DNA of 64,000 nt from Candidatus Pacearchaeota archaeon (GTDB lineage: Archaea > Nanobdellota > Nanobdellia > Pacearchaeales > GW2011-AR1): assembly GCA_041659945.1 (NCBI GenBank), contig JBAZXH010000001.1:693364-757363 (forward strand). Reading direction: 5' to 3'. The translations under genes were made by a program, and so were the position numbers. This document shows positions 1 through 64,000 of this stretch, piece after piece. Below the pieces are notes generated by a model. That model saw only the letters and a list, made by a program, of their open reading frames with translations. It was not told where the DNA came from and did not search any database. Within the stretch, counting starts at the first letter, position 1; each line of letters opens with the position of its first letter.

Positions 1-3
1 AAG

Positions 4-501
4 ATGAAAAAGAATTGTCTTTGGGTTTTTAATACAAATTTGTGGGCTAGAAATGGAGTTTATGTTCTTCAAGATGAAGTTGCAACAGGAAGAGATAAAA
101 TATTAAAGGCTAAGGATTTAGAAGAAATGCTTAAAGGTGGAAGAGAATTAAGTTCTGGTGGAGTAAGAGTTAGTAATGATGGCAGAGTAAGATTTGCTCC
201 TAAAGGAAGTTATGTTCTTGGAAGTAACACTCCAGAAGCATTTGCAAAAGATGGATTTATAATTGCAAGTTGTGGTCAAGCAGGAGCAGAAAAATTAGGA
301 GAAGTCACTGCTAAATTTAAAACTGATCCAGAGATTCAGGGTTTTGATATTGAAGAAGGAAGAACACCTAAACAAAGAGTATCTGCTGTTGACGAGTATC
401 ATGGTAGGTTTAATTTCATTGGTCAGGGCTGGTTTGGCGGCAACGACATTAACCATGCGTTTGCGGTATTGCGAGCTGCCGAAGGCAGCAAAGCTGCATA
501 A
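4..501 (+). CDS. hypothetical protein (165 aa) with an anomalous GC-rich 3' end
   Basis: ATG-to-TAA ORF at the window edge. No family motif recognised. The last ~26 codons switch to GGC/GCG/CGA-type codons. Confidence 0.5.
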   Translation: MKKNCLWVFNTNLWARNGVYVLQDEVATGRDKILKAKDLEEMLKGGRELSSGGVRVSNDGRVRFAPKGSYVLGSNTPEAFAKDGFIIASCGQAGAEKLGEVTAKFKTDPEIQGFDIEEGRTPKQRVSAVDEYHGRFNFIGQGWFGGNDINHAFAVLRAAEGSKAA

Positions 502-627
502 TTTTTTTTCTGAATAGTTAAAAAGATTTATTAATTAGGGAATTAATTCTTATATGGTATTGTTGGGTTACCTTTGAAAATATGTATTGTGCTTACATTT
601 CATTAAAAAATAGATTTTAAATCTCAG

Positions 628-1326
628 ATGAAAAAAATATTTGTGATTGGAAAAAGTGAAAATGATGTTGGTGAAATAAAAGAAAAGCTTTCTAGATTTG
701 ATGTGATTTATTCTGAGAGCAGTCCGGACTTAGTTATTGCCTATGGTGGTGATGGTACGCTTTTAATTTCTGAGAGAAGATTTCCAGAGGTTCCAAAGAT
801 TTTGGTGAAGAATAAGAGTATTGGAAAAAAAGGTTATGACTTGAGTATTGAAGAAATACTTGAAAAATATCTTGCTGGACGATATAGAATTCAGGAGATA
901 AATAAACTAAAAGCTGTTGTTGAAGCTGGTCAAGATTTTAAAGTGTTAATTGGTATGAATGATTTGGTTGTAAGAAATACCCTGCCTACAGAAGCTATTA
1001 GGTTTGAACTTTTTATTGATGAGAAATTGATTGGAGAGTTCATTGGAGATGGAATTGTTGTTTCCACTTCCTATGGTTCAACTGCTTATTTTTCTTCAAT
1101 AACAAAAACATCTTTTGCAGATGGGATTGGTATTGCTTTTAATAATACAACAGAATCTGTAGAGCCAATGATCCTTGATGAAAAGAGTTTGATAAAAATT
1201 AAGATTTTGCGTGGCCCGGCAGTTTTGGTTGCAGATAATAATCGGGATTTTATTAATCTCGAACATGGAGAGATAGTTGAGATTAGACAGTCTGATGAGA
1301 AAGCGAAAGTTCTTGTGTTGGATTAA
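628..1326 (+). CDS. nadK: NAD(+) kinase
   Basis: GGDGT motif (VIAYGGDGTLL) plus the GDGIVVSTSYGSTAY block typical of NAD kinases. Confidence 0.85.
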   Translation: MKKIFVIGKSENDVGEIKEKLSRFDVIYSESSPDLVIAYGGDGTLLISERRFPEVPKILVKNKSIGKKGYDLSIEEILEKYLAGRYRIQEINKLKAVVEAGQDFKVLIGMNDLVVRNTLPTEAIRFELFIDEKLIGEFIGDGIVVSTSYGSTAYFSSITKTSFADGIGIAFNNTTESVEPMILDEKSLIKIKILRGPAVLVADNNRDFINLEHGEIVEIRQSDEKAKVLVLD

Positions 1327-1375
1327 TGTTATTTTTTATATAATTCTTTAAAAATGTTGTTTGTTTAATAAATAA

Positions 1376-1870
1376 ATGTCGGAAGAGTTAAAATACCAAA
1401 GACCTTCATGGGATGAATATTTTTTAGAGGTTATGAATGCAATTGCAAAAAGAGCAACTTGTGACCGAGGTAGAAGTGGATGTGTTATTACAAGAAATAA
1501 ACAAATTTTAGTCACAGGTTATGTTGGTTCACCTCCAGGCTTACCACATTGTGATGATGTTGGACACCAAATGAGAAAAGTTACTCATGAAGATGGGCAT
1601 GAAACAAATCATTGTGTTAGAACTATTCATGCTGAACAAAATGCGATTATTCAGGCTGCTAAATTGGGTGTTTCAATTGATGGTGGAACACTTTACTGTA
1701 AAATGACTCCGTGTAGAACATGTGCTATGCTAATAATTGGTTCGGGTATTAAAAGAGTTGTTTGTGAAAAAAGATATCATGCAGGATTAGAATCTGAAGA
1801 AATGTTTAGAAAAGCAGGCGTTTCATTAGAATATGTTAACAATGTTTTTGAAGAGTATCCTAATCAATAG
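1376..1870 (+). CDS. dCMP/CMP deaminase family protein
   Basis: Zinc-binding deaminase signature HAEQNAI ... PCRTCA. Confidence 0.85.
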   Translation: MSEELKYQRPSWDEYFLEVMNAIAKRATCDRGRSGCVITRNKQILVTGYVGSPPGLPHCDDVGHQMRKVTHEDGHETNHCVRTIHAEQNAIIQAAKLGVSIDGGTLYCKMTPCRTCAMLIIGSGIKRVVCEKRYHAGLESEEMFRKAGVSLEYVNNVFEEYPNQ

Positions 1871-1924
1871 CAATAACTGATTTAGTATATAATTATTTAA
1901 AAAGCATAAAAAATTAGAAATTTT

Positions 1925-2560
1925 ATGAGTCAACGTATTGCTGAAGAGGCCATTGAACAGATTGTTACTGCATTAAAAAGTCATAGACATGGTAATTATT
2001 TTGATCCGGAGAAAGTAAGTGAATCTTTACAAAGAATGGTAATACCCTCAAAATATGCCTTTGAATTTGCCGCACCTATTAATTCTGATTTAGGTTATAT
2101 TCGAGAGGAAGAGGGTTCTTGTACACATGAAATGAGTTTAGATTGGGTGTTTGTGAATTCTCTTTCACCATATAATCCTGATTCTAAATTAACAGCGAGG
2201 GCTAAAAATTTTGCTTCTTGGTTTGGTTTGGTAGATACTGATAAGTTGGTTAGAGTTATTAGATCAGATCAAGATTTATTGAATGCAATGACTAGTGCAA
2301 CAGCAAGAAAGTCTTGGAGATCTTTATTGGCAAGATTAAGAACTACAGAACTCTGTCCGCAGGTTGATGGTGGAAGAGAGGAAACCTATTTGGTAGAAAG
2401 ACCATTATTAATTATTCCTAAAAATGACTGTCCAGAATTAATTGAACGATGGGAAGGAGCTAATACTGGATATTTTAGAATTGGGTCTTTAGGAGATAAA
2501 AGAATAACACGTAAAGATTACGAGGATGCTTTCAAAGTAACTTTCAGAACTGATAAATAA
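1925..2560 (+). CDS. hypothetical protein (211 aa, ORFan-class composition)
   Basis: Long ORF with a promoter-like AT box upstream. No motif recognised. Confidence 0.5.
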   Translation: MSQRIAEEAIEQIVTALKSHRHGNYFDPEKVSESLQRMVIPSKYAFEFAAPINSDLGYIREEEGSCTHEMSLDWVFVNSLSPYNPDSKLTARAKNFASWFGLVDTDKLVRVIRSDQDLLNAMTSATARKSWRSLLARLRTTELCPQVDGGREETYLVERPLLIIPKNDCPELIERWEGANTGYFRIGSLGDKRITRKDYEDAFKVTFRTDK

Positions 2561-2590
2561 TCTTGCAGATATATAATTAATTATTTATAA

Positions 2591-2881
2591 TTACCGTCTC
2601 ATAGAAGCTAAACAAGCTCCAGTTCCTATTCCCATAACTGTATGATGACATTCATCTGCCCAGAGTTCTTGAATTCCTCTTCCACAGCTTACTCCTTCAT
2701 GAAAAATAAGTGAAAAATTTCTAATTTCATCTTCTGAAAGACCTTGAAACTTTTCTTCACCTAAACATTGATTTAAAGTATCATATAATCCTCTAACTTT
2801 AAGTCTTGCTAAAGTGTGATAAGCTCCTTCAAGTACTTCCATAGGTTTCATTACTATTCTTTCAAATGTTTCATAATCCAT
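2591..2881 (-). CDS. hypothetical protein (96 aa)
   Basis: ORF convergent with 1925-2560. No motif recognised. Confidence 0.4.
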   Translation of the reverse strand: MDYETFERIVMKPMEVLEGAYHTLARLKVRGLYDTLNQCLGEEKFQGLSEDEIRNFSLIFHEGVSCGRGIQELWADECHHTVMGIGTGACLASMRR

Positions 2882-3046
2882 CTTTCTAATGTCTAATTCT
2901 AGTTCTTAAACTTTTGCATTTAGAAATGCGAATAGAAATATATTATGGTTTCGAGGGTACTCAAGAATTGAGAATTCTTGGTAGTTTTAATTCTCTTTTA
3001 TTGATGAATTGAAACGAGTTCAAACCAAGGTTCGAATCCTTAAGAA

Positions 3047-3121
3047 TGGCTTCGAGGGGATTCGAACCCCCGACACCTGGCTTAAAAGGCCAGTGCTCTA
3101 ACCAGGCTGAGCTACGAAGCC
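3047..3121 (-). tRNA. tRNA-Lys (anticodon UUU)
   Basis: Hand-folded cloverleaf. Acceptor GGCUUCG/CGAAGCC, D-arm GCUC..GAGC, anticodon stem CUGGC/GCCAG with loop CUUUUAA, T-arm GGGGG-UUCGAAU-CCCCU. Confidence 0.9.
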
Positions 3122-3222
3122 GTAAAATGATAAATAAAACTAACATTTAATGTTTTTAAATCTTCTTTAAGAAGGATAAAAATTATGCAAATATATTTAA
3201 ACTGATAAATTAAGATTTCATC

Positions 3223-3762
3223 ATGATAAGCAGATATTCAATCAGGCATGCAAAACCCCAAGATGTTGAAAGAATTGTAAGATTAAATAATCAAGAAACG
3301 CAGTGGGTTGGTGAGAGAGATTCAGACTTTTTTATGAGATATCTTGAAGTTCCTCATTTTTATGTTGCATTAGATACTAGAACTGAACCTATAATTGAAC
3401 CTGAAGCGGAACCAATAACTAAACATCTTGGTTTAGATCTTCTTGGTTTTGTTCTTTGTATGCCTGAATCAGCTAGTTATGATAGTAGAAACTTTTTGTG
3501 GTTTAAACAAGAATATAGGAATAAGAGATTTAATTATATTGATAGAGTTGTTATTAACCCAAAAGTAAGAAGACAGGGTGTTGCTTCTATGCTTTATGAT
3601 CGAATAATCAGAGCATCAGGTGAAATTCTGGTTGTTGCTGAAGTTTCAATAGACCCAGTAAATGATGAATCAATCATATTTCATGAAAGATTAGGATTCA
3701 AGGAAGTTGGGCAATTTTCAGCTGATGGGAAAAAGACCTGTGCTATGATGGTACTTGACTAA
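3223..3762 (+). CDS. GNAT family N-acetyltransferase
   Basis: Acetyl-CoA binding motif RRQGVASMLYDRII in a 179-aa protein. Confidence 0.7.
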   Translation: MISRYSIRHAKPQDVERIVRLNNQETQWVGERDSDFFMRYLEVPHFYVALDTRTEPIIEPEAEPITKHLGLDLLGFVLCMPESASYDSRNFLWFKQEYRNKRFNYIDRVVINPKVRRQGVASMLYDRIIRASGEILVVAEVSIDPVNDESIIFHERLGFKEVGQFSADGKKTCAMMVLD

Positions 3763-3896
3763 ACCTCGAAAAGAGGCATTTTAAACTTGACAATAGAAAG
3801 GTTTAAAAGGCATCTTTTTATAATATTTAGTATTACAAAGTTGTAAACTTCCATCAATATTTTTCACAAAATTAAACTTACAATTTTGAGTGAGCT

Positions 3897-4103
3897 ATGC
3901 ACATACTCCAACCAAAACACCTAAAAATTAGTAAAAAAGAAGAAGAGGATTTACTTAGTAAAATTAATATTTCTAGAACACAATTACCGAAGATAAAAAG
4001 CACAGATCTTGCTTTACCTGAGGGCGTTAATATTGGAGACTTGATAAAAATTGAAAGAAAAGAGGGCGATAAGACATTTACTTATTACAGAGTTATAGTA
4101 TAG
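3897..4103 (+). CDS. rpoH: DNA-directed RNA polymerase subunit H (Rpo5)
   Basis: 68 aa with QLPKIKSTD...GDLIKIERK...YYRVIV, immediately upstream of rpoB (2-nt gap). Confidence 0.85.
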   Translation: MHILQPKHLKISKKEEEDLLSKINISRTQLPKIKSTDLALPEGVNIGDLIKIERKEGDKTFTYYRVIV

Positions 4104-4104
4104 A

Positions 4105-7100
4105 ATGGAAGACGGTTTAAAACTTAAATTGGGAAATAATGAACATTTGATTATTCGTAAATATCTTTCTGATAATTCTCTGGTTGAATCAAATTTAACG
4201 TCGTTTAATAATTTTATTGAAAAAAGAATGCAAGAAATTGTTAATGAAATATCTGATAATATTGAGAATGATGATATTGAAATAAAACTTGGAAAGATAA
4301 GAATTGATAAACCTAATGTTATTGAATCTGATGGTGCAACAAATTTATTAACTCCTGCTGAAGCAAGACTTAGAAATCTAACATATTCTGCTCCAGTATT
4401 CTTAGAAATTTCTATAAAACAAGATGGAGGACAAATCGAAACTCAAGAGGTGGAAATAGGAAGAATTCCAATTATGGTTAGGAGTAAGGCATGTAATATC
4501 TATAATATGTCTAAGGAAGAATTGGAAACTGTTTATATGGATCCAGCTGATTTTGGAGGTTATTTTATTGTTAATGGTAATGAAAGAATTATGATTATGA
4601 CTGAGGATCTTGCAGCTAATCAGCCATTTATCGAAGAGAATTCAAAGGATAAGCTTATGTTAAGATTATTTTCAGCAAGAGGAGCTTATAGAATTCCAGT
4701 TACTATTGTTGAATCTAATGAAGGTATTTTGGAGATTTCTTTTAGTAGGTTTAAGAATATTCCTGCAGTTGTTTTGCTGAAAGCTTTAGGTTTGTTAAAG
4801 GAAGCTGATATTGCAAAGTATATTGGTAAGGAAACAGATAGTGTAATTGTTAATCTTTATGAATTTGCAAAGATTGCTTCAAGTGAAGAAGCAATGATGT
4901 TAATTGCAGAAAAAACAAGTCTTCAGGGAACAAAAAAAGAAATTCTTGATAGAATAAAACAAAGACTTGATTCTTATTTGTTGCCGCATATTGGAATAAA
5001 AAGAGAAGCAAGACTTGACAAGGCAATAACAATATGTAAACTAATAAAACAATATTTAATCTTTAAAGAAAATAAAGAATTAAAAACAGATAAAGATCAT
5101 TATGCTAATAAGAGAGTACGTTTATCTGGAGACTTGCTATCTGATTTGTTTAGGGTTAATTTGAATATTTTTGTAAGAGATATTAAATATTCTCTTCAAA
5201 AAACAATTAAGAGAAAGAAATTTTACAGCTTGAAAACAATTGCTAAATCTACTTTGTTTTCTCATAGAATAAAATCAGCTATTGCTACTGGAAGTTGGAC
5301 TGGTGAAAAGAAGGGAGTAACTCAGAATATGGATAAAACTAATTATCTGTCTATACTTTCACAGTTGCAAAAAGTTTCAAGCAGTCTTTCAGAAGAACAA
5401 ACAAATTTTCTTGCTAGAACTTTACATCCAACACATTTTGGAAGATTTTGTCCGGTAGAAACTCCAGAAGGAACTGAAATTGGTTTAAGAAAAAACTTGG
5501 CTTTAATGGCTAGAATTTCCACTAGACTTCTTATAGAGGAAGATGAATTAAAATCAACTCTTGAAAAAATGGGTCTTGATAAGGGTTATGGAAGATTTGA
5601 TGTTTTCTTTAATGGTATTTTTATAGGAGGGATTGATGACCCTCATGAATTTGTTAGAACCTTAAGAGATTTGAGAAGACAGCAGAAATTACCTGGAGAG
5701 TTGAGTGTTAGATTTAATAAGGATGTTGGAATTGTTGCTATTTTTGGAGATACTGGTAGAGTTTTGAGACCTTTGATAATTGTTGACAATGGCATTCCTA
5801 GACTTAGTGAACAACATATGGAAATGCTTGCTCGTGATGAATTAAAGTGGGGAGATTTAATTAAGAGTGGGATTATTGAATATATTGATGCATCTGAAGA
5901 AGAGAATTGTTTTGTTGCGCTTAACAAAGAAGAGGTAACTCATGAACATACTCATCTTGAAATTGATACCATTGCTTTTTTGGGACCAATAACAAGTATT
6001 GTAAGTTTTGGAAACCATGATCAGTCATCAAGATTAATTAGAGGAAGTAAAACTCAAAAGCAGGGATTGGGATTGTATGCTGCAAATTATTTATGTAGAG
6101 TTGATACCGATGTAAGTATTCTACACTATCCACAAAGACCAATAGTTAGAAGTTTTGTTTATGATGCATTGAATGTTTATCCATGCGGACAAAATGTAGT
6201 AGTTGCAGTTATGACCTATGAAGGTTATAATATGGAAGATGCTCTTGTTGTTAATAGATCAAGTATTGATAGAGGTTTTGGTAGAAGTACTTTTTTTAGA
6301 CCCTATACTTCAGTTGAATTGAACTATGCTGGAGGTTTGAATGATGAAATTTTAATACCTACAAAAGACGTTTCAGGTTATAGAACTGAAGAATCTTATA
6401 AGTATTTAGAAGATGATGGTATTGTTTATCCTGAAGCTAACCTTGGTTCTGGAGAAGTTGTTATTGGTAAAGTTTCTCCTCCAAAATTCCTTTCAGAAGC
6501 TAAGGATATTAGTATTAAATCAAAAAAAGAAAATAGTTCGGTTATTCGACAGGAAGAAAAAGGTATTGTTGATGCTGTGTTTATTACTCTTGACGAAGAA
6601 GGAAATAAGATTGTTCAGGTTAGAACTAGAGACCCTAGAAATCCTGAACTTGGAGATAAATTTTCAACTGCACACGGTCAGAAGGGAGTTATTGGTGCAA
6701 TAGTTCCTGAAGAAGATATTCCATTTACTTCGAGAGGAGTTAGACCTGATTTGATTTTTAATCCTCATGGTATCCCAGGAAGAATGACTGTAGGATATTT
6801 GCTTGAATTAATAACTGGAAAGATTGGTTGCTTAAGAGGTAAGATTATGGATGGAACTTCATTTGAAAAAAGAGATGTTCCAGCTTTGGAAACTCAACTT
6901 GAAGAATTAGGTTTTAGATTTGATGGAAAAGAAACAATGTATAATCCGATTAGCGGAAAAATGATGGATGCAAAGATTTACATTGGAAATATGTATTACT
7001 TGAAATTGAAGTATATGGTAAGTAATAAGATGCATGCAAGAGCATCTGGAAAAGTTGCTTTGCTTACAAGACAACCAATTGAAGGAAGAGCAAGAGGTGG

Positions 7101-7386
7101 AGCATTGAGACTTGGAGAGATGGAGCAGCAAGCTTTAGTTGCACATGGAGCTTCTTTGTTATTAAAAGAAAGATATGATTCAGATAAAGTTACAATTCAT
7201 GTTTGTTCAAAATGTGGAACTTTGGGTATTAAAGATACTTTGAGAAATAAAACTTATTGTCCAATATGTAACAGCACAGAAGTTGAAGATGTTGAAGTTT
7301 CCTATGCTTTCAAATTATTGACAGAAGAACTTTTGGGAATGCATGTTATTACTGGATTTGAACTAAAGAATAAATATGAAGAGTAA
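4105..7386 (+). CDS. rpoB: DNA-directed RNA polymerase subunit B (unsplit Rpo2)
   Basis: 1093 aa with conserved RNAP second-largest-subunit blocks (GDKFSTAHGQKGV, MPFT-like region, C-terminal CxxC...CxxC zinc ribbon). Confidence 0.95.
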   Translation: MEDGLKLKLGNNEHLIIRKYLSDNSLVESNLTSFNNFIEKRMQEIVNEISDNIENDDIEIKLGKIRIDKPNVIESDGATNLLTPAEARLRNLTYSAPVFLEISIKQDGGQIETQEVEIGRIPIMVRSKACNIYNMSKEELETVYMDPADFGGYFIVNGNERIMIMTEDLAANQPFIEENSKDKLMLRLFSARGAYRIPVTIVESNEGILEISFSRFKNIPAVVLLKALGLLKEADIAKYIGKETDSVIVNLYEFAKIASSEEAMMLIAEKTSLQGTKKEILDRIKQRLDSYLLPHIGIKREARLDKAITICKLIKQYLIFKENKELKTDKDHYANKRVRLSGDLLSDLFRVNLNIFVRDIKYSLQKTIKRKKFYSLKTIAKSTLFSHRIKSAIATGSWTGEKKGVTQNMDKTNYLSILSQLQKVSSSLSEEQTNFLARTLHPTHFGRFCPVETPEGTEIGLRKNLALMARISTRLLIEEDELKSTLEKMGLDKGYGRFDVFFNGIFIGGIDDPHEFVRTLRDLRRQQKLPGELSVRFNKDVGIVAIFGDTGRVLRPLIIVDNGIPRLSEQHMEMLARDELKWGDLIKSGIIEYIDASEEENCFVALNKEEVTHEHTHLEIDTIAFLGPITSIVSFGNHDQSSRLIRGSKTQKQGLGLYAANYLCRVDTDVSILHYPQRPIVRSFVYDALNVYPCGQNVVVAVMTYEGYNMEDALVVNRSSIDRGFGRSTFFRPYTSVELNYAGGLNDEILIPTKDVSGYRTEESYKYLEDDGIVYPEANLGSGEVVIGKVSPPKFLSEAKDISIKSKKENSSVIRQEEKGIVDAVFITLDEEGNKIVQVRTRDPRNPELGDKFSTAHGQKGVIGAIVPEEDIPFTSRGVRPDLIFNPHGIPGRMTVGYLLELITGKIGCLRGKIMDGTSFEKRDVPALETQLEELGFRFDGKETMYNPISGKMMDAKIYIGNMYYLKLKYMVSNKMHARASGKVALLTRQPIEGRARGGALRLGEMEQQALVAHGASLLLKERYDSDKVTIHVCSKCGTLGIKDTLRNKTYCPICNSTEVEDVEVSYAFKLLTEELLGMHVITGFELKNKYEE

Positions 7387-7452
7387 AAGCGAAGGACACC
7401 TTGCGGTTTCCTACCCCCTACCTTCCCTCATCAAGGGATAAAAAAATAAAAA

Positions 7453-10400
7453 ATGACATCGAGAAAACACGTAAAGGCATTGAAATTTAGCTTACTTAGT
7501 CCGGATTTTATTAAAAGACTGAGTTGTGCAAAGATAATCACGCCAGAATTGTATGATATGGATGGTTATCCTGTTGATGGTGGTTTAATGGATTTGAGAC
7601 TTGGTGCAATAGATCCGGGTGTTAGGTGTAGAACTTGTGGAGGCAGATTAAAAGAATGTCTTGGTCACCCAGGAAGCATTGAACTTGCAAGACCAGTTAT
7701 ACATGTTAAATATATTCCAATAGTTTACACATTTTTAAGAAGTTTTTGTAATACCTGTGGAAGAATACTTTTGGATGAAGAAAACATAAAAAAATTAACT
7801 CCTGCTCTAAGACTTAAGAAAGCAAAGGATGCAAAAAAATGTCCTTATTGTGGTTCTATTCAAGAAAAAATAAAAGTTGAAAAACCAACATCTTTTGTTC
7901 TTGGAAAAAGAAGAGTTTTCCCACCAGAGATAAGAGAAATTTTAGAAAGAGTTAAGGATGAAGATTGTAAGTTGGTTGGAATAAATACTCAAACATTTAG
8001 ACCTGAATGGGCAGTACTTACTGTTCTTTTGGTTCCGCCCGTAACAGTCAGACCAAGTATTACTCTTGAATCTGGAGAAAGAAGTGAAGATGATCTTACA
8101 CATAAACTTGGAGATATAATTAGATCTAATCAAAGACTTTGGGAAAACTTAAATGCTGGAGCTCCAGAAGTTATCATTGATGATCTATGGGACTTGTTGC
8201 AATATCATGTTACAACTTTTTTTGATAATACTATTTCAAGAATTCCTCCTGCAAGACATAGAAGTGGGCAGCCTTTGAAAACAATAACTGAGAGAATTAA
8301 GGGAAAAGAAGGAAGAATTAGACATAATCTTGCTGGTAAAAGAGTTAATTTTTCCTCAAGAACAGTTATTTCTCCTGATCCTTCTTTAGCAATTAATGAA
8401 GTTGGAGTCCCTAAAGAAATTGCAATGGTTTTAACAGTTAATGAAGAAGTTACAACAATGAATTTAGAGTATTTGAAAAAATTAATTCTATCTGATGGTT
8501 ACCCTGGAGCCAATTATATTGTTCGTCCAGATGGCAGAAAAAAGAAAGTAAGCTTTGATTTAAAACAGGAAATAATTGAAGAATTAAAACCAGGTTATTT
8601 TGTTGAAAGACATTTGCAGGATGGAGATATTGTGCTGTTTAATCGACACCCAAGTCTTCATAGAGGAAGTTTGATGGCTCATTATGTTAGAGTTTTGCCA
8701 TATAGAACTTTTAGACTACATCCAGCAGTTGCATTCCCATACAATGCGGATTTTGATGGAGATGAAATGAATGTTCATGTTCCTCAAACTGAAGAAGCTC
8801 GTGCTGAAGCAAGAGTTTTATTAAATGTAAATAATAATTTAATTAGTCCTAAAAATAATACAAATCTTATTGGAACAATATCTGATGCTATAACTGGTAA
8901 TTATTTACTTGGAAAAATGGATCTTTCAAAGGCTGATGCCCAACAATTACTTTTTAACTCTGGAGTAACTGCTGATTTTGATAAGAAAACTATTTCTGGA
9001 AAACAGATCTTCTTAGAACTTTTCCCTAAATCAAATAAAAATGTAAACACAATGATTATGAATAATGATCTAACTAGTGATTATACTTTTGGGGTTGAAA
9101 ATGATAAGATTGTGAAATTGATTGATAGAGAACTTGGAAGAGATGAAACAATGAACATCATTAGAAAGGCCTTTGCTCTTGGAACTCATTATTTGTCTAA
9201 TAGGGGTTTTACAATTTCGCTTGAAGATTTGAATGTAAACGAAAAAACAAAAAAAGTAACTCAGGAAATTATAAATGAAGGTGAAGAAAAGACAATCAAA
9301 ATAGTTGATGATTATAAGAATGGAAATTTGGAAATAATTCCGGGTAAGACCCTAGAAGAATCAAGAGAAATTAAGATACTTCAAACACTTAATGAAATTA
9401 GAACTAAAATTGGTAAAGCTGTTAAGAATGAATTTCCTGAAGACAATCCGGTAAGTAGCATGATATTTTCTGGAGCGGGAGGAAATATTTTGAATATTAC
9501 TCAGATTGCATGTTCTGTTGGTCAACAGTCATTGTGGGCTCAGAGAATTAATTTTGGATATACTAAAAGAACTCTCTCTTGTTTTAAGGAAGAAGATTTA
9601 TCACCAAAGGCTAGAGGATTTATTTATTCTTCTTATATGAATGGACTTAAACCTCACGAATTTTTCTTTAATGCTATAACTGGAAGAGATGGACTGATGG
9701 ATACTGCATTGAGAACACCTAAATCAGGTTATCTTTATAGAAGACTTGCAAATGCTCTGCAGGATTTAAGAGTTGAGTATGACGGAACTGTTAGAGATGC
9801 AATAGGTCAAGTTGTACAGTTTAGCTATGGTGATGATGGACTTGATGTTTCTGCTTTACACCTGGATAAACAAATTTCATCTGGTGAAGCTATTGGAATA
9901 GTTACTGCCCAAAGCTTTGGAGAACCATCAACTCAGATGGCTTTGAATGTATTCCACTTTGCAGGAGTTCAGGAGATGCAGATAACTTTAGGTTTGCCAA
10001 GACTTATAGAAATTTTTGATGCTAGAAAGCAACCGTCTACACCGGCCATGGAAATATATTTTGAAAGTGATTATAATGATGAGAAGAATGCAAAGGTTAT
10101 TGCAGAAAAAATAAAAGAAACCAAACTAAAAGATATTACTTCAGAAGCTAAGATTCATTTTTCTGATAAAAAAATTGAATTTGTTCTAAGTGATAGGATG
10201 ATAAAACAAACACATATGTCAATTGGCACTATTTGTGAGAAACTTTCAACTAAGGAAGTTAAGTCTAATGTTAAGGGAGATTCAATTATGTTTGCTACAC
10301 CAAATCTTGGATTTAAAGAAATGTATAAATTAAAGGAAAGACTTAAGGAAACAATTGTTTCAGGCGTTAAGGGAATTAAACAGGTTCTTATTGTTAAGAG

Positions 10401-10875
10401 AGAAAGAGATTATGTTATCCTAACTAGTGGATCAAATCTTGAAGAGATAATTTTACTTAAGGGAATTAGTAAGCAAAAGACAACAACAAATGATATTTAT
10501 GAAATAGAAAGAGTTTTGGGAATTGAAGCTGCTAGACAAGCAATTATTAATGAGATTGGCAAGGTTATTAATTCTCAGGGATTGGATATTGATATAAGAC
10601 ACTTGAAACTTGTTGCCGATGCAATGACTGTTGATGGTGAAATTAGAGGAATGACTAGAATGGGAATCATTGCTAAGAAGAGTAGTATCTTGGCTAAAGC
10701 AAGTTTTGAAACTCCAATAAAACACTTTGTAAATGCAACAATAAAAGGAAGCAAGGATGAGTTGCTTAGTGTTATTGAGAACATAATTCTTAACCAGCCA
10801 GTTCCGGTTGGTACAGGATTACCTGGTTTGTTTGTTAAGATTACAGGTTCGCTTGCTGAGAAAAAGAAAAAATGA
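7453..10875 (+). CDS. rpoA: DNA-directed RNA polymerase largest subunit, A' and A'' regions in one ORF
   Basis: The active-site NADFDGDEMN (A' region) and the trigger-loop GEPSTQMALNVFHFAGV (A'' region) lie in one uninterrupted 1140-aa frame. Confidence 0.9.
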   Translation: MTSRKHVKALKFSLLSPDFIKRLSCAKIITPELYDMDGYPVDGGLMDLRLGAIDPGVRCRTCGGRLKECLGHPGSIELARPVIHVKYIPIVYTFLRSFCNTCGRILLDEENIKKLTPALRLKKAKDAKKCPYCGSIQEKIKVEKPTSFVLGKRRVFPPEIREILERVKDEDCKLVGINTQTFRPEWAVLTVLLVPPVTVRPSITLESGERSEDDLTHKLGDIIRSNQRLWENLNAGAPEVIIDDLWDLLQYHVTTFFDNTISRIPPARHRSGQPLKTITERIKGKEGRIRHNLAGKRVNFSSRTVISPDPSLAINEVGVPKEIAMVLTVNEEVTTMNLEYLKKLILSDGYPGANYIVRPDGRKKKVSFDLKQEIIEELKPGYFVERHLQDGDIVLFNRHPSLHRGSLMAHYVRVLPYRTFRLHPAVAFPYNADFDGDEMNVHVPQTEEARAEARVLLNVNNNLISPKNNTNLIGTISDAITGNYLLGKMDLSKADAQQLLFNSGVTADFDKKTISGKQIFLELFPKSNKNVNTMIMNNDLTSDYTFGVENDKIVKLIDRELGRDETMNIIRKAFALGTHYLSNRGFTISLEDLNVNEKTKKVTQEIINEGEEKTIKIVDDYKNGNLEIIPGKTLEESREIKILQTLNEIRTKIGKAVKNEFPEDNPVSSMIFSGAGGNILNITQIACSVGQQSLWAQRINFGYTKRTLSCFKEEDLSPKARGFIYSSYMNGLKPHEFFFNAITGRDGLMDTALRTPKSGYLYRRLANALQDLRVEYDGTVRDAIGQVVQFSYGDDGLDVSALHLDKQISSGEAIGIVTAQSFGEPSTQMALNVFHFAGVQEMQITLGLPRLIEIFDARKQPSTPAMEIYFESDYNDEKNAKVIAEKIKETKLKDITSEAKIHFSDKKIEFVLSDRMIKQTHMSIGTICEKLSTKEVKSNVKGDSIMFATPNLGFKEMYKLKERLKETIVSGVKGIKQVLIVKRERDYVILTSGSNLEEIILLKGISKQKTTTNDIYEIERVLGIEAARQAIINEIGKVINSQGLDIDIRHLKLVADAMTVDGEIRGMTRMGIIAKKSSILAKASFETPIKHFVNATIKGSKDELLSVIENIILNQPVPVGTGLPGLFVKITGSLAEKKKK

Positions 10876-11138
10876 AACATATAAGCAGTTTATGTAAAGG
10901 TGTTGAAAATGCTTTTAGAAGAAGTAGTCTTGGAGATGCAATTATTCAAGTATATAGAATGTTGCAAATGGATGTTGGTCCAAATGAAAATGAAAAATGT
11001 TATGCTTATCATCCACCCTTACATCAAGGTCTTACTGAGGCTAGCACAATAAGAGCAATTGAATGGAGAGCTTATCCTGTAGGTACAGGACCTCAAGATT
11101 TTGTTGAACCTATTGCAGAAGGTAGAAACTGGAAATAA
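10872..11138 (+). CDS. hypothetical protein (88 aa) in the position usually held by rpl30e
   Basis: ATGA overlap with the rpoA stop, ending 6 nt before nusA. No resemblance to L30e by eye. Confidence 0.45.
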   Translation: MKHISSLCKGVENAFRRSSLGDAIIQVYRMLQMDVGPNENEKCYAYHPPLHQGLTEASTIRAIEWRAYPVGTGPQDFVEPIAEGRNWK

Positions 11139-11144
11139 TTAACA

Positions 11145-11561
11145 ATGATAAAAACTATAGATATGAAATTTATGAGGTACATAAACCTCTTTTCAAAAAT
11201 AAGTGGTGTTTCGCCTAAACATTGTTTTATGTATAATTCTACAATAATTTTTTCTGTTCCATCTGTTAAGTTATCTAAAGCAATTGGTGAAAATGGAAAG
11301 AATATTAAGAAGGTTAGCGATATACTTGATAAGAAGGTAAAGGTTGTTATGGTTCCAAATGGTTTGGGCGATGCTGAGGGATTTGTTTCAACTATAATTT
11401 ACCCAGCTCAGATGAAGAGTGTTGAAATAAAGGGAAATCAATTTATAATTAACGCAGGCCAGCAAAATAAGGCAATGCTTATTGGGAGAAATAAGGTACG
11501 TTTTGAAGAAATGAGAAGGATTATTAAGGACTATTTTGGCAAGGATTTGAGGATTGTTTAG
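11145..11561 (+). CDS. nusA: archaeal NusA-like KH-domain transcription factor
   Basis: 138 aa with KH-type AIGENGKNIKKV and a second IGRNK motif, in the conserved position upstream of rps12. Confidence 0.8.
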   Translation: MIKTIDMKFMRYINLFSKISGVSPKHCFMYNSTIIFSVPSVKLSKAIGENGKNIKKVSDILDKKVKVVMVPNGLGDAEGFVSTIIYPAQMKSVEIKGNQFIINAGQQNKAMLIGRNKVRFEEMRRIIKDYFGKDLRIV

Positions 11562-11589
11562 TTTTGGAGCGGGTCTATTATACTAATCT

Positions 11590-11604
11590 AAAAGTTTAAA
11601 AAGC
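11590..11604 (+). promoter_or_regulatory. BRE/TATA-like box for rps12
   Basis: aaaagtttaaaaagc centred ~30 nt upstream of the ATG. The same box type recurs before many genes in the window. Confidence 0.45.
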
Positions 11605-11626
11605 GTTTTTTATTGACATAGATAAC

Positions 11627-12049
11627 ATGGGATTAATGAGTGCAAGAAAATTGATGAGTAAAAGAAGAAAGTTTAGATGGAGTGATAAAGTTTATAGTTC
11701 AAGAGTTCAAAATCTCTATGAAAAAGCTGATCCTCTAGAAGGAGCTAGCCAAGCAAAAGGACTTGTTACAGAAAAGGTTCAAAAGGAAGCTAAGCAGCCA
11801 AATTCTGCAATGAGAAAATGTTGCAAGGTTCAGCTGACTAAGAATGCTAAGATTGTAACTGCATTTATTCCAGGAAATTTAGCTCAAAGATTTATTGATG
11901 AACATGATGAAGTGTTAATTGAAAGAATTGGTGGTAAACAGGGAAGAACTAAAGGAGATATTCCGGGTGTTAGATTTCAGGTTATTAAAGTAAATGATCA
12001 GCCCTTGAAATTGCTTGTTCAAGGTAAGATAGAAAAGGGAAGAAGATAA
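11627..12049 (+). CDS. rps12: 30S ribosomal protein S12 (uS12)
   Basis: [15 protein letters not shown] ... [14 protein letters not shown] conserved uS12 blocks. Confidence 0.95.
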
Positions 12050-12050
12050 A

Positions 12051-12227
12051 ATGAATAGACATGTTTTACCATTGAGTGCAAGCGCAAATAGTGCTCCTAT
12101 TGGAGAAAGATATAATTTTCCATTAAACTTACTTGAAAAATTACAGGATTCAAAGGCTAGAGTTGTTGTAGAAAGTGAAAATCCTTATCCAGTTTATAGT
12201 TATAAACCAAGTAAATTTGAGATGTAA
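12051..12227 (+). CDS. small hypothetical ORF (58 aa) filling the S12-S7 spacer
   Basis: The ATG is 1 nt after the rps12 stop and the stop is 2 nt before the rps7 ATG. Below the ORF-track cutoff, translated by hand (MNRHVLPLSASANSAPIGERYNF...). Confidence 0.35.
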   Translation: MNRHVLPLSASANSAPIGERYNFPLNLLEKLQDSKARVVVESENPYPVYSYKPSKFEM

Positions 12228-12229
12228 AA

Positions 12230-12886
12230 ATGACAGAACAAGAAATAATCGCTGAACTTGAAGCAAAAGAAGAACTGAAGAAAATTCCTAGTGAGGAACT
12301 TAAAATATTTAATTTATATGATGTAAATGCTGTGGTTGTTAGTGATCCGGGTTTAAAGAATGTTATTAGTGTGGAATATAAACTGCTTTTAAAATCTCAC
12401 GGTCGTGCTAGAGGAAAATTTGAAAAGACAACTGTGAATATTGTTGAAAGACTAATAAACTATTTAGGTGTTCCAGGGCATAGAGGTAAGAAACATAAGA
12501 TTATAACAAATTGGTCTTCTGGAAAGTATAATAGAAATGCAAGAATTGTTCTTGAAGCTTTTAAAATAATTCATAATAAAACTAAAAAGAATCCAATCCA
12601 AGTTTTGGTCGAAGCAGTTGAAAATGGTTCTCCAAGAGATGAGGTTACAACAATTCAATATGGAGGAGCTAGATATCCTCAAGCTATTGATTGTGCTCCA
12701 TCAAGAAGAATTAGTTTGGCTTTGAGAAATATTGTTCACGGATCTTATGATAAGGCTTTTAACAAGAAAAAAAGAATTGCAGAAACTCTTGCTGATGAGC
12801 TAATTGCAACATCAAACAAATCAGGAGATAGTTTTTCCTACACAAAGAAAAATGAAATGGAAAAGCAAGCGGATGGTGCTAGATAA
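12230..12886 (+). CDS. rps7: 30S ribosomal protein S7 (uS7)
   Basis: 218 aa with uS7 blocks (TTIQYGGARYPQAIDCAPSRR) and conserved synteny after S12. Confidence 0.9.
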   Translation: MTEQEIIAELEAKEELKKIPSEELKIFNLYDVNAVVVSDPGLKNVISVEYKLLLKSHGRARGKFEKTTVNIVERLINYLGVPGHRGKKHKIITNWSSGKYNRNARIVLEAFKIIHNKTKKNPIQVLVEAVENGSPRDEVTTIQYGGARYPQAIDCAPSRRISLALRNIVHGSYDKAFNKKKRIAETLADELIATSNKSGDSFSYTKKNEMEKQADGAR

Positions 12887-12955
12887 ACCTTTTAAAAAGG
12901 TTTCCAAACCTAGAAAGAAGAATGCCTTGAGATAAGATTTATTAAAAAACTATTT

Positions 12956-14959
12956 TTATTTTCTAGAAACTCCAAAACTTTCACCTTGATTAAGCATAGA
13001 TACTAAATCTTCTTGGAATGTGCTTCTTATTAAGGGAGCTCTTAATTTTAGTGTTGAACTTAATCTGCTGTTTTCTTTTGTTGGAGGAGAGGTATATAAA
13101 ACTAATTCTACCTGTTCACAGGGAGGTAACTCTAATCTTTCCATTGCGGACATTCTAGCTCTTGCTTCACTTTCAAACGCTCTAGTAATATTTGGATGAA
13201 AATAAAATTCTTCTGGATTGTCTGGATCGTATTTTACTCCAAATTGTTTCCCAATTGAAGGATATCTTGTTGGAACTAAATCTAAACTAACAATTGCAGC
13301 AGTTGCATTTCTTCCATCCTGGCCATCTACAAAGTCAATAACTGCATCACAAATTAAACCATCTCCTCTTAAAAAGTTGGTTTCTATTTTATTTAAATTA
13401 TGAAATGATCCATCAGAACCCTTTCTCATTTCTCCAGATCTTCCTTGAACTCTAAGATATCCCTCTTGGTCCATTGATCCTACATCTCTTACAGTCATAC
13501 ACCTAGTTCCAGGAGGGAAAACTCTCTTTCCAGCTCTATCTTTAAGATCATGAAAGGTTACCTCTTTAGTTGCTTTAGGATCTCCCCAATATCCTACCAT
13601 ATCTCCAATACTACTAAACACAATAATTCCTTCTTCATTAGGGTTACAAATTCTTTCTATAGGATGGTTATGCCATTCTTCTGGAGGAATATTATCTGGC
13701 CATTTGACAATTTGAATATTAACTCCTGGAATAGGTTTTCCAGCAGTTCCGGATTTTTTATGTTCGTGTGGGCCAACACTTTGTGCAGCAGATGCTTCAG
13801 TTGGTCCTGAACCGAGATAAAATGTATCTTTTCCTAACCAAAGATCTAAAGATCTTTCTAGTTCTGAACTGTGAAATCCACCCCCACCAATTGCCGTGTG
13901 TACTTGATCAAGCCCGGCAGCATGTAATGTTGGTTTTCTTAACACGTGTCTTACTAAAAAATTATAGGTTGGTGGAGAATAATGTCTTATTTTTTTTACT
14001 ATCGGTAATTTTTCATCTAATCCCTCTCTTAATCCAGAGATCATCTGTTGCCATGCTTTTGGAACACCAATTAAAACTGTTGGTCTTATTTTTGGAAAGT
14101 CTTTTTTTGTTGTTGTTTTATGACTAACCCATAATTCTCCTCCCAATAATGTTGGAATTATATCATAAACAAGAGCACCAAAAACATGAGCATATGGTAG
14201 GTAAACTGCAAGTCTATCATCTTCACTTAAATGACTTAAAGCTTCTAGAGCGTTAATTCCTGTTTGAAGTAATGCTTGGTGGGTTAACATTGCTCCTTTA
14301 GGAGTGCCAGTTGTACCTGAAGTGTAAATCACCCTAGCTAAACTTAGCGGATCGATATTTTTTATTCTTCTATCTAATTCACTTTCAGCTCCAGGGTTTT
14401 CTGCCAATGCTTCTTCTAGTGAAACAAATTTTATTTTCTGATGATGTGTTAAATCTTCTGGAACTTCTCCTGCAACAAAAACTGTTCTTAAACTTGGTAG
14501 ACTTTCTATTGCTGTTCTATGCTTTTCTAATTGTGTTGGTTTGCCAGGTAAATGTCTTGTATTATCAATAACTAAAACTCTTGCACCTAATTCTCCTACT
14601 TTTTGTGTAACTTCGTTTGATGTGTCTTCAGGATAAAGACTTTGTATTGCTGCATCAGAAATTAAAGTTCCTCTTTCGACGGCTAATGCTAAATTATGTG
14701 GTTCTAAAAGAACGGGTACAACACTATATTGTTTTGTTAAACTTTCTGCAGGGCCCTCATTTGCCTGAACACCTTCTGTAATTAAAACTTGTGCAAATCT
14801 TCTTGACAAATCTCTCAATCCTCGAAGAGTTCTAGAATGAGTATAATTTCCAGCTTGATCTTTCCATCTTTCAACAACATTATCTCCGTGATGTTCTACG
14901 GCAGCATCTAAAGCAGCAACCAAATTTCCGGTACGAGCTATACTTTCGTGGACTGGCAT
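12956..14959 (-). CDS. AMP-dependent synthetase/ligase (acyl-CoA synthetase-like)
   Basis: AMP-binding motif YTSGTTGTPKGAMLTH, GYWGDPKAT, and a C-terminal GR.GEMRKG block. Confidence 0.8.
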   Translation of the reverse strand: MPVHESIARTGNLVAALDAAVEHHGDNVVERWKDQAGNYTHSRTLRGLRDLSRRFAQVLITEGVQANEGPAESLTKQYSVVPVLLEPHNLALAVERGTLISDAAIQSLYPEDTSNEVTQKVGELGARVLVIDNTRHLPGKPTQLEKHRTAIESLPSLRTVFVAGEVPEDLTHHQKIKFVSLEEALAENPGAESELDRRIKNIDPLSLARVIYTSGTTGTPKGAMLTHQALLQTGINALEALSHLSEDDRLAVYLPYAHVFGALVYDIIPTLLGGELWVSHKTTTKKDFPKIRPTVLIGVPKAWQQMISGLREGLDEKLPIVKKIRHYSPPTYNFLVRHVLRKPTLHAAGLDQVHTAIGGGGFHSSELERSLDLWLGKDTFYLGSGPTEASAAQSVGPHEHKKSGTAGKPIPGVNIQIVKWPDNIPPEEWHNHPIERICNPNEEGIIVFSSIGDMVGYWGDPKATKEVTFHDLKDRAGKRVFPPGTRCMTVRDVGSMDQEGYLRVQGRSGEMRKGSDGSFHNLNKIETNFLRGDGLICDAVIDFVDGQDGRNATAAIVSLDLVPTRYPSIGKQFGVKYDPDNPEEFYFHPNITRAFESEARARMSAMERLELPPCEQVELVLYTSPPTKENSRLSSTLKLRAPLIRSTFQEDLVSMLNQGESFGVSRK

Positions 14960-15031
14960 CTTTATTTAGAAAGTTTGTTATTTATAAAGATTTATGTTTG
15001 TTTTTATGATAAAGATATTAATTAAAATTAA

Positions 15032-15319
15032 TTAGACTTTTTCATATGTGCTAAAATCAATTTTGAGTTTTGTGGGATCTGGTTCTCCTTTGTTTGATTT
15101 TGCAAAGAAGCGATAACCTACTCCATAGCCGGTTATATCTGCTAATGCTTGTTCTGGGATTTCTGACATATTAACATATACTGTTCTGTGTGGGTTCCAA
15201 CCTGGAAGATTTAATCCTACAACAAAAGCTTCTTCACCAATACATTCTACTCTCATTAAACCTCTCCAAGGCCGAGTTGTTGGAGTAAATCCGTCATCTC
15301 CACGTTTTCTACTTTTCAT
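15032..15319 (-). CDS. hypothetical protein (95 aa)
   Basis: ORF upstream of, and on the same strand as, the acyl-CoA synthetase-like gene. No motif recognised. Confidence 0.4.
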   Translation of the reverse strand: MKSRKRGDDGFTPTTRPWRGLMRVECIGEEAFVVGLNLPGWNPHRTVYVNMSEIPEQALADITGYGVGYRFFAKSNKGEPDPTKLKIDFSTYEKV

Positions 15320-15498
15320 TAGTTTGAATTAATTTTCTAGTTTATTAATTTTTATATGTTAAACTTACAAAAACCTTAACAGTAACCTTTAAAACATAAA
15401 AAATTGATAATTTTTTAGCCTTAAAGTTTCAAAATCATAACAGGAAACTTTAAAAACATACAAATTTTTTACATTATGTCACGATTCTTATAGATTGT

Positions 15499-15513
15499 GG
15501 TTTTAAATTAAAC
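15499..15513 (+). promoter_or_regulatory. BRE/TATA-like box for EF-2
   Basis: ggttttaaattaaac ~23 nt upstream of the ATG, implying a very short leader. Confidence 0.4.
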
Positions 15514-15527
15514 TAACTAAAAATAAA

Positions 15528-17717
15528 ATGGCAGTAGAGGAAAAAAAAGTAGCAAAAATTGAAAGGCTTACAGCTAATCAGTTGAATATTAGAAATATAG
15601 CTACAAGTGCGCATATTCATCACGGAAAGACGGCATTTACTGATAATTTGCTTGCTGCAGCAGGAATGATGGCTGCAAAGAATGCTGGAAGTCTGGATGA
15701 TGGTATGGCAACCTGGCAACACTCTGATGAGCAGGAAAGACTTATGACAGTGGATGCGGCAAATGTTTCAATGGTTCATGATTTTCATGGAGAAGAATAT
15801 TTAATTAATTTGATTGATACTCCGGGACATGTTGATTTTTCTGGTAATGTTACTCGTGCTATGAGAGCTATTGATGGAACTGTTGTTTTAGTTTGTGCAA
15901 GTGAAGGAATTATGCCTCAGACAGAAACAGTTGTTAAACAAGCTTTGAGAGAAAGGGTAAGGCCTGTTTTGTTTATTAATAAGGTTGATAGACTTATTAA
16001 GGAATTGAAAATGACTCCTGAACAAATGCAGGAAAGATTTATTAAAATATTTAAGGATTTTAATAAGTTAATTGATAGAATTGCTGAACCAGAGTATAAA
16101 GAAAAATGGCAGGTGGATATTAATGATGGTGGAGTTGCTTTTGGAAGCGCAAGAGACAACTGGGCTTTATCTTTACCATTTATGAAGAAGAAAGGAGTTT
16201 CTTTTAAGGATATTTTTAAGTTGTATGAAATGCCTGAGGATGAAAGAAAAGAATGGACTTGGAAAAACGCTCCTTTGTATGAGGTTATACTAGATATGGT
16301 AATTAAACATCTACCTTCGCCAGTGGAAGCTCAAAAATACAGAATTCCAAAGATTTGGCCAGGAGATCCAGAATCTGATTTTGGAAAAGGGCTTGCAAAT
16401 TGTGACGCTAAGAGTGAGTTGGGATTTGTTATCACAAGAATTGTTATAGATCCCAGATCAGGAAAGGAAATTTCTGCAGGAAGATTATTTTCAGGATATT
16501 TAGAACCTGGAATGGAAGTTTATCTTAATATGGAAAAGAAGACTCAAAGAATTCAGCAAGTTCTTGTTTATAACGGAATTAAACCTGAACAGGTTGAACA
16601 TATACCTGCAGGAAATGTTTTAGCTATTGCTGGAATTGTTGCAGAGGTTGGAGAGACAGTTACTATAAAACCACAAACTCCTTTTCAGGAAATTAGACAT
16701 ATATTTGAACCAGTTATTACCAAGGCCATAGAGCCTAAGAAAATGGTTGATCTTCCTAAGCTAGTTGAAGTTTTGAGAAAAGTTTCAAAAGAAGATCCAA
16801 GTTTGAAAATTGAAATTAATGAAGAAACAGGAGAAAATTTAATCTCGGGTATGGGTGAACTTCATCTTGAGATAATTGAAAATAGAATTACAACTGAAAA
16901 GGGTTTGGAAATTAAAACTTCACCACCAATTGTTGTTTATAGAGAAACAGTTACAAAACTTTCTAAGCCTGCTGAAGGACGTTCTCCAAACAAACATAAT
17001 TCATTTTTTATAACTGTTGAACCTTTGGAAGACAATGTTTACGAAGCTATTAAAAGTGGAAGCATTGGTGAAAGAAGATATAAGAAAAGAGACGATAATA
17101 TGTTTAAGAAATTAGCTGAACTTGGAATTTCAAATGATGAAATAAAAAATTATAGAGATGTTTACAAAGGAAATGTTTTTCTTGATGATACTAGGGGAGA
17201 AGTTCATATGGTTGAAGTTATTGATTTAATTCTAGATGCCTTTGAGCAGGTTATTGATGCTGGACCTTTATCTAGAGAACCTTGTATGAAAATGAAATTA
17301 AGACTTGATGATATAAAACTTCATGAGGATGCAATTCACAGAGGTCCTGCACAAGTATATCCGGCTGTTAGAGATGCAATATCTGATGCAATGAAAGACA
17401 TTGGTATTTCGCTTTTTGAACCATTGCAAACTCATTTAATTGAAGCTCCCTCTGAATATTTAAGTTCTGTTACTAAATTAGTTTCAAGTAAGAGAGGACA
17501 ATTAATTGATGTTCAGCAGGATGAAACAGGAATGCAAATTAAAGCAAAACTTCCTGTTGCAGAAATGTTGGGTTGGAGTTCTGATTTAAGATCTGCAACT
17601 GAAGGAAGAGGTATTAGTTCTTTGGCTGATCAGTCATTTGAAAGAATGCCAGTGGAATTGCAGACAGATGTTGTTAGAAAGATCAGAAGCAGAAAGGGTT
17701 TGAGTGAGAATCAGTAA
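15528..17717 (+). CDS. fusA: translation elongation factor 2 (aEF-2)
   Basis: GTPase G1 AHIHHGKT, DTPGHVDF, and the diphthamide-region HEDAIHRGPAQ. Confidence 0.95.
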   Translation: MAVEEKKVAKIERLTANQLNIRNIATSAHIHHGKTAFTDNLLAAAGMMAAKNAGSLDDGMATWQHSDEQERLMTVDAANVSMVHDFHGEEYLINLIDTPGHVDFSGNVTRAMRAIDGTVVLVCASEGIMPQTETVVKQALRERVRPVLFINKVDRLIKELKMTPEQMQERFIKIFKDFNKLIDRIAEPEYKEKWQVDINDGGVAFGSARDNWALSLPFMKKKGVSFKDIFKLYEMPEDERKEWTWKNAPLYEVILDMVIKHLPSPVEAQKYRIPKIWPGDPESDFGKGLANCDAKSELGFVITRIVIDPRSGKEISAGRLFSGYLEPGMEVYLNMEKKTQRIQQVLVYNGIKPEQVEHIPAGNVLAIAGIVAEVGETVTIKPQTPFQEIRHIFEPVITKAIEPKKMVDLPKLVEVLRKVSKEDPSLKIEINEETGENLISGMGELHLEIIENRITTEKGLEIKTSPPIVVYRETVTKLSKPAEGRSPNKHNSFFITVEPLEDNVYEAIKSGSIGERRYKKRDDNMFKKLAELGISNDEIKNYRDVYKGNVFLDDTRGEVHMVEVIDLILDAFEQVIDAGPLSREPCMKMKLRLDDIKLHEDAIHRGPAQVYPAVRDAISDAMKDIGISLFEPLQTHLIEAPSEYLSSVTKLVSSKRGQLIDVQQDETGMQIKAKLPVAEMLGWSSDLRSATEGRGISSLADQSFERMPVELQTDVVRKIRSRKGLSENQ

Positions 17718-17748
17718 GATTTAAAAAGTAACCTATTTCTAGAAATTA

Positions 17749-18093
17749 ATGAGAACTTTAACTAAAGAAAGATTGCCAGAGATTATTGAGAAAATAACTA
17801 AAACATACACTCAAGTAATGGATGTTGCTAATTTGAAGTCTACATCTCATTTTGGACATATGATTAGAAATTTACTTATGGATCTTGGTTATGTTAAAAA
17901 TGGAACACTTTCTTTTGAAAAACATGAAGAAGAGGTTAGAGGAATGCTAAGAGAAATTAATGATTACTTTATTGCTCTTGGAACAAATGATGCTTTTAGA
18001 TCTTACGAGTTTGATCCAAGCCATAAAACATTTCGTTTAACTAGTGAAGGTTTTGTGGGTTATACTAAAATGATGTTGCCAAGATTTCAGTAG
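17749..18093 (+). CDS. hypothetical protein (114 aa)
   Basis: ORF directly after EF-2. No motif recognised. Confidence 0.4.
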   Translation: MRTLTKERLPEIIEKITKTYTQVMDVANLKSTSHFGHMIRNLLMDLGYVKNGTLSFEKHEEEVRGMLREINDYFIALGTNDAFRSYEFDPSHKTFRLTSEGFVGYTKMMLPRFQ

Positions 18094-18126
18094 TTATTTC
18101 TTAGAAAAGTTTAAAAGTAGCATACT

Positions 18127-18720
18127 ATGGATTGTCAAATGAACTCAAGAAAATATATGCTAGGCGTTTCACATATGGCTGGCGAAGAGGAATTGGCATT
18201 AGAAATACTTAGACAAAATTCTATGCCAGAAGATTTAGTGGGTGTAGAAGTACAACCAAAGTTACTTCAAATTTTTAATGCCACTTTAAGTGAAACTTTA
18301 CAAAATCCGAGTCAATTAAGAGAAATACTAAATCGATGTAATACTCCTAATTCTTATTATTGGGCTAATTTAATGAGATTGTCTATTTTAGACGGTTTAA
18401 GATTAAGATTCTTAGCTTTAGATAGTGAGGAATTAATTAGGTAAGCAAGACCTTGGATACTTATGTATTTAGAAAGAGGTTTTGGAAATATGAGTGAAAA
18501 AGAGACTGATAAGTTTTTACAAACGGCATTTATCGCAAGAGAACATTATTTTGCAAAATTAATTAGGGAATATTCTCCTGCGGGGTTAATTATTGGAGGT
18601 CAACATGTGGAGTTTTTAGCAAAAGCTTTTCCAGATTATAGAATTCCTTATCAGGGTGGAACTCTTCCCATGCCTGCTGAAGTTAAAGAAAGATTAGGTG
18701 AGTTGAGAGCTAGGAATTAG
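18127..18720 (+). pseudogene. single reading frame broken by one in-frame TAA (105-aa + 85-aa halves); possible TraB/GumN/Tiki-like fold
   Basis: ORFs 18127-18444 and 18463-18720 share a frame (offset 336 nt) with one stop between them. The two halves carry GxxH-type motifs LGVSHMAGEEE and IGGQHVEFL. Confidence 0.35.
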
Positions 18721-18812
18721 TAATTAATTTTTAAATCTTTTTAGGCATTTCCCAATTTTTTGCTAAATTCATTAGTGGATTAGCTGGATCTGTTATTGGG
18801 GTTGTTTTCATT

Positions 18813-28275: not shown

Positions 28276-28530
28276 GTGTTTTTAAGATATTTGATGAATG
28301 AATATCCAAATGTTTATGTTATGTCTGCCCCTGTTTTAGATAGTCATCCTTTGGATTGGTGGAGGGTTGTAGAAGCTCTTGGACAAATTTGTAGTGGCTG
28401 CGAAGTTGATTTTGAACCTCATCAATATAGAGTAAAAACAGGAGCAAGGATACCTGAAGAAGTTATTAGAGGATTTAATCGATCAGGTCTTAGTGTTTCT
28501 ACACTTAGGCTTGAGGGTATTGCTGTTTAG
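28276..28530 (+). CDS. hypothetical protein (~80 aa; start uncertain, GTG or ATG at ~28294)
   Basis: ORF only. Confidence 0.3.
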   Translation: MFLRYLMNEYPNVYVMSAPVLDSHPLDWWRVVEALGQICSGCEVDFEPHQYRVKTGARIPEEVIRGFNRSGLSVSTLRLEGIAV

Positions 28531-28579
28531 TCTTGAACTTATATTATTGATATCGTTGTTTTTTAAAATTAAATTGAAA

Positions 28580-29089
28580 TTAATATGGGAAAATGATTCT
28601 GACTCTTTCATATTCTGGCTCTAGTTGGGTTTCCTGAGCAATTGCTAATACAATTCTTTTAAGAGTCAAAGGATTTGGATCGCCTTGAATTGAACAAGTT
28701 ACTCCATATTCCTTTAAATAACATCTCAGAGTATCATCATTTAAGTCTAATGTTTCTTTAAAAAATCGGTCTAATGATGCAGGACTAGAACCGCTATGGG
28801 GAAATCTGAAAAAAGCAATTCTTGGTTTATATCCTGCTTCTCTAATCATTTCTGCTGCGGTTTTTCTAGGCTGTTCTTCTCTTCTTGTTTTGCATTCGAG
28901 AAATTCATCTAACAAAACTAGTGCTGGTCTAGACGATCCAACTTTTTTAACTAGGTCTTCGACAGTATAACCTCTTTTCATAGCAGTACTTCTTAAATCT
29001 GGACAAAGATCATAAAATCTCCAAAAGTTCGGACCTCTTTTATCGGAATCTATTAAAACTAGAGGTATCTGGACAACATTTAATTTCAT
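28580..29089 (-). CDS. hypothetical protein (169 aa)
   Basis: ORF only. There is a weak alternating-strand pattern with acidic VLIDSD / LVLLDE segments. Confidence 0.4.
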   Translation of the reverse strand: MKLNVVQIPLVLIDSDKRGPNFWRFYDLCPDLRSTAMKRGYTVEDLVKKVGSSRPALVLLDEFLECKTRREEQPRKTAAEMIREAGYKPRIAFFRFPHSGSSPASLDRFFKETLDLNDDTLRCYLKEYGVTCSIQGDPNPLTLKRIVLAIAQETQLEPEYERVRIIFPY

Positions 29090-29171
29090 ATTGTTCTTAT
29101 TTTTTTAGTGTATTTAAGTATTTTTATGTTGTTGATAAAAGATTTAAATACTAGTAACTTATTCGATTTTT

Positions 29172-29471
29172 ATGGATTCAGCTACAAAACAAACTCTTGG
29201 GAAATATCTTGTTGAAAGAATTGGAGGTACATTAGTAGGAAATGATGGTACTCAGGATTCTAGATTGATTGATTTAGCAATAGATCAACCAAACGAAGGA
29301 GTTGGTAAAACCCAAATTTATGATCATGTTAAAACTTATTTAGCTGAAGCAGGTTTTGGAGAAGCTCACGAAGGTCACTTTTGGAAAGGAGACACTCAAA
29401 AGATAGTGTTAGTAACAAAACATGAAGATTCAAGTGAAGCTCGTGTGACGGTTAGACAGTTACATTCTTAA
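29172..29471 (+). CDS. hypothetical protein (99 aa)
   Basis: ORF with a TATA-like box upstream. Confidence 0.4.
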   Translation: MDSATKQTLGKYLVERIGGTLVGNDGTQDSRLIDLAIDQPNEGVGKTQIYDHVKTYLAEAGFGEAHEGHFWKGDTQKIVLVTKHEDSSEARVTVRQLHS

Positions 29472-29529
29472 TTTTTTTATTTTTTGAGTTATTACAAACC
29501 TTTTTAAAATCTAAACACTACTGGTTATT

Positions 29530-30036
29530 ATGGAAGAGGTTGCAAAAAGTAGCGTGAGTATTAAACCATTAAGTAAAAGGGATAGAAGAAAATTTTATAT
29601 TATTGGAATTATTGCAATTGTTGTTTTAATTTTGGCTGTTTATTTTACTTTTTTCTTTAGTGTTAAATGTAAGGATATTTCTTGTTGGGAGTATAAGCTT
29701 CAGAGATGTGCTAAGGCTCATTATTTAAGTGATAGCAAGGATGTTACTTGGTTATATAATATTGAAGGAAAGAAAGATAAGCTTTGTAATGTAGAGGTTA
29801 CAGCTAAGGAAATAAAAAGTGGATTGACAAGCGCTTTGGTTTTGGAAGGCAAGTCAATGGATTGTGTGTTGCCTTTAGGAGTTATTACAAGTCCGGAGTC
29901 AGATCCTAATTTGTGTTCAGGTCCGCTAAAAGAAGAAATGCAAGGACTTATAATCAAAAAGCTTCATGAATATATTGTCAGCAATATTGGCCAGATTAAT
30001 GAAGATTTGAATAAGGTTGATGGTGTTAGTTCTTAA
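29530..30036 (+). CDS. membrane-anchored Cys-containing extracellular protein
   Basis: N-terminal hydrophobic helix IIGIIAIVVLILAVYFTFFF followed by a Cys-containing domain. Confidence 0.5.
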   Translation: MEEVAKSSVSIKPLSKRDRRKFYIIGIIAIVVLILAVYFTFFFSVKCKDISCWEYKLQRCAKAHYLSDSKDVTWLYNIEGKKDKLCNVEVTAKEIKSGLTSALVLEGKSMDCVLPLGVITSPESDPNLCSGPLKEEMQGLIIKKLHEYIVSNIGQINEDLNKVDGVSS

Positions 30037-30046
30037 GATTGTATAC

Positions 30047-30280
30047 TTATTCTGATTGTTGCGTTGCAGCTTCTAATCCTTTTTCATCTAAAACTGTGCA
30101 TACTTCCTGAAGATTATAATAATCTGGGAACCCTTTAGGGTGATGATCCTTAACAAATTGCAAAAATCGCACATCATCTGCATTTGGATGTGTCCCTTTT
30201 GGAGTATAATTTGGATCAACATCTTTAATAAACATTTCATAAAACCCTTTAACATCTCGTATTCTGTCTGATTCTACCAT
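30047..30280 (-). CDS. hypothetical protein (77 aa)
   Basis: ORF only. Confidence 0.35.
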   Translation of the reverse strand: MVESDRIRDVKGFYEMFIKDVDPNYTPKGTHPNADDVRFLQFVKDHHPKGFPDYYNLQEVCTVLDEKGLEAATQQSE

Positions 30281-30398
30281 TTTATTTTGAGTGATAATTT
30301 ATGGTATCTGTTCAAGAAAGTAATATATAAACTTATCGCTGATGGGAGTATATACTGATTATATATAAATTTAAATATTTGATTAATAGTTTTGTTTT

Positions 30399-30860
30399 AT
30401 GTATGAAGATGTAATTGAAGCTTTGAAAGTTTGTGCTAGAGATGAAAGAGCTAGTCTTCTTGCCAGAATTGGTGGACATCGGTATAGACATTTTAATATA
30501 GATGAATTTCCAAATATGTTTGATGATGTTCATAGAGAAGAACAACATGAATATGGAGGAGTACCTTATGCAATTGTTCATCAGTCACAACCTTATGGTG
30601 ATGATACCTTATTAGTTAGATGGGACCCTTTAATGGATGCATGGACAATGAGTTTTGCTGCAATGGGGTGCCAATTTAAACCAAGAGGCGATCTTATCTT
30701 AGGAGATGATGATCCTCATGAAAGAGCTGCTTTAACTATCTTGGCTCAATTTGGATTGATTAAAAGAAGAAATGAATTTCATCCAACAAAAGTGGGTTTT
30801 ATAAGTCCTTTTAAATTAGAACAATTAGCTGCTAATGTTGATGATGTTAGGTCTTTATAA
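30399..30860 (+). CDS. hypothetical protein (153 aa)
   Basis: ORF only, divergent from 30047-30280. Confidence 0.4.
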   Translation: MYEDVIEALKVCARDERASLLARIGGHRYRHFNIDEFPNMFDDVHREEQHEYGGVPYAIVHQSQPYGDDTLLVRWDPLMDAWTMSFAAMGCQFKPRGDLILGDDDPHERAALTILAQFGLIKRRNEFHPTKVGFISPFKLEQLAANVDDVRSL

Positions 30861-30892
30861 AAGTCTTTAAAGTTTATTTTCTTTACTAAATT

Positions 30893-31687
30893 ATGGTAAT
30901 TAGATTTGGGCCCGGAGGGCTTGGGCCTGTAAAGGAGGCTATTGCAAACCTTGAGGAGTTTCATAAACTTGGAATCAGGGCATGTGAGATTGAGTTTACC
31001 TATGGAATTTATATTAATGAGAAAGATGCACCTTTGATTGCTAAAAAGGCTAAAGATTTGGATATTCGGCTGAGCATTCATGCACAATACTGGATAAACC
31101 TTAATTCTGAGGAAAAGATAAAGATTGAACAGAGCAAGAAGCGAATACTTGATTGTTGTAGAATTGGACATTTGTTAAGTGCTGGAAATAAAGTAAAAAT
31201 TGTCTTTCATCCGGGTTTTTACGGTAAGAAGGATAAAGAGGAGAGCTATTGTATTATAAAAGAAGCTATTTTGGAGCTTCGGGAGCTTGTGGAGAAGAAT
31301 AAATGGAATGTTGAGCTTTGCCCCGAAACAACTGGTAAACTTAATGTCTTTGGAAGTGTGGAGGACATTTTAAGACTGGTGAAAGATACTAAATGCAGCT
31401 TTACAATAGACTTTGCTCATTTGCTGGCTAGAAGTAATGGAAAAATGAGTTATGAAGAAATGTTTGAAAAGTTTAAAGATTTTCATAATTTACACTGCCA
31501 TTTTTCTGGAATAGCTTATGGGGAAAAGGGAGAAAAGAACCATATCTTAACACCAGATATAGAAATTGAAAAGCTGTTAAATGTGCTAAAAAATACAAAG
31601 AAAGAGATGGTTATAATTAATGAAAGTCCAGATCCAATTGGAGATAGTGTTAAATCAATCAAGGTTTTGGGGGAAATTAGCTCTTGA
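30893..31687 (+). CDS. AP endonuclease family 2 / endonuclease IV-like TIM-barrel protein
   Basis: His/Glu/Asp ladder LSIHAQYWINL, VFHPGFY, LCPETTG, IDFAHL, HCHFSG. Confidence 0.6.
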   Translation: MVIRFGPGGLGPVKEAIANLEEFHKLGIRACEIEFTYGIYINEKDAPLIAKKAKDLDIRLSIHAQYWINLNSEEKIKIEQSKKRILDCCRIGHLLSAGNKVKIVFHPGFYGKKDKEESYCIIKEAILELRELVEKNKWNVELCPETTGKLNVFGSVEDILRLVKDTKCSFTIDFAHLLARSNGKMSYEEMFEKFKDFHNLHCHFSGIAYGEKGEKNHILTPDIEIEKLLNVLKNTKKEMVIINESPDPIGDSVKSIKVLGEISS

Positions 31688-31689
31688 AA

Positions 31690-31917
31690 TTAATATGGAC
31701 CGGGATATGTAGCATAAATTGTTTTAAGGGCATTTTTTAGTCCTTCTAAACATTCTGGTTGAGTAACTTTAAGATAGCTTAATCCAAGAAAGGTTAACAT
31801 TCCTGCAGATGCACACCCAATAACTCCCATTATGTTAGCGAATCTACTTTCTCTTTCCTCTGCTTCTAGCTTAGCTATAAATTCAAAGTTCAATTGTTCT
31901 GGTTCTCTAGATTTCAT
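31690..31917 (-). CDS. small hypothetical protein with one hydrophobic helix (75 aa)
   Basis: ORF only, with the IMGVIGCASAGMLTFLGLSYL segment. Confidence 0.35.
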   Translation of the reverse strand: MKSREPEQLNFEFIAKLEAEERESRFANIMGVIGCASAGMLTFLGLSYLKVTQPECLEGLKNALKTIYATYPGPY

Positions 31918-31976
31918 ATTATTCTTTTAAATTAGTTCTTTTTATATTTTTATATGATTCTTGGAAAGCAAATATC

Positions 31977-32384
31977 TTAAATTCCTGCATCTTTTTTGAG
32001 ATCATTTAGAAGTCTTTTGTTTAGGATTGTTTTTGCTTTTCTAATCTTTTCTCGGGTTAGGGATTTTTCTTTTATTGATTTCCTAAGCAACAAAATTGGA
32101 ACAATATCAATTTTATAGTTTCCACTTTCAAATGTTTTTGCAAGAGTTGTTGAAACAGCTAAAATTTCTGCCTTTTTTGCTGTTTGTTCAATTAGAAATA
32201 TTCCAACTAGGTCTTCTAGAAAGGGGGTCATGATTTTTATGACATCTCGGTTGACATTTAGGGGTGGATTGATAACTCTTACTATAACTTCTGAGCCTAA
32301 AAGTGACTTTGGAAGTAAAACTCCTGCACTGTTTCCAACTCTAATTGTCCGACGGAGAAACTGTTTTTTTATTACTTGTGGCAT
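31977..32384 (-). CDS. AbrB/SpoVT-like DNA-binding domain protein
   Basis: N-terminal RTIRVGNSAGVLLPKSLLGSEVIVRV resembles the swapped-hairpin AbrB/MazE fold. Confidence 0.4.
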   Translation of the reverse strand: MPQVIKKQFLRRTIRVGNSAGVLLPKSLLGSEVIVRVINPPLNVNRDVIKIMTPFLEDLVGIFLIEQTAKKAEILAVSTTLAKTFESGNYKIDIVPILLLRKSIKEKSLTREKIRKAKTILNKRLLNDLKKDAGI

Positions 32385-32546
32385 ATGTTATAACAATGTT
32401 ATAACAGGTATATAAATATTGCTATTTTTTGACCAGTTAGTTACTTTGGAGTAGTATCCCGTTTTGTTGTCACCATAAAGTTTATAAAGCTCCTAAATGT
32501 ATGAATTTTAATCTAAATTTAATCAAAAACAAAGGTAAAACCAAAA

Positions 32547-33746
32547 ATGAATTCAAAATTTATTTTGGTTTCTTTTATAGCAGTTCTTACAATTGCTATG
32601 TTGGGAACTTTTGCTAGTGCTGCAAGTTTGGACATTAAAAACCAATATGTGGAAGTTAATGGCCTACCTGCAACTGGAAACAATGCAGTTATCTCTGGTG
32701 ATACATTACCAGTGAGAATTGATTTCACTGCAAATGAAAATGCAAGTGAAGTTCAAGTTTCTGCATGGGTTCAAGGCTACAGAAGTGAAAGAGTTCAACA
32801 GGATTTCGCAGACCTGATTTCAGGCGGCGATTATTCAGCAAGATTACTTGTTGATGTACCTACAGACCTAGATCCTACACAAGACTTAACTCTTTATGTA
32901 AGAGTTGAATCTGACAATGGAAACTGGGAAGACTCCTTTAACCTTAAAGGTCAAAGACAGTCTAATGAACTTAGTGTACTTTTAGTAGACATGGATAACA
33001 CAGTAAAAGCTGGCTCAACAATGCCAATTGGTGTAGTTGTAAAGAACATCGGAATGCATGAATCTCAGGATACAATGGTAACTGTTAAGGTTCCAGAACT
33101 TGGAATCTCAAAGACAGCCTATCTTGAAGACCTTGCAGTTCTTGACACATGTACTGAAAACTGTGACAATGAAGACTCTGTTGAGAGAAATCTTTTCTTA
33201 ACAATTCCTTCAAATGCCCCAGCTGGAGTATATAAAGTTGAAATTACTGCATTTAATGACAAGACAGAAGCAACTGTTGTTAAAACATTGACTGTAGCTC
33301 AAAGTGAAGCTTCAGGCAAGATTTTAGCTAACCCTTCAAGTAAGTCATTCGCAGTTGGAGAAGAAGCTGTATATGAACTTGTCCTAGTTAATTCTGGAGA
33401 CAAGCTAGCTATATACAACTTAGGCTCAACAGCATCAGATGCATTAACAGTAACTTTAAGTGACTATGTAGCTGCTGTTCCTGCTGGATCAAGCAAGACT
33501 GTAACAGTCTATGCAACAGCAAACAGAGAAGGAACATTTGGATTTGCTGTAACAGCAAACTCAGATAACTTCAGCGACAAAGTAAACTACACTGCAGTTG
33601 TTAAAAACCAAAAGATAACTAACAACAACATTATTGTATTGACAATAGCTCTTGCAATAATTTTCGTTGTACTAGTAATTGTATTGGTTGTATTGCTAAC
33701 AAGGAGACCACAGAAATCTGAGGAATTTGGAGAAAGTTACTACTAA
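32547..33746 (+). CDS. S-layer-like cell-surface protein
   Basis: Signal peptide, beta-rich T/V/N/S-rich body, C-terminal TM helix plus a short basic tail. Codon usage suggests high expression and a long oligo-T tract follows. Confidence 0.55.
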   Translation: MNSKFILVSFIAVLTIAMLGTFASAASLDIKNQYVEVNGLPATGNNAVISGDTLPVRIDFTANENASEVQVSAWVQGYRSERVQQDFADLISGGDYSARLLVDVPTDLDPTQDLTLYVRVESDNGNWEDSFNLKGQRQSNELSVLLVDMDNTVKAGSTMPIGVVVKNIGMHESQDTMVTVKVPELGISKTAYLEDLAVLDTCTENCDNEDSVERNLFLTIPSNAPAGVYKVEITAFNDKTEATVVKTLTVAQSEASGKILANPSSKSFAVGEEAVYELVLVNSGDKLAIYNLGSTASDALTVTLSDYVAAVPAGSSKTVTVYATANREGTFGFAVTANSDNFSDKVNYTAVVKNQKITNNNIIVLTIALAIIFVVLVIVLVVLLTRRPQKSEEFGESYY

Positions 33747-33826
33747 ATTTAATTATTTATTTTTTATTTTTTTAGTTTAATTTTCCCTTTCCTTTTTTTA
33801 TTTTTTTATTTTTTTATAAAAAAATA
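33747..33826 (+). terminator. extended oligo-T terminator region
   Basis: Multiple T5-T8 runs immediately after the surface-protein stop codon (archaeal oligo-T termination signals). Confidence 0.5.
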
Positions 33827-33870
33827 AGCGGTGATAATAGAGAAAACAAGAGTAGTGTTAATTTTGGAAA

Positions 33871-34278
33871 ATGACAGAAAGATTAAGTGAAAAGGTATAT
33901 AGAATTCATTATGAACCTATAACCAACCCTTTTTTTGATAGTCGCTCAGCTATTGGTTTAGATTTAGAAAGAGGAGCTTTAGAAGTTCCGGTTCAGAGAT
34001 TATTTCATGATTATCAGAGACATTCTGGTCTTATAACAAGGCTTGGAGCAAGACCTGATGAAAATGAAAGGCATGTTGAAACTTATTTGATACATGGTTG
34101 TTTAGTACAATTCGTGCATCCTACTGAAGATCGAAAATTTATGACTGAAATTTTTTTAACTGGTGAAGATAAAGATAGAATGAGAGAAACAGCTACGGAT
34201 TTGGGTTTACCTTTTGATGAAGATCATTGTTTCACAAGGCAAGATGGATCAATAGGGTTTGGACCTGAAATAAAATAA
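33871..34278 (+). CDS. hypothetical protein (135 aa)
   Basis: ORF only. Confidence 0.4.
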   Translation: MTERLSEKVYRIHYEPITNPFFDSRSAIGLDLERGALEVPVQRLFHDYQRHSGLITRLGARPDENERHVETYLIHGCLVQFVHPTEDRKFMTEIFLTGEDKDRMRETATDLGLPFDEDHCFTRQDGSIGFGPEIK

Positions 34279-34297
34279 GATTAAAAATAATATTAAA

Positions 34298-34612
34298 ATG
34301 AACCGATTAAATAAAATAGACATTAGTTTTGTGGGAAGTGGAAGACCCGAAGTTACTGATTTATCTGCCTATGATCAATTCCCAGAAGTAGATCTTAGTT
34401 CTGCAGTTGTTGGATTTAGGGATTATGCTGCGAGAGTTGCACATCAAGTTGTTAATAGCCTTGCGGCTTTAGAAGGTTTACCTGAAGAAGAAAGAAATCG
34501 AAGGGCATTGGAGATAATAAGAGATACGGGAGTTGATTACCGAGGGGTTTTAAAGGAGATGTTTCCAGAGGATACTGGTGTCAGCTTGAGAATTGATTTT
34601 CCTGAGAAATAA
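34298..34612 (+). CDS. hypothetical protein (104 aa)
   Basis: ORF 19 nt after the previous one, probably co-transcribed. Confidence 0.4.
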   Translation: MNRLNKIDISFVGSGRPEVTDLSAYDQFPEVDLSSAVVGFRDYAARVAHQVVNSLAALEGLPEEERNRRALEIIRDTGVDYRGVLKEMFPEDTGVSLRIDFPEK

Positions 34613-34990
34613 CTATTGATCCACATAAGGATAATCTTGTTTTATTTTTGGTAAAATTTCAATCCAACATTCTTTTAATTTAGTATAATTGCCTGGGTTT
34701 GTAGCCCATAAGTTATTACAATCCATCCAGTATTTTGTAATATACTTAGCATCACTTTTAGTTGGAGTATATAAGCCCTCTCCGCATTTGTTCCAGCAAG
34801 TTGGTTCAAAAACTAAAATGGAATTATTTCTTTCATGAGGGACTATTGGACATTGCACCGAACAGCCAATAAATTTATATTCAAATGTATGCTCTCTTCT
34901 TTCATCAAGTTTTGTTTTTATTAAGTAACCACTAGCAATTATTATAACTAAAACTAAGCAGATTAAAAGAATTATCAACCACTTTTTCAT
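34613..34990 (-). CDS. membrane-anchored Cys-rich extracellular protein
   Basis: N-terminal TM WLIILLICLVLVIIIASGYLI and 8 Cys in the ectodomain. Confidence 0.5.
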   Translation of the reverse strand: MKKWLIILLICLVLVIIIASGYLIKTKLDERREHTFEYKFIGCSVQCPIVPHERNNSILVFEPTCWNKCGEGLYTPTKSDAKYITKYWMDCNNLWATNPGNYTKLKECWIEILPKIKQDYPYVDQ

Positions 34991-35014
34991 TTAGTATTTA
35001 GGACTGATTAGTTT

Positions 35015-37879
35015 TTAAACTTTTAGACTTAAAACCTTACTTATTCCATTATTCATGCTTACACCGTAAATTACATTGGCACTTGAGATGATTGAATCAT
35101 TGTGGCTTATTACAATGTACTGGCCGGCTTTCATGTATTGCTTTAGTAAGTTTGAGAGGAGTTCGGAATTGCGCTTGTCAAGGGCAGCATCAATTTCATC
35201 TAGAATGTAGAAGCAATAGGGTTTGAATTCTTGGATTGCAAAGATCAATGAGAGAGCTACAAGGGTTTGTTCTCCGCCTGATAGAGAGGTAACATCAAAG
35301 TATTTTCCTTGAGCTATTTTGATTGTTATATTTACTCCGCCCTCAAAGATATCTTCTTGGTTTTCGATTTCTAGAAAGGCTTTACCCTTAACACTTAGAT
35401 GACTGAAATTTCTTGTGAAAAGATCATTTATGGCTGTGAAGGTTTTCATAAATGTTTTTTTCTTTTTTATGTCAATTTCATGGATTACTTTTAGGATTTC
35501 ATCTCTTTCCTTTTCCAATTGTTCAACTTTCTGGGAGATCTTATCATATTCTTCTTTTATTGAGTCATAGACTTCCAAAGCTCTAAGATTTACATTTCCT
35601 ATTTCCATGAGCATTCTTTCGGATTTTTCAAGTCTTTCCTGAAGAGATTGTTTGCTTCCGGGTAGAATTTCAACTTCATGGAATTCTCTTATTTCAAATT
35701 CTAGAGACTCTTTTTCAGCTGAGATGCGTGCTATGTTTATCTTGAAATTGTTTATTGAATCATCTATTCGGTTAAGGGCGTTTTGTTGATTAACTAGAAG
35801 TATGTTTTTATCCTTTAATCTTTCCTGAAGAGCAGTTCTTTCTTCAAATAACTTATTGAATTTTTCTGATAGCAGTTTTGAGGCTTTTTCTTTTTCTGAT
35901 AGCAGTTTTTCGTTTTGTTTTAAATCTATTGTGATTCTGGATATTTCATCTTCAATTTCTTTTCTGTCTTTTAGAATATTTTTTATTACATTTTTGATGT
36001 TTTCCAGTTCTCTTTCTTTGTATAGTATTGCGGTATCTAAACTTTCATCTGTTCGGGATGAAAGTTCCTGCATTTCAAAGAATAAACTTTGGTATTTCTT
36101 TTCAATTGATTCTCTATCCTGGAATTTCTTTTCAAGTCTTTTTTTACTTTCTTCTATTTCTAGAAGTTCTTTTTTTACATTTTCTTCATCAGCCATTAGC
36201 TTTCGCATGTGATCTTTCTTTTCTTGAACATTGCTTAGCTTGACTAGATCAAGCTTTTTTTCAGAATATAACCTTTGAAATGTTTGTATTTCGGTGTTTA
36301 TTGAAAGATATCTATCATTTAAGTCTGTTTGACTTGTTTTTAGTTTATTAATTTCTTCTTCTGCATGTTTTATTCTGTTGTCAGCATAGGTTAGAACATG
36401 AGATATGTGCGATTCGGTAAGTTTAGTCTGGCATAAAGGACAGGTATCTGTTTTTGGCATTTGTGCTTTTAATTTTTTATTTCTTTCAATTTCAGAATCT
36501 GCAACAGAAATCTGTTTTCCAATCTCTATTTTTTCGTGATTTGTTTCATTAAGATTTTTAATTAAACTTTCTATTTTTTCCCGGATTCTTATTATTTCTT
36601 CATTACATTGTTCAAGAGATTTTGAAGAAATCTCTTCTGAAAGTTGTTTTATTTGATTAAACAGAAATTTTGATTCACTTTGCATTCTCTCGAGTGTTTT
36701 TTCCTTGTCTCTTATTCTATCTCTAAAATTATTAAATTCTACCTGGTAGGAGTAGATTTTATCCCTTTCTTCTTGTATTTTTTCCAGCTCTTGTTTTTTC
36801 TTTTTTAGTTCATCTTGTCTTTTTGAGACTTTTGGGCTTTCCTTTTTTAGTTCTTCCAATTCTTTTTCCAGCTCTTTAGTGTTAGACTCTAGCTCTTTTT
36901 TTCTTATTTCATTGTCTGCTATTCTTTTTTCAAAGTTTTCCTTTCTGGCAGTATTTGAAGCTATTTTTACATTAAGATCTGTAATCTCTTCGTTTAGGGA
37001 CTCTCTTTCATAGCCTGTTGTTTTTTGGATAAATTGATTAATTTCGTTAATTCTATTTTCCATGGAGAGCATGTCTGTGTTTATTTGATCTATTTCTTTT
37101 TTTATTGTATCACGATATTTTTTGCTTTTTCCAATTTCACCCTCTACTGTACTAATCTCCTTTTCTTTTTCTTCTATACCTTTGTTTATTATGGAAGCTT
37201 TAGATTGCTTTACTGTTTTTTCAAGATCTTTAAATCTTAGAGCTTGTTTTCTTTCAAGTTCTAGGTTTTTTAGATAGCTTGTACGCTCCCTTAGAACAGC
37301 GTTAACTTCCTTTAGCTTTTGTTCTGTTTTTTCAATTTCTGAAAGAGCTTTTTGTTTTCTTGATTCGTAGATTGAAATTCCGGCAACTTCTTCTATTATT
37401 TTTCTTCTATCTTCACCGTGCATTTTTATGAATCTTGCAATTTCTCCCTGAAGTACAATGTTAAATCCGTTTGGATCAATTCCTGCTTGAGCTAGGAGTT
37501 CTAGGATTTCCTGGCGGGTTTTTGTTTCATTATTTATTTTATAGATGCTCATTCCATTTCTTCTTACAACTCTTTTTATTATTACTTCATTTGAGTCTAT
37601 GGAGAAAATTCTGTCTGAGTTATCAATAAACAATTCTACAGATGCTTCTTGTGCAGGTTTTTTTTCTTTATTACCCTGAAACAAAAGGTTTGCAGCTCTC
37701 GCAGCTCTCATGCTTTTAATGCTTAGTCTTCCAAGAACAAAACATAGTGCGTCTGAGATATTAGATTTTCCAGATCCATTTGGGCCAATAATTACATTTA
37801 TACCTGTGTCAAAGGGTAATTCTGTTCTAGGAGCAAAGCTTTTGAAGCCCTGTATCACCAGCTTTTTAATATAAGCCAT
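35015..37879 (-). CDS. SMC-family ATPase lacking a hinge, with a central CxxC (zinc-hook-like) motif
   Basis: SMC head: GFKSFA...GPNGSGKSNISDALCFVLG, Q-loop IVLQGEI, EEVAGISIYESRK, signature LSGGEQTLVALSLIFA, Walker B FYILDEIDAALD. 954 aa of K/E coiled coil with DTCPLCQTKL at about residue 483. Confidence 0.8.
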   Translation of the reverse strand: MAYIKKLVIQGFKSFAPRTELPFDTGINVIIGPNGSGKSNISDALCFVLGRLSIKSMRAARAANLLFQGNKEKKPAQEASVELFIDNSDRIFSIDSNEVIIKRVVRRNGMSIYKINNETKTRQEILELLAQAGIDPNGFNIVLQGEIARFIKMHGEDRRKIIEEVAGISIYESRKQKALSEIEKTEQKLKEVNAVLRERTSYLKNLELERKQALRFKDLEKTVKQSKASIINKGIEEKEKEISTVEGEIGKSKKYRDTIKKEIDQINTDMLSMENRINEINQFIQKTTGYERESLNEEITDLNVKIASNTARKENFEKRIADNEIRKKELESNTKELEKELEELKKESPKVSKRQDELKKKKQELEKIQEERDKIYSYQVEFNNFRDRIRDKEKTLERMQSESKFLFNQIKQLSEEISSKSLEQCNEEIIRIREKIESLIKNLNETNHEKIEIGKQISVADSEIERNKKLKAQMPKTDTCPLCQTKLTESHISHVLTYADNRIKHAEEEINKLKTSQTDLNDRYLSINTEIQTFQRLYSEKKLDLVKLSNVQEKKDHMRKLMADEENVKKELLEIEESKKRLEKKFQDRESIEKKYQSLFFEMQELSSRTDESLDTAILYKERELENIKNVIKNILKDRKEIEDEISRITIDLKQNEKLLSEKEKASKLLSEKFNKLFEERTALQERLKDKNILLVNQQNALNRIDDSINNFKINIARISAEKESLEFEIREFHEVEILPGSKQSLQERLEKSERMLMEIGNVNLRALEVYDSIKEEYDKISQKVEQLEKERDEILKVIHEIDIKKKKTFMKTFTAINDLFTRNFSHLSVKGKAFLEIENQEDIFEGGVNITIKIAQGKYFDVTSLSGGEQTLVALSLIFAIQEFKPYCFYILDEIDAALDKRNSELLSNLLKQYMKAGQYIVISHNDSIISSANVIYGVSMNNGISKVLSLKV

Positions 37880-37898
37880 TAAATGAAGAGGTTTTATA

Positions 37899-37912
37899 GT
37901 TTTTTAAACTTT
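37899..37912 (-). promoter_or_regulatory. BRE/TATA-like box for the SMC-like gene
   Basis: The minus strand reads aaagtttaaaaaac ~26 nt upstream of the ATG. Confidence 0.4.
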
Positions 37913-37963
37913 GATATGGCGTTTTAGAATGGATTAAGTTTCTAATTAACTCAATTTTTATTC

Positions 37964-39208
37964 TTATTCATGAATCGGCGTGTAGGCATTAGCTGAAGAA
38001 CTTCTTGTTTGAGGTCTTGCAACGGGTTTTGTTTTTGGCAGAGATTTTAATCCTGCATCACCCAGTTCAAATTCTCCGATTTCATCTATTCTGTCGCTAT
38101 CAAATTCCATTTGATGAACATTACATCCTTTAAAAAAACCATCATCATCTATATCAACAATTGCAAAGCAACCTGATGGAGAAGTTTTTCTGCCTTTATA
38201 GTAAATTGGTAGACTTATAAAATGTTCACTGCCTTTTTCTGGTTGACCTCTTTTATCTATTTCTCTTGTTTGACCTAATTCTACAAATGATGTTGGATCT
38301 ATTTGTTCAAGTTTATTATCAAGAGTTCTTCTTGGTCTACCAAGAACTCCGGGATTTATTACAACCGTGCCGTTTGGCAATCTTTGAACGTTTGGTAAAT
38401 TTCCAACTCCACATAATAACAGTACCGGATTATTTTCTTGAACCCATGATGAAACTGCGTAACTTCCAATGGGCATTAGTGAATAATGGGGTATATTGAA
38501 ATGCATAATTCCCTTTGAGGGCATGTTTGTAATTACAATGTCAGCATTTCTTCCATCTGCTTCATTTAGCACCTGATGAAGTCGGTCATCATCAAATGCC
38601 TCTGGAATTAGATCTAGTGGAAGATTGCCAAAACCCGGATTTGTTGATCCTCCATAGCCAACACAATCTAATTTTCTATCTGTTCCTCTTTGAACTAGAG
38701 GGATTTGCCTTTTAGATAGAGTTGTTGCAAGAGCATTTTGATCTCTTAGATAAGCATCTAGAATTGTTGAGTCAATATCTCCAGGTAGAATTACTAGACT
38801 ATTTGGAAGAAAGTCAGTCCATAGGTCTCTAAATTGAGCGTATTGAGCTTCTAGTTCTGGAGCGGCTTTTTCTAATAGTTCTTGATAGACTTGAGCATTT
38901 GCTGTGATAATGCCGTGTGTTCCCGGAGCGTGTCTAAGAGATTCTCTTAAACTCCCTTCTAGGGCCATCTGAGCTATTGAACTGAGGCTAGATGATTGAT
39001 ATGAGGCCATTGCAGGATGACATCTTAGAGAATATAGGCTTTGATTAGCTCGGGCCATTTTTACTCTATCATCTTCTGTATAAACTGGTCCGGCAATACT
39101 ACCAATGGCTACGACCGAAGAAATATCTCCGTGACTATCTGCAAAATCTCTTAGTCTTTTTAGGGTTTCAAAGTCTCCCTTTGGGTCTGTAAAAACTAGG
39201 GTTTTCAT
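37964..39208 (-). CDS. calcineurin-like metallophosphoesterase-fold protein with substituted metal ligands (putative pseudoenzyme)
   Basis: Strand pattern mirrors MPE motifs with ligands replaced: LVFTDPKGD (DxH), VVAIGSIAG (GD), LVILPGDID (GNH), IVITNMP (H), LLLCGVGN (GHxH), VVINPGVLG. Confidence 0.4.
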   Translation of the reverse strand: MKTLVFTDPKGDFETLKRLRDFADSHGDISSVVAIGSIAGPVYTEDDRVKMARANQSLYSLRCHPAMASYQSSSLSSIAQMALEGSLRESLRHAPGTHGIITANAQVYQELLEKAAPELEAQYAQFRDLWTDFLPNSLVILPGDIDSTILDAYLRDQNALATTLSKRQIPLVQRGTDRKLDCVGYGGSTNPGFGNLPLDLIPEAFDDDRLHQVLNEADGRNADIVITNMPSKGIMHFNIPHYSLMPIGSYAVSSWVQENNPVLLLCGVGNLPNVQRLPNGTVVINPGVLGRPRRTLDNKLEQIDPTSFVELGQTREIDKRGQPEKGSEHFISLPIYYKGRKTSPSGCFAIVDIDDDGFFKGCNVHQMEFDSDRIDEIGEFELGDAGLKSLPKTKPVARPQTRSSSANAYTPIHE

Positions 39209-39312
39209 GTTTTTACAGTGTTATTTGAGTTTTTAAATCTTATTATTTTATAACTGCATAGTGATTACAAAGCTCTAGTTTATTTAATAAACTTTGAATT
39301 TGATATTATTTT

Positions 39313-39963
39313 ATGAAAAAAGTCACACTAGTAGGGATTATTGTAATCATACTTATGTTTGCCATTGGAATTTATTTTTATCAATTTTTACCTGATAAAT
39401 TAGCTTCTCATTGGAATGCCCAGGGACAGGTTAATGGATATTCTTCAAAGGCCTTTGCTTTATTTTTTATGCCGATTATCACACTAGCTCTTTTTTTACT
39501 TCTTGTTTTTATACCTAAAATAGACCCCCTGAAACAGAATATTAGAAAGTTTAGTAGTTATTATTATGGTTTTATTTTGCTCTTTGTTTTTTATATGTTT
39601 TACATATATATTCTGACATTAGTTTCAAATTTAGGTTTTGTAATTAACTTTACTCAATTTCTTAGTCCGGCAATGGGTGTTTTATTCTTTTGTGTTGGAA
39701 TTTTAATCGAAAAGTCAAAAAGAAACTGGACAATTGGAATAAGGACTCCCTGGACATTGAGCAGTGATTTTGTTTGGAAGAAAACTCATAATCTTGGAGG
39801 AAAATTATTTAAGATATCTGGAGTTATTTGTTTTGTAGGAATTGTTTTACCAAAGTATGCTTTCTTTTTAATTATTATACCTGTAATAATTTCAGCTATT
39901 GTGTCTTTTGTTTATTCTTATTTTGTTTATAGATCTGAGAATTTGCTAAAGAAGAAAAGATAA
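39313..39963 (+). CDS. DUF1648/SdpI-family integral membrane protein
   Basis: LPDKLASHWNAQGQVNGYSSK motif after the first TM, and multiple TM helices. Confidence 0.6.
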   Translation: MKKVTLVGIIVIILMFAIGIYFYQFLPDKLASHWNAQGQVNGYSSKAFALFFMPIITLALFLLLVFIPKIDPLKQNIRKFSSYYYGFILLFVFYMFYIYILTLVSNLGFVINFTQFLSPAMGVLFFCVGILIEKSKRNWTIGIRTPWTLSSDFVWKKTHNLGGKLFKISGVICFVGIVLPKYAFFLIIIPVIISAIVSFVYSYFVYRSENLLKKKR

Positions 39964-40000
39964 GAGTAAGGCTTTTAAATGAATTATATGTGAGATTTTT

Positions 40001-40297
40001 ATGACAAGTTTAGTTCAGGCTGTTTATTTGAATGCTGCTAGCCCGAGCTATGCAGCAATTGTAGCTTATCAAGCTCATGCAACTCTTTCTCTTAATAGAA
40101 GAGAAGAAGAACCTATCCCCTATCAAGAAGTTATTCCTGAAGTTGGATGTGCTTTAGATTCAAGTTTTGATGTTTTACTTGGAGTTAAAAGGAGATTTCC
40201 AATGGCTTACATAAGAAGACCTAAAAAAAAGAAAGAGGTTAAACGTAGGAGACCTCTTTCAGAAGGAAGTATTGGTTTATTGGATGTTCTTGTTTAG
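40001..40297 (+). CDS. hypothetical protein (98 aa) with a basic C-terminal patch
   Basis: ORF only, with the RRPKKKKEVKRRRP segment. Confidence 0.35.
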   Translation: MTSLVQAVYLNAASPSYAAIVAYQAHATLSLNRREEEPIPYQEVIPEVGCALDSSFDVLLGVKRRFPMAYIRRPKKKKEVKRRRPLSEGSIGLLDVLV

Positions 40298-40300
40298 AAT

Positions 40301-40969
40301 TTAGTCAAATAGCTTTTTTTGAGTTGCGTGGCTTTTATGCTTTTTTATTGTGTTCCAGGATTCTCTAAAGATGCCTTTATCTTTGTACTTATCGTATTGT
40401 TCGTAGATAAATTTCCGTGTGGTTGGATCGCTTGAATAACCTGAACCAAAATCAACATTTAACTCTTTTTTTATTTTTTCTATTTCCTTATCTCTTGTTG
40501 TTTTTGCAATTATGCTTGCTGCAGAAACAGATACGTGATGAACATCTGCTTTATGTTCACAGATAATTGTTAAATTTGCTTTTCCAATAACAAATTTTTC
40601 TACGTATTCTTTCCAGGCCTTTAGGTTTGTTGAGGGGCAGTCAATGATTACTTTTATTTTTTGATCTTTTTTGTTTAGCTTGTTTATTATTTGTGCAGCG
40701 GCTATGGCTTCTCGGTCATTTAGATTTAAATTATCATTATCTTTTCCGTCTATTTCATAGACTGGAATTATAACTGTGTGGATGGCGAGTGCTCTTAATT
40801 TTATTTCTTCGGCTAAACGGGTTCGTTTATTTGGAAGAATCATTTTTGAATCTTTGATATCAAGTTTTACAAATTCTTTTTCTATTTCTTCACTTGCAAG
40901 AACTCCGGCAAGAACCATTGGTCCGATAACTGGACCTCTGCCTGCATCATCAATTCCTATAACTAACAT
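40301..40969 (-). CDS. rnhB: ribonuclease HII
   Basis: N-terminal GIDDAGRGPVIGPMVLAGV and downstream D/H catalytic blocks. Confidence 0.9.
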   Translation of the reverse strand: MLVIGIDDAGRGPVIGPMVLAGVLASEEIEKEFVKLDIKDSKMILPNKRTRLAEEIKLRALAIHTVIIPVYEIDGKDNDNLNLNDREAIAAAQIINKLNKKDQKIKVIIDCPSTNLKAWKEYVEKFVIGKANLTIICEHKADVHHVSVSAASIIAKTTRDKEIEKIKKELNVDFGSGYSSDPTTRKFIYEQYDKYKDKGIFRESWNTIKKHKSHATQKKLFD

Positions 40970-41030
40970 AATTTATTTAGAAGAAGTGAGTATAAAAGTT
41001 TTATTGATGTTTAAGATTTGTAATATCAAA

Positions 41031-41152
41031 AGCACGATGTGCCACCACACATTAAATTATGTGGTTTGTTTGGCACTCGTGCTTTGGATGCTCAGGAACT
41101 AAACCTTCCAGATTATATTCACAGCATAAATGCTGTGGTTTAATTCCTGACA
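41031..41152. ncRNA. candidate structured ncRNA (two long hairpins), class unknown
   Basis: GC-enriched island in a 230-nt divergent intergenic region. Hairpin 1 has 7+5+6 bp (agcacga/tcgtgct, gtgcc/ggcac, accaca/tgtggt). Hairpin 2 has tcaggaa/ttcctga plus cacagca/tgctgtg, then ACA. Confidence 0.4.
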
Positions 41153-41199
41153 TAAACAAGTCCAATAATCTTTTTATAGGTTAAAGAAAGCTAATCTTT

Positions 41200-42171
41200 A
41201 TGGCTGAAGTAGAACCAGAACCAGAATTTGTTGTTGATGTTGATAGAATAGACTTGGTAAATACTACTTTGTGTGATGCCTTTAAGCAAGAGAGAGGTCT
41301 TTTTTCTGGAGGGTTTAAACAATTTTTACCTCAATGGAATTTGCCCTCTGAGGTGGAATTTGACCCTCCAGCAATAAAAGTACAAGATCCATTGAGAGCA
41401 TCATTGTACCTTTGGACATGTGCTTTTTTTGAAAGAATGAATCAATCAAGGTATATAATAACAAATGCAGCAAGAGTCTGGAATGATCCTAATAAACGAT
41501 GGTTTTTCCATCCAGTGCAGGTTGCTACGCATTCTTTAGAACAAATTTCAGATATAACTCTAGGAGAATTTCAATTTAATCTTACGGGTCTTAGAGAAGA
41601 ACCTCCTGAAAAAAGATATTTAGATAATGCTCTGCTTTTAGTTAATGAATATCATGGTGATCCACGTAAGCTAATAGAAGAAAGAACAGTTGAAGAGGCT
41701 AGAAAAAATATAATGCAATTTAAAGGAATCGGATCAGGAATAGCTAATTTGTACATATTATACCTTTTAGAAAGAGAAATTACAAGTCCAACTGATCCTG
41801 AGAATGTATTGTTAAAAGTAGATATTCATAAAGCAAGACTACTTTTAAATACTCAAGCAGTAAAAACAAAAAGTCAAAGAGTGAGAAGAGGCATGTTAAC
41901 TCCGGCGTTGGAAAAGGCATATTTAGAATCATCTAGGAGGCAGGGATTAGATCCACGTGATTTAGATGCTGCTTTGTGGATAACTGGTTCTGAAGGTTGT
42001 GCTAGGAGAGATTATAGCTTTTGTTTATATCATTGCGTTTTATGTGACAGTTTATGTACTTCTCTTATTGGCTATGATGAAAACACAAGTGATTTTCTTG
42101 TTTTTGATGATTCTCAAGGAACTAGAAGAGTTGATACAAGAAAAAATGTCGGACAATTAAGTTTATTTTAA
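41200..42171 (+). CDS. HhH-GPD superfamily (endonuclease III-like) DNA glycosylase-like protein with a Cys cluster
   Basis: HhH FKGIGSGIANLYILYL, VDIHKARLL (compare VDTHVxR), C-terminal C-x7-C-x3-C-x2-C-x3-C cluster. Confidence 0.55.
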   Translation: MAEVEPEPEFVVDVDRIDLVNTTLCDAFKQERGLFSGGFKQFLPQWNLPSEVEFDPPAIKVQDPLRASLYLWTCAFFERMNQSRYIITNAARVWNDPNKRWFFHPVQVATHSLEQISDITLGEFQFNLTGLREEPPEKRYLDNALLLVNEYHGDPRKLIEERTVEEARKNIMQFKGIGSGIANLYILYLLEREITSPTDPENVLLKVDIHKARLLLNTQAVKTKSQRVRRGMLTPALEKAYLESSRRQGLDPRDLDAALWITGSEGCARRDYSFCLYHCVLCDSLCTSLIGYDENTSDFLVFDDSQGTRRVDTRKNVGQLSLF

Positions 42172-42185
42172 TTAATTTATTGATG

Positions 42186-43241
42186 TTAAAACAAGGGCTC
42201 TTCTTCAGTTCCATCTTCTTCTGGTGGAGGAATATCAAATGGAACTTCTACTATACCTTTCATTTGTTCTTCTGTGGGTAAAAATAATTGTTTCTCACCA
42301 AAAACTGCATCTTCTGAATGAAATCTGGGAAGAGAATCTTCGTAAACTCGTTCTCTAGAGAATTCTCTTAATTGTTCTCTTGAAGTTTCGAGCCACTCTT
42401 TTCCTTCATCTTTGAAATCTATTGAAATAAACGGAAATTGGTGAACCTGTTTTCTATTTATTCTTAAACCTTTAACTTTTGATCTTGAAAAGGAAAATTT
42501 TCTAGATTTAAAACCAATTAATTCAAGAGTCTCTTCTGGATTAGATACTAGCATATTTAAAAATCTTGTTGAAACGCTCATAATGTGTTTTTCAGCATAA
42601 CCTCTGTATACTGGATCATATTGTCTACAGTAACAGTATATTCTTGTGGGAAAGCCATGGGGTTTTTCCATTGGTTGAGGTATGAAAAATGAAAGAGGTA
42701 TAGCTAGCGGAACTTTAATTCCATATAAAATTCCTCCTTTAACGAGTTCTTCAAGGTATGCGCTTCTTGTTAATCCTCTGTTTTCAGCGTGTTTTATATT
42801 ATGTCGAAAGAAAACATAGTGACATTTTGGAGGATTTTCTGGATTATCACTTTCAGGATCACTGTAAAGAACCCAATTGCAGTGTGTTTGAAGCTGTTCT
42901 TGAATAAGTTTTGTATCTGTTCCCCAAACACAAGCTTTTACTTCAGTGTAAATTCTATTTTTATGATCTGCAACATCTGGCTGATAACCTATTTCTTGTT
43001 TTCCATTGTGAAAGTGAGTGACACATCCGTGATGATGATATCCTCCTAGCATAGCTCCTGCAATTCTTTCAAAACAATATGCTCCAAATATTCCTAATTG
43101 TCTATATGGAACTTGTTCTCCCCATAGATCTGTTTGTTCATGATCTCCGGGCAAATAAATATTTCTTTGAGCTAGATCAAATGGTCTTTTGAAATCTTTT
43201 AGTTCACCTAGTAATCTCACCTGTTTTTTTGACCTCTCCAT
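42186..43241 (-). CDS. PD-(D/E)xK nuclease-fold protein
   Basis: Core motif QPDVADHKNRIYTEVKA (D ... E-x-K) in a 351-aa protein, convergent with the glycosylase-like gene (14-nt gap). Confidence 0.45.
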   Translation of the reverse strand: MERSKKQVRLLGELKDFKRPFDLAQRNIYLPGDHEQTDLWGEQVPYRQLGIFGAYCFERIAGAMLGGYHHHGCVTHFHNGKQEIGYQPDVADHKNRIYTEVKACVWGTDTKLIQEQLQTHCNWVLYSDPESDNPENPPKCHYVFFRHNIKHAENRGLTRSAYLEELVKGGILYGIKVPLAIPLSFFIPQPMEKPHGFPTRIYCYCRQYDPVYRGYAEKHIMSVSTRFLNMLVSNPEETLELIGFKSRKFSFSRSKVKGLRINRKQVHQFPFISIDFKDEGKEWLETSREQLREFSRERVYEDSLPRFHSEDAVFGEKQLFLPTEEQMKGIVEVPFDIPPPEEDGTEEEPLF

Positions 43242-43333
43242 TTGAGCTTAGAGTTTTTTTATTTTATAAAGATTAGACTATTATAACATATACTTTTAGA
43301 AGCATTTAAAAAAGAACGAAGATTCTAAGGTTT

Positions 43334-43409
43334 AGCGGAGTGGAGCAGCCTGGAGTGCTCGCGAGGCCCATAACCTCGAGGTCGCGTGGTTCAAATCCCG
43401 CCTCCGCTA
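43334..43409 (+). tRNA. tRNA-Met (anticodon CAU), initiator-like A1:U72
   Basis: Hand fold: acceptor AGCGGAG/CUCCGCU, D-arm GAGC/GCUC, anticodon stem CGAGG/CCUCG with loop CCCAUAA, T-loop UUCAAAU. The T-stem needs one bulged U. Confidence 0.75.
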
Positions 43410-43512
43410 TTCTGCGGGATTTGGTTCAAATACTTACATTTGTGAGAATGAAAGTTGCCAAAATTTAGAAGGAATTTTTAGCACCCACCTATGCTACTCT
43501 TGGGATTTGAAA

Positions 43513-44091
43513 TTAATTGGATAATCTTGCTTCTCCTCTCATTGATTTTAGTACTAATACTGCTAGATCATTTATTTGTCCCGGAGTAATTCTTTCCTTT
43601 TTTTCTCTTACATTTCTTCTTATCTCTTCTTCTATTATCCTTATTAAATACTCATTCATAAATCCCTGGCTTCTGGTGGAAAGCGCTATATTTCTAGGGT
43701 TTAACCATAAACCATCTCCAACTTTAAACCTTACGATAGTTAATCCACTTAGCTCCATAAGCCTTTGTGATTGAGATAATTCTATTTCTGGCCTTTCAAA
43801 TTCTACATAACCTAACTCTTGGCAGTCTACTTTTCTTCTTGAATAAAATGGACTCGAAGCAAGTTCAAATCCTTCTTCATCTGGGTAGTAAACTCTCCAA
43901 GCATCTTCTCTTGTATCATACCCAACCCTAAGAAGATCAAGATCTCTTGTTGCAACTCTTAATTTTGATCCTTTCTGATCTTCCCTTACTTCCCTTGGTG
44001 ATGCCTCAAAAAGATATCGTGGAAGATTTTGACCATTATGTTTAAATGGAATTTCTGCAGGTATGCATTTTAATCTATCTTTTTTACCCAT
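43513..44091 (-). CDS. hypothetical protein (192 aa) between two tRNA genes
   Basis: ORF only. Confidence 0.45.
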   Translation of the reverse strand: MGKKDRLKCIPAEIPFKHNGQNLPRYLFEASPREVREDQKGSKLRVATRDLDLLRVGYDTREDAWRVYYPDEEGFELASSPFYSRRKVDCQELGYVEFERPEIELSQSQRLMELSGLTIVRFKVGDGLWLNPRNIALSTRSQGFMNEYLIRIIEEEIRRNVREKKERITPGQINDLAVLVLKSMRGEARLSN

Positions 44092-44207
44092 AATTTTCTA
44101 GAGAATGTCTTATATAAAAAGAATTAGGTGATTTAGAATAACTCTTTATTTAGATTAAAAACTGGAAAACAATAACTTTAAATCCCTTAATTTTATTCTA
44201 TAACTGT

Positions 44208-44290
44208 GCCCAGTTCGCATAGCGGTATTGCACGGGGTTGCTAACCCCGACCGGGTAACCGGTGGGCAGGTTCGACTCCTGCACTGGGCG
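44208..44290 (+). tRNA. tRNA-Ser (anticodon GCU)
   Basis: Hand fold: acceptor GCCCAGU/ACUGGGC, anticodon stem CGGGG/CCCCG with loop UUGCUAA, long variable arm ACCGGGUAACCGGUGG, T-arm GCAGG-UUCGACU-CCUGC. Confidence 0.9.
44276..44290 (+). repeat. attL-like direct repeat (tRNA-Ser 3' end)
   Basis: ctcctgcactgggcg. Confidence 0.6.
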
Positions 44291-44349
44291 GATGGGAAAA
44301 GTCCGACACTCTTACTGTGGTTTAATAGCCACAACAAAAGTAAGAGAAT

Positions 44350-44706
44350 ATGGATATACATAATTACAAGAGAAGATTTGATAGAACAGTTGAAAGAATA
44401 AAAGAATCAATTGATATTTCTAAGGATAATAAGGAAATTGCCCTGAAATTTAAGGATTATTGCATTAGTGATGGTATTGGGGTGGCTAAAATTGAAAGAT
44501 ATTTAGGTGATATAATGAAATACTCTAAAATGCTTGGAAAGTCCTTTTCTAAAGCTTCTAAAGATGATCTTAGAAGGGTTGTAGCAGAACTTGAACAAAC
44601 TGAGCTTTCTCCTGAGACTAAGAAGTGTTTTAAGATTATGTTAAGAAAATTGTATAGATTTATTGAAGCTTTTTCAGATAATCGGATAATTCAAAAAAAT
44701 AGTTAG
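44350..44706 (+). pseudogene. tyrosine recombinase/integrase, N-terminal SAM-like core-binding domain only (truncated)
   Basis: 118 aa resembling archaeal integrase N-termini (KFKDYCISDGIGVAKIERYLGDIMKY...SKDDLRRVV...LSPETKKCFKIMLRKLYRFI). No catalytic R..HxxR..Y domain follows. Confidence 0.55.
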
Positions 44707-44809
44707 AACTGCTAACTTTAAACCTTCGCTACCTTCCACAAAGCCTCTAACTGCTGCGATTTTGACTACAATAATTCTTAAATATCAACAATTCACCTAA
44801 ATTACTAAT

Positions 44810-46045
44810 ATGCCAAAGTTAAAAAAAGTTGATTTTGATAAACAATTTAGATTCAGAGAAGCAAGAGAAAATGATTCTCGAAGAGGATTAGTTAATCGAG
44901 TTAATTGTACTAATTGTGTTCATACAGCTTGTGAACCAAGACCAGATAAAGGAAAAATCGGTGAACATAATGAAAAAGATAATTTTTGTGATCATCCTGA
45001 AAGATTAAGAAGAATAAAAATAGCAGAATATTGGGATAGTGGTGGCATGGGTAGAAGCTATAGCCATAGTCATAATCTTGCTGATGTTCGTGTTTGTGAT
45101 GCCTATAAATCCCAACCTTTACCAGCAGGAGTTACTGTACCAGAGATCCCTAAAGGCCAGGCAGTTCTATTAAGTTCTCAAAATGCGGATCCCTATCATG
45201 CTGACCCTAATTGCCCTTACGTCATAGAAGAGGCAAGAATGTTAGCAGACGGTACAAATCATAACGCTTTATTTAGGAGACCAGAAATTCGTGTTGTAGA
45301 CATCTCTGATATGGTTCCTGGAGAAACAATAAGAGATATTTGTGAAATGTCTTGTTGCGAATCTAAACTTCCCTTTCAACTCATAGGTAATCCAAATGGT
45401 TATAGGAGCAGAGCTGGAATAAAACCAGACGGATCTGAGCCAATAGTCTGGGTAAGAATAGTTAAAGATCATAAAAGAAAGATTTCAATGACTATTGAAG
45501 AAGCAGAGGCTGCTCTTGATCTAACAAGATTTACTGGTCCTGAATTTAAGACTATACATGATGAAATTATTGCAGCGAGTGATCATCTACATAATACTTG
45601 TAATTATCTTGGTTCAAAACCTTTGTCTGAAGCTGCTAATCCTGTTGTGGTTCATCCCCACGATTTTCACCTTTTAGAACCGCTCGCATCAGATCCATTT
45701 AAACCAGAATTTTGGTTATATGACAAACGATTGTTTGATCCTAAAAGAAAGGATGAATTTAAAGGTAAACCAATTAGAGAATTAGAAGAAATACCTGAAG
45801 GATTTATTTTATGTCTTGATAGGGAAAGAGTCCTTAGATTTGCAAGAACCGGAGAAAGAAGTGATGGCCCTCCATATGGACACTTAATGTATGGCATTGT
45901 AAACCCTTTAATCGATGAATCTTTAATTAATCGAGGAGTAACTCACTGCATTGATATTCGTGCTGTAAATTATAATGGTTTCAATCATTGGTGGGGAGTT
46001 TTTGGAAAAGGATTTTCTAAAATAGCAAGCTTTGACGAAGACTAA
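44810..46045 (+). CDS. hypothetical Cys/His-rich protein (411 aa), cargo of the tRNA-Ser element
   Basis: Long ORF with N-terminal CTNCVHTAC...FCDHPE Cys/His clusters. No family recognised. Confidence 0.5.
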   Translation: MPKLKKVDFDKQFRFREARENDSRRGLVNRVNCTNCVHTACEPRPDKGKIGEHNEKDNFCDHPERLRRIKIAEYWDSGGMGRSYSHSHNLADVRVCDAYKSQPLPAGVTVPEIPKGQAVLLSSQNADPYHADPNCPYVIEEARMLADGTNHNALFRRPEIRVVDISDMVPGETIRDICEMSCCESKLPFQLIGNPNGYRSRAGIKPDGSEPIVWVRIVKDHKRKISMTIEEAEAALDLTRFTGPEFKTIHDEIIAASDHLHNTCNYLGSKPLSEAANPVVVHPHDFHLLEPLASDPFKPEFWLYDKRLFDPKRKDEFKGKPIRELEEIPEGFILCLDRERVLRFARTGERSDGPPYGHLMYGIVNPLIDESLINRGVTHCIDIRAVNYNGFNHWWGVFGKGFSKIASFDED

Positions 46046-46127
46046 ATATAGAAAATTATAAATAGAAGCCATGACTTTGTTAGTTAGATACTAAATAGAT
46101 AAGTAAGGGTGTTTGATTAATTCTAAT

Positions 46128-46142
46128 CTTCTGCACTGGGCG
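46128..46142 (+). repeat. attR-like direct repeat
   Basis: cttctgcactgggcg. The 12 terminal nt are identical to the tRNA-Ser 3' end, a GC-rich string in AT-rich intergenic DNA. Confidence 0.6.
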
Positions 46143-46184
46143 TGTGAAAGACAGATTTATAAAGTTTTGATTTTTAGCTTATAT

Positions 46185-46367
46185 ATGAAAAATAAGAAAA
46201 GAGGATTTTTTACGAGAAGATTAGGAATTATTTTGATGATAATTGGAGTGGCTTTTCAATTCTTGAATATTTTGACCTATGGACTTTGGGAAATAGATAT
46301 TGATATATTGGGAGCACTTATTTTTATTATTGGATTAGTAATCATGATTGTTCGGTGGAAGAAATAA
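46185..46367 (+). CDS. small membrane protein (60 aa)
   Basis: ATG 25 nt downstream of an agatttataaag box, with two hydrophobic helices. The longer TTG-start track ORF would run through the att-like repeat. Confidence 0.45.
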   Translation: MKNKKRGFFTRRLGIILMIIGVAFQFLNILTYGLWEIDIDILGALIFIIGLVIMIVRWKK

Positions 46368-46378
46368 AAAAGTGTTTC

Positions 46379-46660
46379 TTATTTTATACTCCAGAATTTC
46401 CATTTGTGAGGTATGTCAACACTCCAAAATCTTTTGTTTAAAAAATCATTTAGGTCACTGATGAAAAGACCGATTCCAAAGAATATTAGAAATATTCCGA
46501 AAATATCTTTTATGTAAAAAATTCCAATTATAACTAAAACTATTCCAAATATCCAGTGATGTGGACCGTTTAGATGGCCTCCGTATTTGTCGCCTATTCT
46601 ACCAAGACTAAATCCTGCAAATAAACTTACAATTCCGGATATTATTGCGAGTATGTTCAT
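46379..46660 (-). CDS. small integral membrane protein (93 aa)
   Basis: Three hydrophobic helices. Confidence 0.5.
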   Translation of the reverse strand: MNILAIISGIVSLFAGFSLGRIGDKYGGHLNGPHHWIFGIVLVIIGIFYIKDIFGIFLIFFGIGLFISDLNDFLNKRFWSVDIPHKWKFWSIK

Positions 46661-46718
46661 TAAAATTAAATGAGAGTAAAGTTTAAAAAAATAGTGGAAG
46701 TTGAGGTCTTAGGAAGAT

Positions 46719-47108
46719 GTGGACAAAATGCCCTGTTTTAAAAGTCTTGTTTATTGTTGTAATTTTGCAGAACCATGTTCTGGAAGAGATAGAGAATTAG
46801 AAAGAAGAGGGTTGACTCGAGAGGGTTATGAATCTTTAAAGAGATTTTTTGATTTGGAGTTAGCTAGACTTCTTAGAAGAAAAAAAGGAAGAAGTGCTCC
46901 AGTTATTTGTGGCATCAACAGGGAACAAGGATATACATTTAGATGTCGTCAAAGTAAAGGGAGTCTTGCCTATTGCTGTCCTATTCAGGGTCCAGATGGA
47001 CATGCTTATAAGGACTGCTCATTAAGAGATAGAGAATTAGAAAGATTGGGTTTGACTCTTGAAGAGTACGTAAGCTTAAAGAGGCAGTTTGCTGAGATTT
47101 TTCCGTAA
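46719..47108 (+). CDS. hypothetical protein with a tandem internal Cys-containing repeat
   Basis: Two copies of YCC..x..C-S-x-RDRELER-x-GLT-x-E-x-Y-x-SLKR-x-F, visible in the DNA too (agagatagagaattagaaaga twice). ATG at 46728 is an alternative start. Confidence 0.45.
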   Translation: MDKMPCFKSLVYCCNFAEPCSGRDRELERRGLTREGYESLKRFFDLELARLLRRKKGRSAPVICGINREQGYTFRCRQSKGSLAYCCPIQGPDGHAYKDCSLRDRELERLGLTLEEYVSLKRQFAEIFP

Positions 47109-47149
47109 TCTATATAAATATTTAAAAAGGAATGATTTTTTGAGTATTC

Positions 47150-47512
47150 ATGGCACCTTTTGATAGTGATGGTATTTGGCGTGATGGTTCTAGCTCTTTT
47201 AGATCTAGTACTCGTTTTTCAACATCTTCTTATATGTCTGAACCTGAAGAAGGATTTGGATGGAGAAATATTAGTGCAGAGGATCTTTCGAGGAAAAGAC
47301 CTGAAAATTTAGTCTTTGAAGTTAAGATTGGTAAAACTTCATATAGGATTCTTTGGGCAAAAAAAGGTAACTTAACTGAAGTTTTAGGACATCATGATGT
47401 TTGGGATTATGTTGCACATCGTGATAGAAACAAGTCTGCAATTGTATCTGCTTATCATGGTGGAAGAGACGTTACAGATAAGTTAACCGAAGCATTTGGT
47501 TCAGTTAATTAA
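47150..47512 (+). CDS. hypothetical protein (120 aa)
   Basis: ORF only. Confidence 0.4.
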   Translation: MAPFDSDGIWRDGSSSFRSSTRFSTSSYMSEPEEGFGWRNISAEDLSRKRPENLVFEVKIGKTSYRILWAKKGNLTEVLGHHDVWDYVAHRDRNKSAIVSAYHGGRDVTDKLTEAFGSVN

Positions 47513-47561
47513 TTCTTATTAGAATAGCAAAAATTATATACTTCCTATACCTTAATATTTA

Positions 47562-47735
47562 ATGAGGGTAATCTGGCCAACTATCAAACTGGTCTTGTTT
47601 TATCTTGTTTTAATACTTGTAGTTATCTATGTTGGGTTAAAAACAACATCATATATTTATTTTATTTGTGCTTTAGCAGTTGGTTTAATTGGGTTTTATT
47701 GGAGTGTCAGGAACCCGCTAACTAAAGGGGTTTAA
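47562..47735 (+). CDS. small membrane protein (57 aa)
   Basis: Hand-translated MRVIWPTIKLVLFYLVLILVVIYVGL... with two hydrophobic helices. Confidence 0.35.
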   Translation: MRVIWPTIKLVLFYLVLILVVIYVGLKTTSYIYFICALAVGLIGFYWSVRNPLTKGV

Positions 47736-47789
47736 GCAGTTCTTGAGTACTATAACAATTCTTAAAAGCTTAAGATTTATTTCTTTTTT

Positions 47790-48296
47790 ATGAGAAGATC
47801 TCCAAGAGGGCCTCGAAGAATTGAGAGAATTATTGCATTTATGCTTAGTCGCGATAGGTCTTTGAAAAAATTAGAAAAAGATATTACTGATGTTCGTGGA
47901 AATACTTATTTAATTGAAACTCCAGTTTATGACCGAGGAGTTGTAAGAATTATTGGACCAAATGATATTGATTTGTATAGCGGCCCGTGTTTAGATGTTC
48001 CGGATGTTGAAACTCCTAAAGCTCAGCTTATGTTTGGAGCAAAAGCTGGAAATCCTCATGCAACTGTTTATGGTGTATATTTTCATGTTGGTTGTCTTAA
48101 GGGTGATGGACTTAGCCTGTGGGATTCTTTTTGGTTTGATGAGCTAAGTAGTGCAGGTCTTTACCAGGCTTTTGTTTCTAGTAAAGGAAAGTTACCTTGG
48201 GATGATCTTCTTAGATTTAATCCGCAATATGGATCAGATATGCCTCTTTTTGATTTATCTGTTAGAGAAGTTCAAAAAACACTTAAAAAATCCTGA
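47790..48296 (+). CDS. hypothetical protein (168 aa)
   Basis: ORF with a TATA-like box upstream. No motif recognised. Confidence 0.45.
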   Translation: MRRSPRGPRRIERIIAFMLSRDRSLKKLEKDITDVRGNTYLIETPVYDRGVVRIIGPNDIDLYSGPCLDVPDVETPKAQLMFGAKAGNPHATVYGVYFHVGCLKGDGLSLWDSFWFDELSSAGLYQAFVSSKGKLPWDDLLRFNPQYGSDMPLFDLSVREVQKTLKKS

Positions 48297-48428
48297 AACC
48301 CCAAATAAGAAGGTTTTTAAACACAGTAAATATCCATTTACATCATTAGAAATATACAGTTAACATAAAACCGTTATACACTATTTCTTAGTGATAGACT
48401 AAACATAAATTAATAACTAGGAGGAAAA

Positions 48429-48635
48429 ATGCCAAGATTTGGTGGAAGTAGTGGAGGAAATCGGTTCGGTGGTGGTAGAAGTGGCGGATTTAGACCAAGC
48501 AGACCATTCGGTCCAAGAGAAATGCACAAAGCCATATGTTCTGAGTGTAAGAAAGAATGTGAAGTACCGTTTAAGCCCACAGAAGGAAAGCCTGTTTTTT
48601 GTAGAGATTGTTACGCAAAACGTAAAGCTGCATAA
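48429..48635 (+). CDS. RGG-rich CxxC-x17-CxxC zinc-ribbon protein
   Basis: CSEC-(17 aa)-CRDC spacing counted directly, Gly/Arg-rich N-terminus, AGGAGG 6-8 nt upstream. Confidence 0.7.
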   Translation: MPRFGGSSGGNRFGGGRSGGFRPSRPFGPREMHKAICSECKKECEVPFKPTEGKPVFCRDCYAKRKAA

Positions 48636-48654
48636 AAACATTTAAGCATTTTGC

Positions 48655-49419
48655 TTATTTTATTTTTTCTAATTCTTTTTTTATCTTTATTATTAAATTA
48701 CCTGTTACTTTGGCAACTGGTTTATCTAGTGTTTTTTCATCAATAGCTAGTTGACTTATAATTAACCTTGACTCATTTTTTGTTTTACCAGTCTCAACTA
48801 AAGAGTAAAGAATTGCATTTTTTATCTTACCTTTTTTTAATAGCATGCTTTTGATTAGGATGTTTGAAACGTTTGAGTCTTTTTTTCGTTTTAGCTTAAT
48901 TAACCAGGATTCAACTCGAGGTTTTGGCTCAAAATCTTCTTTTTTAACCTTTAATATGGGAGTTATCTCAAAGAAGATATTACTTATTACACCAATTTTT
49001 GTGCTCTCTGAAGTTAATAACTCTTTAAAATTTTCTCCAACAATTAGGACGATTTCATCAATATTATCTTCTATGGCTTTCATAATTACTGGTTCAGAAA
49101 GAGAATAGGGGATATTTGATACTATTTTATTATAGCCTCTCCAGTCAAATTTAAGGGCGTTATCATATACAAGAATTAGATTTGTATTATCTTTTTTTAT
49201 TTTTTCTAGATTTAGTTTAAATCTTTGGTCAATTTCAAAGGCCATAACATTCTTTGCTTTTTTGACTAGTTCTTTTGTTAGGGTTCCGTTGCCAGCACCA
49301 ATTTCAATTACTCTATCATTTTCAGATAAGTCTGCAGCTTTTATCTCTTTTTTAAGGACATCTTGATTTATTAGGAAATGTTGATCTTTGTCTAAGTCGG
49401 GTGTGATATCTTCTTGCAT
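48655..49419 (-). CDS. rsmA: 16S rRNA dimethyladenosine transferase (KsgA/Dim1)
   Basis: SAM motif VIEIGAGNGTLT and SNIPYSLSEPV. Confidence 0.85.
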   Translation of the reverse strand: MQEDITPDLDKDQHFLINQDVLKKEIKAADLSENDRVIEIGAGNGTLTKELVKKAKNVMAFEIDQRFKLNLEKIKKDNTNLILVYDNALKFDWRGYNKIVSNIPYSLSEPVIMKAIEDNIDEIVLIVGENFKELLTSESTKIGVISNIFFEITPILKVKKEDFEPKPRVESWLIKLKRKKDSNVSNILIKSMLLKKGKIKNAILYSLVETGKTKNESRLIISQLAIDEKTLDKPVAKVTGNLIIKIKKELEKIK

Positions 49420-49503
49420 TTTGAGAGTATAATTATTATGCTTATGATTGTTATAAATATTGCGTGTAGAAAGATTTTAATAGTTTCCTAAATTGAGGTA
49501 ATT

Positions 49504-50586
49504 ATGGCTAGTAAAAATATGAGTGTGGAAGAAAAGATTAAGGTAATAAAGAGTTTTGCAGAGGAAATTGTTACGGAGGATGAGCTAAGAGAACTATTCA
49601 AGACTAAAAAGACTCTTTCTGCGTACGATGGTTTTGAGCCGTCTGGGCAGATACATATTGCTCAGGGACTTTTAAGAGCTATAACTGTGAATAAAATGAC
49701 TTCTGTTGGTATTAAGTTTAAGTTTTGGGTTGCAGATTGGTTTGCCATGTTAAATAATAAATTTGATGGAGATTTGGAAAAAATAAAAGTTGTGGGAGAG
49801 TATTTTATAGAAGTTTGGAAAGCTTGTGGAATGGATCTTGATAATGTTGAGTTTATTTGGACATCAGAATTTATTAAGAAACATCCAGAATATTGGGAAA
49901 CGGTTCTTAAACTTTCAAAGGAAGCGAGCATACAAAGAGTTATTAGATGCTCTCAGATAATGGGAAGAGAAGAATCAGTTAATAATCCGAGTTCTCAAAT
50001 AATTTATCCTTTGATGCAGGCAGCAGATATTCATCATTTAGAAGTTGATATTGCTCAATTAGGTATGGATCAGAGAAAAGTAAATATGCTTGCAAGAGAA
50101 CTTTTTCCTAAACTTGGTTTTAAGGTTCCGGTAGTTATATCTCATCATATGCTTTTGGGTTTACAATTTAAAGAAAGTAATCTAGAAGGAATTGATAGAA
50201 AAATTGCCTTGAAGATGTCAAAGTCAAAACCAGAAACAGCAATTTTTATGACTGACTCAAAGGAAGACATTTTTAGAAAGTTTAAGAATGCCTATTGTCC
50301 TGAGGGAAAGGAAGAAGATAATCCGGTTTTGGAATATGCTAAGTATATAGTTTTTGAAAAATTTGATAAACTTGTTATTGAAAGGCCTCAAAAGTTTGGC
50401 GGAGATATAACAGTAAATAGCTATGATGAACTAAAAGATCTTTTTATAGAAAAGAAAATTCATCCTCTTGATCTAAAGAATACTGTTGCTAAATATATCG
50501 ATGAGTTAATACAGCCAGTTAGAAAGCATTTTGAAACAAATAAGAAAGCAAAAGAACTTTATGAAAAAGTTAAGAGTTTTAAGTAA
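49504..50586 (+). CDS. tyrS: tyrosine--tRNA ligase (archaeal type)
   Basis: FEPSGQIHIAQG (HIGH region), KMSKSKPE (KMSKS), C-terminal FGGDITVNSYDELKDLF...HPLDLKN as in archaeal TyrRS. Confidence 0.9.
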   Translation: MASKNMSVEEKIKVIKSFAEEIVTEDELRELFKTKKTLSAYDGFEPSGQIHIAQGLLRAITVNKMTSVGIKFKFWVADWFAMLNNKFDGDLEKIKVVGEYFIEVWKACGMDLDNVEFIWTSEFIKKHPEYWETVLKLSKEASIQRVIRCSQIMGREESVNNPSSQIIYPLMQAADIHHLEVDIAQLGMDQRKVNMLARELFPKLGFKVPVVISHHMLLGLQFKESNLEGIDRKIALKMSKSKPETAIFMTDSKEDIFRKFKNAYCPEGKEEDNPVLEYAKYIVFEKFDKLVIERPQKFGGDITVNSYDELKDLFIEKKIHPLDLKNTVAKYIDELIQPVRKHFETNKKAKELYEKVKSFK

Positions 50587-50602
50587 ATTTCTTTAAATCT
50601 AA

Positions 50603-50908
50603 TTATTTCTTAGTTACCTTATCTTCTCTGAAAAGTTTTTTAGAGATTATAAATACAACTAGGGCTATTATTACAAAATTGATTAATGCTGAGAGAAAGG
50701 AACCCCAGCCAAGAACAAATGGACCTAGTTTTAATGTTGCAGTCTGCCATTCACCATTTGGAATGAATGGAGTTATTAAGGGCATGATTATGTTATTTAC
50801 TAGAGATTGAATAAGGGTTGTTGCTGCAACACCAATTATAAATGCAATGGCTAGACCAACAACTTTGTATTCTTTTAAGAACTCTTTAAATTCTGCTATC
50901 CATCCCAT
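50603..50908 (-). CDS. mscL: large-conductance mechanosensitive channel
   Basis: FKEFLKEYKVVGLAIAFIIGVA...NNIIMPLI pattern. 101 aa with two TMs. Confidence 0.85.
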   Translation of the reverse strand: MGWIAEFKEFLKEYKVVGLAIAFIIGVAATTLIQSLVNNIIMPLITPFIPNGEWQTATLKLGPFVLGWGSFLSALINFVIIALVVFIISKKLFREDKVTKK

Positions 50909-50978
50909 GGAACTATATGATATAATATTATATAAATCTTATGCATATCTTTATAAATTCTAAGTTATTTTTTTTAAT

Positions 50979-51491
50979 ATGAAAAAAGAAGATAATAATC
51001 CTGTTTTGAAAGTGAAGAGACTGACAAAAAATGCTGAGTTACCTGAATATGCACTTGATTGTGATGTGGCATTTGATTTAAGGGCAAATGAGCTTGTAAC
51101 TCTTGAATCTATGGAGCAAAAAGAGATTAAAACAGGTATTGCAATTGAGATCCCAAAGGGTTATATTGGACTTGTTAGAGATAGGGCAGGCATTGTTACT
51201 AAAATGGGCTTGCATGCTGTGGCCGGAACCTTTGATTCTTCATACAGAGGAGAAGTTACAATAATTATGATTAACTTTTCAATGGATGCTGTTGATATTG
51301 AACCTGAAATGAGAATAGCTCAGATGATTTTAGTTCCAATAAACAAGTTAGAAATTCAAGAGGTAAAGGAGCTTTCAAAAACTCCTAGAACTGGTAAAGA
51401 AATTGGTTCTACTGGTTTGAGTGATGTTTTAAAAGAGTTAAATAAAATTGCTGAAAAGGGTGATAAAAGACTTAGCAAAATGAAGAAATGA
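50979..51491 (+). CDS. dut: dUTP diphosphatase
   Basis: dUTPase motifs AFDLRA, VRDRAG, GTFDSSYRGEV, RIAQMILVP, GSTG. Confidence 0.85.
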   Translation: MKKEDNNPVLKVKRLTKNAELPEYALDCDVAFDLRANELVTLESMEQKEIKTGIAIEIPKGYIGLVRDRAGIVTKMGLHAVAGTFDSSYRGEVTIIMINFSMDAVDIEPEMRIAQMILVPINKLEIQEVKELSKTPRTGKEIGSTGLSDVLKELNKIAEKGDKRLSKMKK

Positions 51492-51910
51492 CTGAAAAAG
51501 GTAAAGAAAAAAGATTTAGCTTTGGAGATTTAGTTATTTTGCTGGTTTTTTTAGTAGTTATTTTAGCAATTCACTATATTATTAAGATAGTTCTTAAACA
51601 ACAAGCTGAAACAAATTCATTTTATGTTTTTTTACCATATTTAATTGACACTGTTTTGATTATTATTGGTTGGTTTTATGTTAAATACGGTAAAGAAAAG
51701 AAGACTAAAGATAAGATTAAGGTTGCGATGTGGATTCCTTTCTTAGATATTGCTGTTAATTTTATTATCTTTTTAGTTGGTTTGTTATTTAATTTAACCA
51801 ATGACTTTACATTAATGTTTAAGTCAAGCAATGGAATCTTTGCAGTTGCTTTGGTTATTATTGCTGATTACTTTTGGTGGAAGGCAATTAACTTTAGAGA
51901 GAAGAATTAG
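51488..51910 (+). CDS. integral membrane protein (140 aa)
   Basis: ATGA overlap with dut and four hydrophobic helices. Confidence 0.5.
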   Translation: MTEKGKEKRFSFGDLVILLVFLVVILAIHYIIKIVLKQQAETNSFYVFLPYLIDTVLIIIGWFYVKYGKEKKTKDKIKVAMWIPFLDIAVNFIIFLVGLLFNLTNDFTLMFKSSNGIFAVALVIIADYFWWKAINFREKN

Positions 51911-52137
51911 ACTAATTTATTTGAAAATACATAGACAATTGTTCATTACATTCACTTTACTTCAAGAAGTTTATAACTAATAGATGGATTAAACAGCTTT
52001 AAATTAAGTTGAATTCATCAAGTTCATTAGAACTTGGGGCACAAAAAATTTACTTAAATTTTTTAGTGTTGTGAAACAATAATTCTTATGGTTTATTTTC
52101 AATACTGTCAGTGTTAAAAGAGATTAAGAATAAAGAT

Positions 52138-52755
52138 TTATCTTCTCACAGCTACAATTACTATAATTACTATTAACAGGACAATGCTTAGTATTCCTAG
52201 AATAATAAGAATAAGTGTCCAAGGGCCTGAAAGAGATCCTAGAGAATAACTTGAATAGCCTGTTATTTGTGTTGAGGGTTGGGTTGTTGTGATACTTGAA
52301 CTTGTGCTAGAATCTGAGGGCATGATTTGATAGATCTTTACTGTTTCTTGAGGTTGTGTTTGTTGTTGGGGCTGACTTAACTGGCCCTGTTGCTCATAGA
52401 ACATTTCTAGATATTTGTCTTCAAAATATCCGTAGTAGTGATGTGTATTGCAATCTCTTTCATCATTGCAATCATTATAATGGTCATATCTATAGCAATC
52501 ATCTCTATAACAACTGCAAAATTTTATTACCTCTGGTTTGTTATCAATAGTACCGCAGTGGTGCAAGTCTCTGCAACTTCTTTCTCTTTCACCATGAATA
52601 CAGTCTCCCCATGTTCCACAACTCCACATTTCTGTGCAAGAATCATGATTTTTGGATAGTAAGCTCAAATCCGAACTGGCTTTTACTAAGTTTAGAGTTA
52701 ACATTGCAAAGGCTAATATGCAGATTATTCCGATAACTATATTCTTCCTTGCCAT
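52138..52755 (-). CDS. Cys-rich surface protein with a Q/S/T-rich stalk and C-terminal TM anchor
   Basis: Signal/anchor at the N-terminus, W-x-C-G-x-W-x-x-C Cys-rich module, QQQ/STS low-complexity stalk, C-terminal hydrophobic helix ending RR. Confidence 0.55.
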   Translation of the reverse strand: MARKNIVIGIICILAFAMLTLNLVKASSDLSLLSKNHDSCTEMWSCGTWGDCIHGERERSCRDLHHCGTIDNKPEVIKFCSCYRDDCYRYDHYNDCNDERDCNTHHYYGYFEDKYLEMFYEQQGQLSQPQQQTQPQETVKIYQIMPSDSSTSSSITTTQPSTQITGYSSYSLGSLSGPWTLILIILGILSIVLLIVIIVIVAVRR

Positions 52756-52829
52756 GGTTTTAAGATAAATGCCTGATTTATAAGTTTTACTGTGGTAAAC
52801 TTTAAATGGGTTAGGTTACTAGTTAGTTA

Positions 52830-53489
52830 ATGAACTACAAATTATCTCCAAGTTCACTAAGCTTAATGCATGATTGTCCTAGATGTTTTTGGTTGGAAAA
52901 ACACAAGGTCTGGCAAAGGCCTGCAGGTATTTTTCCGAGTTTGCCAAGTGGAATGGACAGAATTTTGAAAATACATTTTGATAAATTTAGAGACAGAGGG
53001 ATGCTGCCTCCAGAATTGTGTACAAATCATGATTGTTCTAGTATGAGACTTTTTGGTATAAATGAAGATGAAAGAGAGCTGTTAAAAGTTTGGAGAGATG
53101 GTTTAAAGGGAGTTAGATGGCAAGATAAAGCTGGAAATGTTCTTTGTGGAGCGGTTGATACTCTGCTCGTTAAGGATAAGAAACTGATTGTTTTAGACTA
53201 TAAGACTCGCGGTTTTCCTTTGAGAGAAAATACTCATGAGTATTATAAAGATCAGATTGACATTTATACTTTTTTGTTGAGAAAGAATGGGTTTGAAACA
53301 GAAGACTTTGGATTTTTGTTATTTTATTTTCCTGATAAAGTTCTTGAAACTGGAGAAGTTCTTTTTGAGACTAAGTTGATTAAACTGAATGTTAATATAA
53401 AGAATGCTGAAGAATTGTTTATGAAAGGGTTGAGAGTTTTAGAAGGTGATTGTCCGAGAGAAACTTGTGAGTGGTGTGAGAGAGTTTAA
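52830..53489 (+). CDS. PD-(D/E)xK nuclease with Cys cluster (Cas4/RecB-like)
   Basis: N-terminal CPRC, core GAVDTLL...LIVLDYKT, QIDIYTFLL, C-terminal CPRETCEWC. Confidence 0.65.
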   Translation: MNYKLSPSSLSLMHDCPRCFWLEKHKVWQRPAGIFPSLPSGMDRILKIHFDKFRDRGMLPPELCTNHDCSSMRLFGINEDERELLKVWRDGLKGVRWQDKAGNVLCGAVDTLLVKDKKLIVLDYKTRGFPLRENTHEYYKDQIDIYTFLLRKNGFETEDFGFLLFYFPDKVLETGEVLFETKLIKLNVNIKNAEELFMKGLRVLEGDCPRETCEWCERV

Positions 53490-53496
53490 TAAATAG

Positions 53497-54243
53497 CTAC
53501 CTCTTTTTTGTTTTAGGAACTGTTGCATATGCAACAAATCCTCGTTTACCATATCCATCGAATATAATGGCAGGTCTTACTTCATCATATCTTTCAAGAA
53601 CGGAAATTAAAGCAGGGTATTGTACTGTATGTATGCGTCTTCCCTCTTTATCTCTTTCACCAGCCCCTCTTTTTTCATTGATTAATTTTGCTATAGTCTT
53701 CAAAGGAATAAAGGCTCCTTGAGGTAGATTGCTTGTTGATTCTTCTAAAATCCTCAGAGCCATTTTTGCAATTTCAGTTTGAATACCAAAGGTTTTTATT
53801 AGATTAGGAGTAGGTGTTAAGAAATGTCTATATCCAACTAATAAAATTTTTCCAGTTTCTTCATAAACCGGAGCATGTTGTAGTGACTCTCTTTCTAGTT
53901 CTTTTTGAAATGCTTCTTCTATATGTTTTGAGAGGATTAAAATCGGAAATGTTCCATTTTTATCTCTATTAACCCTGTTTGCTAGTCCTGCTGAGGAAAC
54001 ATAGCTTCTTGGAGGTATTTGTGCTTCTATTGATGTTAGAATTGGTAATGTTTCTTGAGCTAATTTTTCTAAATCAATGTGAACCGCATTTGAATGTTTT
54101 GTTTTTGGTTTTCCCGGATTAAACACTCTTTTTTCTTCAGCTTCCTCCTGCTGAACTGCTGCTTCTACTACCTCTGAAATTAAATATCTCCCAGAAGTTC
54201 CTCCCCTCCTTTCTTTCAAATCTTTGTAATGCATTTTAATCAC
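53497..54243 (-). CDS. hypothetical protein (248 aa)
   Basis: 8-nt overlap with the upstream phosphoesterase gene stop (translational coupling). No motif recognised. Confidence 0.45.
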   Translation of the reverse strand: MIKMHYKDLKERRGGTSGRYLISEVVEAAVQQEEAEEKRVFNPGKPKTKHSNAVHIDLEKLAQETLPILTSIEAQIPPRSYVSSAGLANRVNRDKNGTFPILILSKHIEEAFQKELERESLQHAPVYEETGKILLVGYRHFLTPTPNLIKTFGIQTEIAKMALRILEESTSNLPQGAFIPLKTIAKLINEKRGAGERDKEGRRIHTVQYPALISVLERYDEVRPAIIFDGYGKRGFVAYATVPKTKKR

Positions 54244-54997
54244 TTTCTAAACTTTTTAATTTTCCAAAGTCATATATGGAATTTTTATCTCCGACAATAA
54301 AAACATTAAATGTTTTTAATTTTTCTGGTGGTACAATGCATGCTTCTTTTTCCACATGATCATTGACACTACTTCCTTCTACTAGTGGGAAGAAACTTGG
54401 AAGTATGAAAAACTGTTTTCCTTTGTATTTTCCAATTAGAAAACATTTGTATTTTTCAGATCTGTTGCTTTGAGAATCATTTATTCGTATTGCTGGATGT
54501 AAATGGCCCATGATAACTTTTTTTATTGATTTGTCTTTAATTTCTGGAATAAATTTATCTCCATGAATAAATATTGTATCTTCGTAAATATAATGAGTTA
54601 GGAATGTTCTATCTGCAATGTCAATCTTTTCATGATTACCTTTTAATAATATTACATTTTCTCTGGAGACATGTTTTTCAATGACTTTCATTACGTCTAG
54701 GAAGATATTTTTCTCTTGACTTTTATAAGCAAAAAAATGTTTAATGTCCCCAAGGAAAACTATCTTATTTATCTTTACTTTTCTGTTCTTTAGATAATTA
54801 AATATTTCATTCAGGTCATCTATTGTTTGTTTAATTTGAGTTTGTGGAAGAAGAGATCCGCCCTCACGAAGCATAAATTCAAATCCAAGATGTAGATCAC
54901 CAATTACAAGGATTTTTTGTTTTATTAGAAAGAGGGATTTACCAATAAGCTCGTATTCTTTGTTTTTATCTGCTTGTTCAAATAGGTTAAGTTGCAT
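54236..54997 (-). CDS. metallophosphoesterase (SbcD/Mre11-related archaeal type)
   Basis: Intact MPE motifs GDLHLG, LGDIKH, GNHE, GHLHP. Confidence 0.75.
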   Translation of the reverse strand: MQLNLFEQADKNKEYELIGKSLFLIKQKILVIGDLHLGFEFMLREGGSLLPQTQIKQTIDDLNEIFNYLKNRKVKINKIVFLGDIKHFFAYKSQEKNIFLDVMKVIEKHVSRENVILLKGNHEKIDIADRTFLTHYIYEDTIFIHGDKFIPEIKDKSIKKVIMGHLHPAIRINDSQSNRSEKYKCFLIGKYKGKQFFILPSFFPLVEGSSVNDHVEKEACIVPPEKLKTFNVFIVGDKNSIYDFGKLKSLESD

Positions 54998-55113
54998 GAA
55001 AATATTGAGAATATGTGGTTTATTAATGTTAGGAATTAATTCTCAAATTAGTTATTTGTCTTAAACAAGACGACATATGTTTTAATAATACTATCAACTG
55101 AAAGTGAATAAAA

Positions 55114-55590
55114 ATGGCTATTGAAAAAGCAACATTTGCAGCAGGATGTTTTTGGCATGTTGAAGAGGAGTTTTTAAGGGTGCCAGGAGTTATTTCAACA
55201 GTTGTAGGATATAGTGGGGGAAATACTAAGAACCCTACATACAAACAGGTATCAAGTGGTGGAACTGGTCATACAGAGTCAATTCAAATTGAATTTAATA
55301 CGACTACAATATCCTATAAAGATCTTCTTGATGTTTTTTGGAGAATACATGACCCCACTTCCTTGAATAAGCAGGGTCTTGATATTGGAACAAATTATAG
55401 ATCTGTAATATTTTATCATAATTTAAAACAAAAGAATGATGCAATAGCCTCTAAAAATGCGCTTCAAAAGGAACTTGGAGATGAGAAGGTTGTAACAGAA
55501 ATATCTAAATTTGATAAATTTTGGCCTGCAGAAGAGTATCACCAGAAATACTTTCAAAAAAATGAGGAAGGGGTTTTTTGCAGTAGATAA
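55114..55590 (+). CDS. msrA: peptide-methionine (S)-S-oxide reductase
   Basis: GCFWHVE active-site motif. Confidence 0.9.
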
Positions 55591-55591
55591 G

Positions 55592-55990
55592 ATGACTTTA
55601 AAAAAACTTATAAAACCCGATTTTGAATGGAAGAAGATTTTAGATCCTTTGCAATATCACATACTTAGAGAAGGTGGAACTGAGCAGGCCTTTAAAGGAG
55701 AATTTTTTAACAATAAGGCCAAAGGGACATATTCTTGTATTGCATGTGACAACTTACTTTTTTCTTATAAATCAAAATATGATTCTGGTACAGGGTGGCC
55801 TAGTTTTTTTGCTCCTATTTCAAAAGAAAGTTTGTTAATTAAACCAACTCTTCAGGGAATTGATGGCTCCGAAGTTTTATGTGCTAAATGTGAAGGACAC
55901 CATGGCCATGTTTTTCTTGATGGGCCAAAACCTACTGGTCTTAGGTTTTGTATGAATTCAATTGTATTAAAGTTTAATAAAGATGATTAG
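55592..55990 (+). CDS. msrB: peptide-methionine (R)-S-oxide reductase
   Basis: CIAC...CAKC zinc site, GWPSF, RFCMNS. ATG 1 nt after the msrA stop is preferred over the longer overlapping track ORF. Confidence 0.9.
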
Positions 55991-56063
55991 AATTTAAAAT
56001 AGTTGTCTTATGATGGACTGCATGTATTCTAATAATTTATTGTACAATAATTAATAGTTTAAA

Positions 56064-56249
56064 ATGGGTGATAAGAATATAAAAATAAATTTAGGGTTGT
56101 GGATTTTTATAATTGTAATTGTTTTAACACTATTTATTTCATTTTCAATTTGGTTCTTTTATCAAAGTTCTTTTGATAACGCAGTACTTATATGTCAAAA
56201 TAATAGCAATAATAATGATACTTTATGTATGACATTACCTCTTGGTTGA
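56064..56249 (+). CDS. small membrane protein (61 aa)
   Basis: One hydrophobic helix LGLWIFIIVIVLTLFISFSIWFF. Confidence 0.35.
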   Translation: MGDKNIKINLGLWIFIIVIVLTLFISFSIWFFYQSSFDNAVLICQNNSNNNDTLCMTLPLG

Positions 56250-56341
56250 ATATAGCTATAGAGGATTTAATTTTAAAGTTGTATAAAAGAGTACAGCATT
56301 AGATTTTATATTTTATTTTTTTAGATTTATTGGAGGTAAAA

Positions 56342-56503
56342 ATGGACAAACTAAAATATGTAATATGTCTTGATGATTGCTTTAAAGTAGAAAGCACTAA
56401 TGAAAAAGAGCTTATTGAAATGGCTAAGCTACATGTAAAAATAGAACATCACGAAGAAATTACAAATGCTGAAGCAAAAAAGATGGTTAAATCTTGTGAT
56501 TAA
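56342..56503 (+). CDS. small DUF1059-like protein (53 aa)
   Basis: Hand-translated MDKLKYVICLDDCFKVESTNEKELIEMAKLHVKIEHHEEIT.... GGAGGT 6 nt upstream. Confidence 0.35.
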   Translation: MDKLKYVICLDDCFKVESTNEKELIEMAKLHVKIEHHEEITNAEAKKMVKSCD

Positions 56504-56525
56504 CTTTATTTAGAACGTTTAATTC

Positions 56526-58004
56526 TTAAAACTGATAATGTTCTATCTTTGGTTTACTAGCAATTTGTCTTTGGTTTGTTGTAGCTCTTTGTAACTTTTT
56601 TGCAAGTTCGTATTTTTTGCAAGTTTTAAGAATACTTTGATATCTTTCTAAAGAATTAGGATCTTCTCTAAATGTAAGATCATGAAAATCAACTTTAGGT
56701 TTAGGACCAAGTAAAAATCCATCAAACCGTTCTTGATAATACCCTAGAGAATTTGGGATCTGCATTTTTCTAAGGTCTGTTAGGGCTTCAACAACAGCAT
56801 CAGCAGCATCTTCATAGGGTATTGTACCTTTAATCTCTTCATAGAGAGCCATTACATCATGACCATAGTTTCCTAAGTCATGTATCATTTTTTCAATTAT
56901 GCTTTTGAATGCTATTTGAAGTCTTCCTTTTCCTCTTGAAATTTCTCTTAAGGATTTACCTCTGATTCTAATAACCTCTGGAACATACATGGGAGAAGCA
57001 TGTTCGCCTAAAATAGTTGCATCTATAGTATCTTGAGGTACACCTAACAAACCAGTTAGCCTACGAAAATCGGGTGAGCAGGTCACAATATGTTCTGGGT
57101 CTATACAAGACTGTAGTTCTCTTTGAGCTAAGCATTCAGGAGGATTAGAAACATTCATTATTACTGCATCAGATTTACCAAGAACATAAGGTAAAATAAT
57201 ATCATCTACTTTAGGTTGTGAATCTCTATATAATCCTCGGATCATTCGCCCTCTTTCTGTAGCTTTTCTAATTTTTTTTAAAATTCCTGGGTCGTATTTT
57301 GAACTAGCAAACACTAAAAAAGCAGGCTCTGATGCAAGCAGTCTTTCTATATTTGGATGACAAACCAACCGAGCATTATTTACCATTCCTTTTAACTTTC
57401 TATAACCCCCATAATTGACATATTTATCTTTATCATTCTCTCTAATACAATATTTTTGGTCTGATAAAGATTGACTAAACCAGTGTACTTCAAATCCCTC
57501 AGACAATAACTTTTTAACAACCTGTGATCCAACTACGCCTGCACCATTTACAGCAACAGGAAAATCAAGGTTAAGAACGCCTTCTTGCATTAAATGAGCC
57601 AACAGTGTTTTAGCATCATGTTCCATAGTTTCATATCCCCTTTCACCTGGTTTTAATAAAAGTCCTCTAAGTACTCTTTCGTTGAACATTCTTACAATTG
57701 ATTCAAGATTTCTAAAAAGAGAGTGATTAGCATTGAAAACGATTATTTGAGATTTTGACTTATTGCCTTCTTGATTGCCGGTATTTATTTGCTCTAAACG
57801 TTCTGCATCACAATTATCTTTTATAAGATCATAGTCAACTAAAACTGTTTGATAGGGTTCTTGTCTTCTAGACATAAAACTTTCAAAAGAGGGGAAATGG
57901 TCTATATCGCTAACTGGGAGAACTTGATTAATTACTTCCTCGAGGCGGTGTTCAGATTCAGGATCCTTACCTACTATTGCAAAGTTTGGAAAAGTTACTT
58001 TCAT
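56526..58004 (-). CDS. lactate/malate dehydrogenase-like Rossmann protein with an extra ~150-aa N-terminal alpha/beta domain
   Basis: AVNGAGVVGSQV dinucleotide motif, NVSNPPE (compare NPVD), PDFRRL, ILGEHASP (compare GEHG). The N-terminal domain has an acidic VLVDYDL strand. Confidence 0.45.
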   Translation of the reverse strand: MKVTFPNFAIVGKDPESEHRLEEVINQVLPVSDIDHFPSFESFMSRRQEPYQTVLVDYDLIKDNCDAERLEQINTGNQEGNKSKSQIIVFNANHSLFRNLESIVRMFNERVLRGLLLKPGERGYETMEHDAKTLLAHLMQEGVLNLDFPVAVNGAGVVGSQVVKKLLSEGFEVHWFSQSLSDQKYCIRENDKDKYVNYGGYRKLKGMVNNARLVCHPNIERLLASEPAFLVFASSKYDPGILKKIRKATERGRMIRGLYRDSQPKVDDIILPYVLGKSDAVIMNVSNPPECLAQRELQSCIDPEHIVTCSPDFRRLTGLLGVPQDTIDATILGEHASPMYVPEVIRIRGKSLREISRGKGRLQIAFKSIIEKMIHDLGNYGHDVMALYEEIKGTIPYEDAADAVVEALTDLRKMQIPNSLGYYQERFDGFLLGPKPKVDFHDLTFREDPNSLERYQSILKTCKKYELAKKLQRATTNQRQIASKPKIEHYQF

Positions 58005-58102
58005 GTAAATTAGCTATTTTTTATTAAAAATAGCTTAAGAAACAAATATTTAACTCTTTGTATAACAAAAATTAGAAGATCACTTAGTTTGAGTAGTTAA
58101 AA

Positions 58103-58861
58103 TTAAACCTTTGCTGACTTCCAAATAAGGTCGAAGTATTTTTTATAGGACTCGGCAATTTCTTTGTTTTTTATTTTTATAACTAATACTGGTTTACTAA
58201 ATATTAAAAGTAAAATAAAATCTTCACAAATGTTCGTTGAAACTGATGAGTCATACTTTTCGGGTAATGCCCTTGCTTCAGTAAACTTTAATTTGTTAAG
58301 ATAGCTTATCCTTTCTTGAGCATTTTTGTTATAAATATGTTTCATATGAATTTTATTTTTTATTCTTTCTTTATGAAACTCTTTTAAAAAACCCTCACCA
58401 AAGGTTTCAACGGCCTCTTTTGATGCACCATAAACAAAAATAGGATTTCTAAGTTTTAATAGATCTAAGAGAGCCTCTCTTGCAGCAAATGGTCCCTGTG
58501 AGATATTAATTGTTCCTGGATTATTTTCGTTTTGCTTTAAATTTGTAAGTTCTGGAAGGATTAGATCAAATTCGTGTTCTTTTTGTTTTATATAGTTCTT
58601 GATTTTATGAGGTTCAATTGCATTGAATATACGTTTATTGTCTTTTATTGTTTCGCTGAGAAATCCTTTTTCAATTAAAGTTCTTATGGAATCGTATGTA
58701 TTTGACCTATGAATCTTTGTTCTTTTGGATATTTCTAGGGCTGAAGAGTGGTTGTGGCTAATAAGGTCAAGATAAACAATTATTTCATTTTTACTCAGGC
58801 CGATTAATTCAAGTATTTCAACTATCTTATGCTTATCATTAAAACTTTCTGAATATGTCAT
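58103..58861 (-). CDS. TrmB family transcriptional regulator
   Basis: N-terminal wHTH LIGLSKNEIIVYLDLI...ISKRTKIHRSNTYDSIRTLIEKGF plus a TrmB C-terminal domain. Confidence 0.8.
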   Translation of the reverse strand: MTYSESFNDKHKIVEILELIGLSKNEIIVYLDLISHNHSSALEISKRTKIHRSNTYDSIRTLIEKGFLSETIKDNKRIFNAIEPHKIKNYIKQKEHEFDLILPELTNLKQNENNPGTINISQGPFAAREALLDLLKLRNPIFVYGASKEAVETFGEGFLKEFHKERIKNKIHMKHIYNKNAQERISYLNKLKFTEARALPEKYDSSVSTNICEDFILLLIFSKPVLVIKIKNKEIAESYKKYFDLIWKSAKV

Positions 58862-58917
58862 TTTTTGATTAACTTAAAGAGTATTAATTAAAAGTTCTAA
58901 GAATATTTAAAGTTTTG

Positions 58918-59061
58918 TTATCTTGCTTCTATTTGTTCGGGAACATCATTAAATTGCTTAAATCTTTTTCCTTCAGCAGGAATTTTAAGTTTTATCATAA
59001 ACTGCCCACAGCAAATGTCTTCTTCTTTAGATAAATATCCACAAATTTCACATTCATACAT
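58918..59061 (-). CDS. small CxxC zinc-ribbon-like ORF (47 aa)
   Basis: Hand-translated MYECEICGYLSKEEDICCGQFM.... Confidence 0.3.
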   Translation of the reverse strand: MYECEICGYLSKEEDICCGQFMIKLKIPAEGKRFKQFNDVPEQIEAR

Positions 59062-59231
59062 TTTAGCTCCTTTTATATGATTTAAAAGTTATTTAGTTGG
59101 TTATCATAACCTCATTTTTAGGTTATTAAGTTATAATTTAGAAACATTAAAAATAAGTGTAGTATTTTTTAAGACAAACAGGAGTTAAAAAAGCTGTATC
59201 TCAAGAGCTCAGTTTTGTTCATATTCTAAAC

Positions 59232-59605
59232 TTAGTGTTTATATCCTAATAGCTTGTCATAATCTTTATGGTCAAAAATATCCAAAACAAATGTAATTAT
59301 TTCAATTTCATTTCCAGTTATCATATACATCATTCTCCATCTATTTGCTAGCTCAATTCTCCATGTATTTTCACAAGCATATTTAGTTATATACTTATTA
59401 GGAATTCGTGATTTAGGTATTTGATCTCCTGCAAATGGGTTTATTTTTAATAAATCTTTAACGCGATTAATTGATCTTAAAAGTGTCTGATGAAATGAAC
59501 TGTCAATTTCTTTATTTTTTCTTCAGCAACAATTTTATTTAATTCTTCATATACTTCATTTGCTTCTTTAGACAAGAAGATTCTTACTTCTTTTCCTCTG
59601 AACAT
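59232..59605 (-). pseudogene. RelE/ParE-family toxin gene disrupted by a frameshift in an A-run
   Basis: Frame 1 gives MFRGKEVRIFLSKEANEVYEELNKIVAEEK then a stop. Adding one A to the gaagaaaaaat run gives ...NPFAGDQIP...TWRIELANRWRMMYMITGNEIEIITFVLDIFDHKDYDKLLGY, a typical RelE/ParE C-terminus. Length is 374 nt. Confidence 0.55.
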
Positions 59606-59606
59606 T

Positions 59607-59888
59607 TTAAATTTCTGTTCCCTCTTGGATTGCTTTTTTTAGTTTTGGATTTGTATTATATATCCATAGGATTCCTTTGTGGCTATCAATTATCATGCCC
59701 TTTTCTTCTAAATATAAAAGAATAAAATTTAAAGTTTGATGCATTATTTTTACTGGAAGTCTTCTCTTGAGTTCTTCCCGTGAAATTGCTGTTTCTGACT
59801 CTTTGATTATATTTTCAACCATTAGTACAGTTTTCAAACTAGGATAGTGTATTACCTGTTTGTTTTTTATTAAACTACATAAACTCAT
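59607..59888 (-). CDS. small winged-helix-like protein, putative antitoxin/regulator
   Basis: 93 aa. Its stop lies 1 nt before the RelE-like ATG. Confidence 0.4.
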   Translation of the reverse strand: MSLCSLIKNKQVIHYPSLKTVLMVENIIKESETAISREELKRRLPVKIMHQTLNFILLYLEEKGMIIDSHKGILWIYNTNPKLKKAIQEGTEI

Positions 59889-59926
59889 ATATTATTCTAT
59901 ATATACTTATATATAAATGTTTGGTT

Positions 59927-60670
59927 TTAGGCTTTTTTAGCAATTTTCCATAGTTCTTCAAAATATCTTTTTTGGTTTTCTGCCATTTGTTCACTTTCAA
60001 TAACTACTGCAAATGGTTCTTTTGTCCATAACTCTAAGGCAACTTTATTTTGATAAACCATGATTGCTGTCGGGGATTCTAGTTCTATTGGCATGAATCT
60101 ATATTCCATTAATTTCATGGTTTGTGGAATACTTTTTATCCTTTCTTTTGCCTGTTTTGTGTTATTATAAATGATTTTAATTTTGACTTTTCTTTTTATC
60201 CTTTCTTTGTGCCATTCTACTATAAATGCGGGAATTATTTCATAAGAAGATCTTGAACTTCCGTAGGAATAAAACTCTTTAACTCCAGATCTTATAATTT
60301 CATTCATCATTGTTTTCATACCCTCTTTTCCCTCATAAATTTCAACTTTCGGTCTTTTCAATCCCTTAGTTTTATAGATTTGTTCAAGTGAGGGCATGAT
60401 TAGTGAAACACTATTTTCTTTTTCTTTTATAATTCGAACTAATTCATTTGGGTCTGATGCCAGAAAGAATTTTTTACTGTTTTTTATTGAGTATGAAACT
60501 AGTCCTAGATCAATAAGCCTTTCAAGTATATCATAAATTAAAGTTCTTGGTAAATTGCTCTTTAGGGAAATGTCGTTTGCTGTTGCTTCACCTAATTCTA
60601 AGTTAGCAAGATAAACCTTTGATTCTTTTTCTGATAAGCCAAATTTTTGAAGTGCTTCTATGTTTTCCAT
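59927..60670 (-). CDS. TrmB family transcriptional regulator
   Basis: N-terminal wHTH GLSEKESKVYLANLELGEATANDISLKSNLPRTLIYDILERLIDLGLV. Confidence 0.8.
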   Translation of the reverse strand: MENIEALQKFGLSEKESKVYLANLELGEATANDISLKSNLPRTLIYDILERLIDLGLVSYSIKNSKKFFLASDPNELVRIIKEKENSVSLIMPSLEQIYKTKGLKRPKVEIYEGKEGMKTMMNEIIRSGVKEFYSYGSSRSSYEIIPAFIVEWHKERIKRKVKIKIIYNNTKQAKERIKSIPQTMKLMEYRFMPIELESPTAIMVYQNKVALELWTKEPFAVVIESEQMAENQKRYFEELWKIAKKA

Positions 60671-60780
60671 AGGCTAAGGATTCTTTTAGGTTATTTAAAC
60701 CTTTGTTTTGTCGTAAACTATTTACAGCATATGTTTAAATACTAGAGGGTTGAGGGGGATTAGTATGGAGTAAAAGGAAA

Positions 60781-62235
60781 ATGAGAGTAAACATAGTTGA
60801 TCCGGGTAGTGCTAGAGCAATTGTTGATAAAGAATCAGATGAAGGAAGTGTAATGGATGTTATTGGTTTAAGTAGTAGGGTTCATGAGCCTATAGGTGCT
60901 TGTTATGTTGCAAGAGACACAATGGATCGAGGAAATGAGGTTAATGTTATATTTCCAAAATCAGCTAATCTAAGTGTTGAAGAGGTGCTTAGAGATAATC
61001 CTCAAGTTGTAGCATTTTCTTCTTTAACATATAATTATCCCTTAGCACTTGAAGTCGCAAAAAGAACAAAGGACAGAAATAGTGGAATAATTACAGTTAT
61101 TGGAGGATATCATGCAACCTGTGTTCCAAAAGAGATAAGTACTGAACCAGCTTTTGATTATATTGTATCTAGAGAAGCAGATCATACTTTAGGAGATTTA
61201 GTTGAATTTTCTGAAGGTAAGCGAAAACAGGAAGAAATCAGAGGGCTTGTTTATATGGATGGACAGGTTTTTGTTGATAACTTTCAAAGATTAGATCCTA
61301 ATGAAAATCCTATTCCATTAAGAACTAAGGATATGGTAAAGGGAATGAAGAGACAAGGATTATATTATCCAGCTCCTTCTGATCAAAGATCTATAATTTT
61401 GTTAGTTGGTTCAAGAGGTTGTGATTATGCTTGTAAATTTTGTCTCTCTTCAGAAATGTTTCCTTCAGACAATTGTGGTAATAGAACAAGGTTTAGAAAC
61501 ATTGATAATATTCTTCAAGAAATAACTGAATGTCAACTTATGTTTGGAACAAATTATGGGTTTTTTGTTGATTTAAATTTTTATGGTGGAGATAAAGGAA
61601 GAATTGAAAAGTTATGTGGCGAAATTGCTAAAACGGGATTTAAATGGTACGCTATGAGTAGAGTTGATGTTGATCCAGAAATATTGTTTAATATGGGTCT
61701 TGGGGGTTGTACTGAAGTTGGTTTTGGTGTAGAGTCCTTAACAAAACCCTTGAAAAGTGGATTTAATGGAACTATGAGTGAATGGCAAGCTATGGTAAAA
61801 GAAAGAGTGAGATTGTTAAAAAATATGGGAGTATTAAGTAAAGGATATTTTATCTTAGGAGATCAAGGAGATAGCAAACAATCTCTTGAAGAAGAAAGAG
61901 AAGCAATATTAGACTCAGACTTTGATGAACTTAGACTTTCGTTTATGATGTATTCTCCTGGAACGCCTATCTTTGAAAGATTAAAAAGAGAAGGAAGATT
62001 TTTAACAGATGACTTGTCTAAATTTTCTACAGACTATCCAGTGATTAAAGTTGATGGTATGACTCCTGAAGATATGAATAGATTTAGAATTAGGGTCTAT
62101 AGAGATTATTATTCCTCTAGAAAATATGCAGATCAAGTAAGAGACATGATTTGTAGATTTCCACACCTTAGAAAATCTTATGCCGAATTTAATCAATTAT
62201 TAGTTAATTCTTTAGGACAAGGATTTTCAGATTAA
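60781..62235 (+). CDS. B12-binding-domain radical SAM protein
   Basis: N-terminal B12-binding-like VVAFSSLTYNYPLALEVAK...VIGGYHAT and the CDYACKFC (Cx3Cx2C) cluster. Confidence 0.75.
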   Translation: MRVNIVDPGSARAIVDKESDEGSVMDVIGLSSRVHEPIGACYVARDTMDRGNEVNVIFPKSANLSVEEVLRDNPQVVAFSSLTYNYPLALEVAKRTKDRNSGIITVIGGYHATCVPKEISTEPAFDYIVSREADHTLGDLVEFSEGKRKQEEIRGLVYMDGQVFVDNFQRLDPNENPIPLRTKDMVKGMKRQGLYYPAPSDQRSIILLVGSRGCDYACKFCLSSEMFPSDNCGNRTRFRNIDNILQEITECQLMFGTNYGFFVDLNFYGGDKGRIEKLCGEIAKTGFKWYAMSRVDVDPEILFNMGLGGCTEVGFGVESLTKPLKSGFNGTMSEWQAMVKERVRLLKNMGVLSKGYFILGDQGDSKQSLEEEREAILDSDFDELRLSFMMYSPGTPIFERLKREGRFLTDDLSKFSTDYPVIKVDGMTPEDMNRFRIRVYRDYYSSRKYADQVRDMICRFPHLRKSYAEFNQLLVNSLGQGFSD

Positions 62236-62236
62236 T

Positions 62237-64000
62237 TTATTTCTCTTTTCCTTCAATAATCTTCACATGTAACTCGTGCATTCTTTTTAGGAATTCTTGT
62301 TTATCTTCGATTTTTATTAGATCTGTGTGACCCTGAAGCATAAGATTTAGTGCAAATGGAGAAGGAAGCTGAGTTTCTCTTATTTTTATATTTATGAGAC
62401 CGTCCTTTATTTGTTTTAGAACAAATGTTGTATTTTCAATATCCATAACATCTTCCAGGACTTCACGCCTTGCTTCTTGCAATATTGGGAAGGTTTTTGA
62501 GACTTTTTTTACAGCATTCATAAGAAAATAACTTTTCATCTGTTGTCGCCCAACGCTTCGGTTTTCACCTTTATAATTTCTTAAAATCATTAGAGATCTT
62601 GTTGCACAATGTCTAAATCTTCTTGCAAGAATGTCTGTTCGTTCAATTGATTCTGTTAGAACTTCTTTTAGATTGTCTACTGTTAAGAATTCTAGAGCTT
62701 TTTCAAATGGTAGTTTTTCTCCTGCAAAATAAAAACCATTGTCATTAATTCCTACTTCTATATCTCTTCCTCCCGCATTACCCATTAAAAATCCAATTGA
62801 TCGTGAGAGAGCATCATTGACTCTTCTGCCATACATGCTATGAACTAGAAGATAGTTTTTTTCACCTTTATATTTTTCAATTAAGATTAGCTCTTTATTT
62901 GGAATCTCAGAGAATTTAAATTGTTCGTGAAAATAGCTGTAAATTGATTCGCTCACGGAATCATCAATGTGGAGATATTCTTTTATTGTTTCTTTTATTT
63001 CTTTTGGTTTTTTGTTTGATTTTAATTCTTTGTTTAATAAAGATCTAAGTTTATTTATTTCATTTGCAGAGTCAAAACTTAAGGGTAGCATTTCTGAAAA
63101 CCATGAGGGTATTGTTGGGTTTCTATTTATTGCAGGTTTAACATAGATATTCATTCCTCTTGTATAAAGGAAAACATATTTATGTCCGCCAAGAACAAAT
63201 ACATCACCTTTTTTCATACGTTCCATAAAACCCTCATCAATGACTCCTATTTTCTCTCCTGCCGGAGAGAGTTTGACTGTAATGTAGGATTCTTCGGGGA
63301 TTGTTCCGATGTTAGAAAAGTAAATTACTCTAGCCATTTTACCTTTTTTACCAATTTGATTTGTGGAAGAGTCATACCAGATTTTTGCATAAACATAATT
63401 CTTTTCCAAGTCGTATTCACCAGCTAGATAGCTTATCACATCATAAAAATCATTTTTTGAAAGTTCTGAATAGCAATAGCTCTTTTTTATTAGGTTAAAT
63501 AACTCGGTTATATCCCAAATTTTTGTTATGGCCATACCATAGATCTGTTGTGATAGAACATCGAGACAATTTTTTGGAAATCTTATTTTGTCAATTTTCT
63601 TTTCAATCATCTCTTTTTGAATAACTGCGCATTCTACTAGATCATCTCTATCCATAACAACAAATCTTCCCTTTGCAACTTCGTGTAGTTTATGACCTGC
63701 TCGTCCAATTCTTTGTAGTGCACGAGAACTTGCTTTTGGAGAGCCTAACATTATAACTAGATCAATGTAACCAATGTCAATGCCTAATTCTAAACTTGTA
63801 CTGCATACTACAACCTTTATTTCACCGTTTCTTAATCGTTCTTCAATATTAAATCTGTGAACTTTGCTTAGAGATGAGTGATGTGCTGCAATATTTTCTG
63901 AATATTCTGTTGGAAATTTTTCTTTTAAACGATTAACAACTCTTTCTGTTCCGGCTCGCGTATTTGTAAAGATTAGTGTTGTTTTGTGTTCTTTTACAAG
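62237..64000 (-). CDS. Lhr-like DEAD/DEAH-box helicase (partial; N-terminus beyond the window)
   Basis: The frame stays open to the window edge (…TLIFTNTRAGTE…VVVCSTSLELGIDIG…). Motif VI QRIGRAGH and a long Lhr-type C-terminal domain. Confidence 0.8.
   Translation of the reverse strand, partial: LVKEHKTTLIFTNTRAGTERVVNRLKEKFPTEYSENIAAHHSSLSKVHRFNIEERLRNGEIKVVVCSTSLELGIDIGYIDLVIMLGSPKASSRALQRIGRAGHKLHEVAKGRFVVMDRDDLVECAVIQKEMIEKKIDKIRFPKNCLDVLSQQIYGMAITKIWDITELFNLIKKSYCYSELSKNDFYDVISYLAGEYDLEKNYVYAKIWYDSSTNQIGKKGKMARVIYFSNIGTIPEESYITVKLSPAGEKIGVIDEGFMERMKKGDVFVLGGHKYVFLYTRGMNIYVKPAINRNPTIPSWFSEMLPLSFDSANEINKLRSLLNKELKSNKKPKEIKETIKEYLHIDDSVSESIYSYFHEQFKFSEIPNKELILIEKYKGEKNYLLVHSMYGRRVNDALSRSIGFLMGNAGGRDIEVGINDNGFYFAGEKLPFEKALEFLTVDNLKEVLTESIERTDILARRFRHCATRSLMILRNYKGENRSVGRQQMKSYFLMNAVKKVSKTFPILQEARREVLEDVMDIENTTFVLKQIKDGLINIKIRETQLPSPFALNLMLQGHTDLIKIEDKQEFLKRMHELHVKIIEGKEK

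What the first reader, a model, noticed from the sequence alone, without database searches (positions are those of the whole stretch)
35015..39208. Hinge-less SMC-head ATPase with a Rad50-style CxxC hook, preceded by a metallophosphoesterase-fold protein with all metal ligands substituted
The 954-aa ATPase has unmistakably SMC-type head motifs: GFKSFA...GPNGSGKSNISDALCFVLG, IVLQGEIARFI, EEVAGISIYESRK, LSGGEQTLVAL, FYILDEIDAALD. It is shorter than canonical SMC and shows no hinge-like segment. Instead a CPLC motif (DTCPLCQTKLTESH) sits at about residue 483 of 954, at the predicted coiled-coil apex, as in Rad50 zinc hooks.

Directly upstream on the same strand (84-nt gap), where mre11 precedes rad50 in archaeal operons, is a 414-aa protein. 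Its strand order mimics calcineurin-like phosphoesterases, but each metal-binding motif is altered:
- DxH becomes DPK
- GD becomes GS
- GNH becomes GDI
- H becomes N
- GHxH becomes GVGN

No kleisin (ScpA/ScpB) gene is adjacent. Together they look like an undescribed SMC/Rad50-hybrid module with a dead-nuclease partner. Caveat: the ATPase has its own TATA-like box (37899-37912), so co-transcription is not assured.
Basis: partly seen in the sequence, partly recalled or inferred. Interest (0 to 1): 0.75.

Follow-up and report, generated by a model that had tools for sequence, protein, structure and literature searches.

The report
Hinge-less SMC with zinc hook
A chromosome-organising SMC ATPase of a small DPANN archaeon carries a Rad50-style zinc hook where the usual hinge should be, a natural counterpart of a lab-made chimera, while the 'dead phosphoesterase' gene beside it is a strain-specific neighbour and not a partner.

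Summary
Both ORFs exist as described. The 954-aa ATPase (35015-37879, -) has bona fide SMC heads: Pyrococcus Smc head E 1e-103 against Rad50 1e-14, and NCBIfam SMC 549 bits against Rad50 124. It has no hinge. Two ~300-340-residue helical arms meet at a 16-residue loop holding C480-P-L-C483.

That CPxC(Q/K)xx(L/I/M)(T/S)xxH motif is present in all 83 related loci examined and sits 477-483 residues into the protein in 82 of them. All come from Pacearchaeota/Nanoarchaeota/'Woesearchaeota' MAGs. A profile of the apex hits the P. furiosus Rad50 zinc-hook structure (1L8D, E 3e-5). The protein is therefore a natural hinge-to-hook SMC. It mirrors the engineered, functional B. subtilis Smc(Zh). I found no paper describing it.

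The 414-aa upstream ORF is a real but degenerate metallophosphoesterase. It has remote homologues with intact motifs, and its fold matches aq_1956 and TT1561. It keeps only D8 of seven ligand/catalytic positions. It is not Mre11-like, and the pairing is not conserved: 0 of ~80 relatives have it upstream, and two have a homologue 1-2.6 kb downstream. Each gene has its own TATA box at -29.

Verdict: the hook-SMC reading is supported and the 'dead-nuclease partner module' reading is not. It is a new variant of a known kind.

The parts
35015..37879 (-). Gene for the 954-aa hinge-less SMC with a zinc hook
   Evidence: ORF. Pfam SMC_N 2e-54. NCBIfam SMC_prok_A 548.8 bits, below the 729.4 cutoff. PDB Pyrococcus Smc head 1.5e-103. 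Foldseek top hits are condensin Smc4/Smc2 and Pyrococcus Smc.
37763..37786 (-). Walker A / P-loop GPNGSGKS (residues 32-39)
   Evidence: Translation check. G32, N34, G35, G37, K38 and S39 are invariant in 32 homologues.
36464..37375 (-). N-terminal coiled-coil arm (residues 169-472)
   Evidence: AF2 helices 169-345, 355-415 and 422-472. It is collinear with SMC_prok_A positions up to 467/1165 and with SMC2/SMC3 arms up to residue ~452.
36296..36556 (-). Rad50-like hook segment (residues 442-528): hook-proximal coiled coil plus apex
   Evidence: A profile of this segment (A3) aligns end to end with the P. furiosus Rad50 zinc hook, 1L8D E 3.1e-5 and 6ZFF 3.4e-5, and with the human RAD50 hook 5GOX at 0.027. 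Pfam Rad50_zn_hook E 0.003, 17.7 bits, below GA.
36431..36442 (-). CPLC zinc-hook motif (C480-C483) in the 16-residue apex loop (473-488, 36416-36463)
   Evidence: Invariant in 32/32 aligned homologues and present in 83/83 loci. It lies in the only non-helical stretch between the arms.
35396..36415 (-). C-terminal coiled-coil arm (residues 489-828)
   Evidence: AF2 helices 489-586, 589-608, 614-733, 743-760 and 766-828. It aligns with SMC4/SMC1 C-terminal arms from residue ~534.
35177..35284 (-). ABC signature LSGGE (35270-35284) and Walker B/D-loop FYILDEIDAALD (35177-35212)
   Evidence: Translation check. The residues are invariant.
37901..37908 (-). TATA box TTTAAAAA of smc, starting 29 nt upstream of the ATG
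   Evidence: The same box position (-29/-27) occurs in 21 of 60 window genes.
37964..39208 (-). Gene for a 414-aa degenerate metallophosphoesterase-fold protein. It is a neighbour only and is not part of an SMC module.
   Evidence: Exhaustive phmmer found 23 remote homologues, E down to 3e-15; 20 of the 23 aligned sequences, i.e. 20 of 22 homologues, hit Pfam Metallophos families. AF2 pLDDT 74, pTM 0.78. Foldseek: 2YVT 2e-8, 1UF3 1.6e-7. Codon-position GC (0.54/0.41/0.19) is like that of host genes.
38399..39190 (-). Degenerate MPE motifs I-V: TDPKGD (39173-39190), IGSI (39095-39106), PGDID (38771-38785), ITNMPS (38516-38533), CGVGN (38399-38413)
   Evidence: Alignment A2 against homologues with SDIHGD / GDL / PGNWD / THxPP / CGHxH. 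Coordinates.
39230..39237 (-). Own TATA box TTTAAAAA of the 414-aa gene, at -29

Best explanation
The 954-aa protein is this lineage's SMC (condensin-type) ATPase. The hinge dimerisation domain and a short stretch of flanking coil (roughly residues 450-530) have been replaced by a Rad50/ASRP-type zinc hook.

Shown: SMC-type heads with every ATPase motif; near full-length arms that align with SMC arms; a conserved CPxC...H apex; no hinge; core-genome synteny across about 80 species.

Inferred: each monomer folds back into a ~45-50 nm antiparallel coiled coil. Two monomers are joined at the apex by one Zn2+ held by the four cysteines of two CPLC motifs. ATP-driven head engagement then operates as in Smc-ScpAB to organise or segregate the chromosome. 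On this reading the hinge fold and its DNA-binding surface are dispensable in this clade.

The 414-aa gene upstream is an independently transcribed, strain-specific accessory gene. It encodes a catalytically dead member of a fast-evolving TT1561/aq_1956-like metallophosphoesterase family. It sits in a variable slot next to smc and is not an Mre11 analogue or an obligate partner.
For: Heads are SMC, not Rad50:
- PDB Pyrococcus Smc head 1.5e-103 and B. subtilis Smc 2e-75, against Rad50 3e-14.
- NCBIfam SMC_prok_A 548.8 and SMC_prok_B 536.6 bits, against Rad50 <=124 and ASRP 143.
- Foldseek places SMC structures first.

No hinge:
- No PF06470 hit.
- None of the 120 best homologue clusters carries PF06470.
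- AF2 leaves only a 16-residue loop between the arms.

Hook:
- CPxC, H491 and V495 are invariant.
- CPxC is present in 83/83 loci, at position 477-483 in 82 of them and at 492 in one.
- The apex profile hits Rad50 hooks 1L8D and 6ZFF at 3e-5, sharing CPxC-x3-LT-x2-H.
- Pfam Rad50_zn_hook matches in the correct register, and PF04423 is precomputed for two homologues.

Arm length: the 954-residue body has no indels among 32 homologues down to 49% identity, apart from one 1-residue gap and C-terminal tails. This fits the 'tuned arm' constraint of Burmann 2017.

Housekeeping character:
- Conserved synteny with RNase HII (72 loci), a surface protein (67), an AP endonuclease (54) and DnaG (29).
- Inteins occur in some orthologues.
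- The window is core chromosome: rpoB, rpoA, S12, S7, EF-2, EF-1a.

Functional precedent: B. subtilis Smc with its hinge replaced by the Pfu Rad50 zinc hook supports normal growth (PMC5344682).

Neighbour gene: MPE fold, not Mre11; pairing not conserved; separate TATA boxes; the MPE family evolves fast: 38% identity where SMC is 72%.
Against: - There is no direct evidence for zinc binding or dimerisation.
- The AF2 run was a monomer with low pTM (0.34) and poorly modelled heads. I could read only its secondary structure, not its coordinates.
- Hook homology is moderate: 27 bits to 1L8D, and Pfam is below its gathering score.
- I could not inspect the remaining ~770 kb of the genome. A second, canonical hinge-SMC, ScpAB, Rad50 or Mre11 may or may not exist there.
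- No kleisin gene lies near smc in the window or in any of ~80 relatives, which leaves open whether this SMC uses ScpAB at all.
- Three of the four closest genomes keep an MPE-family gene within 3 kb of smc. I read this as inherited synteny, but a loose functional link is not excluded.
Confidence: 0.7

Rival explanations
1. One reading: the hook-ATPase and the upstream dead phosphoesterase form a two-gene SMC/Rad50-hybrid module analogous to Mre11-Rad50, with the pseudo-nuclease as a structural partner.
For: The two genes are on the same strand with an 84-nt gap. The neighbour has an MPE fold. Homologues of it lie within 1-2.6 kb of smc in two sister genomes.
Against: - No Mre11/SbcD similarity by sequence or fold; the nearest structures are TT1561, aq_1956 and MJ0936.
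- No relative among the 88 loci has the gene upstream of smc, and only 2 genomes carry a homologue at all, downstream and in different arrangements.
- Each gene has its own TATA box at -29.
- In total the MPE family has only 24 detectable members (including the query) among 1.8e9 representatives, whereas the hook-SMC is in hundreds of genomes.
Confidence: 0.05
2. The hook protein is an extra SMC-related paralogue (functionally like ClsN/ASRP, or a repair factor) that coexists with a canonical hinge-SMC/ScpAB encoded elsewhere in the genome.
For: The NCBIfam ASRP profile is the best match to the apex segment, 40.7 bits against 28.9 for Rad50. The protein fails the SMC equivalog cutoff. No kleisin is adjacent. 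The rest of the genome was not inspected.
Against: - Heads and arms match SMC over their whole length at 549 bits, while ASRP matches only the coil region.
- It is 954 aa against ~600 aa for ASRPs (PMC9389158).
- The heads share 44-51% identity with Pyrococcus SMC heads.
- Genomes are tiny (~0.4-0.86 Mb contigs).
- Synteny is conserved and housekeeping-like.
Confidence: 0.15
3. The conserved CPxC is not an intermolecular zinc hook. It might be a structural turn, a redox-sensitive pair or an intramolecular metal site, and dimerisation occurs otherwise or not at all.
For: No experimental or multimer-model evidence was obtained. The Pfam hook score is below the gathering threshold.
Against: The motif sits exactly at the coiled-coil apex. 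The extended signature CPxC-x3-(L/I)(T/S)-x2-H matches the Pfu Rad50 hook residue for residue. It is invariant across all homologues examined. An SMC that cannot dimerise at the apex would have no known mode of action.
Confidence: 0.07
4. It is the lineage's Rad50 orthologue (double-strand-break repair) whose head merely looks SMC-like.
For: It has a zinc hook, is close in length to Rad50 (~880 aa), and gives weak Rad50 NCBIfam hits along the whole length.
Against: Rad50 models score 74-124 bits against cutoffs of 700-1087, while SMC scores 549. PDB Rad50 heads score 3e-14 against 1.5e-103 for SMC. No Mre11 is adjacent in any locus.
Confidence: 0.03

Closest known systems
Prokaryotic Smc of Smc-ScpAB (e.g. 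Pyrococcus furiosus/yayanosii Smc, B. subtilis Smc; TIGR02169/TIGR02168)
   Same: Head sequence and all ATPase motifs are shared. The arms are near full length and collinear with SMC arms. The gene is single-copy-looking and sits in a core genomic context.
   Different: There is no hinge domain; about 210 residues are missing compared with the 1165-position model. A CPxC hook sits at the apex. The protein scores below the equivalog cutoff. No scpA or scpB gene is adjacent.
Engineered B. subtilis Smc(Zh) chimera (Burmann et al. 2017, Mol Cell, PMC5344682)
   Same: The architecture is the same: SMC heads and arms with a Rad50-type zinc hook in place of the hinge. The chimera is functional in vivo and still depends on arm length. 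The natural protein has strictly conserved arm length.
   Different: The chimera is an artificial construct with a P. furiosus hook in a bacterial Smc. Here the architecture is natural, ancient enough to span homologues of 47-75% identity, and found in archaea.
Rad50 zinc hook (P. furiosus 1L8D/6ZFF; Pfam PF04423)
   Same: A CPxC-x3-LT-x2-H motif at the apex of an antiparallel coiled coil. The profile match is E 3e-5 over ~87 residues.
   Different: The heads are SMC and not Rad50, and there is no Mre11 partner.
Archaea-specific SMC-related proteins (ASRP: ClsN/coalescin, Sph1/Sph2; Yoshinaga 2022, PMC9389158; NF045487)
   Same: Archaeal, SMC-superfamily, hinge-less and with a zinc hook. The ASRP profile gives the best score on the apex segment.
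   Different: ASRPs are ~600 aa with divergent heads. Here the ASRP model matches only the coil (143 bits, cutoff 300), while SMC models match the heads and arms.
'Hinge-less' SMC clade of marine Actinobacteria (Sussfeld et al. 2025, PMC12153180)
   Same: Natural SMC-clade proteins lacking the hinge.
   Different: That clade is bacterial and is explicitly reported to lack the CxxC motif. This one is archaeal and has an invariant CPxC hook.
TT1561 (1UF3) / aq_1956 (2YVT) / MJ0936-type metallophosphoesterases (Pfam Metallophos_2/_3), for the 414-aa neighbour
   Same: These are the best fold and profile matches. TT1561 itself shows degenerate motifs (SNPMGD, GN, PGPQD) in the alignment, so inactive-looking members have a precedent.
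   Different: The window protein has a ~90-residue helical insert between motifs II and III, which its family shares. It also has a ~50-residue low-confidence insertion and a disordered tail, and it has lost 6 of 7 ligand/catalytic residues.

Membership tests
SMC proper (Smc of Smc-ScpAB; TIGR02169/PF02463+PF06470) | ABC-type head with Walker A, Q-loop, signature LSGGE, Walker B/D-loop and H-loop, closest to SMC heads | tested here: met
SMC proper (Smc of Smc-ScpAB; TIGR02169/PF02463+PF06470) | Two long helical arms (~300+ residues each) folding back on each other | tested here: met
   AF2 secondary structure gives helical arms at 169-472 and 489-828.
SMC proper (Smc of Smc-ScpAB; TIGR02169/PF02463+PF06470) | Globular hinge dimerisation domain (PF06470) between the arms | tested here: not met
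   No PF06470 hit at E<=0.01 on the whole protein or at E<=10 on the mid-segment. None of the 120 homologue clusters has it. Only a 16-residue loop lies between the arms.
SMC proper (Smc of Smc-ScpAB; TIGR02169/PF02463+PF06470) | Score at or above the NCBIfam equivalog cutoff | tested here: not met
   548.8 < 729.4 (SMC_prok_A) and 536.6 < 567.35 (SMC_prok_B).
SMC proper (Smc of Smc-ScpAB; TIGR02169/PF02463+PF06470) | Kleisin ScpA and ScpB partners encoded in the genome | not testable with these tools
   Not adjacent in the window or in ~80 relatives, and absent from the Pfam-scanned ORFs of the 64-kb window. The rest of the 832-kb contig could not be read.
Rad50/SbcC | CxxC zinc hook at the coiled-coil apex | tested here: met
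   Zinc binding itself was not testable.
Rad50/SbcC | Rad50-type head (equivalog models) | tested here: not met
   Rad50 models score 74-124 bits against cutoffs of 700-1087. PDB Rad50 3e-14 against SMC 1.5e-103.
Rad50/SbcC | Adjacent or co-conserved Mre11/SbcD nuclease | tested here: not met
   The neighbour is not Mre11-like. No canonical-motif MPE or second SMC-like ATPase occurs in any of the 88 loci.
ASRP (ClsN/Sph; NF045487) | Score at or above the model cutoff with a match over the heads; ~600 aa | tested here: not met
   143 bits < 300, with the match confined to residues 309-654 (coil and hook); the protein is 954 aa.
Defence SMC-likes (Wadjet JetC, Lamassu LmuB, etc.; PADLOC) | Strong match to a defence model plus the partner genes | tested here: not met
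   Only generic hits were found: mad3 180 bits to the C-terminal head, LmuB 94, JetC 32. No neighbour gave any hit. The synteny is housekeeping-like.
Calcineurin-like metallophosphoesterase (414-aa ORF) | MPE beta-sandwich fold and homology to family members | tested here: met
   phmmer E down to 3e-15 to proteins that hit PF00149, PF12850 and PF14582. Foldseek 2YVT 2e-8, 1UF3, and purple acid phosphatases.
Calcineurin-like metallophosphoesterase (414-aa ORF) | Metal-ligand motifs DxH / GD / GNH(D/E) / H / GHxH | tested here: not met
   Only D8 is retained: H10K, D37S, N144D, H228N, H268V, H270N. The protein itself gives no Pfam hit.
Mre11/SbcD (414-aa ORF) | Sequence or fold similarity to the Mre11 nuclease and capping domains | tested here: not met
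   No NCBIfam, Pfam or PDB sequence hit. No Mre11/SbcD among the top 50 Foldseek hits.

The most novel reading that the evidence does not exclude
A large DPANN radiation (Pacearchaeota-type and Woesearchaeota-labelled Nanoarchaeota) has permanently replaced the SMC hinge with a zinc hook captured from Rad50 or an ASRP. Its chromosomal SMC may run without an adjacent, and possibly without any, ScpAB kleisin. That would make it a natural SMC/Rad50 architectural intermediate, and it would show that neither the hinge fold nor hinge-DNA contacts are required for SMC function in vivo.
Probability: 0.2. Interest if true: 0.8.

Novelty: new variant of a known kind. Interest (0 to 1): 0.6.

Why it matters
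The hinge is treated as a defining part of SMC proteins. It has been proposed as a DNA-binding site and as a DNA entry gate, and its necessity is debated. The only evidence that it can be swapped for a zinc hook comes from an engineered B. subtilis chimera (PMC5344682).

A natural, strictly length-conserved hook-SMC maintained across hundreds of archaeal species would show that evolution found the same solution. It would supply many sequences for asking which arm and apex features really matter. It also gives a concrete case of domain exchange between the SMC and the Rad50/ASRP branches of the superfamily.

On the practical side, these proteins are currently named 'chromosome segregation SMC family protein' with no note of the missing hinge. 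Surveys that require a hinge to call an SMC would miss them.

The neighbouring dead phosphoesterase matters less. It is a clean example of a pseudoenzyme arising in a fast-evolving accessory family.

Tried and rejected
- Mre11 analogy for the 414-aa ORF. Pfam, NCBIfam and PDB sequence searches were empty. The word-indexed homology search found only the protein itself. The exhaustive phmmer search then recovered a small MPE family that is TT1561/aq_1956-like and not Mre11.
- Foreign or compositional island for the 414-aa ORF. Rejected: GC3 of 0.19 and the GC1>GC2>GC3 pattern are like host genes.
- Conserved operon partner or kleisin next to smc. All ORFs of the 88 loci were clustered and representatives scanned with Pfam. 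Only RNase HII, a surface protein, an AP endonuclease, DnaG-like Toprim, DUF7557, PCMT and TPR proteins came up. There was no ScpA/ScpB.
- ScpA/ScpB/Rad50/Mre11 elsewhere in the window. None found among the Pfam-scanned ORFs, which cover all but a few of the >=100-aa ORFs. This is uninformative for the other ~770 kb.
- Defence-system SMC. PADLOC gave only generic hits.
- The odd 98-aa ORF at 40001-40297 as a hidden RNA gene. No credible Rfam match and unremarkable composition.
- Viral-contig scan with the MPE alignment. It failed because no stretch was conserved enough.
- Literature. Four searches found no description of a natural SMC with a zinc hook, or of kleisins, in DPANN.
- The third homologous-protein search was deliberately not used. 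Its top-120 output would again list the same dense family and would not reach the hook/hinge boundary.

Full report
**1. Observation**

A 954-aa ORF lies at 35015-37879(-) and a 414-aa ORF at 37964-39208(-), 84 nt apart. All quoted ATPase motifs are present and were mapped to coordinates. CPLC occupies residues 480-483.

The window is low-GC (~33%) archaeal core chromosome. It carries rpoB, rpoA, nusA-like KH, S12, S7, EF-2, EF-1alpha, RNase HII, DnaG-like primase and TyrRS/TrpRS. It belongs to an 832,568-bp contig.

**2. The ATPase is an SMC by its heads and arms**

- Pfam SMC_N scores 2e-54.
- NCBIfam SMC_prok_A and SMC_prok_B score 548.8 and 536.6 bits. The best Rad50 model scores 124 bits, ASRP 143 and arcadin-4 41.
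- Against PDB sequences the best matches are Pyrococcus Smc heads (1.5e-103) and B. subtilis Smc (2e-75). Rad50 heads reach only 3e-14.
- The SMC_prok_A match covers residues 3-473 against model positions 1-467 of 1165. Eukaryotic SMC2/3 align to residues 3-452, and SMC4/SMC1 align from ~534 to 950. So both arms, not just the heads, are SMC-derived.
- A Foldseek search with the AF2 model ranks condensin Smc4/Smc2, Pyrococcus Smc head plus coiled coil, and Smc5/6 first. Rad50 comes lower.

**3. There is no hinge, and the apex is a Rad50-type hook**

- PF06470 gives no hit on the whole protein at E<=0.01 or on residues 392-580 at E<=10.
- The protein is ~210 residues shorter than the SMC model and falls below both equivalog cutoffs.
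- AF2 (32-sequence alignment, mean pLDDT 74) predicts helices 169-345, 355-415 and 422-472. A 16-residue loop (473-488) holding C480 and C483 follows. Then come helices 489-586, 589-608, 614-733, 743-760 and 766-828. pLDDT is 83-93 in the helices on either side of the apex and about 68 in the apex loop itself.
- C480, P481, C483, H491 and V495 are invariant in 32 homologues down to 49% identity.
- A profile of residues 440-530 (A3) hits the P. furiosus Rad50 zinc-hook crystal structures 1L8D and 6ZFF at 3e-5 over ~87 residues, and human RAD50 hook 5GOX at 0.027. The two share CPxC-x3-LT-x2-H.
- Pfam Rad50_zn_hook matches in the right register but below its gathering score (E 0.003, 17.7 bits). 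Two homologues carry a precomputed PF04423 hit.
- On the apex segment alone, the ASRP profile scores slightly better than the Rad50 profiles (40.7 against 28.9 bits). The donor of the hook, Rad50 or an ASRP, is therefore undecided.
- The Rad50-like similarity spans residues ~442-528, and the SMC-like similarity covers ~3-452 and ~534-950. This brackets the exchanged piece.

**4. It is a family, not an accident**

- The 120 best protein clusters (49-100% identity, 949-1082 aa apart from two shorter partial entries (868 and 880 aa) and four intein-bearing ones) come from Pacearchaeota/Nanoarchaeota MAGs. Where the source gives a name, most are called 'chromosome segregation SMC family protein' or a close variant. 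None has a hinge domain.
- A scan of GTDB species genomes found at least 502 loci encoding a relative. The best 80 (47-73% identity) are all labelled Pacearchaeota, Nanoarchaeota, 'Woesearchaeota' or unclassified archaeon, with a few evident mislabels.
- In all 83 loci with a complete gene, CP[LIVM]C is present. It lies at position 477-483 in Walker-A register in 82 loci and at 492 in one. The motif is CPxC(Q/K)xx(L/I/M)(T/S)xxH.
- Within alignment A1 the whole 954-residue body has no indels except one single-residue gap. All length variation is a C-terminal tail. This extreme arm-length conservation fits the finding that SMC arm length and register are functionally tuned (PMC5344682).

**5. 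Genomic context**

- RNase HII accompanies smc in 72 of the related loci, a ~410-aa Ig-like surface protein in 67, an AP endonuclease in 54 and a DnaG-like Toprim protein in 29.
- No kleisin-sized conserved neighbour exists, and no ScpA/ScpB Pfam hit appears in any inspected neighbourhood.
- PADLOC gives only generic SMC-superfamily hits, and none of the neighbours is a defence gene.
- Some orthologues carry LAGLIDADG inteins (P0048, P0051, P0097, P0100). Inteins typically sit in conserved sites of essential proteins.
- Together this points to a housekeeping chromosomal SMC.

**6. The 414-aa neighbour**

- Pfam, NCBIfam, PDB sequence and word-indexed homology searches all found nothing.
- An exhaustive phmmer search over 1.84e9 representatives found 23 remote homologues: 24-31% identity across the aligned full-length homologues, mostly 250-355 aa, E down to 3e-15.
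- Of the 23 aligned sequences, 20 hit Pfam Metallophos, Metallophos_2 or Metallophos_3, i.e. 20 of the 22 homologues, since the query itself hits nothing.
- Most homologues carry SDIHGD / GDL / PGNWD / THxPP / CGHxH. The window protein has TDPKGD / GS / PGDID / TNMPS / CGVGN instead.
- The family profile's nearest solved relatives are TT1561, aq_1956, MJ0936 and YfcE.
- AF2 gives pLDDT 74 and pTM 0.78. Foldseek gives aq_1956 (2e-8), TT1561, purple acid phosphatases and Dbr1. No Mre11/SbcD appears in the top 50.
- So the 'metallophosphoesterase fold with dead active site' observation is correct, and the Mre11 analogy is not.
- Codon-position GC is host-like, so the gene appears to be a real, resident one.

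**7. The pairing is not conserved**

- In the closest relatives (SMC 73-75% identical), RNase HII and a short ORF precede smc. No MPE gene is upstream.
- An HMM of the MPE family finds homologues in only two genomes among the 88 loci: L003=L010 and L004=L005. They lie 1.0 and 2.6 kb downstream of smc in different arrangements and have intact motifs.
- Those two homologues share 38% identity where their SMCs share 72%, so the family evolves fast. The window copy is at 24-25% identity to them.
- The SdpI-like gene, orf98, orf125, orf104 and orf135 flanking smc in the window have no counterpart in any locus. smc therefore sits between variable slots.
- In this genome, TTTA(A/T)A boxes start at -29 or -27 from the ATG in 21 of 60 genes, a leaderless-type pattern. 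smc, the 414-aa gene and orf125 each have one at -29. This argues for separate transcription units.

**8. Mechanism**

- Shown: SMC heads with intact ATPase motifs, SMC-derived arms of conserved length, no hinge, and an invariant Rad50-like CPxC...H apex.
- Inferred: each monomer forms a ~45-50 nm antiparallel coiled coil (about 300-340 residues per strand). Two monomers dimerise through one Zn2+ coordinated by four cysteines. ATP-dependent head engagement acts as in Smc-ScpAB.
- The engineered B. subtilis Smc(Zh), in which the hinge was replaced by the Pfu Rad50 hook, supports normal growth. It keeps the same arm-length dependence (PMC5344682). The reverse swap also works in Rad50 (PMC6969161). 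These make the inferred mechanism plausible.
- Open: whether a kleisin is used.

**9. Comparison and novelty**

- ASRPs (ClsN/Sph) are hinge-less archaeal SMC-related proteins with hooks, but they are ~600 aa with divergent heads (PMC9389158).
- A hinge-less SMC clade in marine Actinobacteria explicitly lacks CxxC (PMC12153180).
- Four full-text searches found no report of a natural SMC with a zinc hook. Absence from this library is not proof of absence from the literature.
- I rate it a new variant of a known kind. It is of real interest to the SMC field as a natural hinge-replacement experiment. The 'SMC/Rad50 hybrid module with a dead nuclease' reading is not supported.

**10. Limits**

- I could not read the rest of the genome, so a second SMC, ScpAB, Rad50 or Mre11 elsewhere remains unknown.
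- I could not run a multimer prediction or access model coordinates.
- I did not build a head phylogeny or locate the hook/hinge boundary within Nanoarchaeota.
- Taxon labels are those of MAG submitters.

Noticed in passing
P0048, P0051, P0097, P0100; L020 6001-8748 (match starts at residue 39): Several orthologues of the hook-SMC are 1307-1490 aa and carry LAGLIDADG and intein-splicing domains. The L020 match begins right after the P-loop, which suggests an intein inserted in or next to Walker A.
   Followed up: no
window 35015-37879 and alignment A1: The 954-residue body of the SMC has no indels at all among 32 homologues down to 49% identity, apart from one 1-residue gap. All length variation is a C-terminal tail of 3-128 residues.
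   Followed up: partly
whole window (60 gene starts): TTTA(A/T)A boxes start at exactly -29 (14 genes) or -27 (7 genes) from the ATG. This implies mostly leaderless transcripts and offers a usable promoter rule for this genome.
   Followed up: partly
window 33871-34990 and 39313-40297: smc is flanked on both sides by small ORFs that have no homologue in any of the 88 related loci: 135, 104 and 125 aa on one side, and an SdpI/DUF1648 membrane protein and a 98-aa ORF on the other. These look like variable slots around a conserved core gene.
   Followed up: partly
window 41200-43241, next to tRNA-Met 43333-43410 and tRNA-Ser 44207-44291: Two unannotatable ORFs (323 and 351 aa; no Pfam or PADLOC hit) have homologues in only 1 and 6 related loci. 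They lie next to two tRNA genes and may be a small integrated or accessory element.
   Followed up: no
window 7453-10875: A single 1140-aa ORF contains Rpb1 domains 1-5. The RNA polymerase largest subunit therefore appears unsplit, whereas it is usually split into A' and A'' in archaea (from general knowledge, not tested here).
   Followed up: no
window 52830-54997 and 62237-63751: A second metallophosphoesterase with a clear Pfam hit (253 aa, 54236-54997, PF00149 2.6e-10) sits beside an unknown 245-aa ORF and a PD-(D/E)XK nuclease (52830-53489). A 504-aa protein with only the Lhr C-terminal domains (WH_Lhr plus DEAD_assoc) lies at 62237-63751.
   Followed up: no
window 25620-26126 and 18813-19955: A 168-aa SET-domain protein (PF00856, 1.4e-16) and a 380-aa protein with a weak RelA/SpoT-like region, in a very small archaeal genome.
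   Followed up: no
alignment A2 (P0126, P0139, P0140): Other members of the rare MPE family also show partly degenerate motifs, for example AGIYGD/GN/PGKTD/CGDNGN in P0139 and SDVQGD/GN/PGYTD in P0140. Loss of catalytic residues seems recurrent. The solved relative TT1561 (1UF3) is degenerate too.
   Followed up: no
L010, L011, L073: Contigs carrying near-identical archaeal hook-SMC loci are labelled 'Candidatus Paceibacterota bacterium', 'Candidatus Aenigmarchaeum sp.' and 'Parcubacteria group bacterium'. These are probably MAG taxonomy mislabels.
   Followed up: no

What the first reader, a model, noticed from the sequence alone, without database searches (positions are those of the whole stretch)
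44208..46185. tRNA-Ser-anchored 1.85-kb integrated element remnant with att-like direct repeats, a truncated integrase and a single large Cys/His-rich ORFan
The last 15 nt of tRNA-Ser(GCU), ctcctgcactgggcg (44276-44290), recur as cttctgcactgggcg at 46128-46142, with 14 of 15 identical and 12 contiguous. A GC-rich 12-mer recurring by chance in 64 kb of AT-rich DNA is unlikely (expected well below 0.01 for random sequence), and here one copy is exactly a tRNA 3' end.

Between the repeats lie two genes:
- A 118-aa ORF that looks like only the N-terminal SAM-like core-binding domain of a tyrosine recombinase. It starts 59 nt after the tRNA and is followed by ~100 nt of non-coding, relatively GC-rich sequence that may be decayed int.
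- A 411-aa ORF with N-terminal Cys/His clusters and no recognisable family.

The right repeat sits just upstream of the promoter box of the next gene. This is a minimal captured element whose only intact cargo is of unknown function, so it could be a replication, defence or host-interaction gene.
Basis: partly seen in the sequence, partly recalled or inferred. Interest (0 to 1): 0.7.

Follow-up and report, generated by a model that had tools for sequence, protein, structure and literature searches.

The report
Dead integrated element at tRNA-Ser
A small mobile element once inserted into the end of a serine tRNA gene of a tiny (DPANN) archaeon, then lost most of its integrase and became stuck, leaving one intact gene for a cysteine-rich protein of unknown function; this is an ordinary kind of event, in a little-studied lineage.

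Summary
tRNA-Ser(GCU) is at 44208-44290. Its last 12 nt recur exactly at 46131-46142 (14 of 15 over 46128-46142), against 0.01 matches expected by chance.

The 118-aa ORF is the first ~110 residues of a ~330-aa tyrosine recombinase. It is 67% identical to full-length relatives, and the catalytic domain is deleted rather than decayed.

Relatives of this integrase in other DPANN contigs lie 27-64 nt downstream of a tRNA gene. In the two loci with enough downstream sequence, a 13-14-nt copy of the tRNA 3' end recurs 3.6-5 kb on. They share a conserved att-int junction and left arm. Joining the window's two ends rebuilds an attP with an inverted repeat at the family's positions. So this is a lambda-type ("type II") integrative element immobilised by loss of its integrase.

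The 411-aa gene is not an ORFan. It belongs to a small DPANN-only family with two invariant Cys clusters and no match in any profile or structure library searched. The family lies downstream of tRNA-Ser(GCU) in at least four independent lineages, and only the window has an integrase remnant.

Verdict: a new member of a known kind, of modest interest.

The parts
44208..44290 (+). tRNA-Ser(GCU), intact. Its 3' end is the attachment site (attB/attL).
   Evidence: Rfam tRNA model, 53.6 bits, E 7.8e-10. ARAGORN gives anticodon gct.
44279..44290 (+). attL identity core CTGCACTGGGCG, the last 12 nt of the tRNA (extended repeat 44276-44290).
   Evidence: Exact 12-mer present twice in 64 kb against 0.01 expected. 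Sequence read.
44291..44349 (+). Element right arm (P') with the int promoter region. It contains inverted-repeat half ACACTCTTACT (44306-44316) and the palindrome GTGGTTTAATAGCCAC around a TATA-like box (44317-44332).
   Evidence: The junction is homologous to the tRNA-int junctions of L048, L051 and L054 (alignment A3). Inverted repeat shown.
44350..44706 (+). Truncated tyrosine-recombinase gene. It keeps only the N-terminal SAM-like core-binding domain. Similarity to full-length relatives ends at about codon 107-110 (about 44668-44680).
   Evidence: PF02899 at 23.0 bits against a cut-off of 22.3. 67% identity to residues 1-110 of the 343-aa P0051. Alignments A2 and A5. No catalytic-domain remnant anywhere in the window.
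44707..44809 (+). Non-coding spacer and likely promoter of the 411-aa gene (TTAAATAT about 30 nt before the ATG). It lies just after the deletion that removed the int catalytic domain.
   Evidence: 33% GC and no similarity to integrases or to any fetched locus. The TATA-like box is read.
44810..46045 (+). Intact 411-aa cargo gene, a member of an uncharacterised DPANN-only family. Invariant residues are C33, C36, C60, C96, H130, C135, C178, C182 and C183.
   Evidence: 38 homologues. Alignment A1. 56 hits among 1.84 billion representatives. AF2 mean pLDDT 77.5, confident for residues ~105-411. No match in profile or structure libraries.
46102..46127 (+). Element left arm (P). It contains inverted-repeat half AGTAAGGGTGT (46102-46112) and the TTCTAAT motif (46121-46127).
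   Evidence: Ungapped hand count on the and 66 sequences: 16 of 23 identical to the L051 left arm, with the same motif in L054 (alignment A4). The 10-of-11 inverted repeat with 44306-44316 sits at the same offsets as GGGCAT/ATGCCC in L051 and L054. Chance is 3-5% at any position.
46128..46142 (+). attR, cttCTGCACTGGGCG: a 12-nt identity core plus 3 nt derived from the P arm, with one mismatch to the tRNA.
   Evidence: The same C-to-T difference next to the core is seen in the L039 and L044 attR copies (17 of 18 identical).
46156..46188 (+). Chromosomal flank: the TATA-like box TTTATAAAG and the ATG (46186) of the next gene, a small membrane protein. This lies outside the element.
   Evidence: Repeat families D3 and D4 show this box upstream of three genes. 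Sequence.

Best explanation
A small integrative element used a lambda-type (archaeal "type II", pNOB8-like) tyrosine recombinase to recombine its attP with the last ~12 nt of the chromosomal tRNA-Ser(GCU) gene.

This rebuilt an intact tRNA at attL and left a 15-nt partial copy at attR, 1.85 kb downstream. The integrase gene sits directly after the tRNA and reads away from it.

A later internal deletion removed integrase codons ~110-330, which hold the whole catalytic domain, and possibly other genes. The element can no longer excise and is fixed in the chromosome ("gene capture").

The one intact gene encodes a 411-aa protein with two invariant Cys clusters. My best guess is a metal-binding protein that acts on nucleic acid, serving element maintenance or a host-parasite conflict role. 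That functional assignment is inference only.

Shown: the att repeats, the integrase identity and truncation, and the family-wide element architecture. Inferred: the order of events, that the 411-aa gene arrived with this element, and its function.
For: **In the window**
- The repeat is non-random and coincides exactly with the tRNA 3' end.
- The 118-aa ORF is the N-terminus of a ~330-aa recombinase family. Full-length members of that family have a complete PF00589 domain and the R...HxxR...Y motifs.

**In relatives of the integrase**
- Every relative for which DNA was fetched, bar two, lies 27-64 nt downstream of a tRNA gene on the same strand: tRNA-Glu in L048, tRNA-Ser(UGA) in L050, and tRNA-Thr in L051-53.
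- The two exceptions: L054 has only a tRNA-end core, and L055 has none.
- The tRNA's last 13-14 nt recur downstream in L048 (3.6 kb) and in L051/L052 (5 kb).
- L054 carries a full-length int preceded only by a 13-nt core resembling a tRNA 3' end, with the same flanks.

**att architecture**
- The att-int junction and the left arm are conserved between these elements and the window (A3 and A4).
- Joining the window's attR-left and attL-right flanks rebuilds an attP with a 10-of-11 inverted repeat at -29/+16. This is where relatives have GGGCAT/ATGCCC.

**The 411-aa gene looks horizontally acquired and functional**
- The window's host genes are much closer to L030 than to L015: SMC 63% vs 48%, and RNase HII 69% vs 42%.
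- The 411-aa protein shows the opposite pattern, 43.5% vs 50.7%.
- The family sits at different places relative to conserved genes in different genomes.
- It is under purifying selection where that can be measured: dN/dS 0.29 between L030 and L039.
Against: - No empty-site allele and no circular form were found.
- No other locus of the 411-aa family holds a remnant of this integrase family. The int + 411 gene combination is therefore seen only here.
- In L039, L044 and L035/37 the partial tRNA-Ser copies lie between the tRNA and the 411-family gene, not after it. No attR was found after the gene in any other locus.
- The gene's GC and GC3 are typical of the host.
- Neither the integrase nor the 411-aa family was found in IMG/VR. 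The 411-aa family was also absent from the plasmid and phage collections.
- The inverted repeat alone has a 3-5% chance expectation.
Confidence: 0.78

Rival explanations
1. The 411-aa gene is a resident chromosomal gene that has long been the downstream neighbour of tRNA-Ser(GCU) in this group of archaea. The int fragment would then be the remnant of an element that inserted between the tRNA and the gene. The downstream 15-mer would be a leftover of a different, older event, or chance.
For: - The family lies downstream of tRNA-Ser(GCU), on the same strand and within 3 kb, in several independent lineages: window, L035/37, L030/L039/L044 and L003.
- In L039, L044 and L035 the partial tRNA copies lie upstream of the gene.
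- No int remnant accompanies the gene elsewhere.
- Its composition is host-like.
- It is absent from virus and plasmid collections.
Against: - The 12-mer has an expectation of 0.01 per 64 kb.
- Its left flank resembles the left arm of related elements and pairs as an inverted repeat with the flank next to int.
- The family is rare: 56 hits among 1.84 billion representatives and 6 of 185,579 species genomes.
- Its similarities run against those of the host genes.
- It sits next to SMC, rpoB, the primase-like Toprim gene or Spt5/L11 in other genomes.
- An older event that enclosed the gene would still make it captured cargo.
Confidence: 0.14
2. An SSV-type ("suicidal", type I) integrase whose gene was split by integration into int(N) and int(C) halves at the two ends of the element. 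On this reading the 118-aa ORF is a normal int(N), not a deletion product.
For: The int is short, lies at one end of the element and is next to a tRNA. Split integrases are common in archaea (review PMC8371274).
Against: - The att core lies 59 nt outside the ORF, not inside it.
- Full-length relatives are contiguous genes with the att core upstream of their start codon.
- No int(C) is present near attR or anywhere else in the window.
- The domain make-up (SAM-like N domain plus PF00589) is that of the XerA/XerC/pNOB8 group.
Confidence: 0.02
3. The 411-aa protein is itself the mobility or replication protein of a minimal element that targets tRNA-Ser, a new enzyme type. The tyrosine integrase would belong to an unrelated passenger event.
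For: - The gene recurs next to tRNA-Ser without any recognisable integrase.
- It has many invariant Cys, His and acidic residues.
- N-half relatives carry weak zinc-ribbon hits.
- There are weak OB-fold-like structural matches.
Against: - No terminal repeats flank the gene in other loci.
- There is no second copy in the window.
- No nuclease, transposase, Rep or primase fold or profile was detected.
- Distances to the tRNA vary from 0.3 to 2.9 kb, with unrelated genes in between.
Confidence: 0.05

Closest known systems
Archaeal type II (pNOB8-like, phage-lambda paradigm) tyrosine integrases and their integrated elements (She et al. 2002, 2004; reviewed in PMC8371274)
   Same: - The int gene is not split by integration and sits next to the att site.
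- The target is a tRNA gene, which is rebuilt intact.
- The domain make-up is a SAM-like N domain plus a PF00589 catalytic domain.
   Different: - The host is a DPANN archaeon, a group the review does not mention (0 occurrences).
- The identity core is very short (12-14 nt) and sits at the extreme 3' end of the tRNA.
- The window copy lacks the catalytic domain.
- Sequence membership in the pNOB8 family proper was not tested.
"Gene capture" in archaeal chromosomes (She et al. 2001, cited in PMC8371274)
   Same: An integrated element is trapped in the chromosome after its integrase is inactivated, and its cargo genes become resident.
   Different: The classic cases involve SSV-type integrases, whose genes are split by the integration itself. 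Here the inactivation is an internal deletion of a lambda-type int.
tRNA-linked genomic islands built by repeated integration (Williams 2002 for bacteria; Krupovic et al. 2019 for integrated elements of Thaumarchaeota, both as cited in PMC8371274)
   Same: - There is a variable island downstream of one tRNA gene, with nested partial tRNA copies.
- It holds toxin-antitoxin, Fic and IS genes: tRNA-Ser - Fic - attR - variable DNA - 411-family gene in L039/L030/L044.
   Different: In the window only one att-bounded unit of 1.85 kb can be delimited. Older units further downstream are not demonstrable.
Chromosomal XerA/XerC/XerD dimer-resolution recombinases
   Same: The N-terminal domain gives weak XerD-type hits (TIGR02225, E 3.7e-4). 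Relatives are annotated XerC/XerD by their sources.
   Different: - The scores are far below the equivalog cut-off (19.9 vs 329.6 bits).
- The gene is tRNA-adjacent and flanked by att repeats.
- It is truncated at different points in different genomes, which a housekeeping resolvase would not tolerate.

Membership tests
Tyrosine recombinase (integrase) superfamily | N-terminal SAM-like core-binding domain | tested here: met
   PF02899 at 23.0 bits against a cut-off of 22.3, residues 48-105. 67% identity to residues 1-110 of full-length members.
Tyrosine recombinase (integrase) superfamily | C-terminal catalytic domain (PF00589) with R...HxxR...Y residues | tested here: not met
   Absent from the window copy. 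The ORF stops at 118 aa, and tblastn with 65 family proteins finds nothing beyond 44703. It is present in the relatives P0055, P0059 and P0079. The window gene is therefore a pseudogene fragment of a family member, not a working recombinase.
Type II (lambda/pNOB8-paradigm) archaeal integrative element | Direct att repeats, one inside the target tRNA gene, which stays intact | tested here: met
   The same layout is seen in L048 and L051/L052.
Type II (lambda/pNOB8-paradigm) archaeal integrative element | The int gene is contiguous and lies outside the att core (not partitioned by integration) | tested here: met
   The core ends 59 nt before the int ATG. In L054 the full-length int lies downstream of the core.
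Type II (lambda/pNOB8-paradigm) archaeal integrative element | Occupied and empty sites, or a free circular form, exist in populations | tested here: inconclusive
   Only one context was found for the identical neighbouring protein, on 5 contigs. Reads were not available.
Type II (lambda/pNOB8-paradigm) archaeal integrative element | The recombinase catalyses attP x attB recombination at the tRNA 3'-end core | not testable with these tools
   This needs biochemistry or genetics with a full-length relative such as P0055.
SSV-type (type I, suicidal) integrase element | attP lies inside the int ORF, so int(N) and int(C) halves flank the integrated element | tested here: not met
   The att core is outside the ORF. 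There is no int(C) in the window.
Provirus or plasmid | Hallmark genes (capsid, packaging, Rep, helicase or primase), or presence in virus or plasmid collections | tested here: not met
   - No PHROGs hit for the 411-aa protein.
- Neither family was found in IMG/VR.
- The 411-aa protein was absent from PLSDB and INPHARED.
- Absence may reflect poor sampling of DPANN mobile elements.
Any described protein family, for the 411-aa protein | A significant profile or structural match | tested here: not met
   - Pfam: none, including all 36 members at E<=1.
- PHROGs, PADLOC and NCBIfam: none.
- PDB sequence profile: best E 0.39.
- Foldseek: best E 0.17 against PDB and 0.15 against BFVD.

The most novel reading that the evidence does not exclude
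The 411-aa Cys-rich family would be a new, DPANN-specific functional module tied to the tRNA-Ser(GCU) integration hot-spot. It could be a previously unknown maintenance, replication or defence protein of DPANN mobile elements, or even a mobility determinant in its own right. Its fold has no neighbour among solved or viral structures. This would account for three things: why it keeps turning up downstream of this one tRNA, why no recognisable integrase accompanies it, and why it is kept under purifying selection.
Probability: 0.12. Interest if true: 0.6.

Novelty: new member of a known kind. Interest (0 to 1): 0.36.

Why it matters
Mobile elements of DPANN archaea are barely described, and the standard review of archaeal tyrosine recombinases does not mention the group.

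This locus and its relatives define a family of tRNA-targeting integrases in these organisms with three features:
- a 12-14-nt core at the tRNA 3' end;
- a conserved att-int junction;
- an inverted repeat that spans the core.

Close relatives (at least ~50% identical) on contigs longer than 10 kb are all truncated. That suggests frequent capture of foreign genes in genomes of only ~0.8 Mb.

The work also flags a small, conserved, Cys-rich protein family with a confidently predicted structure but no known relative. It is a candidate for experimental study.

None of this overturns current understanding.

Tried and rejected
1. **Decayed int in the spacer 44707-44809.** Rejected. tblastn with 65 integrase-family proteins finds nothing there, and the spacer is far too short for the missing ~220 codons.
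2. **SSV-type split integrase.** Rejected (see rivals).
3. **Compositional evidence of foreign origin.** None. The gene's GC z-score is +1.0 and its GC3 z-score is -0.7.
4. **Empty-site allele.** Looked up through the exact 192-aa upstream neighbour. Only the occupied context was found.
5. **Viral or plasmid origin.** No relatives of either protein in IMG/VR. No relatives of the 411-aa protein in PLSDB or INPHARED.
6. **The idea that ~2.7-2.9-kb contigs with full-length int are whole circular elements carrying int plus a 411-family gene.** Rejected. L054 and L055 have no terminal overlap and no 411 homologue.
7. **GAF-like C-terminal domain.** This was suggested by weak repeated hits to two multi-GAF histidine kinases. 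It is not supported by Foldseek or the PDB profile search and is treated as spurious.
8. **OB-fold or SSB-like C-terminal domain.** Only E ~0.15-0.2 and probability ~0.5. This is a hint, not a finding.
9. **attR-like sequences downstream of 411-family genes in the other loci.** None found.
10. **Homology between the small ORFs that flank the gene in different genomes.** None.
11. **A decayed tRNA half in the spacer.** Not detected by Rfam at E<=1.
Full report
**What is in the sequence**

ARAGORN and the Rfam tRNA model place an intact tRNA-Ser(GCU) at 44208-44290.

Its last 12 nt, CTGCACTGGGCG, recur exactly at 46131-46142 and nowhere else in the window. The chance expectation is 0.01, and none of 100 shuffles gave two matches. 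With the three preceding bases the repeat is 14 of 15 identical. A 17-mer search allowing three mismatches returns only these two sites.

Three things lie between the copies:
- a 118-aa ORF (44350-44706) that starts 59 nt after the tRNA;
- a 103-nt spacer;
- a 411-aa ORF (44810-46045).

A TTTATAAAG box lies right of the second copy and precedes the next start codon (46186). The same box precedes two other genes nearby.

**The integrase fragment**

- The 118-aa ORF passes the Pfam cut-off for the SAM-like N-terminal domain of phage integrases, narrowly (23.0 vs 22.3 bits).
- Much stronger evidence: it is 67% identical over residues 1-110 to the N-terminus of a 343-aa protein (E 2e-49).
- Relatives of 313-331 aa carry a complete PF00589 catalytic domain and the R...HxxR...Y residues.
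- Similarity stops at about codon 107-110.
- tblastn with 65 members of the family finds nothing else in the window.
- About 220 codons are missing and only 103 nt follow the ORF. The catalytic domain was therefore deleted, not eroded in place. That spacer is 33% GC, the genome average.

**It belongs to a family of elements with the same architecture**

- Every relative of the fragment for which DNA was fetched, bar two, lies 27-64 nt downstream of a tRNA gene on the same strand: tRNA-Glu (L048), tRNA-Ser(UGA) (L050) and tRNA-Thr (L051-53).
- The two exceptions: L054 has only a tRNA-end core, and L055 has none.
- Where enough sequence is available, the last 13-14 nt of that tRNA recur downstream, 3.6 kb away in L048 and 5 kb away in L051/L052.
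- In L054 a full-length int is preceded only by a 13-nt core resembling a tRNA 3' end. This is what an attP, or an inner junction of a tandem array, would look like.
- The stretch between core and int start is conserved across these elements and the window. It includes a GTGGTTWATWAGCCAC palindrome around a TATA-like box (alignment A3).
- The DNA left of the downstream copy is also conserved. It reads AAGGGCATT...TTCTAAW in L051 and L054, and AAGGGTGTT...TTCTAAT in the window (alignment A4).
- I joined the window's attR-left flank to its attL-right flank. This rebuilds an attP with a 10-of-11 inverted repeat, AGTAAGGGTGT at -29 and ACACTCTTACT at +16. Those are the offsets where L051 and L054 have GGGCAT and ATGCCC.
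- Taken alone, such a repeat arises in 3-5% of random pairs of segments. The positional agreement with relatives makes it more telling.

Together these results show that 44291-46130 was delivered by a single attP x attB event of a lambda-type integrase. Alternatively, two events by the same sub-lineage would fit.

**The 411-aa gene**

It is not an ORFan.
- 38 full-length or partial homologues at 39-67% identity exist. All come from metagenomes or from MAGs labelled Pacearchaeota or Woesearchaeota.
- A profile search of 1.84 billion representative proteins found only 56 hits, many of them fragments. Some share only the N-terminal half or only the C-terminal half.
- Nine Cys/His positions are invariant: C33, C36, C60, C96, H130, C135, C178, C182 and C183. 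I read these as two metal sites, which is inference.
- AlphaFold2 gives a confident model for residues ~105-411 (mean pLDDT 77.5, pTM 0.70).
- Foldseek finds nothing better than E 0.17 in the PDB and E 0.15 in BFVD. The best matches are weak OB-fold-like ones.
- Pfam, PHROGs, PADLOC, NCBIfam and a PDB sequence profile search are all negative.
- Between two sister genomes the gene has dN/dS 0.29, against 0.07 for RNase HII. It is functional but evolves fast.

**Genomic context elsewhere**

The family lies downstream of tRNA-Ser(GCU), on the same strand and within 3 kb, in the window and in three other lineages. In a 0.8-Mb genome with one such tRNA, the chance expectation is about 0.3% per locus. 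That figure is my estimate.

| Lineage | Layout between the tRNA and the gene |
|---|---|
| Window | 520 nt, holding the int fragment |
| L035/L037 | 564 nt |
| L030/L039/L044 | 1.7-2.5 kb |
| L003 | 2.9 kb, tRNA with an intron |

A fifth lineage (L041/42) has the gene 287 nt after a different tRNA-Ser.

The intervening DNA is typical island material:
- Fic;
- ParE/VapB;
- a nucleotidyltransferase;
- an IS transposase.

In L039 and L044, tRNA-Ser - Fic - attR forms a separate ~1-kb captured unit upstream of the gene. The unit is degraded in L030.

In other genomes the gene sits beside SMC, rpoB, a Toprim gene or Spt5/L11.

The window shares the backbone SMC - RNase HII - 351-aa gene - tRNA-Met - tRNA-Ser with L030. 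Identities there are SMC 63% and RNase HII 69%, against 48% and 42% to L015. Yet its 411-aa protein is closer to L015's (50.7%) than to L030's (43.5%). This pattern indicates horizontal movement, with tRNA-Ser(GCU) as the preferred landing site.

There is a caveat. No other locus combines the gene with this integrase family, and no attR follows the gene elsewhere.

**Most likely mechanism**

1. An element carrying int next to attP, with the 411-aa gene at its far end, integrated into the 3' end of tRNA-Ser(GCU).
2. The crossover fell within the 12-nt core. The tRNA kept its own T-stem base, while attR carries the element's version (cttCTGC...). The same variant is seen in the L039 and L044 attR copies.
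3. A deletion then removed the catalytic domain of int and fixed the element in place.
4. The cargo gene was retained, probably because it is useful or at least harmless.

I put the element model at about 0.78. That the 411-aa gene arrived with it I put at about 0.7. Any specific function for the protein, such as metal-dependent nucleic-acid binding for maintenance or conflict, I put no higher than 0.25.

**Rivals**

- A resident-gene model explains the other loci well. It does not explain the window's attR, its conserved left arm or the inverted repeat (about 0.14).
- An SSV-type split integrase is excluded by the position of the core and the absence of int(C) (about 0.02).
- A self-mobile 411-aa protein lacks any supporting repeat structure or catalytic fold (about 0.05).

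**Comparison with what is known**

The layout matches archaeal type II (pNOB8-like, lambda-paradigm) integrative elements and the "gene capture" concept. Both, along with the preference for tRNA targets, are reviewed in PMC8371274. That review does not mention DPANN archaea.

The finding is a new member of a known kind. It adds a defined att architecture for a DPANN integrase family and one uncharacterised cargo family.

**Leads that went nowhere**

- No empty site.
- No viral or plasmid relatives.
- No compositional anomaly.
- No circular mini-element.
- No support for a GAF-like domain.
- No homology among the flanking small ORFs.

Noticed in passing
table (relatives of the window's int fragment, 44350-44706): Among close relatives of the integrase (at least ~50% identical), every copy on a contig longer than 10 kb is truncated (115-245 aa, cut at different points). 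Full-length copies (289-343 aa) occur only on contigs under 3 kb. This suggests that fixed chromosomal copies are dead and that active elements break assemblies.
   Followed up: partly
L039 5434-6514; L030 6172-7253; L044 446-1613: tRNA-Ser(GCU) - Fic gene - 14-of-15 copy of the tRNA 3' end (TTCTGCTCTGGGCGT). This is a separate ~1-kb captured unit without any integrase. It is intact in L039 and L044, and its attR is degraded in L030.
   Followed up: partly
L035 886-919 and L037 1530-1563: An orphan 34-nt 3' half of a tRNA-Ser lies ~390 nt after the resident tRNA-Ser(GCU) and 143 nt before a 411-family gene. It differs from the resident tRNA at four positions.
   Followed up: partly
L042 7577-7788 (= L041 2120-2331): A tRNA-Ser with the unusual anticodon AGA is flanked by short copies of its own 5' end (57 nt upstream) and its own 3' end (59 nt downstream). 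It lies just before a 411-family gene and after a tRNA-Ser(GGA).
   Followed up: no
L018 9915-9947 (= L031 7915-7947): An orphan sequence resembling a tRNA 3' end (T arm plus acceptor strand) lies ~55 nt upstream of a 411-family gene. Neither ARAGORN nor Rfam recognises it as a tRNA. It is next to an intron-containing tRNA-Val.
   Followed up: partly
window 46719-47108: A 129-aa ORF is built from an internal duplication (60-nt repeat at 46784 and 47024, spacing 240 nt). Each half is Cys-rich and matches the methanogenesis-marker-9 domain (TIGR03277, E 1.5e-16, below the cut-off). This is odd in a DPANN genome.
   Followed up: no
window 43410-44207 vs L001 3553-4195: The slot between tRNA-Met and tRNA-Ser holds a minus-strand ORF in both genomes (192 aa and 179 aa). 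The two proteins show no similarity although the surrounding genes are syntenic, so this is another variable slot next to a tRNA.
   Followed up: partly
window 2946-2957 (minus strand): An 11-of-12 copy of the 3' end of tRNA-Lys (3047-3121, minus strand) lies ~90 nt downstream of that tRNA. It could be a second att remnant or chance, since many 11-mers with one mismatch occur.
   Followed up: no
window 41200-48300: Nearly every ORF in this 7-kb stretch around the two tRNAs lacks any Pfam, PHROGs, PADLOC or NCBIfam match. The region downstream of attR (46143-48300) may hold older, no longer delimitable insertions.
   Followed up: partly
window 43263-43271, 46156-46164, 47120-47128: A recurring TTTATAAAG / TTTAAAAAG box lies 22-31 nt upstream of start codons. 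This is consistent with archaeal TATA promoters and leaderless or short-leader transcripts.
   Followed up: no
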